DNA from: Gloeobacterales cyanobacterium
GTDB taxonomy: Bacteria; Cyanobacteriota; Cyanobacteriia; Gloeobacterales; PMM-0068
Assembly (NCBI GenBank): GCA_038245785.1
Contig: JBBRSB010000004.1
Location: 1 to 64,000, forward strand
Direction of reading: 5' to 3'
DNA length: 64,000 nt
This document shows positions 1 through 64,000 of this stretch, piece by piece (the stretch's first letter is position 1; every line of letters begins with the position of its first letter). The notes beneath the pieces were generated by a model. That model saw only the letters and a list, made by a program, of their open reading frames with translations. It was not told where the DNA came from and did not search any database. The translations under genes and the position numbers were made by a program.

Positions 1-12
1 GCTACCAAAGCG

Positions 13-300
13 CTAGGTTACTTCTTCGTTGGTGAAACGGACTACGCGGAGGCCTAAACTTTCTAGAATCAATGTGCGGTGCGCATCATAAGTTTGAGCC
101 TCTTCTGTAAAGTGGCTATTGCCGTCCACTGAACTCATCAGACAGTGCTCATGGATATAAAAATCTGCAATATAGCCTTCAAGAGGGCACCGGCGCCGAA
201 CTCGAAAAGGCAAGTATCGTAAGAATTCGTACCAGAGCTTACGCTCGGCGGGAGTAGGGCTACCCTGCATCTTACGGGCTCTAGAGATGAGCTTGTTCAT
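13..300 (-). pseudogene. DUF559 (Vsr-like very-short-patch) endonuclease, degenerate
   Basis: TPAERKLW..LR, YIADFY, VDGNSH and YDAHRT..LESLGLRVVRFTNEEV fit DUF559. The usual IEVDG reads SSVDG. The TAG at 13-15 looks premature because the homologous copy near 22310 reads TAT CGA TTT AGC there. Confidence 0.75.
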
Positions 301-362
301 ATAGTGTTCTCGCATCCCCTCGGTTCTAACCCTGCACCCGCAGCTTTCTCTCCCACGAAAAA

Positions 363-404
363 GCTCCCCTTTGAGGGGAGCTGTCCCGAAGGGACTGAGG
401 GGTT
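363..404. repeat. Double-hairpin REP-like repeat, copy A
   Basis: GCTCCCCTTTGAGGGGAGCTGTCCCGAAGGGACTGAGGGGTT; near-identical copies at 12045, 22220 and 22469; overlaps the pilQ stop codon. Confidence 0.9.
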
Positions 405-2427
405 ACTGCGGATTGACGCTGACCGTTGGTTGGCCAGAGGTGACAGGGTCTTTCATGATGTAGGGCGTGACCATCAAGACCGCTTCCCGCTTGCGATTCT
501 GGACAGAATCAATGCGGAAGAGACTACCAATAATGGGTAGGTCTCCCAAAATAGGTACTTTAGTGGTAGAGGTGAGGTCCTGATTCTGAAGCAAACCACC
601 GATAATAAACGTCTCTCCATCCCGCAGCCGGACCTTCTGGATGTCCAAGTTGCGGCGCGTCAAGAGCGTAATGATGTTGTTTTGAGCATCTCTATCTCTT
701 GAGGTGATCGAGCTGATTTCTGGCTTGAGAGACACATTCACGTAGCCATTATCATCAATCTGGAAGACTTCAGCTTTTAAGATAACCCCTGCTTTGTCTT
801 TCTCTATCGTGCTGGTAGTCAAGCCTGTAGCCGGATCTACCTGGATCTTGGTGCCTACTACCACATCATCGGTGATGTCGATTTTGGCAGAATTTCCCTT
901 ACTAAAGCTATCGGAAGATTGGACCAAAATCCGTGGTTCAGCCAGGACTTTAGATCGGTTAGCTACGATAGAGGCTTCAATGCGAGCTTGAATATTGGCG
1001 ACTGCAGCAGCGGCAGAGCTATCGAAAACTGCGGCAAATTTGTCTGCGACCCCACTGGGTCCAAAGGGTGTAGAGGTATCCAGACGTTGAATTGTGGGTG
1101 CTCCGCCCGCAAAGCTTTGCCCTGTGGCTAGGTTTATGGTCGAACCTGCATTGGTAGCGCTACTGGAAGTTGTTAGAAAGGGAGTAGTGCCTCCAAATCC
1201 TCCGTTGGAGAAGGTTCCAGTTCGGAACTGACCCAGGGAAGAACCAATGTTGATACCCAAATTCTCGTTGTCAGTCAGGTCAACATCGACCAATTTCACC
1301 GAAAGCAAGACCTGACGCTGACGGACATCCAGCTGAGAGATCTGAGCCGCTGCTACTTTCAATGCCCTAGCAGTACCGACCAAAGTTATAGAGTTGGTCC
1401 GGGCGTCTGGTTGGACAAACAGCTCTTCTTCGAGCTGAGTACTCAATTGTGTGATTTGAGGAACAACGGTTGCGACATCTGCTTGATTTAGGCGGAAGGT
1501 GCGAATAGAAGTTTGAATCAAGTCTTTCGGTAACTTCGCGCCAACCACAATGTTTTTATCAATTAAACGGGCTTTGAGGCCACTAAGTCTAAGTACTAGG
1601 TTAAAAGCATCTTCGACCGGGGCTTGTTTGAGGTCTAGCGTCACCGTAGCTTCGGTTACGTCTGGAGCGAACATGATGTTATAACCCGCTCGTCTTGCCA
1701 GGATTTGCAAGAAGGCTTTGGTTGGAACCGTTGCCCGTTCGATATTGACGATTTCAGGAGAGTTCAGTTTCACCGCAGATTCGACTGTGATATCGCCGAT
1801 GGCTACATCTCCCGTGGGAGGCGCTACCGCTCTTGCCGAAAACTTGCGGGGGCCTGTTTCACCATAAGTCCCAGGTTGTTTGAGGTCGACGGGCGTACTT
1901 ACCGTTGTCGTGGACTCTTTGTTGTCCGGTCGACGGGCTGCCACATCTGCTGTGGTGCTGCCTTGGGCTATCTGGCCTGCAGGACCAACATCAAAGCGAA
2001 GAGAATTAGGCAGAGTCTCCATGAGCGATAGCTTAGGAGCTGCTCCCCCTGTGCCCTTGACGGTCAGGCGGACCGTGCGGGGGTCCAGTTGCTGCGCTTC
2101 GACACTGCTAATCTTGTCGCTCGGCTTGGTCAAGGTGAAGGAGCGATTGTCGCCAATGCCTAAGCTCGTTTCGCGGATATCCACCACGTAGGTGTCACCT
2201 ACCGTATTTGAAACCACCTCAGGCTTGCTCGTGCTGCCAGTGAGGTTGAGCATCAGCACCTGACGCCCTGACTGGGTATCAACCCGAATGTCCGTAACTT
2301 TAGAACGAGTTGCTTGAGCTTGTACCGCTGCTGGGACGAGAACAACAGGGAAAACTACACCTAAAAAGACACTTACAGATAGAGCCAAAGTTGCGGCTAC
2401 CTGCTTTTGCACTCCTTGCACAAACAT
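403..2427 (-). CDS. pilQ: Type IV pilus secretin with N-terminal AMIN domain
   Basis: Signal peptide, AMIN-like region, secretin C-terminus (DGETFIIGGL..KVPILGDLPIIGSLF); last gene of the pilMNOP cluster. Confidence 0.93.
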   Translation of the reverse strand: MFVQGVQKQVAATLALSVSVFLGVVFPVVLVPAAVQAQATRSKVTDIRVDTQSGRQVLMLNLTGSTSKPEVVSNTVGDTYVVDIRETSLGIGDNRSFTLTKPSDKISSVEAQQLDPRTVRLTVKGTGGAAPKLSLMETLPNSLRFDVGPAGQIAQGSTTADVAARRPDNKESTTTVSTPVDLKQPGTYGETGPRKFSARAVAPPTGDVAIGDITVESAVKLNSPEIVNIERATVPTKAFLQILARRAGYNIMFAPDVTEATVTLDLKQAPVEDAFNLVLRLSGLKARLIDKNIVVGAKLPKDLIQTSIRTFRLNQADVATVVPQITQLSTQLEEELFVQPDARTNSITLVGTARALKVAAAQISQLDVRQRQVLLSVKLVDVDLTDNENLGINIGSSLGQFRTGTFSNGGFGGTTPFLTTSSSATNAGSTINLATGQSFAGGAPTIQRLDTSTPFGPSGVADKFAAVFDSSAAAAVANIQARIEASIVANRSKVLAEPRILVQSSDSFSKGNSAKIDITDDVVVGTKIQVDPATGLTTSTIEKDKAGVILKAEVFQIDDNGYVNVSLKPEISSITSRDRDAQNNIITLLTRRNLDIQKVRLRDGETFIIGGLLQNQDLTSTTKVPILGDLPIIGSLFRIDSVQNRKREAVLMVTPYIMKDPVTSGQPTVSVNPQ

Positions 2428-2457
2428 GACAATCAGTCTCCAACAGACGGTTAAAAA

Positions 2458-3198
2458 TTAAGGACTAGCTGCGACATTGCGGACGATATCTTGACCCTTC
2501 TCCCGGAAGGTGATGGTGTGGGCTGAGGGTGAGATGTTCACAACTTGCACCTGTTCAGGGCTGTCGAGGTACTCTCCGGCTCTGAGAATTTCATCTCCCC
2601 CTTCATGGCCAACTACCACATAGGCATCTTGCTGTACCTGAAAAATTCCTTTGATTGGAATCGTAGAGGCTACGGGGCCAGGTGCGGCGGGGGCCACTGC
2701 CGTTGGCAGGGGAGGGGGTGGAGGAGGTCCTATGGGAGGCTTAGAAGCAACGGGCGGGGGAGGCGTAGGGGCGGGTGCCGCTGCACTTTTGAAAGGGTCT
2801 TCTCTCCCGGCAATCTTAATCGCCTGATTGGTCAAGAATTGGGCATTAGAAGCGGGGATCAAAGCTCTAGAGGCCGTTGGGGTGGGAGTAGGTGCCATGG
2901 TCTGAGATGAGGCCACAGGCTCCTTAGAAATTGCTTCCGTCCGAGGAGTACTAGCCGTCGGGGGAGCACTAGCCGTTGGGTCCTTGGATGGTGTGGCCGC
3001 CGTCACTGGGCTGGCTGACGCTGCGACGGGGGTAGGTTCAGCCGCCGTAGGAGAAGCAGTACTGGAGCTATTCCAAAAGTAATAACCTCCGGCAAGGACT
3101 AGGGTTGCTCCTAGGACTGCCAGCATCGCTGGGCTAACCTGCGATTTAGTATCTTTTGGATCCTGAGGCGATTGAAAATCAAAATCTTGGTCGTTCAT
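2458..3198 (-). CDS. Pro/Ala-rich membrane-anchored PilP-like protein
   Basis: One TM helix, GREDPF motif, C-terminal beta domain; lies between pilO and pilQ. Confidence 0.7.
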   Translation of the reverse strand: MNDQDFDFQSPQDPKDTKSQVSPAMLAVLGATLVLAGGYYFWNSSSTASPTAAEPTPVAASASPVTAATPSKDPTASAPPTASTPRTEAISKEPVASSQTMAPTPTPTASRALIPASNAQFLTNQAIKIAGREDPFKSAAAPAPTPPPPVASKPPIGPPPPPPLPTAVAPAAPGPVASTIPIKGIFQVQQDAYVVVGHEGGDEILRAGEYLDSPEQVQVVNISPSAHTITFREKGQDIVRNVAASP

Positions 3199-3210
3199 AG
3201 AAGTTGGCCG

Positions 3211-3924
3211 TTATTTTGAAGGGGCAGAAGAACTCGTGGGAGCAGGAGTGCGGGCAGGTGTCGTCAAAGATGAAGGCAGTAGGGCTGGTGCAGCATTAGT
3301 AGGTGCGGGTGCAGCTGCCACCGGTGCAGCAGGGGCCGCATCGCTTATGAGATAGGCCACTAGATCGAAATCCACCTGGAGTAAGTCCGCTCTGTCTTTT
3401 TGTCCGGTGGGCTTGAGGGACAAATTTTCAATTCTGAGCAGTTGCTCTAATCGTTCAACATCTTGGAGAACCTTGAGCACTTGGGGAAAATTACCCTTAA
3501 GGCTGACTTTATTCACTACTCTTTGCAGGTTATTTAACCCTTTCACTTCCTGGCTTGCCGTAGCTTGCCCTGGCGTAAACTTGATTAACTTCGCCCCGGC
3601 TCCCTCCACAATTTGCGTGGTATCAATCAGCAAGGTGGAGATATCAAAATTCCTGGGGATGGAGCCAGCAATACGACTAAACGTTGCTTTGACGCGATTT
3701 AGTTCTTCTGGAACCGTAGCAAGGCTCGTTAGCTCTTGGGTTTTGGTCGCTTTCTCTTGAGTTTTCTGCTCAATTTGGCCTTGGAGTTCCTGATTCTGAG
3801 CGTAGAGCGGAGCAACCAGATTGTAGCCAAGGACTCCAATCACCAGAGCCCCACCGACGCCAGCCAAAAGCGTTATTGTCTTTTGGTCCAATTCCAAACC
3901 AAATATTTTAGTACTGGTAGTCAT
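3211..3924 (-). CDS. pilO: Type IV pilus assembly protein PilO
   Basis: TM helix, coiled coil, LKGNFPQVLKVLQDVERLEQLLRI motif; operon position. Confidence 0.85.
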   Translation of the reverse strand: MTTSTKIFGLELDQKTITLLAGVGGALVIGVLGYNLVAPLYAQNQELQGQIEQKTQEKATKTQELTSLATVPEELNRVKATFSRIAGSIPRNFDISTLLIDTTQIVEGAGAKLIKFTPGQATASQEVKGLNNLQRVVNKVSLKGNFPQVLKVLQDVERLEQLLRIENLSLKPTGQKDRADLLQVDFDLVAYLISDAAPAAPVAAAPAPTNAAPALLPSSLTTPARTPAPTSSSAPSK

Positions 3925-4619
3925 CGGATACTCTCCTGTTGTAAGCGACGCAATTTTTCAAGTAAGCCTACTGAGTTAGTCTCTTCTAAGGTTTTGCGGA
4001 CTTCATCCAGCTTTTGCTGTCTGAGATTGACATCCACGGAGTAACTAACGGTAGAAGGCTGGTCCTTGGTGGCTTCAGTGAGACTGGTTTCCCCAAGTGT
4101 CACCTGCGAAATAAAGGGCGACTGCTTTAGCGTCAGCTCAAAGTTGGCTACTTGCTTAAAATTTAGAGCTCTTCCCTTGATTTTGAGTAGATCTTCTTTG
4201 GTTGCGTCTGTAGCTTTTGTCGTGACAAAATCTTCGAGCCAGACTCCTTGGGGTACTTTGCGGCGAATATCTTCCACCACACTGGACCACGGTCTTGATA
4301 AGTCATACAAACCAACCACGGCCTGGACTTGGTCGCGGTTTTCCTGGAGTTCTTTCTGCTGATTGCGCAGTCCGGCTAGCTGACCTTCTAAGCCGGAAAC
4401 ATCAGCCGTTAAGGTGGTGACTTCGTTTTGCTTCGCGGCGAGCTGGCCTCCGAAGAAAACATAGCTCCCAGCAGATAGGACCAAAATAGCCAGAGGAATC
4501 GCGGCTGCCAGAATTAAAGGAGTATTGTTGTTGCCTTCCCCACCGTAATCATTGGTGAAGCTTGCCCCTTCCATATTCGGGTTGCGGTCTTTGAGGAAAT
4601 TAATTTCAGGTACAAACAT
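3921..4619 (-). CDS. pilN: Type IV pilus assembly protein PilN
   Basis: EINFL motif, TM helix, coiled coil, WS..EDIRRKVPQGVWL. Confidence 0.88.
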   Translation of the reverse strand: MFVPEINFLKDRNPNMEGASFTNDYGGEGNNNTPLILAAAIPLAILVLSAGSYVFFGGQLAAKQNEVTTLTADVSGLEGQLAGLRNQQKELQENRDQVQAVVGLYDLSRPWSSVVEDIRRKVPQGVWLEDFVTTKATDATKEDLLKIKGRALNFKQVANFELTLKQSPFISQVTLGETSLTEATKDQPSTVSYSVDVNLRQQKLDEVRKTLEETNSVGLLEKLRRLQQESIR

Positions 4620-4642
4620 GGTGACTACTGACTACTCCGTAT

Positions 4643-5755
4643 CTATAAATTCCTGAGACCTAGACCAAGCACGGTGCCGATGGAAGGGCGGTTCTCTTCC
4701 GAGACGGAGTTACTGTCCGGTAGCGCCAAAATCGAAACTGGATCCAAACGGGTAGCAGGAAGGTTGAGGCGCTGGGCGAGATATTGATCCATCTGGTTCA
4801 TGGTTGCTCCAGGGCCCGCCAACAAAAGATGGGAAAGAGGAGCGACTTCGCCTTGAGAAAGGTAGAAGTCCAAAGACCGCTGAATCTCTTCAGTAAGTTC
4901 CGTGAGGATGCGACGCAAGGCGGCGAGTCCACGTCCTGAGAAAGATTGGTCATCGGCATTGCCTGTGACCTGGCTACTCAGAGGAGGAGTAAGACTCTGC
5001 AACAAGCTAGAAGCCTGTCCAGGAGGGAGGTCTAAAGCTCTACTCAAAGTCTCTTTGAATTCCCAGGTGCCGATCGGAATCGTCCGTGTGAACCGAGGAA
5101 TTCCCTTAACCAGGATGCTCAGTTCTGTGACTTCCGCCTGAATGACGACAAGGGCCAGCGCTTCTTCGGGAGAAAATTCTAAGAGCTTAGAACGAATCGC
5201 TCGAATCAGGGCAAAGCTGGAAATATCGATCACTTGAGGGACGAGGTCAGCTTGCTCAATCGCTTGAATATAACTTTCCACAATCGAACGGGGGGCGGCA
5301 GTCAGCAGTACTTCCTGCCTGCGGACTCCATCAGGGTCTACTACTTCTTCGAGGGGTTGATAGTCCACATAGGCTTCGTGCCGGGGGAAGGGCAGATAGA
5401 GTTCCGCTTCTTGATTGAGGACGACTTCTCTCAGTTCAGCTGCTTGCAGATCTGCCGGTAGAGGAATCAGACGAATGACTGCCTCACGGGTTGGGATAGC
5501 GGTGGCAACTTGTTTGCCCTTGATATTGTTGCTTTGGAACAAATCTTGAATGATAGCTGAAACGGCCGCGATGTCTTCTACTTGGCCTTCCACTACCGCT
5601 CCTGCAGGGGTTGGAGCACTGACCAAATGCTTAAGGTCATACTGTTGTCCAGCCCGGCGGACCAATTGAGCGACCGTAATCTGGTCCTGTGTGATTTCGA
5701 TGCCCAAACCAGAACCGCCACGGTTAGGAAGTAGCCTCTTAAAAATGTTTTCCAC
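4643..5755 (-). CDS. pilM: Type IV pilus assembly protein PilM
   Basis: LGIEIT, EAELYLPF, EIQRSLDFY, LLLAGPGA and LGLGLR motifs; GTG start at 5755 preferred (ORF open to 5764). Confidence 0.92.
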   Translation of the reverse strand: MENIFKRLLPNRGGSGLGIEITQDQITVAQLVRRAGQQYDLKHLVSAPTPAGAVVEGQVEDIAAVSAIIQDLFQSNNIKGKQVATAIPTREAVIRLIPLPADLQAAELREVVLNQEAELYLPFPRHEAYVDYQPLEEVVDPDGVRRQEVLLTAAPRSIVESYIQAIEQADLVPQVIDISSFALIRAIRSKLLEFSPEEALALVVIQAEVTELSILVKGIPRFTRTIPIGTWEFKETLSRALDLPPGQASSLLQSLTPPLSSQVTGNADDQSFSGRGLAALRRILTELTEEIQRSLDFYLSQGEVAPLSHLLLAGPGATMNQMDQYLAQRLNLPATRLDPVSILALPDSNSVSEENRPSIGTVLGLGLRNL

Positions 5756-5853
5756 CCTACACAAAACCCCACTCAGAGGACATTTCTTACACCTTGTCTC
5801 GGTTACTAACTAGTAGAACAATCGCTTGAAAAGTTTTCTACTTCGTAGCCCTC

Positions 5854-6681
5854 TCACCATCCAATCAAGTTAAGATAGCCACTGACTAAAACATCTTGGG
5901 CGAATAAACTTACTATTCCCCCAAAGACTAAAAATGGACCAAAAGGAAAAACTTCTCCCTGTTTTATCCATTTCAAGGTTATAGCCAGCACCCCTCCTAT
6001 GGCTCCTGAAAGAAAGCCGACGGCAAGAGCGACAAGCAATCCTTGCCAACCGAGCCATGCTCCTAACATCGCAGCAAGTTTAGCATCCCCACCTCCCATA
6101 CCTTCTTTACCCAAGAGCTTTTCACTGCCGTAGGAAAGAAGATCAAAGAGGCCCAGGGCGAAGACGATCCCCCAGAGGCTCTGCATCAGACCATGAGAAG
6201 CTTGATTGCCATCATGGGTAATCAGAAGAGGCACTAAAGTATGAAAAAGAACCCCCAGCGCCACGAAGGGCCGGGTAATCTCATCGGGCAATTCCATGGT
6301 GTCCCAGTCCACTAAGGCCAAGGAAACCAGGGCTGCAGTCCAGAGTGAGTAGCCAATCACGGCGCCCCAACCAGAGGACATTCCAACCTGGCCCGACAGG
6401 GCTACCCCGATGAAAAGAAGGGCCATCAGCGCTTCTACCAGAGGATAACGCGCTGAAATTGGGGCTTGGCAGTTTTTGCAGCGCCCTTTTAGGAGGAGCC
6501 ATCCCAAGATAGGGATGTTCTCCGTGGGACCCAAAGTGCTATTGCAAGAGGGACAGCGGGAAGGAGGGTATACCAAAGAGATGCCCAAGGGCAAGCGGTA
6601 GGCTACTACATTGACAAAACTGCCAATACAAGCTCCCACTGTCCCCCAAAGAATCAGCGATGCGAAGTCTGCAACGCCCAT
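5854..6681 (-). CDS. pilD: Prepilin peptidase
   Basis: IGSFVNVVAYRLP, two CxxC pairs, GMGGGDAKL, PFGPFL. Confidence 0.95.
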   Translation of the reverse strand: MGVADFASLILWGTVGACIGSFVNVVAYRLPLGISLVYPPSRCPSCNSTLGPTENIPILGWLLLKGRCKNCQAPISARYPLVEALMALLFIGVALSGQVGMSSGWGAVIGYSLWTAALVSLALVDWDTMELPDEITRPFVALGVLFHTLVPLLITHDGNQASHGLMQSLWGIVFALGLFDLLSYGSEKLLGKEGMGGGDAKLAAMLGAWLGWQGLLVALAVGFLSGAIGGVLAITLKWIKQGEVFPFGPFLVFGGIVSLFAQDVLVSGYLNLIGW

Positions 6682-6821
6682 AAAGCCCTTGATACTTGAC
6701 TCATACTGTCCTTCAGTGTACCCAGTAGACCCGTACAGATACCAGAAAGCAGGGGTTAAATTACGGAAAGCTCATGGATTCAAAGCGATAACTTATAATT
6801 CGGGGGCACAGTACTCCGTGA

Positions 6822-8156
6822 ATGTACATGGCTTTAGTAAGGGTTATTGGCGCTGGTTTGGCGGGGACAGAATGTGCTTGGCAAATTGCTCAGGCCGGGG
6901 TTCCCGTGATCCTTTCAGAAATGCGCCCGATCCAAAAAAGTCCTGCTCACCATACGGAGCATGTAGCGGAGTTGGTCTGCTCTAATTCCTTTGGTGCTTT
7001 GGGCAGTGACCGCGCTCCTGGCCTACTAAAAGAAGAACTTCGCCGTTTAGGGTCTCTGGTCATTCAAGTGGCGGATGAATATGCTGTGCCAGCAGGAGGA
7101 GCGCTAGCCGTAGACCGCGCAGTGTTCAGTCAAAAACTGACAGAAATTTTGCAAAACCATCCTCTAATCGATTTTCGTAGGGAAGAAATTACCCAGATTC
7201 CTGAAGACGATATCGTTGTCCTCGCTACAGGACCGCTAACTAGTGACCCCCTTGCTCAGGCTCTAGAGCACTTTACCGGACTGGAATATCTCAGCTTTTT
7301 TGATGCAGCCAGCCCGATTATTGATGGCGAGTCCATCGATCGTGAACGGGCTTTCCTGGCTTCTCGCTATGACCGAGGAGAAGCAGCGTACTTAAATTGC
7401 CCGATGACCGAAGCAGAGTATGGGGCCTTCTGGGAGGCCCTGATTGAAGCCGAGCAAGCGCCCCTCAAAGACTTTGAAGATCTAGCCTCCCGGAAATTTT
7501 TTGAAGCCTGCTTACCCGTGGAAGAAATTGCCCGCCGAGGCTTTGAATCCCTCCGCTATGGCCCGCTCAAGCCTGTAGGGCTGGACGATCCGAGAACAGG
7601 GCGTTGGCCCTACGCGATCGTTCAACTGCGGATGGAAGACCGTCAGGGTAAGCTTTGGAATCTGGTGGGATTCCAAACTAATCTTAAGTGGGGCGAACAA
7701 CAACGGGTTTTTCGGATGATTCCCGGCCTGGAAGAAGCTCAGTTCGTGCGGCTGGGGGTTATGCATCGCAATACCTTCCTCTGCGCGCCCAAACTGCTTC
7801 GTCCGACCCTCCAGTTCCATAAAGCGCCCACTGTTTTGGCAGCTGGTCAACTAACGGGCACGGAGGGCTATACGCCTGCGGTAGCAGGGGGATGGCTCGC
7901 AGGGACAAATGCTGCCCTCTTAGCAAAGGGGGAAACCCCGATTACTCTTCCAATCACCACCATGTTAGGAGCGCTTGTTCAATACATCACCAGTGCTGAA
8001 CCCAAGCATTTTCAGCCTATGCCTCCCAACTTTGGCATCATGCCGGACCTACCTCAAAAAATTCGCAACAAAGTGGATCGTTATCGAGCCTATCGGGACC
8101 GAGCGCTCACAGATTTGAAGCAAATTTCTGTAGCTAAACGTACCCTTACTGGATAG
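6822..8156 (+). CDS. trmFO: Folate/FAD-dependent tRNA m5U54 methyltransferase
   Basis: [43 protein letters not shown]; start may be 6828. Confidence 0.96.
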
Positions 8157-8347
8157 TACGCATAAGAACAAAGGTCAGGAATTTTACCTCAGTATAACTA
8201 CTGGTAAACTTTGCGTAAGTTACGGATGCTTGCTGCTAGTTATTTTCTTACTATTAGTAACGAGAAGAACAGGATACGCCCGGCTATCAATATTTCATTT
8301 TTGAAGTAGAAATAGCTGGGCATTTATTTTGCCCGATGAGCTGCGTT

Positions 8348-9643
8348 TCAACTAATCCGCTGCAACTGTGCCCCGATCATCCGCAATTTTTCTTCAATCC
8401 GGTCATAGCCCCGGTCTAGATACTGCAAGCCCGCTACGTGAGTTTCTCCCTGAGCCGCTAAGCCTGCAAGAATTAGGGCTGCTGAAGCTCTAAGGTCTGT
8501 GGCATCTACCGGTGCTCCAGAGAGGAAGGGAACTCCTTTGACGATGGCATGGTTAGAGCGGATCTTGATGTCGGCTCCCATTCGATTCAGCTCCGAGGCA
8601 TGCTGCATCCGATTTTCAAACACCGTCTCACTAATCAGGCTGGTCCCTTCTCCTACGGCTAAAAGAGCCATGAAGAGGGCCTGCATATCTGTGGGGAAAC
8701 CTGGGAAGGGTAAGGTCTCAATGTGGACTTCTCTGCGCTCACGGGCAGGTCCTATCCTCAGATGATTAAGCCCCTCGGGTTCCACGGAATAGCCAATTTC
8801 TCTTAATTTAGCAATGGGCGCTGTCAAATGGTCTGTGAGTACAGGACCAACCACAATCGAAGAATTGGTAATCGCTCCGGCAATCAAGAAAGTTCCTGCT
8901 TCTATGCGGTCAGGAATAATCCCGTATTCAGTCCCATGCAGGCGGGGAACGCCGCTAATAACAATTGTCTTGGTGCCTGCCCCGCGAATCTTCGCGCCTA
9001 GGGAACGACAAAATCCTGCAAGGTCAGAAACTTCAGGTTCTTGCGCACAATTTTCTAAAATCGTTTCTCCCTCGGCAAGGGTCGCTGCCATCATCAAGGT
9101 TTCGGTGGCACCGACACTGGGATAGTCCAAATAAATTTTTGCTCCTTTGAGCTTGCGGGCATGGGCTTCTACCACTCCGTGCTCAATGCGCACATCGGCT
9201 CCCATAGCTTGCAGTCCGCGCACATGAAGCTCAACCGGTCTTGCCCCAATCGCACATCCTCCGGGAAGAGGCACTCGCGCCATGCCAAAGCGGGCCAACA
9301 GTGGACCCAAAATAAAGAAGCTTGCCCGTAGACGGCTGACCAACTCATAAGGCGCTTTGTATGACTTAATACTTCCGGCATCAATTTCGAGCCAACCCTC
9401 TCCGAAGCTAACTTTGGCCCCCAAGGCTCCCAAAACTTGGGACATCGTATCGATATCCATTAGCTTAGGAATGTTGGTGATGCGACAGGGCTCGGGACTT
9501 AAGATTGTTCCAGCCATAATGGCAAGGGCTGCATTTTTGGCCCCACTAACTGGAATAAATCCAGAAAGAGGACGTCCTCCAACAATCTTTAAGACAGGTT
9601 GGGACTGCTGAGTTAGGGGTTCAACAGAGAGCGTTGATGTCAA
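8348..9643 (-). CDS. murA: UDP-N-acetylglucosamine 1-carboxyvinyltransferase
   Basis: [43 protein letters not shown] start after GAGG (ORF open to 9688). Confidence 0.96.
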
Positions 9644-9846
9644 TTTTTTTTCCTCACACGGGTCAAGCTTGTTAGATTCTAACGGCAATGTTGTCTTCTT
9701 TGTTATCGGTTTGCATCTTTTTGTACGCTTTTAGATACTTTCTTAATAGATCTCTAAAACGTCTCTAAAGAATGCTGCAAATCTGATGACACTGGAGTTT
9801 CGCACTGAGTTGTGAATTCTCTATGAAGAACGTTTGTTGTTTCTAT

Positions 9847-9875
9847 GAAAAAGCCTCTGGAAACCCAGAGGCTTT
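9847..9875 (-). terminator. Rho-independent terminator of 6S RNA
   Basis: Minus strand AAAGCCTCTGG-GTTT-CCAGAGGCTTTTT. Confidence 0.8.
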
Positions 9876-10055
9876 AAACCCGCAACGCCGTTTTACCTCT
9901 TGTGGACGACCTGGAGTACCAGGGGGGGAATCACGGCTGTCTTTTAGAGGATACAGAACTTGTCTGCCATGCTCACCAGAACACGCTCTCGACTCCCATG
10001 CACATGAAGTTATAGACCGAGCAACATGATGGCAGTCACCAACGCCACAGGCTTC
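9876..10055 (-). ncRNA. ssrS: 6S RNA (cyanobacterial SsaA/6Sa type)
   Basis: About 180 nt; 5' GCCTGTGGCGTTG pairs with 3' CGGCGTTGCGGGT; resembles cyanobacterial 6Sa (GGTGACTGCCATC, GAGGTAAAACGGCGTTGCGG); -10 box TATGAT at 10060-10065; terminator follows. Confidence 0.85.
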
Positions 10056-10107
10056 CGCTATCATACCCGATAGAAGCTAGCCTCTATCAGACAGTTGGGG
10101 ACGGAAA

Positions 10108-10404
10108 TTAGAATAGCTCTGATTCTTGCTCTGTCAGAATTGTGCAATCAGAACAAGGATAGGCAATACAGGTCAAGATAAATCCTGCGGCTCGCTGTTC
10201 CTCGGTCAAAATGGTGCCCTCATCTTGGTTGGCAGTGCCTTCGGTGAGGCGTCCAGTACAGACGGAGCAAACGCCTGTACGGCAGGAATAGGGTAAGGTC
10301 ATCCCTTGTTGCTCAACTACTTCTAAAATCTTTTGGTCTTCTTTGACTTGGAAGGTACGGTCAAGGCCTTTTTTCTCATTGATTAAACGCACCGCATAAG
10401 TCAT
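10108..10404 (-). CDS. Plant-type [2Fe-2S] ferredoxin
   Basis: LPYSCRTGVCSVC..ILTCIAYPCSDCTILT. Confidence 0.93.
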   Translation of the reverse strand: MTYAVRLINEKKGLDRTFQVKEDQKILEVVEQQGMTLPYSCRTGVCSVCTGRLTEGTANQDEGTILTEEQRAAGFILTCIAYPCSDCTILTEQESELF

Positions 10405-10530
10405 GGCAAGTTTTATGGATAGGGATACCATGCGACATCGTAACTCTTAATCTCGTATGCTGGGAGTCTGATGATTCCAAGAACTTACAAGTTCTTATAG
10501 AACTGGAATCAAGTTTTTAGGATTGCTCTC

Positions 10531-11883
10531 ATGTCCACTCTGCCCATTGTTGCTATTGTTGGTCGCCCGAATGTGGGTAAATCGACGTTAATTAACCGAT
10601 TTTGCGGGGGACGAGAAGCAATCGTTCACGACGAGCCTGGCGTTACCCGTGACCGCCTCTATCTGCCTGCCGATTGGAATGGCTATTATTTCCAGATTGT
10701 GGATACGGGTGGTCTTGTCTTTGAAGACAAGGAAGAATTTCTCCCGAAAATTCGCCAGCAGGTAGAAGTTGCCCTGGAAGAAGCAAAAGCGGCCATCTTT
10801 GTCGTGGATGGTCAGCTAGGGCCCACGGCGGCGGACTATGAGGTGGCGGAATGGCTGAGAGGCCGTAAACTTCCGATTCTCTTGGCCGTCAACAAGTTAG
10901 AAGAATCCTCCACGGCTTTGACCTTAGCTTCAGAATTTTGGAGCCTTGGCTTAGGAGAGCCCTATGCCGTTTCTGCAATTCACGGTGCTGGTACAGGGGA
11001 CCTGCTCGATGCTTTGGTGCAGAACCTTCCTTTAGTAGGAGAGGAAGAAGCGCCGCCAGAATTAAAGGTGGCGATTGTCGGTAGACCGAATGTGGGTAAA
11101 TCTAGTTTGCTCAATGTCCTGGTTGGCAGTGAACGGTCGATTGTGTCGGCGATTTCTGGTACAACACGGGATGCAATCGATACGGTGATCGAGCGTGATG
11201 GCAAGCGTTATCGCTTTATTGATACCGCTGGCATCCGCAAGCGCTCAAAAGTAGACTACGGTCCGGAAGCCTTTGGCGTGGATCGGGCTTTGAAAGCGAT
11301 TCGCCGCGCTGATTTGGTACTACTGGTGATCGACGCCACGGAAGGGGCGACGGAACAGGAGCAACGCCTGGCGGGAAAAATCGAGGAATCCGGCAGGGCC
11401 TGTGTTTTGGTCGTCAACAAGTGGGATGCGGTAGAAAAAGACACCTACACGATGAATATCTATATCGAGCAGATTCGGGAAGAGCTGTACTTCGTCAAAT
11501 GGGCTCCGACTATTTTCACCAGCGCGCTCACTGGACAGCGGGTTCCTCAAATCATGGAGATGGTAGATGCCGCCAGTGTCCAACATCAGCGTCGGATTTC
11601 TACTTCTGTGATCAATGAAGCGATCAAAGAAGCAACGATCCGCATGATGCCACCTTCGGATAAGAGAGGTCGTCAAGGAAAAATCTACTATGGTACTCAA
11701 GTTCGAGCCGAGCCGCCTACTTTTGTTCTCTTTGTCAATGAACCGAAACTGATCAAAGACAACTATCGAACCTATTTGGAAAGTCAATTCCGAGCCAGTT
11801 TGGGATTTGAAGGAACACCCCTGAGATTCCTATGGCGAGGAAAAACACCCAGAGAAGTAGAGCGGGATGAGCGACGTGGTTGA
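10531..11883 (+). CDS. der: Ribosome biogenesis GTPase Der (EngA)
   Basis: Two GRPNVGKS GTPase domains and a KH-like C-terminus. Confidence 0.97.
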
Positions 11884-12044
11884 TGGTAAAGGGACGTCGC
11901 TCATTACGTCATGTGACCAAGCCTTAGATTGCTCGCAAAATTACAAGAGCCGAGGCTGAAGATCCCCTAGCTAAAAAGAACTTTAAAAGGCAGGGCTGAT
12001 TCATTCTTCGAAAGGGGGGCATAGGAGATCAGGCCTCCAGACCT

Positions 12045-12140
12045 ACCCCTCAGTCCCTACGGGACAGCTCCCCTGGGAGGGGAGCCTTTTCTTGGAAGAG
12101 AAAGCTGCAGGGGTGAGGATATAACTGAGGGGTGTGCAAC
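12045..12140. repeat. Double-hairpin repeat copy C plus adjacent DUF559-element subterminal sequence
   Basis: ACCCCTCAGTCCCTACGGGACAGCTCCCCTGGGAGGGGAGCC; the reverse complement of 12087-12140 aligns with about 305-362. Confidence 0.85.
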
Positions 12141-12142
12141 TA

Positions 12143-12218
12143 CCCCCTTGACATAGGCGTTCGCGTAGCGTCTCTGCAAGAGACAGCCTTCCCGAAGGGT
12201 GGGAGGAGCGGGGGGATC
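12143..12218. repeat. Cluster of small, probably nested hairpin repeats
   Basis: CCCCCTTG..GGCGTTCGCGTAGCG, TCTCT-GCA-AGAGA, CCTTCCCGAAGG, ..GGGGGGATC; a related degenerate stretch lies at 11961-12030. Confidence 0.5.
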
Positions 12219-12619
12219 TAAAGTTCATGCGAGTAGAAGTCCAGCACATTTAATCTGTTTGTGTTACCCTCCGTTCGTCATTTCAAAATCACATTCATGT
12301 TGCATTATTTGCACGGGAAATCATGTGACACATGATACATTGTGGACTCAATTCCAGTTTTTTAGGATATTTATTTCAGCAAATTTTTATTAGAAAATTA
12401 CTGAGTATTTTGCCTAAAACCTGAAATCTGACCTTAATAGGCGTTTACGATAAATTTCCTGGTTAATACTAAAAATAATACCTATTTATATACCAATTGC
12501 ACTCATTATCCTGCTTTTAAAAGCTAAGCGAATTAAGTAAGTTCGTAGTTATAGATACTGTTTCTCAAAATGTGGTCTATGCTGAGAGGGAGAACAGAAT
12601 GAAAACTAGGGGAAAACAA

Positions 12620-13024
12620 ATGGCTGATATTGTCGATACTGCTGTAAAAGCGGGTTCTTTTAACACTTTGGTTGCAGCGGTCAAGGCTGCTGGATTAGTA
12701 GATACGCTGAAAGGTGCTGGTCCATACACCGTCTTTGCACCGAATGACGCAGCATTTGCAAAGCTTCCAGCAGGTACGGTAGATGCCCTGCTCAAAGACA
12801 TCCCCAAGCTAAAGAAAATTCTGACCTATCATGTTGTTGCAGGCAAGGTAACAGCAGCTGATGTAAGCAAACTGAAGTCAGCGAAGACAGTTGAGGGCTC
12901 AGATGTGAAAATTGACATTTCTAATGGTGTCAAAATCAATGATTCCAAGGTCACGACAGCTGATGTTGCTGCTGACAATGGTGTTATTCACATCATCGAT
13001 ACCGTGTTGATGCCCTCTGCCTAA
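12620..13024 (+). CDS. Fasciclin (FAS1) domain protein
   Basis: [30 protein letters not shown]. Confidence 0.93.
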
Positions 13025-13045
13025 AATGCTGAGATTATGAGTACG

Positions 13046-13085
13046 AATAGAGCAGTAGCTACAAATAGTTACTGCTCTATTTTTA
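13046..13085 (+). terminator. Rho-independent terminator
   Basis: AATAGAGCAGTAGCTA-CAAA-TAGTTACTGCTCTATTTTTT. Confidence 0.8.
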
Positions 13086-13382
13086 TTATGTGCCGGATAG
13101 TTTAATAGAGGTTCCTAATTATTTTGTATTAAAACCATCTATCCAATAGCAATGATCTCAGTCCGCTTTGTTAGTTCTGATTAGAAATGTCCCTTTAAAT
13201 TAAGACGATTTTAGTTAAAAATCATGATCCTTCCTTCAGGGCTATTGCGAGGTCTTTCCGAATCTCAAAATGCTCAGTATCTGTCAAGCGAGGGAAGGCA
13301 GCAGGGACACACAAGACTCCGTCGTGAAATTGTGTGTACTTATTTGGACATGTGCCCTGAGATAGGGAAAGAATAAAAGGCT

Positions 13383-13655
13383 ATGGAAAAAGCCCCGAAG
13401 AAACCACGTATCGAGGTCCGCACGACCTCTGAAGCGAAGCGACTGCTCAAAGAAGCCGCCCAGCTGAACCAACAATCTGTGAGTGCGTTCTTACTCGATA
13501 ACGGATTGTCTGCCGCCGCTCTAGTCTTGGCTGACCGACGCCAGTTCTCCTTAGATGATGAGCAATGGGCCGCGTTTGTTAACGCGCTGGAGGCAGCACC
13601 CAAGCCGTGCAACCGTCTAGAGCGTTTATTATCTGAATCAGGAGTTTTCGATTGA
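13383..13655 (+). CDS. DUF1778 (TacA/AtaR-like) antitoxin
   Basis: RIEVR..KRLLKEAA..SVSAF..LADRRQFSLDDEQWAAFVNALEAAP; overlaps the GNAT gene. Confidence 0.9.
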   Translation: MEKAPKKPRIEVRTTSEAKRLLKEAAQLNQQSVSAFLLDNGLSAAALVLADRRQFSLDDEQWAAFVNALEAAPKPCNRLERLLSESGVFD

Positions 13656-14140
13656 GCACAGCTACCCATTTGTCCCTCTTGCCTATCGAGCGGCTTAAGG
13701 CAGACCATGACGTAAGCCAATTCAACTGCGGCAAAATAGCCCCCAATGATTTTCTCAAGCGTTTTGCGCTTGTGCAAAAGGCCGACAGTGCTCGTACCTA
13801 CGTCACCTGTGAAGGTGAGACCGTGGTTGGTTTCTATAGTCTGGCAGTGGGAACCATCACCTACAAAACCCACCCACCTATTCCAGTGATCATTGTCAGC
13901 CAATTAGCCGTAGACCAGCGGCATACCAAAAAAGGTATTGGGCAAGCCTTGCTTAAAGACGCTTTACTGCGTGCGGCCCAAGCGGCTGATATTGCAGGTA
14001 TCCAGGCCGTTTTGGTCTATGCCCAAGATGAAGATGCTCGTCGGTTTTACGAGCATTTCAATTTTGAACCCAGCCCCACAGACTCCTATCATTTGCTGCT
14101 AATGATGAAAGATCTGCGAAGCTTAACCGATTTATCTTGA
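13652..14140 (+). CDS. GNAT acetyltransferase toxin (TacT/AtaT-like)
   Basis: HDVSQFNCG, VVGFYSL, LAVD..KGIGQALLKDA, ARRFYEHFNF; coupled to DUF1778. Confidence 0.87.
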   Translation: MSTATHLSLLPIERLKADHDVSQFNCGKIAPNDFLKRFALVQKADSARTYVTCEGETVVGFYSLAVGTITYKTHPPIPVIIVSQLAVDQRHTKKGIGQALLKDALLRAAQAADIAGIQAVLVYAQDEDARRFYEHFNFEPSPTDSYHLLLMMKDLRSLTDLS

Positions 14141-14241
14141 AATTAAATCTTCCTTTAGGTGTAAAAAAGCACTGCAGCATATCCCATCCCTGATTATTCT
14201 AGGTAGGACATATTATTTGTCGGAAAAGATCTGTGCGGATT

Positions 14242-15177
14242 ATGGATAGAGACTTCTATGAAATTTTAGGTGTCCCTCTGAGCGCGGACAAGGAAGAAAT
14301 TAGACAAGCGTATCTACGCCTGGCCCGCCAATATCATCCAGACATGAGTCCTGCGCCTGCTGACAGAGATCTCTTCGAGAAGATTAACGAGGCGTATACC
14401 ACCCTGATTGATGATGAATCCCGCTGCATGTACAACCTCTATGGGAAAGAGGGTGAGATGAGAGAAGTACTGCAGGGAGCCCCTATATGGCCAAGACAGA
14501 ATTTTTGGGCTAGAGAGAACGCCTTGGTGGTAATTTTCGGTGTCGTGGGATTGGTGGGCTTAGCGGTGGTTGGACTTTTGCCCAACAGGCCTATTTTGGA
14601 ACAAGAACTGGATACGCTGGCGACGACGCTGCAATCTAAAAAAGCTGAGTTTGAACTATCGCAGAAGCAAATGGACCAAGCTCCTCCTACACCGGAGAAG
14701 CCGCCTATAGTAGCAACGGCTGAGGCTGAACCAGAAACAGCATTTCTATCCAGTGAGTCTAAGTTTTCTACTGCGAATCTTCCCCAGGCAGTAAAAGAAG
14801 CGATAGGGACGGGCTCAATGAGTATTTTAGAGCAAGCTCTTGCTCCGACTGTTCAACCTGTTAAACCCACTCAACCTGTTAAACCTTCCGACGCAAATGC
14901 TTCAGCCCGAAACTATGAGGTTTTAGCCTTCTATTCCTTGATCATTGGAGACCTCAATCAATTTAAGAATGCTATAGAGCGAGCTTCTGAGGAAGATCCT
15001 TCCTATAGCAAAATTAACGCTTTGCACCTTTCTTTCCAGCAACTAGAGTCTGCTAAGCTTCCTCCGGAAAGCATATTGAGCGTCCTGCGTGGCCTTGTTG
15101 TCCGTGAGTATCAAGATAGGTTGCTCCCATCGCAGCTTAAGGTTCTGCAGTCCTATGCTAAAAACAATGAGGCATGA
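14242..15177 (+). CDS. DnaJ-domain membrane protein
   Basis: DFYEILGV..HPD J-domain, then a TM helix; short PVKPTQPVKP duplication. Confidence 0.85.
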   Translation: MDRDFYEILGVPLSADKEEIRQAYLRLARQYHPDMSPAPADRDLFEKINEAYTTLIDDESRCMYNLYGKEGEMREVLQGAPIWPRQNFWARENALVVIFGVVGLVGLAVVGLLPNRPILEQELDTLATTLQSKKAEFELSQKQMDQAPPTPEKPPIVATAEAEPETAFLSSESKFSTANLPQAVKEAIGTGSMSILEQALAPTVQPVKPTQPVKPSDANASARNYEVLAFYSLIIGDLNQFKNAIERASEEDPSYSKINALHLSFQQLESAKLPPESILSVLRGLVVREYQDRLLPSQLKVLQSYAKNNEA

Positions 15178-15225
15178 ACCAACCCAGCGCATAGGGAATT
15201 GCGCGAGGGTAGATCATAAGTCGAG

Positions 15226-16515
15226 CTAAGTTGCTTTCGCCTGAACACTAACCAAAGGGCGTACGGCGAGGTCCTGCAATGTATGCAACAGACGGTGTAC
15301 TTCCTCCAGAGTATTGTAATGAGCCAATCCAATTCTTAAAAGCCCACCCCTTGATTCCACGCCCAATCTTTGCGTCAGACTGAGCGCGTAGAAATTTCCA
15401 TTCCAGGTGAAAATTCCACGCTCTCCTAAAGCTTTTGCCAGTTCATAGGGCGTATATCCAGCTAACAGCATTCCTACCGTTGGGGTACGCCAACCAAAGC
15501 GTTCCGGATCGGTGATGCCGTATAGGGTAACTCCTGAAATTTTCAGCAAGCTTGGGAGCAATTCTTGAGCAAGAGAGTGCTCATACGCTTGAATAGCCCT
15601 CATGGCAGCGACCAGTGCTTCTCGCTGATTCAATCCACCCGATACGTTTGATGAAACTCGGCGACCGAGTTTAGTTAAATAATCGATGGTTGCGACTAAT
15701 CCGGCTAAGCTCTCGAAATTCAGCGTGCCCGTCTCCCAACAGGCTGGAACTTCATTAGTCGCAGGGCGAACCTTATAGGGAAGCAATCGGCTTAGATGCT
15801 TATGCTTCCCGTATAGGATACCGAGGTGAGGTCCAAAGAATTTGTAGGCAGAACAGACTAGAAAGTCACAATCCAAGGCTTGAATATCAATAGAAGCATG
15901 AGGTGCATAGTGGACGGCATCGACAAAGACCAGTGCGCCAACGGCATGAGCCAATTGCCCGATCTTAGCCACAGGGTTGATCGTACCAACGGCATTAGAG
16001 GCATAGGTGACGGCCACCAGCTTCGTGCGTTCTGTGAGCTGCCGTTCCAGATCCGCTAGGTCTAGGGTGCAGTCCGCTTGAATGTCTACCGTCCGAACAA
16101 CAACACCCCGCTCTTGAAGCGCTAGCCAAGGAGCTATATTGGCATCGTGGTCAAGCATAGTCACCAGAATTTCATCACCTGGCTGCAGGTCACGTCCAAT
16201 GGCCCGACTGATTGCAAACGTCAGGGTGGTCATGTTGGCCCCGAAAACTATTTCATCGGGGCGGCATCCTAGAAAGTCAGCTGTAGCCTCCCGTGCCTTT
16301 GCAACTAGGGCATCCGTCCGAGCACTGGTTGCAAAGGCTCCATGCAAGTTGGCATTGGAGCTGGTCAGGTAATCAGAAATCGCATCAATTACGCTCTGAG
16401 GAACCTGAGTGCCGCCGGGTCCATCTAGAAATACTACCGATTGGCCATCCATTTTTTGCTTAAGGGCAGGGAATTGGGCCCGCACCCATCCAAGTTCAAG
16501 GTCTAAAGCAGGCAT
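15226..16515 (-). CDS. Cysteine desulfurase-like PLP enzyme (aminotransferase class V)
   Basis: FLDGPGGTQVP, DHDANIAPW, VDAVHYAPH, CSAYKFFGPH, ETGT. Confidence 0.9.
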   Translation of the reverse strand: MPALDLELGWVRAQFPALKQKMDGQSVVFLDGPGGTQVPQSVIDAISDYLTSSNANLHGAFATSARTDALVAKAREATADFLGCRPDEIVFGANMTTLTFAISRAIGRDLQPGDEILVTMLDHDANIAPWLALQERGVVVRTVDIQADCTLDLADLERQLTERTKLVAVTYASNAVGTINPVAKIGQLAHAVGALVFVDAVHYAPHASIDIQALDCDFLVCSAYKFFGPHLGILYGKHKHLSRLLPYKVRPATNEVPACWETGTLNFESLAGLVATIDYLTKLGRRVSSNVSGGLNQREALVAAMRAIQAYEHSLAQELLPSLLKISGVTLYGITDPERFGWRTPTVGMLLAGYTPYELAKALGERGIFTWNGNFYALSLTQRLGVESRGGLLRIGLAHYNTLEEVHRLLHTLQDLAVRPLVSVQAKAT

Positions 16516-16530
16516 AGAAATCTCCTGGAA

Positions 16531-17226
16531 CTATGACTCATCCGGCGGAAACAGACCGGGGCAAGTGAGGACAAAAACATCCCTAACGCCCTGTTCTTCC
16601 GAGGTCGCGTGAATAGGAGAAGTATAGTGAAAGTACTGATCGTCTCTGAAGACTAAAAACTCGCCCGGACTCAGTACTTTGCTGAAAACAGGTTTATCAC
16701 TCTTCGTTTTATAAAGGTGCGTCTCTGCCCCTTCAACCTTACTTCGATGGACGGAGAAGATACCCACTAAATCCACCCCATCCCGGTGAATCCCTTCAGG
16801 AGCTGGGTTCCCAACTTTGAGAGAAGTAGCCACAGTCCTAATCTGGTGAACGGCAACTTCGTGAGAGGTTGAGCAGAGTTGGCAGAACTGGAAAAATTCC
16901 CAAATAATCTTTTGAAAGCCTGCTAGTTGAACCAATTCATCATCCAACTCTTCATATTCCCGAATAACATCTCCCAGCAGGGGATTGTAGGCTTTGCTTT
17001 GGAGCATACGTCGATGCGGTAACTTGGTTAAATGGTCACCAGAAACTTTAAAGTGAGAAAGACGTCTAAAACGGTATCCTCCCTCCAGATAGGGATCGAC
17101 GGGTAGACGATCGAAAGAAGGCTCACATTCCTCTACCTTGATGGCTGTCAACATCTCCAAAACATAACTGGCTAGACAACTAGCCTCTGGTCTAGAAAAT
17201 TCTTCTTGTTTAGATAAATTCAGCAT
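16531..17226 (-). CDS. 2OG-Fe(II) dioxygenase family protein
   Basis: DPYLEGGYRFRR, VHQIR, PEGIHRDG (HxD), distal His in FHYTSPI, RDVFVLT. Confidence 0.85.
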   Translation of the reverse strand: MLNLSKQEEFSRPEASCLASYVLEMLTAIKVEECEPSFDRLPVDPYLEGGYRFRRLSHFKVSGDHLTKLPHRRMLQSKAYNPLLGDVIREYEELDDELVQLAGFQKIIWEFFQFCQLCSTSHEVAVHQIRTVATSLKVGNPAPEGIHRDGVDLVGIFSVHRSKVEGAETHLYKTKSDKPVFSKVLSPGEFLVFRDDQYFHYTSPIHATSEEQGVRDVFVLTCPGLFPPDES

Positions 17227-17732
17227 GTCATTGATTTCCTTGCTTAAATTTATGGTTCAATTCTTAAGAACTAGTGAGCTTGAAGGGGTAGTATCTGAAC
17301 ATTCAGCTGGAGTGCAATGTTGATAATCCAAGGCGACTTACTACTTCTTAACATCCCTTTATGAAGTCATTTGTTGCAAAAAATACCAAAATGCTCACCA
17401 GCCTTTTAGATTTGAGGGATCTAATTCTATTGGTGTTCAACGTGTTAATTGAATAAGCAACTTGATATGAAAAGTATTAGACAAGCTGCCTTAGCCCTCC
17501 TCTTATAAGTAAGGCAAAAGTGTCGAAAAGTATCATGTTCTACAACGCAAAACTGATGATACCTGCATCTACAGGCATACCGTACAGTTGAGCTGTTTAG
17601 GATCTATCTCAGCTGTTCAGTTATGTCTGCTAACTCAATTGTAGTTATATTTTCAATGATTGTCGATCCCCAAATAGCTGGGAAGCTTTCAGGACTGCAG
17701 GTATTTGCGACAGACTACTGCTGGTAATGCAA

Positions 17733-18131
17733 TTATTCGGAGATGCTGTGCTGGACTACATGGTCATTCCAGAGCTGATCTAGTTTTGCATAGGCTTGTT
17801 CTGTAGAGAGTTTGCCGCCCGTGTGAAAAGCACAAACATAGCTAACCTTTCGAGCAAACTCCTGCAAGTTGGCATCTAAAACCAGGCACTCCGTCTGGAC
17901 CTTGAAGGGAGAAGAGAGATCTCGTTCTTGGCTGGGGTTAAGTTCGGATTGTACAGATTGAGTATTTTCAGCCACTTCAGATCTACCAGTAGCTGGGGCA
18001 GTTTGAAACACGTCTGCCAACTTTGACCAAGGAAGAGAGAAAGGATTTTGTAGATATCGCTGGATCAGTGATTTCTTTTCTACCAATCCCTCTGAGTCTT
18101 CTAAAAAGTAAGTATCTGTATCTTTTGACAT
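17733..18131 (-). CDS. Conserved cyanobacterial hypothetical protein
   Basis: C-terminal NLQEFARKVSYVCAFHTGGKLSTEQAY motif resembles a small cyanobacterial family; GGAG RBS upstream. Confidence 0.7.
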   Translation of the reverse strand: MSKDTDTYFLEDSEGLVEKKSLIQRYLQNPFSLPWSKLADVFQTAPATGRSEVAENTQSVQSELNPSQERDLSSPFKVQTECLVLDANLQEFARKVSYVCAFHTGGKLSTEQAYAKLDQLWNDHVVQHSISE

Positions 18132-18825
18132 GGAGGTTCTCCTTTAAAAAATTGAGTTTGCTTGCAAGCTTTGATTCAAAAGAATTTGGATAATAATGAT
18201 GCTGAACTACAATTGAAAAATATAAATATTGCTCAACTTGCTCTGTTCAATACAGTAAGTTTAGAAGCTAATGATAGATATGATAGGAGCCTAAGAATTG
18301 GTATGCAATGGACAATCTTTCGGTTCAATGAGCCATTCTTTCGGTCCTGTTCTTGAAAATTTAGTTGTTAAGGTAAGTTCACCGTAAGAAAAGACAGAGC
18401 AGATAAGCTAAAAGTGCTTAATTCCTAACCTCCCTGCTCACTGCCTTTGTTGACAGGTTTGATCTATCTTTACTATAAAAAAATGACTAAGAACAAACAT
18501 CTGATAAACGTCGTGAATCTTGCCTGGACAAAGTAGATAGATCCCTGAGGACTTTTGTTAACTAAGTAAGTAAATATCCCTAAGACAAAAGTTGAGTCCT
18601 GTTTCCCAAGAGGCAATGGTCGAAAAGTATCTATTGATACAAGGCTGAGTCAAAGACGGCTTACTGGCTAAAGAATCAGTTTCCCCAGGCCAAAATCTAT
18701 AGCGGCTTATAACTATATCTAACTGATTAAATCAAGTGAATGAATTAGAACTGAATTCTTACCAGATGCATCCTGATAAGAATGTATACCGCCATAACAA
18801 CGCCTCTTGCTCTAAAGGTCCCTAC

Positions 18826-19536
18826 ATGATTCGGCTCTTACTCGTTGATGACCAAGACCTCATTTGTCAAGGGCTGAAGGCCATGCTGGCACTGGAACCG
18901 GATTTGCAGGTGGTGGGAACCGCTAGAGATGGTGCAGCTGCTCTTGAACAGGTCGCAGCTCTCAAGCCAGATATGGTGCTGATGGATGTACAGATGCCTG
19001 TAATGGATGGAAGAGAGGCTACACGGAGGATTTGTCAGCAGTTCCCAGAGGTCCACGTTCTAGTCTTGAGTACATTTGATGATGATCAATACATTGCTCA
19101 GTCCATACGAGCGGGAGCGAAGGGCTATTTGCTCAAGGATATGCCGTCAGAAGAGCTAGCACAGGCCATCCGCCTAGTCCATCGAGGGTATACCCAACTA
19201 GGGCCAGGGCTGATGGAAAAGCTAATTATCAGTCTTCCCGACTCAGATACTGCCAATACTGTTAATCAAGCGTCTGTTGTGTTGGTTCAACAAGAATTGG
19301 CTAAGCTAACTGCTCGGGAACGAGACGTACTGCACTTGCTTGGTTCCGGTCTACCTAACCGTGAAATTGCTCAGAAACTTTATATTACGGAAGGAACGGT
19401 CAAAACGTACGTTACGCACCTTTTAAGCCACCTAAACCTGCGGAACCGAGCGCAAATAGCCATTTATGCTAATTCTGTTTTGAGTGGAGACTCTAGATCT
19501 CAGACACCGGTTATGGGAACGGGGCTTCCATCGTGA
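18826..19536 (+). CDS. NarL/LuxR-family response regulator
   Basis: MIRLLLVDDQ receiver domain plus LT.RERDVL..NREIAQKLYITEGTVKTY HTH. Confidence 0.93.
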   Translation: MIRLLLVDDQDLICQGLKAMLALEPDLQVVGTARDGAAALEQVAALKPDMVLMDVQMPVMDGREATRRICQQFPEVHVLVLSTFDDDQYIAQSIRAGAKGYLLKDMPSEELAQAIRLVHRGYTQLGPGLMEKLIISLPDSDTANTVNQASVVLVQQELAKLTARERDVLHLLGSGLPNREIAQKLYITEGTVKTYVTHLLSHLNLRNRAQIAIYANSVLSGDSRSQTPVMGTGLPS

Positions 19537-19626
19537 ATATAAAAGCATCAGCCATTCCATCGACTTTTAATTCTAGACCGCTACAGTGGCACTAGAGAAG
19601 TCAGGATTGCTAACGCTCCCCCTAAG

Positions 19627-21942
19627 ATGATTAACGGTCTCGCCATAGACCAGCACGAATCAAAAAAGCGGCTCTCTGTGCTCATTCAGGGAGCAGTTCA
19701 AGGAGTGGGTTTTCGCCCATTTATCTACCGCTTGGCTATGGATTTGGGCCTTGTGGGCTGGGTAAACAATTCTGCGCAGGGCGTTCTCCTAGAGGCCGAG
19801 GGTAGCCAAGAGCAGTTGGGAATCTTTTTACAGCGGATTGAACAGGAGACACCAACCCATGCTTTTATCCAGGGTATTATTTCTTCTTTGCTTGAACCTG
19901 TAGGCTACAGAACATTTGAAATCCGACCGAGTACGGGGGGCATAAAAACCGCTCTGGTCTTACCCGATATTGCGACTTGCCCAGATTGCTTAAAAGAAAT
20001 TCTGGACCCAACCGATCGTCGCTATCGCTATCCTTTTACCAACTGTATCCACTGTGGACCTCGTTTCAGCATTATCGAGGCCCTGCCCTATGACCGTGCC
20101 CAGACCACGATGAAAATTTTTGGGATGTGCGGGTATTGCCAAACGGAATACGAAAACCCTTTAGACCGACGTTTCCATGCCCAGCCCAATGCCTGTCCCG
20201 AATGTGGCCCCCAGTTAACCTTATGGGCGTCAGACGGCAAAGTCTACGCCTCAGGAGATGAAGCGTTGCTAGCTGCGGCGGACGCCATTCGCCAAGGCTC
20301 GATTGTGGCGATCAAAGGCTTAGGTGGATTTCAGCTGATGGTGGATGCGCGCAATCAGGGTGCCGTGTTGCGACTACGTCAGCGGAAGCAACGCCAAGAA
20401 AAACCTTTTGCCTTGCTCTATCCTTCCCTCGCAATGGTTCGAGAACACTGCAAAGTTTCTGAACTAGAGGAACGGCTATTACTTTCACCAGCCGCGCCGA
20501 TTGTGCTTGTACGAAGGCAAGCGGATCTTGGACCGACGGAAGAAGTTGCGCCGGACAATCCCTATCTCGGCGTCATGCTGCCATGCACTCCCTTGCATCA
20601 CTTGCTCATGAAAGAACTGGGTTTTCCCGTGGTTGCTACCAGTGGCAACCTGGCCAATGAACCGATCTGTACCGATGAATACGAAGCTCTCCAACGGCTT
20701 GGCAGCATTGCCGATCTATTCTTGGTCCATAATCGCCCAATTGCCCGGCCAGTGGATGATTCAATCGTGCGGGTGATACTGGGACGGGAGCTGGTACTGC
20801 GCCGTGCTCGTGGCTACGCACCCTTGCCCATCCAATGTCAGGTAGCCTTTCCTCCTCTACTTGCCGTTGGAGCGCACCTAAAGAGTACGATCGCTATTTC
20901 GGTAGACCAGCATATTTTTGTCAGTCAACATATTGGTGACTTAGAGACAGTCCAAGCATTTGAGGCTTTTCAGAAAACAATCACGAGCTTCCAACAACTC
21001 TATGAACTCCACCCTGAAGCTATAGCCTGTGATGCCCATCCCGATTACCGCTCAACTCAATTTGCCCAACAGTCCGGTCTGCCGATGATTCCCGTTCAGC
21101 ATCACTATGCCCATGTCCTATCCTGTATGGCTGAGAATGCTCTAACGGGTCCAGTCCTCGGTATCACTTGGGATGGAGCGGGCTACGGTCTAGACGGAAC
21201 AATTTGGGGTGGGGAGTACCTTTCTGCCTGCGGAGTGAGGTCCGCCCACCTGCGCACTTTTCAACTGCCTGGAGGAGAACAGGCGATCAAAGAGCCGAGG
21301 CGTGCAGCGATTGGCTTGCTCTATGCGCTTTTTGGAAATGCAGTCTTTATGATGAAAGACCTGGCACCGATTCAAGCATTTTCTGAACAGGAACTTGAAA
21401 TTATGTCAAAAATGCTTACCAACAACCTTAATACCCCTAGAACTTCTAGTGTTGGTCGTCTGTTTGATGTGGTCGCTTCTCTACTAGGATTACGTCAAAA
21501 AGCAAGCTTTGAAGGACAGGCGGCGATGGACTTAGAATTTGCCTTAGCTGATATAAAGACGGATGAGCAATATGCATTTAAAATACTCGGAACCGAAAAG
21601 CCATTCATTATTGATTGGGCCTTGATCATCCAAGGAGTTTTAGAGGATCTAGACCGTAAAGTTCCGGGAGGAAACATATCGGTAAAGTTTCATAACACCC
21701 TGGTCGAAACCATCATTGCTGTGGCAAAGCGTGTAGGAGAAAAACAGGTAGTCCTCACCGGGGGCTGCTTCCAGAACAAATACTTAACAGAACGTGCCGT
21801 ACACCGTTTGCGAGAAGAGAACTTACAGCCCTATTGGCATCGACAAATTCCTCCCAATGATGGCGGGATTGCCCTAGGACAAGTAATCGCCGCAGCCCAG
21901 GTACTGGGCATCACCAATCAGGAGATAAACTCATGTGTCTAG
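19627..21942 (+). CDS. hypF: Carbamoyltransferase HypF
   Basis: Acylphosphatase domain (GAVQGVGFRPF), two zinc fingers, YrdC-like and Kae1-like domains (QHHYAH, PNDGGIALGQ). Confidence 0.95.
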   Translation: MINGLAIDQHESKKRLSVLIQGAVQGVGFRPFIYRLAMDLGLVGWVNNSAQGVLLEAEGSQEQLGIFLQRIEQETPTHAFIQGIISSLLEPVGYRTFEIRPSTGGIKTALVLPDIATCPDCLKEILDPTDRRYRYPFTNCIHCGPRFSIIEALPYDRAQTTMKIFGMCGYCQTEYENPLDRRFHAQPNACPECGPQLTLWASDGKVYASGDEALLAAADAIRQGSIVAIKGLGGFQLMVDARNQGAVLRLRQRKQRQEKPFALLYPSLAMVREHCKVSELEERLLLSPAAPIVLVRRQADLGPTEEVAPDNPYLGVMLPCTPLHHLLMKELGFPVVATSGNLANEPICTDEYEALQRLGSIADLFLVHNRPIARPVDDSIVRVILGRELVLRRARGYAPLPIQCQVAFPPLLAVGAHLKSTIAISVDQHIFVSQHIGDLETVQAFEAFQKTITSFQQLYELHPEAIACDAHPDYRSTQFAQQSGLPMIPVQHHYAHVLSCMAENALTGPVLGITWDGAGYGLDGTIWGGEYLSACGVRSAHLRTFQLPGGEQAIKEPRRAAIGLLYALFGNAVFMMKDLAPIQAFSEQELEIMSKMLTNNLNTPRTSSVGRLFDVVASLLGLRQKASFEGQAAMDLEFALADIKTDEQYAFKILGTEKPFIIDWALIIQGVLEDLDRKVPGGNISVKFHNTLVETIIAVAKRVGEKQVVLTGGCFQNKYLTERAVHRLREENLQPYWHRQIPPNDGGIALGQVIAAAQVLGITNQEINSCV

Positions 21943-22157
21943 CAGTCCCTGGAAAGATTATGAGCATCGATGAAACTACTATTGATCCCCTGCTCCGCAT
22001 GGGAAAAGTAAGCTTCGGCGGCATTCTCAAAGAAGTTAGCCTGGCCTACGTCCCTGAAGCCCAGTTAGGAGACTATGTGGTGGTGCATGTCGGTTTTGCT
22101 ATCAGTACGCTAGATAAGCAAGAGGCTGAAAGAGTATTTGAGGATTGCAGCAAATAG
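21933..22157 (+). CDS. hypC: Hydrogenase maturation chaperone HypC
   Basis: MCLAVPG..GDYVVVHVGFAI; C-terminus possibly frameshifted. Confidence 0.92.
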   Translation: MCLAVPGKIMSIDETTIDPLLRMGKVSFGGILKEVSLAYVPEAQLGDYVVVHVGFAISTLDKQEAERVFEDCSK

Positions 22158-22219
22158 CAACTCATACCCAGAAGGCTAAACAGTCTTAGGCCAACCCTTA
22201 GAGGAGTTGCAGTATTCCT

Positions 22220-22512
22220 CAACCCCTCAGTCCCTTCGGGACAGCTCCCCTCGAAGGGGAGCCTATTCTGGAAGCAGAAGGATTGATTAGATTTAGATAC
22301 AGGCGCTGCTAAATCGATAGACCACTTGCTCATAGATGGGACTATGCGTAGACTTAAACTTTCTAGAATCAATGTGCGCTAAGCCTCATCGGAATGAGCT
22401 TCTTTCTCTTAGTGTCTTGCATCCTTTAAGTTCAAGCCTTGCACCTGCAGCTTTGTCTACCCAAAAAGGGCTCCCCTTCGAGGGGAGCTGTCCCGAAGGG
22501 ACTGAGGGGTTG
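22220..22512. mobile_element. MITE-like element: 44-bp perfect inverted repeats around an internally deleted DUF559 remnant
   Basis: 22220-22263 is the exact reverse complement of 22469-22512; 22355-22378 is identical to 55-78; about 22393-22468 aligns with about 287-362. Confidence 0.8.
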
Positions 22513-22513
22513 T

Positions 22514-24967
22514 TTAATTCCCTGGAACACTTGGGCTACTCTGATTAGCCTGAAGCTTTCCTGTTTCTGTTGCTGCGAGGCGCGGTAAGGCCAGCTCACC
22601 GTAGCGAAGCATGGCATCTAGGGCCCCTAGACGGTTATCCCAAGTTTGGACTCGATAGGGACGTTCTAACTTTTCTAAGCGCAGCCAGCTCACCATACTG
22701 GCGCGTAGTTGGGCCAAATCCTGACGGACTTTCTGAATGCGCACAGGACTAGGACGTTCTACTAGAGAATTTATGCTTTCATTGACTCGATCGGCCTGTG
22801 CTTGGAAAGGTGCAACATCAGATGCGTTCATCCATATTTTCTTGCCAGAAGAAAGTAGATTCCACTCACTTTGGATTACCTTAAATCGCGCCTGAACGGT
22901 TTGAAAAGGCTGACGTGTAGGATTGAAAGGAGAAGCAGAAGAATTGGCATTCAAGAGTTGTTGTTGCTCATCACCAAGATAGGCCACAGCGAACAATGAA
23001 TACCCTCCAGAAGGCAAGTCGCGTACGGCCTGAAGCTGGTCGCGCAATTTCACTTGCGTCAGGCCCTTCACCATCAGACTAGGTAAAAGGAGCACAGGCG
23101 CATTGGAATTATTCACCTGCATCAGGTTCGGTTCTATTAACTCTTTCAGGTCCTTGGTTTCCAGGGAATAGGTCATCGGCACAACCATATCGATCAGTCC
23201 CTGTTCGGCCCACGTCTCCCAATCTTGTTGAATGAGAGCCAAACGCTGCGTTCGTTCAATCGGAAAAACTGCTGCAGAAAGAATGATTTTGGGATTGGCT
23301 TGTCTCAGCTCTTGCGATACTTCTGAGACAAAAGAAGTGACCTGATTAGTCTTAAATTCTCGCCACATTTTGGCTAGAGAATAGTCCTTCGTACTATCGA
23401 TATCGAGGGGATCTACGCCCGTGAGCTGCTGGAAACGGCTACGGGAAGTAGCGCTATAGCCAAAACTGGCCTTTTTCTGAAAAGGGTAGCGGATGTAGTC
23501 CAACTGCACGCCATCTACGCCGTACTCAGTGACAATTTCTTTGAGCAAACGCTTGAGGTAGTCTCTTGCTTTATTGTTGGCGGGGTCGAGCCAGGTTTCA
23601 TGCTTGTCAAGCAGTTGGCCTTTGCGGTCTGTCATTGCCATATCTGGATAAGTGGCAAGCACAGGACCAGGGAAGCTAGGAGGTTGGTTGAGAATAACGT
23701 TGTGCCTTCTATTTCCGGTGGCAAACATCCAGCACCAGGCATGGAGTTCCATATTGCGCTCGTGGGCCAATTTCACTCCTGCTCTGAGCGGGTCCCAGCG
23801 TGTAAGCGGGTTTTGCTGAGGGGCAACTTTGCTGGGGTAAACGGGATAGCCTGCATTGACCGTTTCCAAGAAAACAGTGTTGATTCCTGCTTTAGCCAGA
23901 CGGTCAAAAATTACCTTCAGTCCCTCTTCGGAGCCTGCTTTGACCAAAGTCCCTCGGTCTAGCCAAATGGCACGCACTTCTGGAAGAGCGGCTAATTGAC
24001 TGGCAGGATAGTTCGCCCATAGCTTATCCAAGGCTGCTTTCCAGGCGGTACGGGCTTCTTCATCTTTCCCCGACTTGATCATGGCGGGAAGATCATTTAG
24101 AGTTTTGCGGGCCTGCTGGGCAGCATCACGATATTGAACAGGCAGACTGTCTGTAGTGGCACTGGCATCATTGGTAAGAATGGTGCTTTCCACCCGTCCC
24201 AAGAGGTTCTGAAGCTCTTTTTGCATGTTCAGCGCTTCAAACGTAGAGACGGGCGTAAATTTTGCTTCTTGGGCATCGGCTACGTCGGCAGCCGTGCCGG
24301 GGACATACCGTTCCAGGGCAGCTCCTAACCACTGTCGGTCAGATTTTGCGGACCCGGAGCCCCATTCCCAGGCTAAGAAGGTCAAAGAAGGAGTGGTGAT
24401 CACCGCCGGACTGCGCTCTTTTTGGAATCGAGCCTGAATATTGTTGCCAAAATTGACGGGAACCAGGGTGCCCCCGCGCACGGCGTCCTTAAAGTTGCCC
24501 CTATTCAACCAGGGGTCTGGCTGGGTCCCTTTTTCGATAGTGGCTGATGAGGGTAAGGTTCCTCCCCAGTAGACGCCGAGGAGCCTTTTGAGGGCTATCT
24601 GGACTTCAGGTGGAGAACTGGTCCCGATCGCTCCGCTGACAATTAGTCTGCCTCCTTGGTCTACCCAGGTTTGGAGGATTTTGACCTGCTCCACGGTGAA
24701 CGTCGTGACGTTGGGGATAAACAAGATCTTGTGGATCTTCAGTTTGTCTAAGGACAGCTCGGATTGGTTTACGACGCTGTAGGGATAGCCATTCAATCGA
24801 CTTTGTAGAAAAGTCCAGTCAGCATCAGAAGCCCGCAAGACCGCAAAGAGATTCTCTGTAGCCGCATAGACAGGAGCTACACTCTGATACGGTGCTAACC
24901 CTCCTATCTGTTGAAATGTCAGCGCAGCCACTAAAAAACCGCGTACGATAGCCTTCCCCCTCACCAT
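22514..24967 (-). CDS. Glycoside hydrolase family 10-like (DUF187) protein
   Basis: EVRAIWLDRG, AHERNMELHAW, WLDPA, YGVDGVQLDYIRYP, QDWETW; signal peptide. Confidence 0.88.
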   Translation of the reverse strand: MVRGKAIVRGFLVAALTFQQIGGLAPYQSVAPVYAATENLFAVLRASDADWTFLQSRLNGYPYSVVNQSELSLDKLKIHKILFIPNVTTFTVEQVKILQTWVDQGGRLIVSGAIGTSSPPEVQIALKRLLGVYWGGTLPSSATIEKGTQPDPWLNRGNFKDAVRGGTLVPVNFGNNIQARFQKERSPAVITTPSLTFLAWEWGSGSAKSDRQWLGAALERYVPGTAADVADAQEAKFTPVSTFEALNMQKELQNLLGRVESTILTNDASATTDSLPVQYRDAAQQARKTLNDLPAMIKSGKDEEARTAWKAALDKLWANYPASQLAALPEVRAIWLDRGTLVKAGSEEGLKVIFDRLAKAGINTVFLETVNAGYPVYPSKVAPQQNPLTRWDPLRAGVKLAHERNMELHAWCWMFATGNRRHNVILNQPPSFPGPVLATYPDMAMTDRKGQLLDKHETWLDPANNKARDYLKRLLKEIVTEYGVDGVQLDYIRYPFQKKASFGYSATSRSRFQQLTGVDPLDIDSTKDYSLAKMWREFKTNQVTSFVSEVSQELRQANPKIILSAAVFPIERTQRLALIQQDWETWAEQGLIDMVVPMTYSLETKDLKELIEPNLMQVNNSNAPVLLLPSLMVKGLTQVKLRDQLQAVRDLPSGGYSLFAVAYLGDEQQQLLNANSSASPFNPTRQPFQTVQARFKVIQSEWNLLSSGKKIWMNASDVAPFQAQADRVNESINSLVERPSPVRIQKVRQDLAQLRASMVSWLRLEKLERPYRVQTWDNRLGALDAMLRYGELALPRLAATETGKLQANQSSPSVPGN

Positions 24968-27624
24968 CAAATCACCTCATTAACTGGAAAACGGTCTAGC
25001 ATTATCTGTGCTTCGCTGGCTTTGTCTTTCAGCGCTGCGTCCAAGTATGGTACGTGCGGAATCTGACGCAGCACGTCTAGGGTCCTACGCAAAACCCGTA
25101 CTAAATCACCTTCATCTAGGTTGGTGGCAGCGCAAAGTTCTTCCCAGGAAGCTCCTTTGGCCCATTTTTCAACCAGCCCGACCAAAGCTGGTTCTAACCA
25201 AAGCGGTAAAAATACTTTGTGTTTGCGCTGACTCCGCTGCACCATACGCCGCACTTCTCTCAAAGAACCTAAAATCTCTTCCATTTCAGAAGAAGGAGGA
25301 TAGTTGGTCCAAGAATTGGGCCGAGGTGGCTCACTTACCAAAGCACAGCACAATTGAGCTAACAGCGCAGCAGAAAGGCTGTTACTGAACTTGCTTTGGA
25401 TATCGATAAGCGCTAGCGCTAGCCACAGCTCGTTGTCTCCTCTCAAGGCTGCAGCTTGCTGTCCAAGGCGTGTTGGGGTGTATTTCGTATCGATAAAGTT
25501 GAGGTCCTGGAGGACTCGGACCAGTCTCAAAAATTCTTCCCAATAATATCCAGGACTGGCATAGGTGCCTTGGCCTGTGCTGTCACCTAGATCTTGCTCC
25601 AGGCGGTGTAGCTTTTTGCGCAAGCGAGCCTGTTCATGGGCCTGCCTTTCGATTTGTGCGGGTTTAAGCACATGGGCTGGATTGGCCTGCACCTGTTCGG
25701 TCAGCATCTCGACCACGGCCCGTTGGTGTTCCAATTCAGGCGGCGGCGCAGGAGCTTCTAGGACAGGAATCAAATCGGCGAGGGTTTGGCTCTCAGCATT
25801 TCCTACTTGGTAAAGCCCTGGCCTTGGCGCGATCAGAGGTGGCGTAACCCCAGCCGTTTCTATGTGTTGTTTGCTGAGATAGTGCACGCCATGGGCTCCT
25901 AGAACCAGCCAACGATTATCCTGGGTCAGACAAGTGAGGATCGGTTGTCCAGCGCTCTCCACCCTCTTTACCAAGACAGCAGACTGGAGCTGGCGCGTTT
26001 CATCTTGGACTAGTAGTAGAGTACCCAAATCGGTGCGTAAGAGGAGTGGAATGAGTCCTTTAGTCCGTGTCTCACTGGCCTGGCCTTCCAGCAAAGTCAA
26101 TAGGCGACGAGCTTCCCTTAGACTACCCCGCAGCTTTTGATAACGTTCCAGCTCTTCGGGAGATACAGGGATTTTGTCACTTAACTGAGTCAAGCGTGCC
26201 TGCAGGTCATCATATTCTTGCCGAATCGGAGCCAGATGCAGCGTGCTGAGATATTGACCAAAACTGCGTTCAATCAGATTGCGGGAATCCTCTAAGGGAT
26301 GGCGTTCCAATAGATTGAGGACCATGCCATAGCTGGGTGTGAATTGGCTAACCAGCGGGTCTGCTTTGGCCGTAGCGAGTCTAGCGGCTTCTTTGGCTGG
26401 CTCAAAAGGACTTTGTAGGGTGACCACATAGCCCACGGGGTCCATCCCCCGTCGTCCCGCCCGTCCTGCCATTTGCAGAAATTCGGAAGCGTTGAGCAAA
26501 CGATGGCCATTGTCTGTCCGTTTGGATAGAGAGGCAATCACTGTCGTTCTCGCTGGCATATTAATACCGGCAGCCAAAGTCTCCGTCGCAAATACAACTT
26601 TAATCAAGCCCTGTTGGAAAAGCTGTTCTACTAGAGCTTTCCAGGCGGGGAGGACTCCGGCATGATGAGAGGCAATGCCCTGATAAAGGCTGGCAAGCTG
26701 ACGGTCCCTTACAGCTGTGGGATTATCCCGGACAAAGGCATCAATTTGGTCTTTCAGTTTTTCTGCTTCTTCCGGTTGCAGGAGATCTACGCCATCCATA
26801 CTTGCTACTGCATCATCACACCCTCTGCGGCTGAAGATGAAATAAATGGCGGGAAGCATATCTCTACGGGCCAAATGGCTGACCACCGTCGTTAACGGGG
26901 GGGCTTCCATCTGAGGATTGCGCTTTTGGGGAATGCGTCGCGCTTCTCCCTGGGCGATGCGAGGATTGATTTTCTTTCCCTCTGCATCTAAAAGCGGAAA
27001 AAGTCCTTTAGGAGAACAGAAGTGAAAGGTCAAGGGAACAGGGCGATAGTCTGAATAGATCAAGCGGGTGGGGCCATGGACTTTATCGATCCAATCGGCG
27101 AGCTGGCCTGCATTCTCAATCGTCGCCGATAGAGCCGCTAGTTGGACATCAGGCGGGGCATAGATGATCGATTCTTCCCAAACGGTTCCCCGCTGGCTGT
27201 CATTCATGTAGTGACATTCATCCAGGATTACCGTTTGCAATCCTTGCAGGCTATCGGCTTCACCCAGCCCATAGAGCATATTGCGAAAAATCTCAGTGGT
27301 CATCACCACTACGGGCGCTTCACGATTGAGCGAGAGGTCTCCGGTGAGCAACCCAACCCGCTCAGGGCCAAACTGGACACAAAAATCTCGATACTTTTGA
27401 TTGGATAGGGCCTTCAAAGGGGTGGTGTAAAAAACACGACCTTGCCCATGAATAGCTCGATAGACCGCGTACTCGGCAACGGCTGTTTTTCCCGAGCCTG
27501 TGGGGGCACAAACGACTACCGATTCTCCTTGGGATAGCGCCTGAATAGCTTCTCGCTGAAAAGGGTCTAATTCATACTGAAAAAGCTGTTCTAAAGGGGG
27601 GAGAACAGGGGAAGTAGCTACCAT
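24967..27624 (-). CDS. Ski2/HelY-like DEAD/DEAH RNA helicase
   Basis: APTGSGKT, DECH, SAT, QMAGRAGRRG, DSHCT-type C-terminus (LDEGDLVR). Confidence 0.92.
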   Translation of the reverse strand: MVATSPVLPPLEQLFQYELDPFQREAIQALSQGESVVVCAPTGSGKTAVAEYAVYRAIHGQGRVFYTTPLKALSNQKYRDFCVQFGPERVGLLTGDLSLNREAPVVVMTTEIFRNMLYGLGEADSLQGLQTVILDECHYMNDSQRGTVWEESIIYAPPDVQLAALSATIENAGQLADWIDKVHGPTRLIYSDYRPVPLTFHFCSPKGLFPLLDAEGKKINPRIAQGEARRIPQKRNPQMEAPPLTTVVSHLARRDMLPAIYFIFSRRGCDDAVASMDGVDLLQPEEAEKLKDQIDAFVRDNPTAVRDRQLASLYQGIASHHAGVLPAWKALVEQLFQQGLIKVVFATETLAAGINMPARTTVIASLSKRTDNGHRLLNASEFLQMAGRAGRRGMDPVGYVVTLQSPFEPAKEAARLATAKADPLVSQFTPSYGMVLNLLERHPLEDSRNLIERSFGQYLSTLHLAPIRQEYDDLQARLTQLSDKIPVSPEELERYQKLRGSLREARRLLTLLEGQASETRTKGLIPLLLRTDLGTLLLVQDETRQLQSAVLVKRVESAGQPILTCLTQDNRWLVLGAHGVHYLSKQHIETAGVTPPLIAPRPGLYQVGNAESQTLADLIPVLEAPAPPPELEHQRAVVEMLTEQVQANPAHVLKPAQIERQAHEQARLRKKLHRLEQDLGDSTGQGTYASPGYYWEEFLRLVRVLQDLNFIDTKYTPTRLGQQAAALRGDNELWLALALIDIQSKFSNSLSAALLAQLCCALVSEPPRPNSWTNYPPSSEMEEILGSLREVRRMVQRSQRKHKVFLPLWLEPALVGLVEKWAKGASWEELCAATNLDEGDLVRVLRRTLDVLRQIPHVPYLDAALKDKASEAQIMLDRFPVNEVI

Positions 27625-27719
27625 GACGCTGTGGGGCAAATTCCCATATGTGAAGAATGTAGAGACTCTCCATTGTACCAAGATGCCTGAGGAGGACCAA
27701 GACTGCTACATAAGTATCT

Positions 27720-28568
27720 ATGACTAATGATTATTTCCTTTGGCAAAATTACCGAGTTTTTTACCAGCATAGAGTGCGTTCTGACGAAAATTTGCCTGTA
27801 TTGCTGTTTATTCATAGCTTAGGAATAGGTGCTTCCAGTGAAGAATATCGAGCCCATTTGTTGACATTCGAGTCCTATCGCTTAGACCTCCTAGGATGGG
27901 GCCGCTCTGAAACTCCGCCTCTGGACTATGGACCGGACCTCTACACTGCCCTAGTGCTGGACTTTATTCAACAGTGCATTCAAAAACCCGTATGGCTAAT
28001 TGCCAGTTCTATTGGGGCGGGCGTCGCTCTTCATGCCATCAGAAAAAATCCCTCATTGTTTCAGGGCGTGATTTTAATTGGACCTCAGGGAGGCAATACG
28101 ATTAGTCAGGCTCCAGTAAATCTGAAGCAAGGATTGAATCTACTCTTCGATACGCCTATAGGGTCCTTGCTCCAAGGACTGCTTACTTCTCGCTTAGGGA
28201 TTAGCCTATTCGTGCGCAACCGCCTCTATAGCCCGACCTACCCGCCTTTGGAGCTGGATCAAGAAATTGCTCTTCACGAGCGCAATGCCCAACGACCGGG
28301 AGCCATTTATAGTCTTAAGCCTTTTCTAAACGGACAACTGGTGACACCTATTCTGGAGGACTTGGCGGCGCTCCCTCCACGCTTGCCCATGCTTTGCCTA
28401 TGGGGGAAGGACAATCTATTGAATCCGATTCAGAATGCTCAAAAATTCCTGTCTCTGCGTCCCGACATGCCTTTAGTCTCCCTTAATGGTGCTTTTTATC
28501 CTCATATTGAAGATAGTGAAAATTTCGAGCGCGCTGTCCGGGAGTTCATTTTGTCGAATATGCGCTAA
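27720..28568 (+). CDS. Alpha/beta fold hydrolase
   Basis: LLFIHSLG, DLLGWGRS, IASSIG, WGKDN, YPHIE. Confidence 0.85.
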   Translation: MTNDYFLWQNYRVFYQHRVRSDENLPVLLFIHSLGIGASSEEYRAHLLTFESYRLDLLGWGRSETPPLDYGPDLYTALVLDFIQQCIQKPVWLIASSIGAGVALHAIRKNPSLFQGVILIGPQGGNTISQAPVNLKQGLNLLFDTPIGSLLQGLLTSRLGISLFVRNRLYSPTYPPLELDQEIALHERNAQRPGAIYSLKPFLNGQLVTPILEDLAALPPRLPMLCLWGKDNLLNPIQNAQKFLSLRPDMPLVSLNGAFYPHIEDSENFERAVREFILSNMR

Positions 28569-28663
28569 AACCCTTGTGGATAACATAGAAAATTTGCCAT
28601 GATCTTTGATTAGGAGCGCAATGGCGTCCATCCTTTCGACTTGCGTTTTCATCCTCACGACCT

Positions 28664-29617
28664 ATGAAAAAAACGCTGGGTACTCTGGCCTTCATCCTAG
28701 CCGCAGCTTTACCTGTAGCTACCTCCTTCCCTTTATCTACTCCTGCAGCTTTTGCGCTCGATGCTGAAGAAAACACCACGATCACGGTCTATGAGAATGC
28801 CAATAAAGCAGTCGTCAGTATCCGTACTCAGGGTGCGGTGGGTGCTGGGGCGATTATTGATCCTCAGGGTCTGATTGTTACGAATAACCATGTGGTACGC
28901 GGCAATCGTGTGGTACAGGTCAACACTTCAAGCGGAAAGACCTACTCCGGAAGGGTTGTATCAGTAGACCGTCGCAATGATTTGGCCTTAGTCCAGATTC
29001 AAACGCAAGAGACTCTACCGTCGATCAAACTAGCAAAGATGCCTGCCAAAGTAGGCCAACGGGTTTATGCGATCGGCAATCCCTTTGGACTAGACCGTAC
29101 CTTAACTGTCGGCACCCTCAGCCGCATTGCCCCCAATGGCGACCTGCAAACAGATGCGGCCTTAAATCCAGGAAATTCTGGAGGACCACTCCTCAATTCT
29201 GCGGGGGAACTTTTGGGCATTAATAAGGCGATTTTGAGCCCCAGTGGCGGGAGTTCAGGTATTGGCTTTGCCACATCGATAATTCCTGTCCAGCGGCTTT
29301 TGGCGGTGGGACTTGAAAATCCCAGCGAAGATGCTCCCGTGGCAACGAATATTCCTCGGACCAGTCAACCGCGACAGCCTCGACAAAGACCAACTTTAGG
29401 TCTTACCCTGGAAGCCCAAAGTTTAACAGTGCTGGATGTGGAGCCAGGCTCGGTGGCTGAACGCAGTGGGCTTCAACCTGGGGACCGCCTTCTGCGCGTG
29501 AATAACTATCCGCTTAATAGCCCAGAACTCCTCCAGCAAGCCTTGGAGCAACAGCAACCTTTGGTGCTAACCGTAGTTCGTGATCAGCGAATTGGTTTGA
29601 TTCGAATCAGGTTGTAG
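28664..29617 (+). CDS. HtrA/DegP-like serine protease with PDZ domain
   Basis: TNNHV, DLAL, QTDAALNPGNSGGPL; C-terminal PDZ. Confidence 0.93.
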   Translation: MKKTLGTLAFILAAALPVATSFPLSTPAAFALDAEENTTITVYENANKAVVSIRTQGAVGAGAIIDPQGLIVTNNHVVRGNRVVQVNTSSGKTYSGRVVSVDRRNDLALVQIQTQETLPSIKLAKMPAKVGQRVYAIGNPFGLDRTLTVGTLSRIAPNGDLQTDAALNPGNSGGPLLNSAGELLGINKAILSPSGGSSGIGFATSIIPVQRLLAVGLENPSEDAPVATNIPRTSQPRQPRQRPTLGLTLEAQSLTVLDVEPGSVAERSGLQPGDRLLRVNNYPLNSPELLQQALEQQQPLVLTVVRDQRIGLIRIRL

Positions 29618-29732
29618 TCCCTGGAAGGGACGAAAAGACTTTGTATTGGTCTAAATTTCAGCATTATATAAAAGAAGATATTGTCCAGGCCCGTCGAAAG
29701 ATTTAGGGCAATTTCCTGAGAGAGGGCATTGC

Positions 29733-30113
29733 ATGAAAGGACTTGAGTATCCACCTGTTAATGATGACTTGCTGACTGAAGTTGTGCAGCGCATCATGAG
29801 TGTTGGAACGCCGCTGAAGATTGTGCTGTTTGGCTCACGAGCACGAGGTGATGCCAAACTTGACAGTGACCTCGATTTGCTGATTGTCGAAGAGTCTGAT
29901 TTACCCCGCCATAAACGCGCTCCTCATTATTACCAAGCAATGGCGGGTGTATTTCCAGCCAAAGATATTATGGTGTGGACTCTGGCTGAAATTCAGGAAT
30001 GGTCTGCGGTACCCAATGCATTTATTACGACGATTCTGAATGAAGGAAAAGTTCTTTATGAAAGATCAGAGGAATCTTATGAAGCTCCTGCTGGATGCTC
30101 ACATATATTCTGA
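29733..30113 (+). CDS. Minimal nucleotidyltransferase (MNT) domain protein
   Basis: IVLFGSRARGDAKLDSDLDLLIV..EGKVLYE. Confidence 0.9.
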   Translation: MKGLEYPPVNDDLLTEVVQRIMSVGTPLKIVLFGSRARGDAKLDSDLDLLIVEESDLPRHKRAPHYYQAMAGVFPAKDIMVWTLAEIQEWSAVPNAFITTILNEGKVLYERSEESYEAPAGCSHIF

Positions 30114-30150
30114 GCTCCAGGTTACAACTGGAGGGTGTTGAGCGCCTTCC

Positions 30151-32238
30151 ATGATTTCCAAGATTTTCAATCAACGGACTGACCAGGAACACTTCCTGAA
30201 GAACTATCAGGGAGGCTATGCTGGCCTGACTGCCGTGCCAGGGGCCGGGAAAACGACGGTGCTCGTCCGTTTGTTTCTCCGGCTGGTGGAGCAGGGCATT
30301 TCGCCCGACAAAATCTTGGTCCTCTCCTATACCCGTGCTGCCAGCCGCAACTTCCAAGATCGTCTGGTGGCAGAAGCGCCTCAACTTAGCCGTCACCGCT
30401 TGGACAATATTTGTACGATTCATGCCTGTGCCCTGCGCCTGATTCGCGGTCAGCTCGGTCGCTGGGGATATAACCAAGAGAAGACGACAACGATTTCAGC
30501 ATTGCAAAAACGCGATTTGATTGAAGGCTTAGTCCAACAATGGCTTGTTGGTCGAGAAGCGCAGTGGCAGCAGTTCCTCGTGCCTAAAGTCAAACCTGAA
30601 CAGATACAGCAGTGGCGATTAAAACTGGTGGACTTGGCGGAGCAGGGCATCAGTTTGGTAAAACAGTGGCGGCTTTCGCCTACAGATTTGGAAAAGAGTA
30701 ATTTTACTTTTCAACAACAGCGATTTTTTCTGGCCCTGGTCAGCGGTGTTTTTCAGTCCTATCAAAAACAACTGAAAGAGCTGAATTTGCTCGATTTCGA
30801 TGACCTTGTTTATCTGGCGATTGAACTTCTAGAGGAGGACCATAGGCTTAGGGAATATTGGCAAAAGCACTATCAATACCTGTTAGAAGATGAAGCCCAG
30901 GATTCTTCTCCGGCGCAGTGTAGACTTTTGGAACTCTTGGCGGGGGCTGAGGGAAATTGGGTCCGGGTGGGAGATCCAAATCAGGCGATCTTTTCTTCCT
31001 TTACGGCATCCACTCCTCAATTTCTCAGTGAATTTTGTCAGCAAAACCAGCATTTTCAGTTAGAGCAATCGGGACGCTCTGTACAACCGATTGTCCAGCT
31101 TGCCAATAATTTGGTGACGGCAGTGATGGGGCAGCATCCCCATCCTCCTGCTCAAGACTCTTTCTTGGCTCAACGGATTCAGTCTGCCAGCAATAGCCCA
31201 GAACCTCATCTTCAAAGTGAACCGAGGTTTTGGAGCCGCGAAGAACGGGATGAAGAAATTCAGGAAGTGATCAGGCGCAGTAAGCGTTATTTGACTACCT
31301 ACCCGGACCATTCGGTAGGAATTTTGGCCTTTGCCAATAAGTATCTCGATGACTTCAATCGTCGTTTGTCCGCCCAGAATATCCCCTTTGTCGACCGCCG
31401 TAATAGTCCGGGAGGGGCTTTGCTCGATAACCTCCAGGTTCTGCTGCAATGGGTGGTGGACCCTCTAAGAAAGAAACATTTCCAAGAAGCGGTTCAGAAA
31501 ATTGGACGCTTTGAAAAAGGACCGATTATCAGTGGCTTACTTTCTCAAGTGGACCCGGTCTCTTTCTTGGATGGTGTGTGGGCTTGGCGCACTTTACCGG
31601 GTTGGAGCAAGCTCTCGGAGAACGATCAAATCGAACTGGTTACTATCGAGGAAAAACTAAGGTTTTACTATCAAAAGCGCATAGAACCGCTCCCAGAATT
31701 CTTACTCAGAACCAGTAAACTTTTTGGCGAAGATCCTGCCTGGATTGCCACGACCGAGCAATTAGCCCGTTCACTCGTGAATTCTGGTTATGCAAAGACG
31801 ACGGAGGAATTCTTAGATTTTTTGGCGTCTAAAAAAGGACAGCAATGGCGAGAAAAAATGGTCCCGATTGAAGAGGAGATGCTGGAAGAAGAAAAAGGAA
31901 TGATTGAGCTATGTACGCTGCATTCTGCTAAAGGCCGAGAGTGGGATGCCGTTTTTATTCCTGGCATCACGCCCTACTGGTTTCCCACAGATTACAATGA
32001 CCCCTTCCAGGGTGAATTAGATTTTCTGACCGTATATCCAGAAGCCTTGTTGAAAGCAGAAATTTTGGGCGCGGTCAATACGTCAGATCCTGGATTAGTG
32101 ACGAAGGATGAAATTATTCAAGAACGCCTGCGTTTGCTCTATGTAGGGATTACACGGGCTCGTCATTATCTAAGTTTGAGTACTTTTGGTAATCAATCAA
32201 GCGTCTTTACCTGGTTCTCTGAAGGCGTATGGTTTTAA
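30151..32238 (+). CDS. UvrD/Rep-family SF1 DNA helicase
   Basis: AVPGAGKT, DEAQD, VGDPNQAI, TLHSAKGREWD, RLLYVGITRA. Confidence 0.92.
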   Translation: MISKIFNQRTDQEHFLKNYQGGYAGLTAVPGAGKTTVLVRLFLRLVEQGISPDKILVLSYTRAASRNFQDRLVAEAPQLSRHRLDNICTIHACALRLIRGQLGRWGYNQEKTTTISALQKRDLIEGLVQQWLVGREAQWQQFLVPKVKPEQIQQWRLKLVDLAEQGISLVKQWRLSPTDLEKSNFTFQQQRFFLALVSGVFQSYQKQLKELNLLDFDDLVYLAIELLEEDHRLREYWQKHYQYLLEDEAQDSSPAQCRLLELLAGAEGNWVRVGDPNQAIFSSFTASTPQFLSEFCQQNQHFQLEQSGRSVQPIVQLANNLVTAVMGQHPHPPAQDSFLAQRIQSASNSPEPHLQSEPRFWSREERDEEIQEVIRRSKRYLTTYPDHSVGILAFANKYLDDFNRRLSAQNIPFVDRRNSPGGALLDNLQVLLQWVVDPLRKKHFQEAVQKIGRFEKGPIISGLLSQVDPVSFLDGVWAWRTLPGWSKLSENDQIELVTIEEKLRFYYQKRIEPLPEFLLRTSKLFGEDPAWIATTEQLARSLVNSGYAKTTEEFLDFLASKKGQQWREKMVPIEEEMLEEEKGMIELCTLHSAKGREWDAVFIPGITPYWFPTDYNDPFQGELDFLTVYPEALLKAEILGAVNTSDPGLVTKDEIIQERLRLLYVGITRARHYLSLSTFGNQSSVFTWFSEGVWF

Positions 32239-32295
32239 AGTGACTTGTATATATAGAGGATTGCACGGGTCTCCTCTAGTTTTCCTACTCCTGAT

Positions 32296-32895
32296 TTAAA
32301 TTAATTCTTGTTTGAGGATATTTGAGCATTCTTCCAAAGCATCCATCACTACATGAGGGTCTGCTGATTGCTGCATTATTTCTGCTTCGAGGTCAAGTCG
32401 ATTTTTAACATTGGGCAAGTCTTTTCTAAGTTCTTCAACTAAGGCAATGAGTTTGGCAACTTTCTGCTCAGATAATAAATTGATTTGCAAAGCCAATTGT
32501 GCCCGTTGCTCTGCTAACTGTTCCTGCCGACTCTGACGTACCAGCACCGCAGCCGTCATTACCAAAGAAACTAGACTAACTGACTCTTGTAGAAAGTAAA
32601 AAGGGGGTGGATCGAAAACTGGAATGTTCCACTGACGAGGCAAAGCATTAACCGTAATCCATAACCCATTAACAGCTAAAAGACTGTAGAAAAAAGCTGA
32701 ACGCCCAAAAACTTCAGTAATGTGCTCAATCAAACGTTGATGGTGCGTTACATCTTGTTCTGCTCGCACTCTTAAAGCATTAATAGTTTCAACATTTTGC
32801 CCAATATAGTCTGGGTACTGTGGCTTAGACGGAGCAGAAAATTGCTGCGCAACCCGTCTCTTTATAGAACTAATCGTACGCTTTGGGTTTTCCAT
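32296..32895 (-). CDS. DUF1003-domain membrane protein
   Basis: FDPPPF, VLVRQSRQ, LQINLLSEQKVAKLI. Confidence 0.85.
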   Translation of the reverse strand: MENPKRTISSIKRRVAQQFSAPSKPQYPDYIGQNVETINALRVRAEQDVTHHQRLIEHITEVFGRSAFFYSLLAVNGLWITVNALPRQWNIPVFDPPPFYFLQESVSLVSLVMTAAVLVRQSRQEQLAEQRAQLALQINLLSEQKVAKLIALVEELRKDLPNVKNRLDLEAEIMQQSADPHVVMDALEECSNILKQELI

Positions 32896-32944
32896 GCTTG
32901 CAGAGCGTTTCCAGTCTTAGTTGGTCTTGTAGCAATAGATGTCG

Positions 32945-32980
32945 TGATTTGTGATCCATTTCGAAATGGATCACAAATCA
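32945..32980. terminator. Perfect 36-bp palindrome (probable terminator or stabilising hairpin)
   Basis: TGATTTGTGATCCATTTCGAAATGGATCACAAATCA is its own reverse complement; 4 nt after the small ORF stop. Confidence 0.55.
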
Positions 32981-32984
32981 TCGT

Positions 32985-33140
32985 TTACACCGCGCTTCGA
33001 CCTGTAATCAGGTTATAAGCCACACCAATTAAAGCTAAAACTAAAAGGATGTGGATTAAGCCACCACCCACATGAACGGCAAACCCAAACAGCCATAGGA
33101 AGAACAAAACAACAACGCCTGTCCAAACTAAACTAACCAT
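32985..33140 (-). CDS. Small membrane protein, lmo0937/DUF5670-like (51 aa; absent from ORF track)
   Basis: MVSLVWTGVVVLFFLWLFGFAVHVGGGLIHILLVLALIGVAYNLITGRSAV; AGGT RBS upstream. Confidence 0.85.
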   Translation of the reverse strand: MVSLVWTGVVVLFFLWLFGFAVHVGGGLIHILLVLALIGVAYNLITGRSAV

Positions 33141-33259
33141 GACTATTACCTATATTTCTAATGCTGCGATACTAATATCGTAAGTAAATCTCTGTTAATT
33201 GGAACCCGCCTAAAGGAGTAGATTTTTTTGTGGTCTGGAAGGCTGCCGCTCTGACAGAG

Positions 33260-33275
33260 TGTAGTAATCAATACA
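33260..33275 (+). promoter_or_regulatory. NtcA binding site upstream of cynS
   Basis: TGTA-GTAATCAA-TACA matches GTA-N8-TAC; a weak -10-like GATAGT lies 22 nt downstream. Confidence 0.65.
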
Positions 33276-33460
33276 TTTTGAGCTTTTCGCGCCTGAGATA
33301 GTACCAACAACCTTATCCCTAACGATAAATCCTTAACGTTCAATGGAGAGACTGAATATGGGCTATGCCATCTAGCCTTTCAAACCCGAGAGATTAGAGG
33401 AGACCGAGAGCATTCTTCCCAATAACAGCTACACAACTCTTTACCCGATGAGGAATTTCC

Positions 33461-33904
33461 ATGGCCATTCTTGAAATCACCGATGTTCTGCTAGAAGCAA
33501 AAAAAGAACAGAAGCTTACCTTTGCTCAATTGGGAAAGCTCCTTGGACGCGATAAAGTCTGGGTGGCAGCCCTTTTCTATGGTCAGGCACGAGCTTCGGA
33601 GGATGAAGCGTCTAAGCTGTTAGATGCTCTAGATTTAGAAGAAGACTTAGCTGAAATCTTGACTGATTTTCCCCTCAAAGGGGCTCTGGATGAGACGGTC
33701 CCCAGTGACCCTCTGATCTATCGTTTTTATGAAATCATGCAGGTCTATGGCATGCCGATGAAGGACGTGATTCAGGAAGAATTTGGCGATGGGATCATGA
33801 GCGCTATCGATTTCACGCTCACGATTGACAAAGAAGAAGACCCGAAAGGGGACCGCGTAGTCGTTACCTACAATGGCAAATTCTTACCCTACAAAAAATG
33901 GTGA
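33461..33904 (+). CDS. cynS: Cyanase (cyanate hydratase)
   Basis: [34 protein letters not shown]. Confidence 0.96.
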
Positions 33905-33972
33905 CAGCGGATGAGCAGGGTCTTCTTCGAGACAGAGAAGACTCTGCTTTTTCGCTATACTGAAGCCCAACT

Positions 33973-34563
33973 ATGGCTAATCTCAAACGCACGCGAGACG
34001 ATATTCTGGTATCCATTCTTGACACTGTCCACCGTAAAGGCTTCAACGCGACGGGACTAAGTGAGCTATTTTCTGTTAGCGGTGCATCGTCTGGAAGCTT
34101 CTATAACTACTTTCACTCTAAGCATGAACTGGGCCATGCCTTGATTGACTTTGAGTGGAAAAGTCTTAGGGAACAGATCATCGAGCCGTCCTTTAGCGAA
34201 CATGAAGACCCGATTCTCCAACTGAGGGCGATGCTTGACCGCTTGGAGGCGAAACAGTTATCAGCCCCTGATTGTGCCGGTTGTTTGCTGGGAAATTTGA
34301 TTGTAGATTTAGTCGAGCAGGATGAATCTTTCCGCACCCATCTCATCGCTGTATTTGATGAATGGGAAGCAAGAATTGCGGAGGCCCTCAGCCGAGATAG
34401 CGATCAAGTCGCTCCTGAGGTGATAGCAGAACAAATGACCACCCTGCTTGAGGGCGTGATGTTGATGGGCAGGCTACGCCGCGACCACGATCGAGTTCGT
34501 CGTGGGTTTGCTGCTGCCCGCAATTTGCTCCAGCAGTCCACAAAGTCTAAGGTCTCTGCCTAA
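33973..34563 (+). CDS. TetR/AcrR-family regulator
   Basis: KGFNATGL..SGSFYNYFHSKHEL HTH; GCLLGNL motif. Confidence 0.92.
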   Translation: MANLKRTRDDILVSILDTVHRKGFNATGLSELFSVSGASSGSFYNYFHSKHELGHALIDFEWKSLREQIIEPSFSEHEDPILQLRAMLDRLEAKQLSAPDCAGCLLGNLIVDLVEQDESFRTHLIAVFDEWEARIAEALSRDSDQVAPEVIAEQMTTLLEGVMLMGRLRRDHDRVRRGFAAARNLLQQSTKSKVSA

Positions 34564-34618
34564 ATTGGGTGAGCCGTAGCGTAAGACACTTTAATTTTAT
34601 CCAAACTCGATTAATTAT

Positions 34619-34632
34619 ATAGAACGTTCTAT
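34619..34632. promoter_or_regulatory. Candidate TetR operator
   Basis: Perfect palindrome ATAGAACGTTCTAT between tetR and the rhodanese gene. Confidence 0.55.
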
Positions 34633-34720
34633 TTAGAATTTATCTCTGAGGCTAACGGTTGAGCCTGAGCGGATTATGGCTATGCAAAGAACCAACCTAT
34701 GAAAAAGGAGTAGGACCGAC

Positions 34721-35596
34721 ATGGAAGTTTCACCCTTGATTTCTCCAGCCCAGTTAGCGTTAGAGAAGGAACAGGAGTCTGTCGTTATCATCGATACCCG
34801 TGCCCCGGAAGAGTACGCCATTTCCCATATCCCTGGTGCGGTGAACATCCGCGAAATATTTACCTATTTGACCAACTCCACCCCAGAAGCTTTGCTCGGC
34901 CTGCAGTCCTTATTTTCAGAAATTCTTGGCGCGGCTGGTCTGTCGGGCGAAGAACGGGCGGTTATTTACGAAGATGCGATGGACAGTGGCTATGGACAAT
35001 CTTGCCGGGGATATTTTTTACTGAAGTATCTAGGGTATCCCAAGGTATCTGTTTTGCATGGAGGCTATAAAGCATGGCAGGCTGCAGGGCTTTCGACCAC
35101 AGCAGAAGTGCCCACGCCTCAGAAGAAAGTGCTTCCCCTAGAGATTAATACTTCGATCATGGTCACAACCGAGGAAATGCTGAGCGCACTCAGTGACCCA
35201 AAGGTGATCAAGTTGGATGTCCGAGATTATGACGAGTGGATAGGCACTAGTTCTTCGCCCTATGGGGTGGATTTCTGCCCGCGCAAAGGCCGGATTCCAG
35301 GTGCCGTCTGGATTGAGTGGTATGAGATGATGATGCCCGATTCCGAAATTCCAATGTTCAAGTCTAAAGAAGAAATTATCGCACTCTGCGAGGAAGTGGG
35401 CATCACACCGGATTCTGCGGTATACGTCTATTGCTTCAAGGGGTCTCGCGCTTCTAACACGCTGCTGGCCCTGAAAGAAGCAGGAATTAAAGATGTCCGC
35501 AACTACTTTAGCTCCTGGAATGAATGGTCTCGTGACCCATCTCTTCCGATTGAAACGGGGCAACCCAGTCCAGTCAGTATGGTTTCCCGTGTTTAA
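34721..35596 (+). CDS. Two-domain rhodanese / sulfurtransferase
   Basis: HIPGAVN, LHGG, LDVR, GRIPGA, YCFKGSR active-site loop, SWNEWS. Confidence 0.92.
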   Translation: MEVSPLISPAQLALEKEQESVVIIDTRAPEEYAISHIPGAVNIREIFTYLTNSTPEALLGLQSLFSEILGAAGLSGEERAVIYEDAMDSGYGQSCRGYFLLKYLGYPKVSVLHGGYKAWQAAGLSTTAEVPTPQKKVLPLEINTSIMVTTEEMLSALSDPKVIKLDVRDYDEWIGTSSSPYGVDFCPRKGRIPGAVWIEWYEMMMPDSEIPMFKSKEEIIALCEEVGITPDSAVYVYCFKGSRASNTLLALKEAGIKDVRNYFSSWNEWSRDPSLPIETGQPSPVSMVSRV

Positions 35597-35652
35597 CTGG
35601 CTACTCAGAATTCCCTATGCGCCGATGCTGAGTAGCAGCTAAAGATAGATAC

Positions 35653-35678
35653 AAAAACCCCCGGTCGAGGCCGGGGGA
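35653..35678 (-). terminator. Rho-independent terminator downstream of the PIN toxin gene
   Basis: Minus strand CCCCCGGCCTCGACCGGGGG-TTTTT. Confidence 0.7.
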
Positions 35679-35744
35679 TAGGGAAGATTCTTGTCAATAT
35701 AGAGATGTCATTTTATTCATTTGGTAACACATCTTTCTTCTGCA

Positions 35745-36173
35745 CTACAGCACTTGGACTTTCTGGGCAATGGCCTCACCCAAACGAGTAAAGTGTTTAG
35801 GGTTAAGCGTTAAGAGCGCATCAGCTTGGGCTTTAATTACCGCTTGAGCAATCAGAGCATCGAAGATGCCACCACCGGGTAATTGATGCTGAACCATGAG
35901 GCTAATCGCCGCAATGTAATCTTCTGTAGAAAGGGGGATGAGTTCAAAGGTTTGTAGATTATCGCGAATCAGCTCTTGCGCTAGGGCAGGGGGAATTCGA
36001 GTTTGAGGAATCCGTGTCAGTACAGAATAGAGTTCTGCCAAGGTATGGGTGGTGGCGAGGCCATTGATTTGCCTTGCTTGAGCTTGTTGGAGCATAGATA
36101 AGCATGTCGTATGGCGAGTGTGCCCGGTCAGCATGGCGGCAACGAGCACTGAGGTATCAAAGAGATATTTCAT
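35745..36173 (-). CDS. PIN-domain (VapC-like) toxin
   Basis: YLFDTSVLV, TLAELY, IFDALIA, LLTLNPKHF. Confidence 0.9.
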   Translation of the reverse strand: MKYLFDTSVLVAAMLTGHTRHTTCLSMLQQAQARQINGLATTHTLAELYSVLTRIPQTRIPPALAQELIRDNLQTFELIPLSTEDYIAAISLMVQHQLPGGGIFDALIAQAVIKAQADALLTLNPKHFTRLGEAIAQKVQVL

Positions 36174-36427
36174 GCGCCAATTTGGCTTTGAATGCGTTCT
36201 TCGCGCAGGTCATCGATTAGAGTATCGAGATTACCAAGCGGTGGGGTGTCCAGTACCAAGGCGGTGCCTTCACGATGGACTTTAGCTTCTTGGCTTACGG
36301 GTTGGAGAATAATGCAGCCGTTGCTGACTTCCAGATTGAGGGATTGGGAATCCATGAGGCCAAGCTGTTGGCGAATTTCTAGGGGTATTTCTAAACGTCC
36401 GGTTTCGTCGATGATGATGGCAGTCAT
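36170..36427 (-). CDS. AbrB/MazE-type antitoxin
   Basis: IDETGRLEIPLEIRQQLGL; ATGA overlap with the PIN gene. Confidence 0.88.
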   Translation of the reverse strand: MTAIIIDETGRLEIPLEIRQQLGLMDSQSLNLEVSNGCIILQPVSQEAKVHREGTALVLDTPPLGNLDTLIDDLREERIQSQIGA

Positions 36428-36674
36428 GGGTATGTTTCCTGCTAGACAGTCAAACGGTTTGCTAATTCAATAATTATAGTCAGTGACCCTGAGCAGCTTG
36501 TCATTTGGGAGTGGCAACAATTATTAATCGGTCGAGGGCATTGCAGCTATAAGCTGCACTTACCTCATTGGGCAAACTCATTCCCGCTTTACAGTCTAAA
36601 GCACCGTAATTGAATCCTAAAGTCTAAGACCCTTCCGTTATTGACCTCAGGCGGTCATTATCATCTTAGAAAGG

Positions 36675-37192
36675 TTATTTATTCAACATTGATAAATCTC
36701 TTATTCTTAGTATTTGATCGGTCGGATCTTTGGCATCTGTATTAAAACGAAATTTTATATTTTTGCCTTGCACTGTTGTAATTATCATTTCTGAAAACAT
36801 ATGGTTTGTTTTTTCGATGTCAAGTCCACTTACCTCTGCCCAACTGATTTCACGTGCTAGAGAATATATTTTGTATAGGCTAATTCTTTGCCTGGTATAG
36901 CTATTCCTGCAAAAGAACTAAATGAGTACTGGTCATAAAATATCAATGCTACCCAAAAACCTATGTAAATGCAAAATCCTAGAAGACCTTGATATTCAAT
37001 TATTTCACTAAAGTATTTAAGACTTAGTATATTGGCACCAGCATAAATGGGGAAAACTATAAGTACTAATACCAGACAAAAAATACCCATAAGGGAAAAA
37101 ACAGATTCAATATTCCAGCAGGTTATTGTTTCATTATCTTCTGTTGGCGGAAACTCCATTTTATTGATTGCATCCACATTCGAAAACCTCAA
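36675..37192 (-). pseudogene. AT-rich hypothetical membrane protein, probably frameshifted
   Basis: Two-TM ORF 36857-37192; a shifted frame continues without stops (REISWAEVSGLDIEK..LSMLNK) to TAA at 36675. Confidence 0.4.
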
Positions 37193-37285
37193 TAGCTATA
37201 GTTCCCAAATTTCCAACGACAGGATAAGGGCTGATCAAACGTTCAGCAGAACGAAATATCTCTAAATCTATAGAGGCAAAGGGAA

Positions 37286-37843
37286 TCAGCTAAAAGCGGG
37301 ATCTTTGAGATAGTCCTGGAAGCTCATTGCCTGTTGGTCTTTTTTCGATAGGACCGGGTCTTTGAGCGGCCAATCGATGCCTATGTCAGGATCATTCCAA
37401 GCCAAGCTTTTCTCTGCCGTAGGACTGTAATAGCCCGTCTGTTTATACTGCACTTCGACAAAGTCTGTGAGCGAGGCGAAACCATGGGCAAAACCAGGAG
37501 GGATGTAAAACTGCTTCTTATTCGCGGCGGAGAGTTCAAGTCCGAACCATTTGCCAAAAGTGGGAGAGCTGGCCCGTAAGTCCACCACCACATCAAAAAC
37601 AGTGCCGAGCGTACAGCGGACCAATTTACCTAAGGGCGCGGTCATATCTTGATAGTGCAACCCTCGCAACACGCCATAGGTAGACCGAGAGTGGTTTTCC
37701 TGGAAGAATTCCAGGTCCAAGCCCATCGCTGCAAAATCTTTCTTTTGCCAGACCTCCATAAAGAAGCCCCGCTCATCTTCAAAACATTGAACATCAATGA
37801 TTACAGGACCCTCTAGCGGAGTCTTAGTCAGTTCGGCCTTCAT
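37286..37843 (-). CDS. rfbC: dTDP-4-dehydrorhamnose 3,5-epimerase
   Basis: DERGFF, QENHSRS, GVLRGLHYQ, PPGFAHGF, WNDPDIGIDWP. Confidence 0.96.
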   Translation of the reverse strand: MKAELTKTPLEGPVIIDVQCFEDERGFFMEVWQKKDFAAMGLDLEFFQENHSRSTYGVLRGLHYQDMTAPLGKLVRCTLGTVFDVVVDLRASSPTFGKWFGLELSAANKKQFYIPPGFAHGFASLTDFVEVQYKQTGYYSPTAEKSLAWNDPDIGIDWPLKDPVLSKKDQQAMSFQDYLKDPAFS

Positions 37844-37872
37844 AGTGCTTCGTCGTTCCTCAAAAGGACAAT

Positions 37873-38946
37873 CTAGGGAATCTCAATGTGAGAATCATCT
37901 CCTAACAAAAAGCGATAGGCTTTGGGCTGGGATGGGGCGCGGGAGAGTTTGGCCCGACGACCGATTAGGCTATCTACAATCCGACTATCGATGCCCTCTA
38001 CCACCGCTCCTTCGAGGATTACGGAGTGTTCTATATCCACGCCTCTTAGCAAGACTCCATCGGCAATGCTGGAATAGGGACCAATGAAGCAATCTTCCAA
38101 GATGCAGTTGCGACCAATCACCACCGGACCTCGTATCGAACAGCGAATCAGGTCGCTGCCTGGACCCACCTGGACGCGACCAACTAATTGGGTTTGTTCA
38201 TCTTTAGTGCCCTGGAAACCTGTTTGACACCGCTCGTCTAGGAGGATGCGATTGGCTTCGAGCATGTCATCTTTCTTTCCAGTATCCAGCCACCAACCCT
38301 GTAGTTCTTCGGCTTGGACCGCATACTGACCATCAATCAGATGTTGGATCGCATCCGTAATCTCCAATTCTCCCCGCGGTGAGGGCAGAATCTGGGCAAT
38401 GGACTGATGGACTTGAGGAGAGAAGAAATAGACCCCAACCAAGGCCAGATTCGAAGGCGGATCTTTGGGTTTTTCTATCAAGCGCAGCACTTTACCTTGC
38501 CCATCAATCTGGGCCACGCCGAACGCTCTCGGATTTTTTACCTGTCTCAGCAGAATCAAAGCATCTAGACTCTCCGCTTTAAACTGTTCGATAAAGCGAT
38601 CCAGATCATCACAAATCAGGTTATCCCCCAGATACATGACAAAGGGAGAATCTTTCAAAAAGTCCTGGCTCGTTTTTACCGCATGGGCCAAGCCAGAAGG
38701 ATGGTCCTGGCGAATGTAGGTCAGCTTCGCTCCAAACTGTTCGCCATTTCCTGTTACCTGCTGGATTTCATCCCCCGTCTCCGGGCTAATCACAATCCCA
38801 ATTTCAGTGACGCCCGCTTTGACCATCGCTTCCAGACCATACCAAAGCACGGGCTTGTTGGCTACAGGAACCAGTTGTTTTGCGCCTGTATAGGTCAAGG
38901 GCCTAAGCCGAGTGCCCTTGCCTCCCGAGAGAATTAGTCCACGCAT
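37873..38946 (-). CDS. rfbA: Glucose-1-phosphate thymidylyltransferase (long form)
   Basis: LSGGKGTRLRPLT..KQLVPVANKP, RGELEITDAI, WWLDTG. Confidence 0.93.
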   Translation of the reverse strand: MRGLILSGGKGTRLRPLTYTGAKQLVPVANKPVLWYGLEAMVKAGVTEIGIVISPETGDEIQQVTGNGEQFGAKLTYIRQDHPSGLAHAVKTSQDFLKDSPFVMYLGDNLICDDLDRFIEQFKAESLDALILLRQVKNPRAFGVAQIDGQGKVLRLIEKPKDPPSNLALVGVYFFSPQVHQSIAQILPSPRGELEITDAIQHLIDGQYAVQAEELQGWWLDTGKKDDMLEANRILLDERCQTGFQGTKDEQTQLVGRVQVGPGSDLIRCSIRGPVVIGRNCILEDCFIGPYSSIADGVLLRGVDIEHSVILEGAVVEGIDSRIVDSLIGRRAKLSRAPSQPKAYRFLLGDDSHIEIP

Positions 38947-39794
38947 GGTTTAGCCTCAGCTAAGTATTGACTCAAACTTTCACGCCAATCGGTTAAAGGA
39001 ATTCCCAAATTGTGCAGAGAGGATTTATCGAGCAAAGAATATTGGGGTCTGGGAGCAGGCCGCTTAAATTCTTCAGTCGTCACCGGACGGACAGGCGTTG
39101 TTAGCCCCTTCTGTCGCAGAATTTCCTGGGCGAAATCGAACCAGGTGCAGGTTCCTTCATCACTGCAATGGTGTATTCCGTATTGCTCTGTCTGAATTAA
39201 TTGCTCTAAGGCTTTGGCCAGGGTCATCGTCCAGGTGGGGGAACCCTTTTGGTCCGCCACCACCTTCAGTTCTGTCTGGGTTTGGGCCAGATGGATCATC
39301 GTATCGACAAAGTTTTTGCCATGCTTGCCGTAGAGCCAACTGGTGCGCACGATGAAGTAACGTTCGAGGATGCCTTGAACAGCCCATTCTCCCATCAGCT
39401 TAGAACGCCCGTAGACGCCTAGCGGAGCCGTAGGATCATTGGGAAGATAGGGATGCGGCTGGGTTCCGTTGAATACGTAGTCTGTGGAGATGTACACCAT
39501 CGCTGCGTCTATCGCTTTACAGGCCACGGCGACATTCTGCGTGCCATAGCCATTGACGAGGTAAGCAGTAGCAGCATCGGACTCTGCTTTGTCTACGGCC
39601 GTATAGGCAGCTCCATGGATCACCACCTGCGGGCGATGAGCAGTGAAGAAAGCCTGTACCGCTTCAGGCTTAGTAATGTCCAATTCTTTGAGATCCGCCG
39701 CCAAGACCTGATGGCCTTGTTGCTTTAAATAGGGCACGAGATCTTGTCCCAGCATCCCTCTTGCCCCAGTCACCAGCACATGCATAGAAGTCAT
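38934..39794 (-). CDS. rfbD: dTDP-4-dehydrorhamnose reductase
   Basis: TGARGMLG, AAYTAVDKAE, STDYVF, YGRSK, PAPRP. Confidence 0.96.
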   Translation of the reverse strand: MTSMHVLVTGARGMLGQDLVPYLKQQGHQVLAADLKELDITKPEAVQAFFTAHRPQVVIHGAAYTAVDKAESDAATAYLVNGYGTQNVAVACKAIDAAMVYISTDYVFNGTQPHPYLPNDPTAPLGVYGRSKLMGEWAVQGILERYFIVRTSWLYGKHGKNFVDTMIHLAQTQTELKVVADQKGSPTWTMTLAKALEQLIQTEQYGIHHCSDEGTCTWFDFAQEILRQKGLTTPVRPVTTEEFKRPAPRPQYSLLDKSSLHNLGIPLTDWRESLSQYLAEAKPCVD

Positions 39795-39796
39795 AG

Positions 39797-40783
39797 TTAT
39801 ACCAGTGGGGTGAGATCTTTGCGGACACGGTGCACCCAGTCCTGATGGCTCAGATACCAGTCCACGGTTCGGGCCAATCCAGTCTCAAAATCCACCGTTG
39901 GTTGCCAGCCGAGCGTGTCACCGATTTTCTTAGGGTCAATGGCATAGCGCAGGTCGTGACCAAGCCGGTCTGTGACAAACTCAATCAGGTCTTCTGACTT
40001 GCCCATCAGTTCCAGAAGCTTGCGAATCACTTGCAGGTTGGTCCGTTCATTGTGCCCACCCACGTTATAGATCTGACCACTTTCACCCTGGTGCAGCACG
40101 ATATCCATCGCCCGACAATGGTCTTCTACATAAAGCCAATCACGGACATTTTGACCATTGCCATAAACCGGCAACGGCTTATTCTCTAAAGCCAGGGCAA
40201 TGAAGTATGGAATCAACTTCTCGGGCAGCTGATACGGCCCGTAGTTATTGGAACAGCGGGTGGTGACGACTTCCATGCCAAAGGTCTCATGATAGGCCCG
40301 CACATAAAAATCAGCCCCGGCTTTACTGGCTGCATAGGGACTATTCGGCGCTAGCGGAGTTTCTTCGGTGAAATACCCTTCTGCACCCAGAGTTCCATAT
40401 ACTTCATCCGTCGAACATTGCAAGAAGCGACGCACTCCATACTCGCGAGCCGCATCGAGGAGCACCTGAGTGCCCGTAATATTGGTCTCGATAAATATGC
40501 CTGGATTTTTGATACTGCGGTCCACGTGGGACTCAGCAGCCAAATTCATGATGTAATCCACACCTTGACGGACGACTTGCCGCACAAAATCTTTATCTTG
40601 CAGTTGTCCCTTGAAGAATCGATAGCTAGGGTTTGCTTCCAAATCCTCTACGTTTTCAGGTCTGCCAGCGTAGGTCAGTGCATCCAGATTCCATATTTGA
40701 TACTCAGGATAGGTGCGCAGTAAGTGACGTACAAGATTAGAACCGATAAACCCGCATCCACCTGTTACCAATAGGGTTGTCAT
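39797..40783 (-). CDS. rfbB: dTDP-glucose 4,6-dehydratase
   Basis: TGGCGFIGS, AAESHVDRSI, STDEVYG, YAASKA, SNNYGP. Confidence 0.96.
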   Translation of the reverse strand: MTTLLVTGGCGFIGSNLVRHLLRTYPEYQIWNLDALTYAGRPENVEDLEANPSYRFFKGQLQDKDFVRQVVRQGVDYIMNLAAESHVDRSIKNPGIFIETNITGTQVLLDAAREYGVRRFLQCSTDEVYGTLGAEGYFTEETPLAPNSPYAASKAGADFYVRAYHETFGMEVVTTRCSNNYGPYQLPEKLIPYFIALALENKPLPVYGNGQNVRDWLYVEDHCRAMDIVLHQGESGQIYNVGGHNERTNLQVIRKLLELMGKSEDLIEFVTDRLGHDLRYAIDPKKIGDTLGWQPTVDFETGLARTVDWYLSHQDWVHRVRKDLTPLV

Positions 40784-40889
40784 TCAAGGTTTCCTCATCC
40801 CCAATGTTAAAGAACTTAACAGAAAATCACCTGATTCGTGAGGGACGATCTAAAAAAAGGTCTCAGTACTTATTTCGTACCAGCGGTAA

Positions 40890-41726
40890 CTAAGTTTTCT
40901 TTTTACTTTTAGTTTTTTTCTTGGGTGTTTCTTTCGAATCTGTACCGCCCCGATAAGTAAATGCACGAATCACCGTTCCTTCTTTGGGTATATTGCCCGC
41001 AATAAAGCTGGCCTGGTCCGAGCCATACACCTGTACATCTCCTGGCGGAAACAATTTCATAAAGTCTTCCATACCGACTAAAGTGCAGCTTTCATCGGCT
41101 GCTTGTGTCTTGAAATGAGTTGGGATTACTATCCGTGGATTGAGGTCACTTACCGCTTGCTTAGCGGCTTCTGGCCCATAGGCTTTTTCACCACCGCCCA
41201 CAGGAATCAACAGAATATCGGGAGTCCCCAGTAGAATTTTCTGCTCGGAGGTCAGCGGAGAAGCAATCCCTCCCAAGTGCACAACTTTGATGCCAGCCTG
41301 TTGCCAACTCCAGGCCACATTCACTCCGTAGCGGTTCCCCTCTTTTTGGTCATGGTAGGTGCGCACCCCTTGAAATTTCAAGCTGTCGACATTGTAAATA
41401 CCGGGTTCAAACAGGACCTTAGGATTGCCTGGAATCACTTCTAGGGAACCTTCATCGAGCAAACGAGAACTTAGCAATACCAAATTGGAAGCCACAGAAG
41501 GCCGCCTATAGCCTGCAGTACAGCCTGATGGTTTAAAGGGATTGACCAAGATGGTCGATTCTGCAGAACTAAACAAAAAGCAGGTATGTCCTAACCAACG
41601 GATGTTCAAGGATTTCCCGGCTTTTGGGCGTTCTTTAGCGGTTTGAGCTTGTGCAGTGGAGCCCAATAGATCTAAGGGGGCTATTGCTGCGGTTAGCCCT
41701 AGGGCTAGAAGAATACGTCGCTTCAT
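40890..41726 (-). CDS. Secreted MBL-fold protein
   Basis: IRWLGHTCF, VVHLG, LIPVGG, IVIPTH; signal peptide; metal ligands degenerate. Confidence 0.8.
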   Translation of the reverse strand: MKRRILLALGLTAAIAPLDLLGSTAQAQTAKERPKAGKSLNIRWLGHTCFLFSSAESTILVNPFKPSGCTAGYRRPSVASNLVLLSSRLLDEGSLEVIPGNPKVLFEPGIYNVDSLKFQGVRTYHDQKEGNRYGVNVAWSWQQAGIKVVHLGGIASPLTSEQKILLGTPDILLIPVGGGEKAYGPEAAKQAVSDLNPRIVIPTHFKTQAADESCTLVGMEDFMKLFPPGDVQVYGSDQASFIAGNIPKEGTVIRAFTYRGGTDSKETPKKKTKSKKKT

Positions 41727-41747
41727 GAAAATCCTTATCGAGAACTA

Positions 41748-42374
41748 TTAAGGCTGAGGTTGGTGAGGTCGCCTGGGCGGTAGCGCTTCCAGAAAATTGA
41801 TCAACAACGCCTTACCTTGGGTTGTCAAAATGCTTTCTGGATGGAATTGAACACCCTGGAGAGAAGGGTAATCCCGATGCTGGACGCCCATTATTACGCC
41901 ATCTTCTGTAGAGGCCGTGATCCGTAAGGTATCCGGACACGTTTCTCGCTGGATGACCAAGGAGTGGTATCGGGTCGCGGTAAAGGGATTGGGCAGTCCT
42001 TGAAATACTCCGACGCCCTCATGAAAAATCGGAGAGGTTTTGCCGTGCATCAGGGTAGGTGCTGCTACGACCTGAGCTCCATAGTTAAGACCAATGCACT
42101 GGTGTCCCAGGCAGACACCCAGAATCGGAACGGTCCCGGCCAGTTCCCGGATAATGTCATTGCAGACCCCCGCTTGCTCGGGTCGTCCTGGACCTGGCGA
42201 GAGCACAATCCCCTGAGGCTGGAGCTGACGGATCTCTTCTAGAGAGATTTGGTCATTGCGATATACCTGGATATAGTCGTCATGCTCAAAGCCCTCGGCT
42301 GCCGCACTGAGTTCTCCCAGGTACTGCACCAGATTGTGTGTAAAGCTATCGTAGTTATCAATAACTAGAATCAT
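41748..42374 (-). CDS. trpG: Anthranilate/aminodeoxychorismate synthase component II
   Basis: [33 protein letters not shown]. Confidence 0.9.
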
Positions 42375-42490
42375 AAAACGGGTGAATTCCGTTTTTGATG
42401 ATACATTAAGCAGTCACCGAGCCGCCAGAACTAGCTTAGGGCAAGCTGGTTAGGGAGGTCATTTAATTCGGCTGAGGACCACAGCCCTCT

Positions 42491-43153
42491 ATGCTTCCCC
42501 TCCTCTTCTGGCAAATATTTTGGGTTGTCCTATGGCTGGCCATTCTCTGGCTAGGAGCTGAAGTATTACGCCGCCAAGAAATAGCACCCGAAACCATCCG
42601 TAAGGTTGTACATATTGGCGCGGGGCATGTCATCCTGCTGGCCTGGGGGCTAAAGATTCCGCTGGTCTACTGCCTCTTCGCTTCTGGGACAGCCAGCATC
42701 CTGACGCTGGTTTCCTACCGTATCCCCATCCTAGAGAGTATTAATGGAGTCGGTCGCAAGAGCCTCGGGACGTTCTACTATGCCGTGAGTATTGGTATCG
42801 TAACAGCGCTATTTTGGCCTTCTGAGCAGTATCACTTTGGCGCTTTAGGTATTTTAGTGATGGCCTATGGAGATGGCTTTGCCGCCTTGGTCGGTCAACG
42901 CTATGGCAAAACAATGTATACGGTGTTGGGGATGGCAAAGACCGTAGAAGGTTCTCTGACCATGGCTTTGGTCAGTACCTTAGTCAGTGGTCTGGTGCTT
43001 TCGATAGGCATTGGCTGGAGTTTTGGAATCTGGGGGATTGCCGTACTGATTGGCATTGGGTCTATGTTTTTAGAAATGTTCTCCGTCGGCGGCATCGATA
43101 ATCTCACCGTTCCTGTAGGCAGTGCTATTTTGGCCTGGGTACTATTACAATAG
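42491..43153 (+). CDS. Phytol/dolichol kinase-family membrane protein
   Basis: IRKVVHIGAG, MAYGDGFAALVG, KTVEGS, GIDNLTVP. Confidence 0.85.
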   Translation: MLPLLFWQIFWVVLWLAILWLGAEVLRRQEIAPETIRKVVHIGAGHVILLAWGLKIPLVYCLFASGTASILTLVSYRIPILESINGVGRKSLGTFYYAVSIGIVTALFWPSEQYHFGALGILVMAYGDGFAALVGQRYGKTMYTVLGMAKTVEGSLTMALVSTLVSGLVLSIGIGWSFGIWGIAVLIGIGSMFLEMFSVGGIDNLTVPVGSAILAWVLLQ

Positions 43154-43211
43154 TCCCGGAATCCTTGATCGGGTTTTAAACTAGAAGCAATGTTCCAATT
43201 AGCTAGTCCTC

Positions 43212-43733
43212 TTGAGAAATCTACTTACTCCTGATTTAATTCTGCCCTCTGGGGTTACAGGCATCGATTTACAAGCCCTGAAGCGCCTTGGCATTCAGGG
43301 CTTGATTCTGGATGTGGATGATACCCTCTTAGTCTTGGGGGCCTCCGACCTTGACCCGGCGGTTATCGAATGGGTCGAAGAAGCCAAACAAGATTTTCAA
43401 CTATGGATTGCTAGTAACAACCCAAGCACGCGTTTGATTAGCTCTGTCGCCGACGTCTTAGATATTCCGTTTATTAATAACGCCAAAAAACCTTTTCGTC
43501 GATCGCTGCGCCGAGTGATTGCGGAAATGGGTTTAACCCCGGTAGAAGTGGCCATCGTTGGCGACCGCTTGCTCACCGATGTTCTGGGAGGAAATCGCCT
43601 CGGACTCTACACCGTATTAGTTTTGCCTCCAGGCCCTGCCCGTTCTCTCGGTGCCAAAGTAATCCGGGCGTTAGAACGAAGGATTTATCATTTAACCCGA
43701 AATAAATTGACGGTGGATACCTCGAACTTTTAG
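43212..43733 (+). CDS. YqeG-family HAD IIIA phosphatase
   Basis: LILDVDDTL, SNN, AKKP, VGDRLLTDVLGGNRLG. Confidence 0.92.
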   Translation: MRNLLTPDLILPSGVTGIDLQALKRLGIQGLILDVDDTLLVLGASDLDPAVIEWVEEAKQDFQLWIASNNPSTRLISSVADVLDIPFINNAKKPFRRSLRRVIAEMGLTPVEVAIVGDRLLTDVLGGNRLGLYTVLVLPPGPARSLGAKVIRALERRIYHLTRNKLTVDTSNF

Positions 43734-43777
43734 ATAGCAATCGATACATGGGGAAGACTTTTCCCTAGAATACTTTC

Positions 43778-44671
43778 ATGATTACTGTTGCTGTTCCCTG
43801 TACTTCCGCCAACCTTGGGCCTGGGTTTGATGGCTTTGGCGTGGCGCTAGATTTAGAAAATCGGGTGGAGTTCTCTCCTGCCCCTCAGTTTGCTATCACC
43901 GTTTTGGGTCTCGGAGCTGAACGGGTAAGCCGTGAGGCCAACAATTTGGTGTACCGTAGCTTCGCCCACTTTTACCAGAGCCAAAATCTCCCGGTTCCTT
44001 CCGTCAAGATCCAGATCGAGATAGCGGTACCTTTGTCCCGTGGGTTAGGAAGTTCAGCGACTGCGATTGTGGCGGGTTTAGTCGGGGCCAATGAGATGGC
44101 GGGCAAGCCTCTGACTGACAGTAAGCTCCTGGAACTAGCCACGGAACTAGAAGGGCATCCTGATAATGTGGCCCCGGCCCTCTTGGGCGGCTGCCAACTG
44201 GCCCTCTGCACCCCTAAAGGCGTATTATCGATTCCCTTAGCCTGGCATCCCAGTATTTGCTGTGTGGTCATCGTTCCTGCTTTTGAGCTGTCTACCCGTA
44301 AGGCTCGTGCCGTACTGCCCAAGAAAATTCCAAGGGCGGATGGCATTTTCAACAGCTTGCATACAGCGCTTCTAGTCAAAGCTTTGGAAAGCGGCAATCC
44401 CCTTTGGTTACAGGAAGCGCTACAAGACCGACTGCATCAGCCCTATCGCATGGGCCTAATACCTGGCTTTGAAGCCTTGCAGCAAACAGCGCTTGAACAA
44501 GGAGCCTATGGCATGGTGTTAAGTGGTGCCGGACCTACGGTTCTTGCGCTGTGCCCAGAAGAAGCCGTCCAGGAGGTAGGCAGTTCCTTGGTCTATACCT
44601 GGGGCCAGTACAAAACTACAGCCGAAAGCCATCATCTAAACTATCGGACTAAAGGCTATCGAGTGTTTTAG
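43778..44671 (+). CDS. thrB: Homoserine kinase
   Basis: PCTSANLGPGFD, PLSRGLGSSA, EGHPDNV, SGAGPT. Confidence 0.96.
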   Translation: MITVAVPCTSANLGPGFDGFGVALDLENRVEFSPAPQFAITVLGLGAERVSREANNLVYRSFAHFYQSQNLPVPSVKIQIEIAVPLSRGLGSSATAIVAGLVGANEMAGKPLTDSKLLELATELEGHPDNVAPALLGGCQLALCTPKGVLSIPLAWHPSICCVVIVPAFELSTRKARAVLPKKIPRADGIFNSLHTALLVKALESGNPLWLQEALQDRLHQPYRMGLIPGFEALQQTALEQGAYGMVLSGAGPTVLALCPEEAVQEVGSSLVYTWGQYKTTAESHHLNYRTKGYRVF

Positions 44672-44680
44672 AATGCCTGC

Positions 44681-45979
44681 ATGCATAATTCTTTAACGCT
44701 TCAACCAGCTTCCGCACTACGGGGCACCCTCCGCGTTCCGGGGGATAAGTCTATTTCTCATCGAGCTTTGATGTTGGGAGCCCTGGCTGAGGGAGAGACG
44801 ATTATTCAGGGACTGCTTCCTGGCGAAGACCCGATTAGTACGGCTCGCTGCCTCAGCGCTTTAGGCGCAGAAATTACGGAGATTAACAGTACGGAAGTTC
44901 GGGTACGCGGCACTGGATTGGGCCAGCTTAAGGAGGCTACCGACTTCCTTGATGCAGGCAATTCTGGGACTACCCTGCGCTTGATGATGGGCATTCTCGC
45001 CAGTCAACCCGGTCTTTTTTCGACCCTGACCGGAGATGCCTCGCTCCGTTCGCGACCGATGGGCCGCGTTAGTACGCCGCTGAGCCAGATGGGCGCTCAG
45101 ATTTGGGGCAGGCAGGGTGGAAAGTACGCCCCCCTGGCTATCCAGGGACAAAGCCTTAAGCCTTTTCACTATCAGTCTCCTATTGCCTCAGCCCAAGTTA
45201 AATCAGCCGTGCTGCTCGCCGGACTGCTGACACCAGGCCAAACCCTGGTTACAGAACCTGTTCGTTCTCGCGACCATTCAGAACGGATGCTCCGAGCCTT
45301 TGGCGCCAAAGTTTATACCGATGAAAGTTTAACCGTGGCCGTAGAAGGTCCGACGCGTCTGGTCGGACAGACGGTCGTAGTTCCTGGAGATATTAGTTCA
45401 GCCGCTTTCTGGCTGGTGGCAGCATCGATTGTGCCCAATTCAGAACTTTTGTTGGAAAACGTGGGTATCAATCCCACCCGTACCGGAATTTTGGACGTAC
45501 TCCAAGCTATGGGCGCGGATATAGAACAGCTCAATCTTCGAGAGCAGGCGGGAGAACCCGTTGCCGACCTGCGCGTGCGCTCTGCTCAACTGCGGGGAAC
45601 GACCATTGGCGGTTCCTTGATTCCTCGGCTGGTCGATGAAATTCCGGTCCTGGCCATAGCCGCTTTGGCGGCAGAAGGAAAAACGATTATCCGTGATGCC
45701 GAAGAACTGAGGGTCAAAGAGAGTGACCGTCTGGCCGCTATGGCTCAAGAGCTTTGTAAGATGGGCGCCCAGATTCAAGAATATCCTGATGGACTAGAAA
45801 TCCACGGTCCACAGCAACTGATCGGGGCCACTGTCAGTCCACACACAGACCACCGCATTGCGATGAGCCTAGCCATAGCTTCTTTACTAGCCCGAGGAGA
45901 AACGACCTTAGAGAATCCAGCATGCGCTCGGGTTTCCTACCCTGAATTCTGGACGACCCTAGACCAAGTCAGAAAATAG
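44681..45979 (+). CDS. aroA: EPSP synthase
   Basis: [35 protein letters not shown]. Confidence 0.97.
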
Positions 45980-46053
45980 TTCTGTAAACAGTACCTGGGA
46001 GAGCTAACAGCATTCCAGGTATGATAGAAATTCCGCGTTAGGGGTTGCGGCCT

Positions 46054-46380
46054 ATGCCTGCTACTATTCAATTTTTGCCTGGAGTGAATGAAGAAGTTTC
46101 GGATGTACGCATCACCGGAACCAAATATGACAACCGTAAGGCAGCGACGTTCTACTTTTCCAATCCCAAAATCAATACGGGGGGCGGAGTGAAAGGGATG
46201 CGGATGCAAGACGACGAGGGCGTCCTAGAGACCACAGACGTACGGAGCAAATTCACGAACGGTGAATTCACGGGTCTTGAAGCCGTCTATGAAATGACCA
46301 CGGAACAGGAATTTGAACGTTTCATGCGTTTTATGAATCGCTATGCCGAGTCCAATGGCATGGAATTCCAGAAAAAGTAG
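46054..46380 (+). CDS. psb28: Photosystem II assembly factor Psb28
   Basis: IQF..G..E..DVR..ATFYF..GMRMQDDEG..KFTNG..ERFMRFMNRYAESNGM. Confidence 0.92.
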   Translation: MPATIQFLPGVNEEVSDVRITGTKYDNRKAATFYFSNPKINTGGGVKGMRMQDDEGVLETTDVRSKFTNGEFTGLEAVYEMTTEQEFERFMRFMNRYAESNGMEFQKK

Positions 46381-46592
46381 CGACTGTAGTTACTGAGCTC
46401 TTTCTTGAATCCTTGCTGACTGTAAGGCAGAGGTTTGCTACTAAGCACTCAGATTAGAGGTTTAGGGTGGAGCCTGTTCTACGTAAAATGCTGGCTCAGA
46501 GCAAGATTCAGCAAGCAGAACTACTGCCGATTCTGCTAACTGTTGACAGAGGGGGGGAACTCTAGAGAGAGTCACCCTACCCTTGATAGCCT

Positions 46593-47750
46593 GTGGAACC
46601 AATCGAAGACCTGGTAGAACAACTACAAAGTGGAACGACTGAACAGCGAATCCTCGCCGCAGAGCGCCTAGGACGTTCACATAGTCCGCTGAGTTTGCAT
46701 ACCTTGACGGCGCTGATAGACGTTTTAAAAGATCCAGACGAGCAGCTGTGTTATCAATCAGCGAAGAGTTTGGTTTGGATGGTTGGATATCAGCGGGGGC
46801 TAAAACTGCTTGAACATGACAATCCAGAAGTACGACATGCGACCATTTGGGCTCTGGATGAACTGAAACTGAGAAAGGAACAGCAAGAATGGTTGATTCC
46901 TGCCCTCCTAAACTGTTTACATGATGAGCATGGTGCAGTACGGGCTGCAACGGCCTACATGCTCGGACGCATGGGGGCTGATGAAGCTTTAGAAAGTTTG
47001 ATTGCGCTTATAGACGACGAGTATCCCTTGGCCCAGATGAACGCCCTGGATGCCTTGGGTCAGCTTAGAAACCCGAAGGCTTTTGAAGCTTTGGTCACTT
47101 GTCTAAGCTCTTCCTACGCCTTTTTAGCCGCTGATGCTTTGGGCAAATTGGGACAACCAGAAGCTATCCCCTATCTACTTCCCCTTTTAGAGAGCTCAGA
47201 CCCGACCATACAGGGCTCTGCAACCCTCGCCATTCTCAATCTAGACCATGGGCCATGTACGGCTGAACTTTTGGCTCATCCTCAAGAGATCGTTCGTTTG
47301 ATCTGTGCCCGTGGACTTTCTGAGCAAATAGAGCATCACAGCCATATCACCTTGCGCACCTTAGGCCCCCAGATGCCTCAATCGCCCCTCATGCCCCATT
47401 TGAAGAGGCTGGTTCCTACCCTGATGGTAAGACTTGACTGTGAAACCAATCTCCGCCTGAGAAGGTTACTGATCAAGCTCCTCGGTCAACTTCACGCGGC
47501 TCAGTCGCTCCCGCTGCTAGCTACCCTGCTGACGGCAGATCCGGAAGCAGAAATACGGGCTGATGCCGCACTTTCCCTAGGATGTATGGAAGATTCAGAA
47601 GTCCTCAGGTCCATACTCCAAAGAGTCCTGGCCGAAGATCTATCCCTTCAGGTAAAAATTGCGGCCAAGAAAGCTTTAGAACGTTTAGATTTCATCGCTA
47701 CGGCTGCTAAGTTGGTGAACACCGACATAGTTCACCAAGAGATCTCCTAG
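46593..47750 (+). CDS. HEAT-repeat (PBS lyase-like) protein
   Basis: Repeated VR..A..ALG..G..EA..L..LL units. Confidence 0.85.
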   Translation: MEPIEDLVEQLQSGTTEQRILAAERLGRSHSPLSLHTLTALIDVLKDPDEQLCYQSAKSLVWMVGYQRGLKLLEHDNPEVRHATIWALDELKLRKEQQEWLIPALLNCLHDEHGAVRAATAYMLGRMGADEALESLIALIDDEYPLAQMNALDALGQLRNPKAFEALVTCLSSSYAFLAADALGKLGQPEAIPYLLPLLESSDPTIQGSATLAILNLDHGPCTAELLAHPQEIVRLICARGLSEQIEHHSHITLRTLGPQMPQSPLMPHLKRLVPTLMVRLDCETNLRLRRLLIKLLGQLHAAQSLPLLATLLTADPEAEIRADAALSLGCMEDSEVLRSILQRVLAEDLSLQVKIAAKKALERLDFIATAAKLVNTDIVHQEIS

Positions 47751-48607
47751 TGCCGTTTGTTCAACAGTCAACCGAAGATGGTTCAATCACCTATTTCTCC
47801 CCAGAATTTGAAGAAACCTTTCACTCAGAGTACGGAGCCGTTCAAGAAGTCCAAGAGCAATTTATTGAGCCCTGCGGACTCGTAGATCTGGCCCAAAAGG
47901 GTATACCTATTCGTTTGATTAATACCTGCTATGGTCTGGGCTACAACAGTGCAGCGGCCATTGAGACCGTGCTCAACACCAATCCCGCCTGCCCGATCGA
48001 AATTTACACCATGGAATTGGACCCTTTGGTGATTCGCCAGGCAAGCCAAGAAAATGTGCTCCATCCATGGCCCAAAGCCCATATTTTGCTCGGTTCCCTT
48101 CCTAAAACTACAGAAATACAGTCTGGTTCTTTGACCTTTCATTTATTGCTAGGCGATGCTCGACAGCGTGTTGCTGATATTCCTAAAGGCTGGGCCAATG
48201 CAGTTTTTCATGACCCTTTTTCGCCTACAGCCTGTCCCGAACTATGGACCGTAGAGTTCTTTCAAGCACTGGCACAGACTATGGCAAGAGAAGGCATCTT
48301 GAGCACCTACTCTAGTTCTGCCGCTGCCCGCAAAGCGATACTCGAAGCTGGATTCACCTTGGGGACAGGATTGCGCATTGGTCGCAGAGCACCAAGTACG
48401 ATTGCCGATTTTGGGATACGGTCTTTGCCTCCTCTGGGGGAGCAAGAACAGGAACACCTTTTGACCAGTGCCGCCGTTCCCTACTGTGACCCTGAGCTGA
48501 ACTGGAACCGTGCGCAGATTAAAGAGGACCGCAAACGACGCCAAGCTGAGTTTCAAGGGCCTTCTTCCAACCAGTGGCGCAAACGCTGGCTTAAGCGTGC
48601 TCCCTGA
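47750..48607 (+). CDS. MnmC-like (MnmD) SAM-dependent tRNA methyltransferase
   Basis: TEDGSIT..ETFHS..GA, CYGLGYN, GDAR, DPFSP..PELWT, TYSS. Confidence 0.8.
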   Translation: MPFVQQSTEDGSITYFSPEFEETFHSEYGAVQEVQEQFIEPCGLVDLAQKGIPIRLINTCYGLGYNSAAAIETVLNTNPACPIEIYTMELDPLVIRQASQENVLHPWPKAHILLGSLPKTTEIQSGSLTFHLLLGDARQRVADIPKGWANAVFHDPFSPTACPELWTVEFFQALAQTMAREGILSTYSSSAAARKAILEAGFTLGTGLRIGRRAPSTIADFGIRSLPPLGEQEQEHLLTSAAVPYCDPELNWNRAQIKEDRKRRQAEFQGPSSNQWRKRWLKRAP

Positions 48608-48680
48608 GCGGAGTCGTGTCCGGCACAAGGTACCTGCTGCCGTAGGCAGATTGAACAGGTAGGCGAAGCCGAGAAGGGAG
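48600..48680. repeat. REP-like CTCCCTGAGCGGAGTCG..AAGGGAG hairpin interrupted by nested hairpins
   Basis: Outer CTCCCT/AGGGAG arms; inner TACCTG/CAGGTA, CTGCC-GTA-GGCAG and GGC-GAA-GCC. Confidence 0.5.
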
Positions 48681-48737
48681 TATAGGGGACCGGGAAGCAA
48701 ACATGGGAAAATGGAGCGTCCCGCTTAATCACTCACC

Positions 48738-49910
48738 ATGACCCAACAGACCATCCCAGCCCATGGCGGCACCTTAATCCAGCGCATTATGACTCCAGAT
48801 ATGCGGGCAGACTATCAGGCCAGAGCCACTCAACTCAAATGCATTTCAATCGATGAACGAACGGCCTCTGACCTGGAGATGATTGCCATTGGCGGGTTTT
48901 CGCCTCTAATTGGTTTTATGAACGAAGCCGATTATGGGTCTGTGGTCGAGCGGATGCATCTTCAAAATGGCTTGGCTTGGTCCATTCCAATTACTCTGTC
49001 GGTAACTCAGGAAATAGCCAATGGACTGAATATTGGTGAAACCATTGGGCTACAGGATGCTCAGGGCAAGCTGTTAGGGATTCTCAATCTAGAAGAAAAA
49101 TATACCTACGATGCCCGCAAGGAAGCGGAGCATGTTTATCGCACCACGGATAAAGCCCATCCTGGCGTACAGGTAGTCTACAGCCAAGGCCCTGTGAACC
49201 TAGCCGGTCCGGTATGGCTCGTAGAGCGTCATCCCCATCCTCTATTCGCAGCCTACCAGCTAGACCCCAAAGAATCCCGTGAGCGCTTCGTCGCTTTGGG
49301 CTGGAAAACGGTGGTTGGTTTCCAAACGAGAAACCCTGTTCACCGCGCCCATGAATACATTCAAAAATGTGCCCTAGAGACAGTTGACGGTCTTTTTCTG
49401 CATCCACTCGTCGGCGCTACCAAAAGTGATGACATTCCTGCTGATGTGCGGATGCGCTGCTATGAAGTCCTTTTAGATAATTACTTCCCAAAAGACCGCG
49501 TAGTTTTAGCGATTAATCCAGCGGCGATGCGCTATGCAGGACCTCGCGAAGCGATTTTCCATGCCCTTGTCCGCAAAAACTATGGTTGTACCCACTTCAT
49601 TGTTGGTCGGGACCATGCAGGGGTCGGCGATTATTATGGCACCTACGAAGCCCAGGAAATTTTCGATGAATTCGAACCAGGCGAATTGGGCATTATCCCG
49701 ATGAAGTTTGAGCATGCCTTCTACTGTCTGAAAACCCAAAGCATGGCTACCGAAAAGACGAGTCCTTCTTCTCCGCAAGAGCGGGTACATTTATCAGGAA
49801 CGAAAGTACGAGAACTTCTACGTCGTGGCGAAACCCCACCTCCAGAATTTTCTCGTCCAGAAGTTGCTCAAATCTTGATCAATGCCATGCGTGAACAAGC
49901 GAAGGTCTGA
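48738..49910 (+). CDS. sat: Sulfate adenylyltransferase
   Basis: [39 protein letters not shown]. Confidence 0.97.
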
Positions 49911-49978
49911 TTTTTAGTTGGTGAATTTGTGATGCATGGCTTTCTGGAAAGGAAGCCCTATTCTTGCCTGGGTTTAGA

Positions 49979-50686
49979 TTAGATTCTACGTTCTAGACCG
50001 AAGCGATAGCCTAGGCCATACACCGTATGGATCATAGAGCTATCAAATTCTTTATCAATTTTGCGTCTTAACAGTTTGATATGGGCCGCTACGAGGTTCA
50101 GACTGGCTGCGGCATCCTCTCTAGTCTCCTGCCACAGCGTTTCTAAGATTTCCTCATGAGTCAGAACTTCCCCGGCTCGGCGCATCAGGAGTTCTAGGAG
50201 TTGCAACTCCTTGGCAGATAGTTCAATTGGCTTCCCTTGGCGAAAAGCCAGTTTCCTCTTCAGGTCTAGGGTGACATCTCCCACTTGAAGCTGTTCCTCT
50301 TGCACCTCAGTAGACCGCAAAGGTCCCGTTGGACGACGAAGTAAAGCCCTGACCCTCGCCAGCAGCTCCTTCAGCTCAAAGGGTTTCACCAAATAGTCAT
50401 CGGCTCCAACATCCAGCCCTTGAACGCGTTCATCCACGGTATCTTTGGCCGTAAGCATCAAGACAGGCAAGGCATTTCCCTGAGTGCGCAAACGGCGGCA
50501 TAATTCCAAACCGGAACGTCCAGGTAACATCCAATCAAGAATCAATAGATCATAGGAGTGGGCAGACAGAAGCTCTTCTCCTCTTTCTCCATCATGGGCG
50601 ACTTCAACGAAATGACCTTCTCGGGTGAGAATTGCACACAGAGGTTTAGCCATTTCCACTTCATCTTCGACAATAAGTAAACGCAT
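49979..50686 (-). CDS. manR: OmpR-family response regulator, ManR-like
   Basis: MRLLIVEDE receiver plus winged helix; the neighbouring kinase, mntCAB and ManR box support the symbol. Confidence 0.7.
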   Translation of the reverse strand: MRLLIVEDEVEMAKPLCAILTREGHFVEVAHDGERGEELLSAHSYDLLILDWMLPGRSGLELCRRLRTQGNALPVLMLTAKDTVDERVQGLDVGADDYLVKPFELKELLARVRALLRRPTGPLRSTEVQEEQLQVGDVTLDLKRKLAFRQGKPIELSAKELQLLELLMRRAGEVLTHEEILETLWQETREDAAASLNLVAAHIKLLRRKIDKEFDSSMIHTVYGLGYRFGLERRI

Positions 50687-50701
50687 GGTTCTTCGCCTGC
50701 T

Positions 50702-52021
50702 ATGTTCAACCGTAACCGTCAACGCCTCGCTCTAGGCTACATCGCAGTGATGACCACCATCCTAGTTTTATTCGGATGGGCTGTTTACGCGACGATGGAA
50801 AATGCTTTGATGCTCGGCATAGATACTTCCCTAAAAGATTTAGCACGGACCGTCCGCCAATCTATCCCCGTAGATCGTCCGCAAAGCGAGAAGCACTGGC
50901 TAGCACACATAGAAAGCTCTTCCTACATCACGGGGGATACGGCAACAGAGTTGGGCTATCAGGGCTATTACATCACGTGGTATGACCCTAAAAGAACCTT
51001 AGTTCGTTCTACTGCAACCTTTCAGGCTGGTTCATCACCCGAACGAGACCGCTATGAAACGGTGCTTAGCCCCCAAGGACAGCGCTTTCGCCAGTACACC
51101 GTACCGCTTGGTAGAGAAGGAGAACTCCTGGGCTATCTGAAATATGAAGGTGAAGTGCTTGGTTATTTGCGGATCAGCCGTTCGCTGCAAGATATTGAGG
51201 TTCCCTTGCAACGCTTGTTTTGGGTATTGGTCCTGGGAATTCCTGTAGCAGCGGGGGCCATCGGCTGGAGCGGATGGATTTTGGCTGGAGTTGCCATCCG
51301 TCCCATTCGCCAAGCCTATGATCGCTTGCAGCAGTTCACCGCCGATGCCAGTCATGAGCTACGGACTCCGATTGCAACTATTCAAACCAATGTCCAAGTG
51401 GCTTTGTCCGACTCAGAGGCCAATCCAGAAGATTATCGCCGCACCTTGGAAGTGGTAGAACGCATGGCCCAGCGCATGGGCCGGTTAGTAGCAGACCTAT
51501 TATTCCTGACCCGTGAGGACGGCAATGGAGAAAATCGGTCTCATACCAAAGTGGATGTGGGCCGCATCTTAGATGAAGTAGTAGAAGAGCAATGTTCAGT
51601 AGCTGCTGGTTTGGGGATTGCGCTGCATAGCAAGATCAACACCACGAGGTACGTACTTGGAGATGGAGATCAGTTGGCACGATTGTTCACGAATTTAGTG
51701 GGCAATGCCCTCCGCTATACCGCCCAGGGGGGAGAAGTTGTAGCAGCCTTGAAATCAGAAGGCCGAGATTGTGTCGTTACTATCAGTGATACGGGCATAG
51801 GCATTCCCTTAGAACACCAAGACAAAATCTTTGAACGTTTTTATCGAGTAGACCCGGCCCGGAGTCGCCGTTTAGGCGGCTTTGGTCTAGGACTGGCCAT
51901 TGCCAAAAAAATTGTGGAAGAACATCGAGGCACTTTGGCGGTCCAAAGCACGGAAGGCAAGGGAACTACTTTCATCGTCCATCTGCCCAACCTTAACCCC
52001 CAGGCGCCTCTGCGCAAGTAA
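50702..52021 (+). CDS. manS: Sensor histidine kinase, ManS-like
   Basis: Two TM helices, FTADASHELRTP, N/G1/F/G2 boxes; upstream of mntCAB. Confidence 0.7.
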   Translation: MFNRNRQRLALGYIAVMTTILVLFGWAVYATMENALMLGIDTSLKDLARTVRQSIPVDRPQSEKHWLAHIESSSYITGDTATELGYQGYYITWYDPKRTLVRSTATFQAGSSPERDRYETVLSPQGQRFRQYTVPLGREGELLGYLKYEGEVLGYLRISRSLQDIEVPLQRLFWVLVLGIPVAAGAIGWSGWILAGVAIRPIRQAYDRLQQFTADASHELRTPIATIQTNVQVALSDSEANPEDYRRTLEVVERMAQRMGRLVADLLFLTREDGNGENRSHTKVDVGRILDEVVEEQCSVAAGLGIALHSKINTTRYVLGDGDQLARLFTNLVGNALRYTAQGGEVVAALKSEGRDCVVTISDTGIGIPLEHQDKIFERFYRVDPARSRRLGGFGLGLAIAKKIVEEHRGTLAVQSTEGKGTTFIVHLPNLNPQAPLRK

Positions 52022-52159
52022 AGGAAGAGAAAAGAACAGTAGAGATTCCTCAATCTGGTCTATGTCGGTGCCCAGAGAAAATGCTTCGGGACAAACTTTT
52101 ACGAATAAATATTAAGCAATTCTACATGTTGCTTCTTTATATTCGAGATGCTATACATA

Positions 52160-52178
52160 TTTTCATATTCTTTTCACA
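52160..52178 (-). promoter_or_regulatory. ManR binding direct repeat
   Basis: Reverse complement TGTGAAAAGAATATGAAAA closely matches the cyanobacterial ManR box (TATGAAAAGAATATGAGAA, recalled from literature). Confidence 0.75.
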
Positions 52179-52234
52179 ATTCCGCGAAATTGGTTAAGAC
52201 ATTGCAGCCGTCGTTTTGCTTCAAGGAGCCTGGC

Positions 52235-53284
52235 ATGTTTATCCCCAAAAGACTTCTACCCAACTTGGCTCCATGGCTGATCGTAGTTTTAGGCTTAGCC
52301 CTGACAGCCTGCGGCGGAGGTAGCAGTATGGAAAAGGGCAGTATAGAAGGGGGTAATAATAATGCGGTCGGTCTTCTAGATGCTCAGGCTGAAGAATTTC
52401 TCAATAGCCCTAAACCAAAGATTGCCGCGACTTCTACCATGATTGCCGATATGACCCGTGTTGTCGCTGGAGACGATTTCGCGGTCTTCAGCATTCTCAA
52501 ACCTGGGACAGACCCACACGTTTATGAGCCCAAGCCTGGAGATTCTCGCGTACTTTCCAAAGCGGATGTGATTTTCTATAACGGGTTCAACCTGGAACCA
52601 CAGCTGGTCAAAGTGATCAAAGCCACCCAGAGTTCGGCTCCTCAGATTCCCGTGGCGGAGGCAGGAGGAGTCAAGCCCTACAAAATGGAAAAAGCTGCAG
52701 GCTTGGTGGTAGCGGACCCTCATGCTTGGGGCTCTGCAGCGAATGGCCTGCTCTACGTGAATGCGATCACAAAAGCGCTGAATGAAAAGTATCCCGATAA
52801 AAAAGCCATTTTTGACAAAAATGCAGCAGCGTACCGCACAGAGCTGACAGCTTTAGATAGCTGGATCAAAGCTCAGATAGCCACTATTCCTGTCCAGACC
52901 CGCAAGTTGGTTAGTTCTCACGATGCTTTTCAGTACTACGGTCGAGCCTATGGTCTTCCTGTGGTGGGTTCGATTTTAGGGGTGTCTACCGAAGAAGAGC
53001 CAAGTGCCCAGAAGATTGCCAAGCTCGTTGAAAAAGTGAAAAAGGAGCAGGTTGGCTCTGTCTTCATTGAGACTTCCACTTCGCCCAAACTTTTAGAATC
53101 TTTAGCGCGGGATGCTGGGGTAAAAGTTGGTGGCACCCTTTACTCTGACTCCATCGGCATTGCAGGGAGTCCGGGAGACACCTACGTCAAAATGTTGGTG
53201 GCAAACACACGCACAATTGTAGAAGCGCTTGGCGGGAACTACACCGCTTTTATTCCTCCTCCTACGACTCAAGCCAGCAAGTAA
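52235..53284 (+). CDS. mntC: Mn ABC transporter substrate-binding lipoprotein
   Basis: Lipobox LTAC, DPHVYEP, DPHAW, HDAFQY, YSDS; AAGGAG RBS. Confidence 0.85.
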   Translation: MFIPKRLLPNLAPWLIVVLGLALTACGGGSSMEKGSIEGGNNNAVGLLDAQAEEFLNSPKPKIAATSTMIADMTRVVAGDDFAVFSILKPGTDPHVYEPKPGDSRVLSKADVIFYNGFNLEPQLVKVIKATQSSAPQIPVAEAGGVKPYKMEKAAGLVVADPHAWGSAANGLLYVNAITKALNEKYPDKKAIFDKNAAAYRTELTALDSWIKAQIATIPVQTRKLVSSHDAFQYYGRAYGLPVVGSILGVSTEEEPSAQKIAKLVEKVKKEQVGSVFIETSTSPKLLESLARDAGVKVGGTLYSDSIGIAGSPGDTYVKMLVANTRTIVEALGGNYTAFIPPPTTQASK

Positions 53285-53316
53285 CTCAATAGCTATCCAT
53301 CAAACAGGAGAATTCC

Positions 53317-54060
53317 ATGCTGTCTGTTGAGAATCTTAGTGTCCGCTATCGTCAAAATCTAGCCCTAGAGCAATCGAGCCTCAAGGTTCAGCCCCAAAGA
53401 ATTGTAGGCATCATCGGACCGAATGGGGCCGGAAAATCTACCTTCATCAAGGCCGTTCTGGACTTGATTTCCCATACAGGCACCGTGACCTACAACGACA
53501 GACCCCTCAAGGGGCAGATGAAACGGGTGGCCTATGTCCCGCAACGGACTGCGGTGGATTGGGATTATCCAGCCACCGTGGAAGATGTGGTGATGATGGG
53601 ACGCTGCATCCATATTGGTTGGTTGCGGTGGGCTTCGGCACAAGACCGAGCAATTGTTCGTGAATCTTTAGCGCGGGTAGGAATGGAGTCTTTTGCAGAG
53701 CGTCAAATCGGGGAACTCTCTGGAGGTCAGCAACAACGGGTTTTTATTGCCCGTGCCCTTGCTCAAAAGGCAGATTTACTATTTTTTGATGAACCTTTCG
53801 TGGGCGTAGACCAAACGAGCGAAGCGATTATTTTTCAGATTTTTGAAGAGTTACGCAATGAAAATAAAACGCTCATGGTGGTCAATCATGACCTTGGAGA
53901 AGCAGTCAGCCACTACGATGACATCTTGTTATTGAAAAACCGAATCATAGCCTTTGGTCCACGAGAAACAGTTTTTAATGATCAGAATTTAGCCCTAGCC
54001 TATGGTGGCAAGTTAAGTCGTTTTGTCGATAGCGATGGTTCCACCGTTGTCCTCTCCTAG
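53317..54060 (+). CDS. mntA: Mn ABC transporter ATP-binding protein
   Basis: GPNGAGKST, YVPQR..VDWDYP, LSGGQQQR, DEPFVGVD. Confidence 0.85.
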   Translation: MLSVENLSVRYRQNLALEQSSLKVQPQRIVGIIGPNGAGKSTFIKAVLDLISHTGTVTYNDRPLKGQMKRVAYVPQRTAVDWDYPATVEDVVMMGRCIHIGWLRWASAQDRAIVRESLARVGMESFAERQIGELSGGQQQRVFIARALAQKADLLFFDEPFVGVDQTSEAIIFQIFEELRNENKTLMVVNHDLGEAVSHYDDILLLKNRIIAFGPRETVFNDQNLALAYGGKLSRFVDSDGSTVVLS

Positions 54061-54079
54061 CTCAATAAGTAGGTATCTC

Positions 54080-54982
54080 ATGAATCTAGTCCAACTATTA
54101 GTTGATCCTTTACAGTATGGCTTCATGCAGCGAGCCTTGATTTCTGCTCTCTTAGTAGGGACGATCTGCGCGATTACAGGAAGCTATTTGATCGTTCGTC
54201 GCTTATCTATGTTAGGAGATGCAGTCAGTAGAGCCGTGATGCCTGGGTTGGCCATTGCTTTTCTATTGGGAGCCAACATATTCTTTGGGGCATTCATTGC
54301 TGGCGTGGTCGCCACGGGATTGATTGGTGCCATTCATACTAATTCTAAAATCAAAGAAGATACAGCTATGGGAATTGTGTTTTCCAGCTTTTTCTCTTTT
54401 GGTATTATCCTAATCACTAAGATTCAAAAAGACAACAAGATAGACCTAAATCACTTTTTATTCGGAAATATTTTAGGGGTATCGGAGTCGGACTTAATTA
54501 CAACTTTGGTGATTTCTGTAATCGTCATCGCTACTATCTGCTTAATCTACAAAGAACTTTTATTTCATAGTTTTGACCCTCTTGGCGCAAAATCAGTTGG
54601 CTTGCCAGTTCAGGCTCTCAATCTGATAGTCATGAGTTTGATTGCAGCGACGATTGTGGCTTCTATGCAGTCCGTGGGCGTGATTCTTGTTATCGCCTTG
54701 ATGCTTGGCCCTGGGTCCACTGCCTTTCTGCTAACCAAAAAATTGAAGACGATGATGTTATTATCCGTCGCTGTGGGAGCAGTATCCAGTACGGTGGGTT
54801 TATACCTAAGCTACTATCTCGATATTTCTTCTGGTCCGGCGGTGGTTATGGTCTCTACCGTATTTTTCATCCTCTCTTTCCTCTTCAGTCCCCGCCAGGG
54901 ATTACTCACCCATTTTCTACACAATGGTCAAGATGAGGCTTCAGTCTCGGGTAGTCTGGCTGAGGAAGTGTATAAACAGTAA
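54080..54982 (+). CDS. mntB: Mn ABC transporter permease
   Basis: FMQRAL, MLGDAVS, IKEDTAMG, LFGNILG, SFDP, VGVILV. Confidence 0.85.
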   Translation: MNLVQLLVDPLQYGFMQRALISALLVGTICAITGSYLIVRRLSMLGDAVSRAVMPGLAIAFLLGANIFFGAFIAGVVATGLIGAIHTNSKIKEDTAMGIVFSSFFSFGIILITKIQKDNKIDLNHFLFGNILGVSESDLITTLVISVIVIATICLIYKELLFHSFDPLGAKSVGLPVQALNLIVMSLIAATIVASMQSVGVILVIALMLGPGSTAFLLTKKLKTMMLLSVAVGAVSSTVGLYLSYYLDISSGPAVVMVSTVFFILSFLFSPRQGLLTHFLHNGQDEASVSGSLAEEVYKQ

Positions 54983-55052
54983 AGTGGTTATACTCGGAAT
55001 TGCAGAGTCCCTGTTTTGGAGTTTATTAGACTTATTGCAAGAGGGGTAGAGT

Positions 55053-55631
55053 ATGCAAGCACCCACCACAGCAGCATCCAACCTATCGTTAGAGGAGTTT
55101 CTGAAGCTACCAGAAACCGAACCTGCCAGCGAGTACCTAGACGGTCGGATTTACCAAAAACCTATGCCCCAAGGAAAACATAGTCGTCTCCAAACCCGTT
55201 TATCCGCAGCTATTAATGAGGGTCTTGAGCCGACCCGGATTGGATGCGCTTTTACGGAATTGCGCTGTACCTTTGGCAAGCGTTCCATCATTCCAGATAT
55301 TGCCGTTTTTGCGTGGAATAGAATCCCCATCAACGCTCAAGGGGAAGTTGAAAATATTTTTCCCATTCATCCTGATTGGACCATTGAAATACTCTCTCCA
55401 GACCAGCGCCCCATACGAGTTATCAATAACATTTTGTTCTGTCTTAACCAAGGGACTCAGTTGGGGTGGTTAATTGCTCCAGAGGAGAAAACTGTCATTA
55501 TTTTTCAACCTAATCAGCAACCTATTGCCAAAGAAGTGGATTCTGAGCCACTGCCTGTACTGGAATTACTCGGTGATTGGCAGCTAACCCTAGGTGATCT
55601 ATTCGCCTGGCTCAGTTTTGGCAAAAGTTAA
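55053..55631 (+). CDS. Uma2-family (DUF820) endonuclease
   Basis: LEEFLKLPE, PMPQGKHS, ELRCTF, PDIAVF, PDWTIEILSP. Confidence 0.92.
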   Translation: MQAPTTAASNLSLEEFLKLPETEPASEYLDGRIYQKPMPQGKHSRLQTRLSAAINEGLEPTRIGCAFTELRCTFGKRSIIPDIAVFAWNRIPINAQGEVENIFPIHPDWTIEILSPDQRPIRVINNILFCLNQGTQLGWLIAPEEKTVIIFQPNQQPIAKEVDSEPLPVLELLGDWQLTLGDLFAWLSFGKS

Positions 55632-55963
55632 TGCTCTTGGCTCACTAACGAGCTTCTGAGTTATTATTTTTTGCTCAATAGCATCAGCTTAGCTCGACCG
55701 CATTGAGATGAAAACATCTTCCTCAAAGTCACTTACTGTAGTTAGATAGATATCCCATTCGGGAAGAGGGATAAAAGGATAAGCGCACGCGTATAGAATA
55801 AAACTGCTTAAATGACTTATATCCTTTGGCTTTAGGGTAACCTATTCTTTGAATTCTCTTACTTAATGAGTTTAGCTCTATTGAACCGAGGGCTTAATGA
55901 AATGCCAAGGACGCTTTAATTTTCCTGGGAAGCAATCAGAATCATGGATTTGGACAGATTGGC

Positions 55964-58900
55964 ATGAATAAGGCAGATGAAAAGCGGGTTCAGGATTTTC
56001 TGAGTAAGTGGCTGGATTCGGAGGGTAATGAACGAGCAAATTACCAAACTTTTTTTGGCGATCTGTGCGTTGCTTTGGGGGTGGAGGGGCCATCGCCAAA
56101 GGGAAGCATGGTAGGGGACCCATACTGTTTTGACAAGGACATTAAGTTCTACACAGAGAAGTCTGAGACGACCCGCTTTGCTGACTTTTACAAGGAAGGT
56201 CACTTTTTAGTTGAGGCGAAGCAGGGCAGTAAAGATTCCAGTAAGGGGCACGGGAAGCGCGGCACTAAAACCTACCGAGACGCTATGCAGAGGGCGTTTA
56301 ACCAAGCAAAGTCCTATGCCTATAACCGGATGTTGCCGTCGCTGCCGCCGTTTTTGGTGACGTGCGATATTGGTTCCCATTTTGAAATCTGGGAGGGGTT
56401 TAGCGGAGAGTATGGCAGCTATGGGGCGCGGAGGCCAATCAATCTGAATGATCTGGCGCAGCCAGAGGTGTTTGATCGCTTTGTTGCAATCTTCACCGAT
56501 CCGCAGTCGCTGAACCCGGAGAAATATCGGGCGCGAGTGACGCGAGAGGTGGCGGCAGAGTTAGCAAAACTATCGCGGTGGCTGGAGGAGCAGGGGCGGG
56601 AACCCCATGAGACGGCCAATTTTTTGATGCGCTGCATTTTTACGATGTTTGCGGAGGATGTGGAACTACTGAAGGGGCAAGTATTTACGAAAGCATTGCG
56701 CGATCGCTGGATTCCCAATCCTCATACCTTCAAGGCTGAGATTGAAACACTCTGGCAAACGATGAACACGGGCGGCACGTTTGGGTTTGAGCGGATTTTG
56801 CGGTTCAATGGCAGCTTTTTTGAGGATGCGACGGCGTTTGAGTTGCCGAAGGCACAGCTTGAGGTGCTGTATGCGGCGGCGGCGAAGGATTGGAGTCAGG
56901 TGGAGCCTGCGATTTTTGGGACGTTGCTAGAGCGGGCTCTGGACAAAAAAGAGCGCAGTCGGTTAGGGGCGCACTATACACCACGCTCTTATGTGGAGCG
57001 CTTGGTGCGTCCGGTGGTGATGGAGCCGTTGCGTCAGCAGTGGGATGAGGTGGAACTGGAGCTGAAGCGGGTGCTGAAAACCTCAGAGGGGCAGGAGCCA
57101 ACGGCGGCACAGCGGAAGAAGGCGGAGCAGGAGATCCAGGACTTTTTGGTGCAGCTACGAAAGGTACGGATTTTAGACCCAGCCTGCGGGACAGGAAATT
57201 TCCTGTATGTGACGCTGGATCTGCTGAAGGGGCTGGAGCAGGAGGCAACAACCCGTTTGATCGATGTGGTAGGAACATACAGCTCAATGTGTTGGAACAG
57301 GTGAATCCATCGCAGTTTTTGGGAATTGAGATTAATCCACGGGCAGCAGCGATCGCAGAACTAGTTATCTGGATTGGGTATTTGCAGTGGTATTTCAAGC
57401 GCTATGGCAATTCGGCACCGCCGGAGCCTGTGTTGCAGGCGTTTGGCAATATTGAAAACCGAGATGCTGTGTTGGCCTATGACGGGATGGAGCCGGATGT
57501 GGACTCGAAGACGGGGGCAGTGCGGACGCGTTGGGGTGGGCGGATGATGCGTCATCCGGTGACAGGGGAGGAAGTGCCGGATCCGAGTGATCGGGTGGTG
57601 ATTTATAGATATTTGAATGCACGGGTAGCGGAGTGGCCTGAGGCAGATTACATAATTTCTAATCCGCCATTTGTAGGAAATCGCGATATGCGAATTCTAT
57701 TTGGTGATGGCTATGCTGAAATACTTCGGAAAATATATCAAGACGTTCCTGATACAGTTGATTATGTAATGTATTGGTGGCATAAAGCTGCAAGTTCTAT
57801 TAGAGATAAAAACATAAAGAGTTTTGGTCTTATTACCACAAAGACTATTGGACAGGTGCGTCAAAGAAAAGTCATTGATTTTCACATAAATCAGAAAAAT
57901 CCTATCAAACTATTCTTTGCAATACCAAACCATCCTTGGCCTAATGAGGGTGCAGATGTTCGAATTGCAATGACGGCAGTCTCATTAAGAGACGGTTTAG
58001 AATATCGATTTTCAAGAATAGGAAAAGTTGTTGTCGAGGATTTGGATGGCACTCCAGAAGAAATAGCAGAAAGCTTGCGAATAATTTTTGACAATGTGGG
58101 AATCATTACTAGCAATTTGAGAGGTGGTGTCTCTCTTGATGAGACATTGTCCTTAAAAGCCAATTCAGACTTATGTAGCGATGGAGTAAAACCTTATGGA
58201 TCAGGCTTCCTGATGTCTTCAGATGATTACGAAAAACTTAATGCCGAAAGTAGAAATTTAATCAGAAATTTCAAAAATGGAAGGGATATAAATCAAATTA
58301 GCAGAAATGTTCGGATTATTGACTGTTACGGAATAAATGAGAGTAAGCTTCGTGCTGATTATCCCGAAATTTATCAAATTCTTTTAGAAAGAGTTTTTCC
58401 TGAAAGAACCGTTCAAAGAGATAATAGAATCAAGAATAATTGGTGGCTATTTGAGAGAAGCAGGCCAGAATTGCGTGATGCTATTAAAGATTTAGATCGG
58501 TACATTATCACAGTCAAGACTTCTAAGCATAGGATTTTTATGTTCGAAAGTTGTACTGTACTTCCTGATCAGCAGATCGTTGCATTTGGAATAGATGACG
58601 CTTTTTACTTAGGACTACTTTCGGCAAATGTTCATGTGGTTTGGGCCATAGCTGCAGGAGGCAGATTAGGTATTGGAAATGATCCTCGTTATCTTCAATC
58701 TCGTTGCTTCGATCCTTTCCCATTCCCAGATCCCATGCCTGGGCAAAGGCAGAAAATTCGTGAATTGGGCGATCGCCTCGACTCCCATCGCAAACAAGTC
58801 CAGGCTACCTATCCCGACATCACTATCACCGGAATGTATAACCTGCTCGAAAAACTGCGTTCCGGTCAACCCTTTACCGATGCAGACCGCGACTACAACA

Positions 58901-59442
58901 ACAAAGCTCTCGTCAGCACCCTCAAACAAATCCACGACGACTTAGACCAAGCCGTTTTTGAAGCCTATGGCTGGCAAGACCTCTGGACAGACCAACAAGC
59001 AGGCAAACCCACCGAAGAAATCAACGAAACCATCCTCCAACGCCTCGTCGCCCTCAACGCAGAACGCGCCGCCGAAGAACGCAGCGGCCTCATCCGCTGG
59101 CTACGCCCCGAATACCAAGCCCCCGATCAGGCCAAACCCACCCAAACCACCCTAGAAGGCATCACCCCCGAAGAAGAAGTCATCATCGAACCCGTCGAAC
59201 AGCAAAAATGGCCCACCCAACCTAAAGCCCAACTCGCCGCCATCCGCGACCTACTCCTCACCACCAGCGGCGAATGGACAGTATTACAAATCGCCAGCCA
59301 ATTCACCGGACGGAATACCCAGAAAAAACTGGATGCAATTATTGAAAACTGCGATCGATTGGAATGGTTTGGCGTCCTTATCAGTCGGGAGGAAGAGGGC
59401 ATCACATATTGGCATTATGCTGAACTACAGCAAACAGCCTGA
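55964..59442 (+). pseudogene. MmeI-like type IIL restriction-modification enzyme split by one frameshift (ORFs 55964-57304 and 57289-59442)
   Basis: ADFYK..VEAKQ nuclease, FNGSFF, IFGTLLE, GAHYTP, ILDPACGTGNFL in the first ORF; FLGIEINP and SNPPF plus TRD in the second. The second frame reads QLNVLEQV across the junction near 57277. Confidence 0.85.
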
Positions 59443-59562
59443 AGTGGCTTTAGACCGTTTTTATAAAGCCTGCTTTTACACATGGAGCATCAATTAGTGC
59501 CGCTCTTCCCTCTTCAGGCCACGTCAAGGTTTTCCCACCCATTTTCTTCATAATGTATCTAT

Positions 59563-60465
59563 CTATTCTGATTTTTTCCAAAGCACTTGGTCACGCCAGT
59601 CAGTAGGAAACCCCATATTTTTACTGGGCAAAGAAGGGTGTTTCTCGATTAGGGAAGCAAGTCGATCAGCCCAGTGAGAATTACCTACAATTTCCTTTAA
59701 CAGTATCTGAACAACTACTGCCTGTGCATAAAATCTGTCATTCTCCTTTAAGTAAGTTCGGTAACTATTAGCAATAAGTGGTTTGATTGTAAACCTGCGA
59801 TTCCACAGCCTTGAATGATGTGCACAAAGATTTCTCAGATACGAAATCGTACGCAGCCAAGATCTCATGACTTTGTCGTCCAAATTAAATGTGCTAGCTA
59901 TTTCTTTCTGCTCTGGAAGATGAAGGAATTTATATATTTGTGACACTGTACCAAAAGATAGCACTTCAAAAATCATCCAACTCGGCGGCAACTCAGGGTA
60001 ACCATATGTTTCATAGTAGTGCCGAATAAATGGCTGCTGCGCAGTAGCCACTTTTTCATACCCAACTTCGCGTTTAACTATTCCCAAAAATTCATCATGC
60101 CTAAATTCAGCTTGAAACAAGTTTTTATCCATAAACCAATGAGGATTATGTTTTATGCTCAAAGTATCACTTACAACAGCACGAACTGCTATTTCGATAC
60201 GCTCAAGTGCATCCATAACTAGTAGACGCAGTTTGCGATCGAAGACGTATAAATCCAAAACGTTGTCAAATTTCGTGTAAGGCTTGAACCTCCGAGATGT
60301 AGTTCCATTTTGAAACGGTAAAGCATAGCCTGAAAGGCGATAATAGCCTATAAATCTGAGATAATACTTTGCTTTTTCTCTATCCTCTATAATTAGCCCG
60401 CTTGATAGGAGTAAGTCAACTTGTTGTTCAAGGTTGAGTGCTGGCTTATCAAAATTACTGGACAT
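59563..60465 (-). CDS. Abi-family (AbiD/AbiF, Abi_2) HEPN nuclease
   Basis: KPAL..EQQ, IGYYRLSGY, LYVFDRKLR..ERIEIA, PSW..EVLSFG, HEPN motif RNLCAH. Confidence 0.92.
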   Translation of the reverse strand: MSSNFDKPALNLEQQVDLLLSSGLIIEDREKAKYYLRFIGYYRLSGYALPFQNGTTSRRFKPYTKFDNVLDLYVFDRKLRLLVMDALERIEIAVRAVVSDTLSIKHNPHWFMDKNLFQAEFRHDEFLGIVKREVGYEKVATAQQPFIRHYYETYGYPELPPSWMIFEVLSFGTVSQIYKFLHLPEQKEIASTFNLDDKVMRSWLRTISYLRNLCAHHSRLWNRRFTIKPLIANSYRTYLKENDRFYAQAVVVQILLKEIVGNSHWADRLASLIEKHPSLPSKNMGFPTDWRDQVLWKKSE

Positions 60466-60467
60466 TC

Positions 60468-60515
60468 AAAAACCCACCTGGTGCGCTTGATACAGAGGCG
60501 TGGTGGGTGTTGTTA
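60468..60515 (-). ncRNA. abiF-type structured RNA (putative antitoxin) in the Abi leader
   Basis: Stem ACCCACC/GGTGGGT encloses ACGCCTCTGTATCAAGCGCACCA, followed by TTTT, just before the ATG; resembles the abiF RNA motif; strand inferred from the promoter. Confidence 0.65.
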
Positions 60516-60521
60516 ACTGTG

Positions 60522-60551
60522 ATCTTAGGGTTAACGGCATAACTTTGTCAA
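60522..60551 (-). promoter_or_regulatory. Sigma70 promoter for the RNA-abi unit
   Basis: TTGACA-18 nt-TAAGAT on the minus strand. Confidence 0.65.
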
Positions 60552-60590
60552 GACCACAAGTGCACATAAACATTATGTAAATATAGAAAT

Positions 60591-60969
60591 TGGTGGAGCT
60601 GACGGGAGTCGAACCCGTGTCCATCCGTAGCTATTAGACTCCCATTCATTCACAGGCTTAGCCTCTTTAACCCCAGAGACCGGGCGCTTCGTACCCAAAA
60701 GCGAAGGGTTTCCCTAACTGTTCTTAAGTCGGTATCCGTCAGGACTATACCAACAGCATCCGATGGGGGTTTGCTTAAAGCCTTATCGGCGTTAACTTTA
60801 AGCCTCTCACACAAATTAAGGCAATTTGTGCTTACGCGGCCAAGGCCACCTTACGAGAGAAAGGAACGAAGTTGTTCGCATTTACTGTTTTGAACTGATT
60901 TTACGGGATCGGATCACTCCCGGCCTGCAGAGAAGCGGTTCGCTAGAATGTCGAAACCGTGACAGCCCC
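60591..60969 (-). ncRNA. ssrA: tmRNA
   Basis: 5' GGGGCTGTCACGGTTTCGAC; 3' GGGTTCGACTCCCGTCAGCTCCACCA; tag frame 60879-60832 encodes ANNFVPFSRKVALAA*. Confidence 0.96.
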
Positions 60970-61134
60970 TTGCTCCTCTATTGTGCCATATTCTTCTGCT
61001 CTGCTGGGAATAGATTGAGTCCAGTCAGTTTGATAATGCCTAAATCTCACCTAGTAAAGTTACTGAGTAATGCGCTTGACATAGTAACGGGTCAGATTTT
61101 GGGATAATCAAGGACATAGTACCTTCAGCCCCTC

Positions 61135-62643
61135 ATGAATTTAGCTCATCTCCTAGACCAGTCTGCCACCGCTTATCCCGACCGCATCGCCTTTATTAAT
61201 GCAGAACAGCATTTGAGCTACCAGGAATTTCAGCAGCAATCCATGGTTTTGGCGGGGGGATTCAAACGGTTAGGAGTAAGAAAAGGTGACAGAGTGGCCA
61301 TCATGCTACCCAACACCTTGCTCTTTCCCTCTTTGGTTTATGCCATTTGGCGATTGGGAGCACAACTGGTCACCGTCAACCCCCTGATGAAATCTCAAGA
61401 GGTCGAGTACATCGTCAAAAACAGTGAAGCCAGCGTTCTGGTAACGTTAGGAGCCTTATCCGATGTCTTGGATCTCCCCGATTATCAAGGAGCTTGGGTC
61501 GCTGTTGGAGAAACCAGTCGGGATGCCGTGCCCTATGCCCAACTTTTCCAAGCGCCCCCAGTCATCCAACCAGAACCCCTGGAAGCGGAGGATGTGGTAG
61601 CGGTTATTTATACCTCTGGAACTACAGGTAGGCCCAAGGGAGCGATGCTGACGAGTAGAAATCTGGACTTCGACTCAGCAGTAGCGCGTGAAGCGATAAA
61701 AGTAACTAAAGAAGACCGTTTCTACTGCGTTTTGCCCTTATTTCATATTTATGCACTTAATGTCGCTTTATTAGTCAGTGTTCGGAGTGGAGCCAGTGTT
61801 TTCCTGGAGCCTCGGTTTGTCCCCCATGTGACGCTGAAGCATCTTAAAGAATTTGAATGCAACATTTTCCTAGGAGTGCCTGCCCTTTTCAGTGCTCTAC
61901 TGGCAGCCTCAGGAGAGGGTAATTTGCAAAAGTTGAGATGCTGTATATCTGGCAGCGCACCTCTAACGATTTCTGTCTTAAAACAATTCGAGGAAAAATT
62001 TCAGACCATCATCTTAGAAGGGGATGGCCCGACTGAATGTTCTCCTGTTACCACGTTTAATCCTATCGATGGATCTCGAAAAGTTGGCTCTATTGGCCTG
62101 CCGCTATCGGGAATCGAAATGGCTATCGTTGACCCCGATACCGATGAGTTGATGCCTGCGGGAGAGGTAGGAGAGCTCGTAGTCAAGGGAGAAAATGTAT
62201 TTAAGGGATATCTTAATCAGCCAGAGGAAACGGCTAAAGTGCTCAAAAATGGCTGGTATCACACAGGAGATTTGGGTTCTGTAGATGAAGATGGGTACTT
62301 TTATATAGTGGACCGTCTCAAAGACTTGATCATTGTCGGGGGGATGAATGTTTATGCCCGTGAAGTAGAAGAGATAATCCATCAGTATTCGGCCATCACA
62401 GCCTGTGCCGTAGTCGGTGAATACGATGGATTACGAGGAGAAGTAGTTCATGCTTTTGTAGAAGTAAAAGAGAAGAAAGATTCTCTTGAAAGAGACTTAA
62501 TCAAATTTACCCGTGAAAAACTAGCAGACTATAAATGCCCACGCAAAGTCACTGTTCTAGAACAACTTCCTCGCTCTCTAACAGGGAAAATCTTAAAGCG
62601 GACCTTAAAGGAAGGAATGAAAGGGTATTCACTTAAAGACTAA
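61135..62643 (+). CDS. Long-chain fatty acid-CoA ligase (AMP-binding)
   Basis: YTSGTTGRPKG, LPLFH, GWYHTGD, IVDRLKD, LPRSLTGKILK. Confidence 0.92.
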   Translation: MNLAHLLDQSATAYPDRIAFINAEQHLSYQEFQQQSMVLAGGFKRLGVRKGDRVAIMLPNTLLFPSLVYAIWRLGAQLVTVNPLMKSQEVEYIVKNSEASVLVTLGALSDVLDLPDYQGAWVAVGETSRDAVPYAQLFQAPPVIQPEPLEAEDVVAVIYTSGTTGRPKGAMLTSRNLDFDSAVAREAIKVTKEDRFYCVLPLFHIYALNVALLVSVRSGASVFLEPRFVPHVTLKHLKEFECNIFLGVPALFSALLAASGEGNLQKLRCCISGSAPLTISVLKQFEEKFQTIILEGDGPTECSPVTTFNPIDGSRKVGSIGLPLSGIEMAIVDPDTDELMPAGEVGELVVKGENVFKGYLNQPEETAKVLKNGWYHTGDLGSVDEDGYFYIVDRLKDLIIVGGMNVYAREVEEIIHQYSAITACAVVGEYDGLRGEVVHAFVEVKEKKDSLERDLIKFTREKLADYKCPRKVTVLEQLPRSLTGKILKRTLKEGMKGYSLKD

Positions 62644-62657
62644 GGCACTGAGTATCT

Positions 62658-63212
62658 ATGGAGCACGGCTTAGATTATGTAGAACTGCGACTTGCTCTGA
62701 TTAGAGAGATTGAGAAAGCCTTTGGGCATATCGATAAAGTTAGTAATCACGAAAAAATATATGCCTTTGGTTTATATACCAATGCCGAGGGGAGCTATCT
62801 ATACCCGACGGCTAATACAGAGGAAGGACTGCTTCGAAAGGCCAAGAGTTATTCAAAAGTGTACTCCTTGAAACAGAGTTCTAAAATCTTGCGATGGAGT
62901 CCTAGTCATTGGGATTACCATCTGGAAGGCCAAGAATATTTCGAGGAAGTCAATAGAATTCTAAATTCAGGATGGTCTAAGGATTATGGTGAATTTATTC
63001 CTGAGCCTAAGATTATTTTTCAGATTTGTATCAATGTACTTATGCTCCTCAATAGTGATTCTACTTTTGGTTTGAGGCAGTCTAGAAGTCCTATTCTGCT
63101 TAATCTGTTTAAAGGCAGCCAAGAGACAGAAGAACTGATATCGCAAGCAAGAATATTAAATAGCTTGGCTCAATGCAATCAGTTTGAGGAGGAGTTGCGT
63201 CCAGGGATTTAG
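62658..63212 (+). CDS. DUF4303-like hypothetical protein
   Basis: EKIYAFGLY..ANTEE..RWSPSHW pattern. Confidence 0.7.
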   Translation: MEHGLDYVELRLALIREIEKAFGHIDKVSNHEKIYAFGLYTNAEGSYLYPTANTEEGLLRKAKSYSKVYSLKQSSKILRWSPSHWDYHLEGQEYFEEVNRILNSGWSKDYGEFIPEPKIIFQICINVLMLLNSDSTFGLRQSRSPILLNLFKGSQETEELISQARILNSLAQCNQFEEELRPGI

Positions 63213-63733
63213 AGTAGCATCAGACTCACTTCAAACCGCTTAGACATCAGAGTAACATCTATAAATTTTGGGGGAGCCCAAATTGCTATATCTCCTCCAG
63301 GACAGCTGACTACCCGCCAACATTCATCCGGTCTTCCCATCGATACTCCAACTTGCCAGCATTCATACAGATCATGTTTTCCATTGAGGAAGAAAACATC
63401 ACCAGAGGCTAATGTTAAAATCAGGTGTGGGTGCAAGTCGCCTAATTGCACATCGACAATGACTTGTTCTCGTAGTCTACATAAGATTTTTAATTCTTCT
63501 TCTATAGAAAGAGCTGGAATATCCTCTTCCTGTGTAGAGTGATTTTCTGATACAGCTGAAAATAGAGCCCATAATGATTCTAAATTAAGATGAATTTGAC
63601 CACGAAGAAGTACTTTATCTGACTTTTGAATGAGTAACTGAAGTTTAGGCCCAAATTTAATGCCATCCATGCGCGCTCCTAAAAGTAGATGCCGCAACAC
63701 CGCTTCTGCTAAGTATTTATCTTTAGGATTCAT
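63209..63733 (-). CDS. Hypothetical protein
   Basis: 174-aa ORF starting 10 nt after the methyltransferase stop; no motif recognised. Confidence 0.6.
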   Translation of the reverse strand: MNPKDKYLAEAVLRHLLLGARMDGIKFGPKLQLLIQKSDKVLLRGQIHLNLESLWALFSAVSENHSTQEEDIPALSIEEELKILCRLREQVIVDVQLGDLHPHLILTLASGDVFFLNGKHDLYECWQVGVSMGRPDECWRVVSCPGGDIAIWAPPKFIDVTLMSKRFEVSLMLL

Positions 63734-63742
63734 AATATTCTT

Positions 63743-64000
63743 CTAATACATCTCATACTTGAGAAAAGTACAAGCTAGGGATCCGTTATAGACAGGAATA
63801 CGTCTAGAAGCTTTGAGACCGACTCGTTTGGCGAGCTCTTTATTACCCGTCAAAACAAAGGCGGTCCATCCTTTAAAGCGTTGCTTGAAGATGTCCCCTA
63901 AAGATTTATAGAGGCTTCCCAATTCTTCAGCATTTCCTAGTCGTTCCCCATACGGAGGATTACAAATTAGGATGCCCGTTTCAGTTGGAGCTTCTATATC
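63743..64000 (-). CDS. THUMP/RlmL-like RNA methyltransferase, 3' end only (runs off the window)
   Basis: Manual translation: GILICNPPYGERLG..LYKSLGDIFKQRFKGWTAFVLTGN..VYNGSLAC. Confidence 0.88.
   Translation of the reverse strand, partial: DIEAPTETGILICNPPYGERLGNAEELGSLYKSLGDIFKQRFKGWTAFVLTGNKELAKRVGLKASRRIPVYNGSLACTFLKYEMY

Follow-up and report, generated by a model that had tools for sequence, protein, structure and literature searches.

When a small nuclease gene stands beside a double hairpin that recurs elsewhere in the same DNA, do gene and hairpins move together as a unit and, if so, which enzyme moves them? The question is raised by the opening 64 kb of contig C4 in a Gloeobacterales genome (G000; assembly 98% complete, in 255 contigs). 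This stretch, hereafter the window, begins where the contig begins. A sequence-only reading had proposed that repeat, DUF559 gene and repeat form a cassette there. We examined this proposal across the genome, and compared it with two congeners, G001 (94% complete) and G002, G000 and G002 being of the same genus. The features of the window that bear on the question are the following.

1..12, minus strand: 3' remainder of the DUF559 gene past the premature stop, truncated by the contig start.
13..315, minus strand: decayed DUF559 (Vsr-like) ORF, 100 aa, 80% identical to the intact 130-aa copy of G002.
316..362, minus strand: 5' subterminal region, with a T-run after hairpin 2 and a purine-rich stretch ahead of the ATG.
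363..403, minus strand: 5' terminal repeat, made of the head ACCCCTCA (403-396), hairpin 1 (395-383) and hairpin 2 (381-363).
403..2427, minus strand: pilQ-like secretin gene of the host, which borders the insertion site on the left and lies outside the element.
12045..12132, plus strand: single 5'-type end, repeat and subterminal sequence.
12133..12222, minus strand: on the far side of the same copy, another C-rich hairpin repeat, whose loop contains a small nested insert.
22222..22510, no strand assigned: two-ended deletion derivative, complete, 289 bp, made of a 3'-type repeat (22222-22263), a frameshifted 3' gene remnant to about 22395, a 5' subterminal part and a 5'-type repeat (22469-22510).

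The genes that we take to be pilQ, argC and der, and the elements that we take to be IS4/IS50-like and IS110-like, owe these names to Pfam domains or recognised translated motifs.

By profile search, the ORF at 13-315 (minus strand) is a DUF559 gene (Pfam PF04480, E 1.3e-19). Its premature stop, at 13-15, costs it about 30 residues, last helix included, and it reads SSVDG where 48 aligned relatives have a conserved IEVDG, the conserved Glu being replaced. The gene is thus decayed and preceded by a two-hairpin repeat, as had been read from the letters. Both hairpins fold: hairpin 2 (363-381) has an 8-9-bp stem and a 3-nt loop, and hairpin 1 (383-395), whose stem had been slightly misparsed, has a 5-bp stem and a 3-nt loop. 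The distance from hairpin to ATG is 47 nt (62 nt to the second Met), and the repeat begins on the final A of the pilQ stop codon. No Rfam family covers the repeat, tmRNA and 6S being the only matches in the window. The 30-nt repeat core was found four times, at 374-403(-), 12045-12074(+), 22222-22251(+) and 22481-22510(-), as against none in 100 shuffles, which bears out the recurrence announced at 12045, 22220 and 22469. The copies at 12045 and 22469 do carry the 5'-side subterminal sequence of 316-403 (83% over 82-88 nt), and the copy at 22220 does face a remnant of the DUF559 3' end, 22222 and 22510 delimiting a single deleted copy of 289 bp that terminates 3 nt from the stop codon of a GHL10 gene. 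The far end of the decayed copy had been placed outside the window. Its missing remainder and far repeat, an inverted copy, are indeed at C63:7073-7110, beside argC as in G002. An IS is inserted in hairpin 2 of this far repeat, hence the contig break at the window start.

Across G000, 70 repeat copies were listed by nhmmer, with the head ACCCCTCA. Of these, 42 form 21 adjacent inward pairs of 63-482 bp; a further pair, C3:61917-62305, came from BLAST and was added by hand, for a total of 22. All except two bare palindromes align along the intact cassette, 19 of the 20 with internal deletions, so that 20 pairs, including 22222-22510, have DUF559 between their ends, whole or as remnants with internal deletions. 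The interior of the cassette follows 50 of the 70 ends, and scores there above all 500 random control windows. As for the other 20 ends, many are interrupted by an IS or a contig end, belong to a bare palindrome, or no longer have the 5' interior. Intact cassettes were found in G002 (one) and on contig C59 of G000 (two); an intact DUF559 copy of G000 is at C59:8569-8967, and three gene copies of this genome are near full length, besides remnants. G002 has exactly two repeats, the ends of its single intact 488-bp cassette, whose 130-aa ORF extends its last codons into the 3' repeat. In G001, neither a repeat copy nor a match to the window DUF559 protein (P0001) was found. DUF559 is therefore part of a hairpin-ended unit of about 490 bp, of which G000 contains about twenty internally deleted copies. 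On a tree of the copies, of which most is unresolved, those with a common deletion cluster (bootstrap 84, 87 and 100), a pattern that re-copying of deleted copies in trans would produce; common deletions could also recur by microhomology. The copies are old, as judged from their long branches, and no recent identical pair was seen, except for a subfamily inside a larger repeat.

Has this unit moved? At the pilQ-argC site, it is present in G000 and G002 and absent from G001, which has 23 other bases where the element would sit. Fourteen sites were checked in the congeners; at nine of these, synteny extended over both flanks in one or both genomes. The element is absent at all syntenic sites except pilQ of G002, which makes eight further sites empty: C11:78380, C12:40392, C1:389254, C29:22525, C2:272769, C2:94675, C24:52958 and C1:274861. 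Not counted as empty were C4:22221, C4:12045, C1:297072 and C14:95283 (synteny broken or unmatched), and C22:20901 and C14:102335 (partial matches only). Several empty sites bear a different hairpin repeat, so that sites are reused. In related strains (runs X3 and X4), contigs join C59:2074 to 3333, the exact outer repeat edge. The part skipped there additionally contains a toxin-antitoxin pair. Among the matches listed between related runs and window positions 5000-24900, there was no clean joint across 22222-22510. The longest flank duplication is 0-2 nt in 22/22 pairs, i.e. no target-site duplication is visible, one that old copies may have lost. Host DNA has lost 20-80 nt at some sites and none at others, with host identity at about 80% and junctions approximate. 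Given the intact cassettes, the 20 two-ended copies and the empty orthologous sites, movement of the whole unit is very probable, as had been proposed.

Divergence adds to this picture. The DUF559 copies that G000 and G002 hold at the same site have a dS of 0.41 (21/67 sites), versus 1.05 for argC and 0.95 for der (p 3.3e-4). A dS below that of neighbouring host genes implies an element younger than the host split, pointing to lateral arrival in one lineage or both. Either one site was filled twice, or the ancestor of G001 and G002 (argC dS 0.32) received the element once and G001 lost it. Intact copies are under purifying selection, dN/dS being 0.17-0.28 in 6/6 pairs of gene copies (p 1.3e-5 for one pair).

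The protein itself offers no known transposase domain (DDE, HUH, serine or DEDD): DUF559 is the sole match, in Pfam for P0001 and in NCBIfam for P0001 and P0002, the G002 copy. Among 48 relatives, residues E24, D51, E62, D64, H68 and D77 are each conserved by 90% or more. The predicted structure of the G002 protein (pLDDT 87) matches 3HRL (Z 14.4), I-Bth0305I (Z 12.0) and Vsr (Z 11.3), and TnsA only at Z 7.3; the first three are grouped together in excerpts of PMC3424549. The model thus has the predicted fold of I-Bth0305I and Vsr, with a similar acidic/His set, E-x-D-G-x-x-H (excerpts of PMC3239194 and PMC3424549). DUF559 might then be a free-standing EDxHD homing endonuclease, cutting specific empty sites and copied by allelic gene conversion, with the repeats secondary. 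I-Bth0305I is the nearest fold among characterised proteins (excerpts of PMC3239194), and the pilQ-argC site is filled in two species with low dS, the few end-adjacent bases being common to both filled genomes. Homing is nevertheless very improbable here: the unit sits between hairpin ends at more than 20 unrelated sites with nothing in common beyond a weak T-Y-C-A bias, and allelic homing cannot put deleted copies at new loci. Unlike I-Bth0305I and Vsr, the 130-aa protein has no N-terminal DNA-binding modules or other separate DNA-binding domain, no intron or intein, and no adjoining cytosine methylase. An insertion in a phage methylase, that of ShiLan, is likewise nuclease-bearing and neither intron nor intein; it differs in its nuclease, given as HNH by the title, and in its single site in one gene family, the DUF559 element being intergenic and multi-site (excerpts of PMC11855218).

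Could another enzyme act on the ends? A tyrosine (HUH) transposase, of the RAYT/TIRYT or IS200-like type, might move the unit in trans as a long REPIN, DUF559 being cargo. Hairpin ends and absent target duplication are what HUH substrates look like (excerpts of PMC8266576 and PMC3116915), and the window repeat agrees with the GGGGWSAS motif, known from TIRYT ends, at 7 of 8 positions (excerpts of PMC3733652), though internally. G000 has six Y1_Tnp matches and, on contig C9, one RAYT-like gene that scores under the family cut-off; RAYT-like fragments also occur next to DUF559 at two DUF559 loci, L009 and L021. Yet no repeat copy lies within 3 kb of the six Y1_Tnp matches or anywhere on C9, whose RAYT-like gene bears a GTAG-type palindrome of a separate family, with 21 strand matches in G000. 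With seven queries, of limited reach, no Y1/RAYT match was obtained in either the 79 foreign DUF559 loci or the 115 repeat loci. G002 has RAYT-like genes and a single cassette, and mere cargo would not need a dN/dS near 0.2. We consider this reading quite unlikely. In G000, the repeat flanks neither a RAYT nor an IS200 gene, and such a gene was rejected as cognate enzyme. None of the three results that would have told against the sequence-only reading, of which a gene so flanked is one, was obtained.

The label of REP-associated system, by contrast, was not retained. There are real likenesses with REP/REPIN and RAYT (TnpA-REP) systems and TIRtrons: multicopy intergenic hairpin repeats, inward pairs, conserved ends, absence of target duplication, position directly behind genes, a separate enzyme clade for each repeat family, and other IS that insert into repeats (excerpts of PMC3116915, PMC3733652 and PMC8266576). 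Inverted intergenic doublets are present here as well. However, the enzyme is a Vsr-like PD-(D/E)XK nuclease and not an HUH protein, no HUH/Y1 gene is flanked by the repeat, and no GTAG or CGTC tag is found at the hairpin foot, where the head ACCCCTCA stands. The DUF559 gene is multicopy and laterally mobile, whereas the RAYT gene is single-copy and vertically inherited, and the non-autonomous copies of the DUF559 unit are deletion derivatives of a gene cassette rather than short spacers. IS and MITEs are closer in layout, with one ORF between terminal inverted repeats and deleted two-ended copies that were apparently re-copied in trans. The DUF559 unit differs from them by its size (about 490 bp, versus 0.8-2 kb for IS; excerpts of PMC3733652), by the lack of a known transposase domain and of a target duplication, and by ends that are folded double hairpins.

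We then looked at DUF559 genes beyond this family. Three further ones exist in G000, each between its own inverted C-rich hairpin ends; one of their repeat families has 45 copies, the two others only their own two ends. Inverted flanks scoring at least 30 were found at 47/67 foreign DUF559 loci (mostly Bacillota), against 1/239 shifted controls, and at 18/25 loci from the same class, against 0/48, short flanks having excluded 12/79 and 5/30 foreign loci, and kin among the counted loci not being independent. Together with the interior found at 50/70 ends, these counts confirm the suspected statistical link between repeat and gene. Some foreign DUF559 lie in frame within long ORFs. In the reverse direction, a repeat-first metagenome scan, DUF559 was within 700 bp in only 1/115 loci (1/27 distinct flanks), as expected if ends far outnumber genes, which is not proof. 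On the DUF559 protein tree, repeat type clusters (18 changes versus 45.7 when shuffled), this tree being a quick one of 100 rows with crude repeat labels, from which sequences with stops or fewer than 80 aligned residues were dropped, among them the window copy and that of C12 in G000. Strict co-inheritance of protein and repeat fails for the window clade, whose protein falls among cyanobacterial ones with another repeat and whose repeat resembles a clostridial type. At many clostridial loci, the gene's closest repeat is in opposite orientation, unlike simple terminal repeats. Finally, G002 has one cassette, and two of the four DUF559 genes of G000 have only their own two repeats: presence of the gene does not force spread.

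The ends are the best conserved part of the family. Copies are 87-94% similar at the ends and 66-74% in the interior, which indicates that the ends are under a constraint of their own, be it from mobility, from use as host terminators, or from conversion. Their outer edge is sharp at ACCCCTC, the ACC being invariant in 63/63 and the flanks variable, with the weak T-Y-C-A bias outside. The hairpin 1 pair is kept in 60/60 scorable copies, as T-A in 49 and as G-C in 11, ten being unscored. The window repeat has, by pattern, a triplex-type geometry (CCCCTC ... CTCCCC ... GGGGAG), and mirror arms are barely favoured over direct ones, with 170 vs 122 of 612 arms and 47 vs 42 of 67 loci.

Such conservation invites an explanation by the host alone. 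DUF559 would be a very-short-patch-type repair nuclease of the host, or an inert passenger; fragile, recombinogenic hairpins would be spread by host replication and repair and kept as terminators, with the gene riding between them. The window 5' end does score as a terminator, terminator-like when read from pilQ, and 16/66 ends have a converging stop codon within -6 to +10 nt; for random intergenic points the figure is 2.5%, under a null that treats small genes as intergenic. Most metagenome repeat copies have no gene nearby, and BoxC-type repeats are tied to genomic instability with no known enzyme (excerpts of PMC4666352). Excerpts of PMC12907096 present VsrA, a DUF559 protein of Caulobacter, as a proposed enzyme of T:G repair that causes an SOS response in a methylase mutant; they show no activity in vitro. 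This proposal and the fold of I-Bth0305I qualify the statement, made initially, that DUF559 has no established role. A host-only explanation leaves much aside: four unrelated DUF559 clades of one genome, each in its own inverted ends; inverted ends at 70% and 72% of the foreign loci; and the joint travel of both ends with gene scraps. Moreover, a T-run is present at 18/58 ends only, and the genome of G001 does without any match to P0001. We therefore regard it as unlikely.

Our preferred reading, which we hold to be probable, is that of a mobile element of about 490 bp that has left about twenty deleted copies, its Vsr-like nuclease nicking the ends and host repair copying the unit. We infer in particular that DUF559 moves the unit. 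The nuclease would recognise the folded end, and nick at or beside it (at the ACCCCTC edge), and perhaps at the target too. Host repair would then place a copy at a new intergenic position, with no target duplication. DUF559 may act in trans on deleted copies as well, and ends landing just past host stop codons may be retained as terminators. A nick followed by host repair fits the absent duplication, the variable loss of target bases and the decay by internal deletion. Hydrolytic nucleases of the Vsr/I-Bth0305I fold are not known to join strands.

Gene and hairpin also adjoin in Escherichia coli, where the DUF559 gene ycjD has a consensus TMECO/BoxC repeat 3' and a degenerate one overlapping the gene end, none being seen 5'. 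In excerpts of PMC12817139, ycjD is described as standing in place of the eef operon, with no mention of repeats. The DUF559 gene on C12 of G000 also has BoxC-like ends. With BoxC, PIT and TMECO, the window repeat shares, by pattern, the succession of a pyrimidine arm, a mirror arm and a complementary arm; it differs by a spacer that is a 16-nt hairpin and not 3 nt, by 6-nt arms, and by departing from the TMECO consensus (excerpts of PMC4666352). According to the same excerpts, no mobile element or nuclease linked to these repeats had been found. In the openly readable literature, subscription papers lying outside that search, we found no description of DUF559 tied to repeats. New here are the within-genome deletion series, the filled and empty alleles of one site with a gap in dS, the four nuclease/repeat pairs of one genome, and the targeting of hairpins by IS.

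What we describe is probably a new class of mobile element, with an enzyme whose role we infer. A broader proposal can be put forward tentatively, at somewhat less than even confidence: DUF559 cassettes may form a distinct class of bacterial mobile elements of about 0.5 kb, present across phyla and driven by a Vsr-like nicking nuclease together with host repair, and orphan C-rich hairpin repeats, including the BoxC/PIT repeats of E. coli beside ycjD, may be their non-autonomous ends, DUF559 being the missing mobiliser. For many of the hairpin repeats that abound in bacteria, no mobilising enzyme is known (none for BoxC in excerpts of PMC4666352). The genome studied here amounts, with its congeners, to a natural experiment, in which an intact 488-bp autonomous candidate, about twenty derivatives, filled and empty alleles, and four nuclease/repeat pairs stand side by side. 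If this reading is true, DUF559/YcjD would gain a function, and a test would take no more than a small protein and an oligonucleotide of 45 nt. And if a 130-residue hydrolytic nuclease suffices for spread, this would be a route of transposition that belongs to none of the DDE, HUH, serine and retro classes.

The repeat that bounds the DUF559 element in the source genome (G000) itself receives other mobile DNA. One insertion sequence (IS), located by its 20-nt end, was found at an identical point of hairpin 2 in all six of its places; we take it to be IS4/IS50-like from the look of its C-terminus. The DUF559-element repeat is the target of this IS, and the G000 assembly is broken by the IS at hairpin 2. 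A second IS, presumably IS110-like, is directly adjoined by CTCAG in 4 of 4 places in G000, two of them within the head of the repeat, and is reminiscent of IS110 members that target REP.

G000:C63:7108, C6:155797, C15:271, C15:98801, C14:102599, C34:52630: IS in hairpin 2
G000:C59:9044, C28, C45, C23: IS abutting CTCAG

The loop of hairpin 2 also hosts tiny palindromic units of about 20-27 nt, at times one nested within another, which look like cyanobacterial small dispersed repeats.

Window 12150-12205; G000:C1:275161, C3:43412, C15:81453, C34:52392, and others: nested palindromic units in the hairpin 2 loop

In other genomes, long ORFs whose open frames span 330-1800 aa contain in-frame DUF559 cassettes with BoxC-like ends, which translate as Pro/Gly-rich linkers. 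In gut metagenome contigs, mosaic clusters are built of the core of the DUF559-element repeat (115 loci with 27 distinct flanks, L169-L283).

L011, L012, L014-L018, L023-L025, L030: in-frame DUF559 cassettes with BoxC-like ends

Within G000, the RAYT-like gene at C9:17700-18290 carries a GTAG-type palindrome in frame in its own ORF. An IS200-like gene with its own hairpin lies on C219, a 1.2-kb contig of 43% GC that is possibly a binning contaminant. A toxin-antitoxin-like pair (C59:2075-2822) adjoins a DUF559 cassette and is skipped separately in related strains.

Window 9873-10056: 6S RNA gene
Window 60591-60969: tmRNA gene

Eleven ends of the DUF559-element repeat in G000 form a subfamily in which hairpin 1 has a compensatory G-C pair. 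Their outer flanks are common to members, and they are embedded beside repeats of the second DUF559 family; together with these adjoining repeats, they make up a composite unit that has spread recently.

G000:C6:147711, C24:11683, C28, C35, C38, C55, C59:104: G-C subfamily ends

At sites that the DUF559 element fills in G000, its congeners have other hairpin repeats, which represent reuse or replacement at these sites (L060, in congener G002 after the GHL10 gene; L083/L084; L286; L288).
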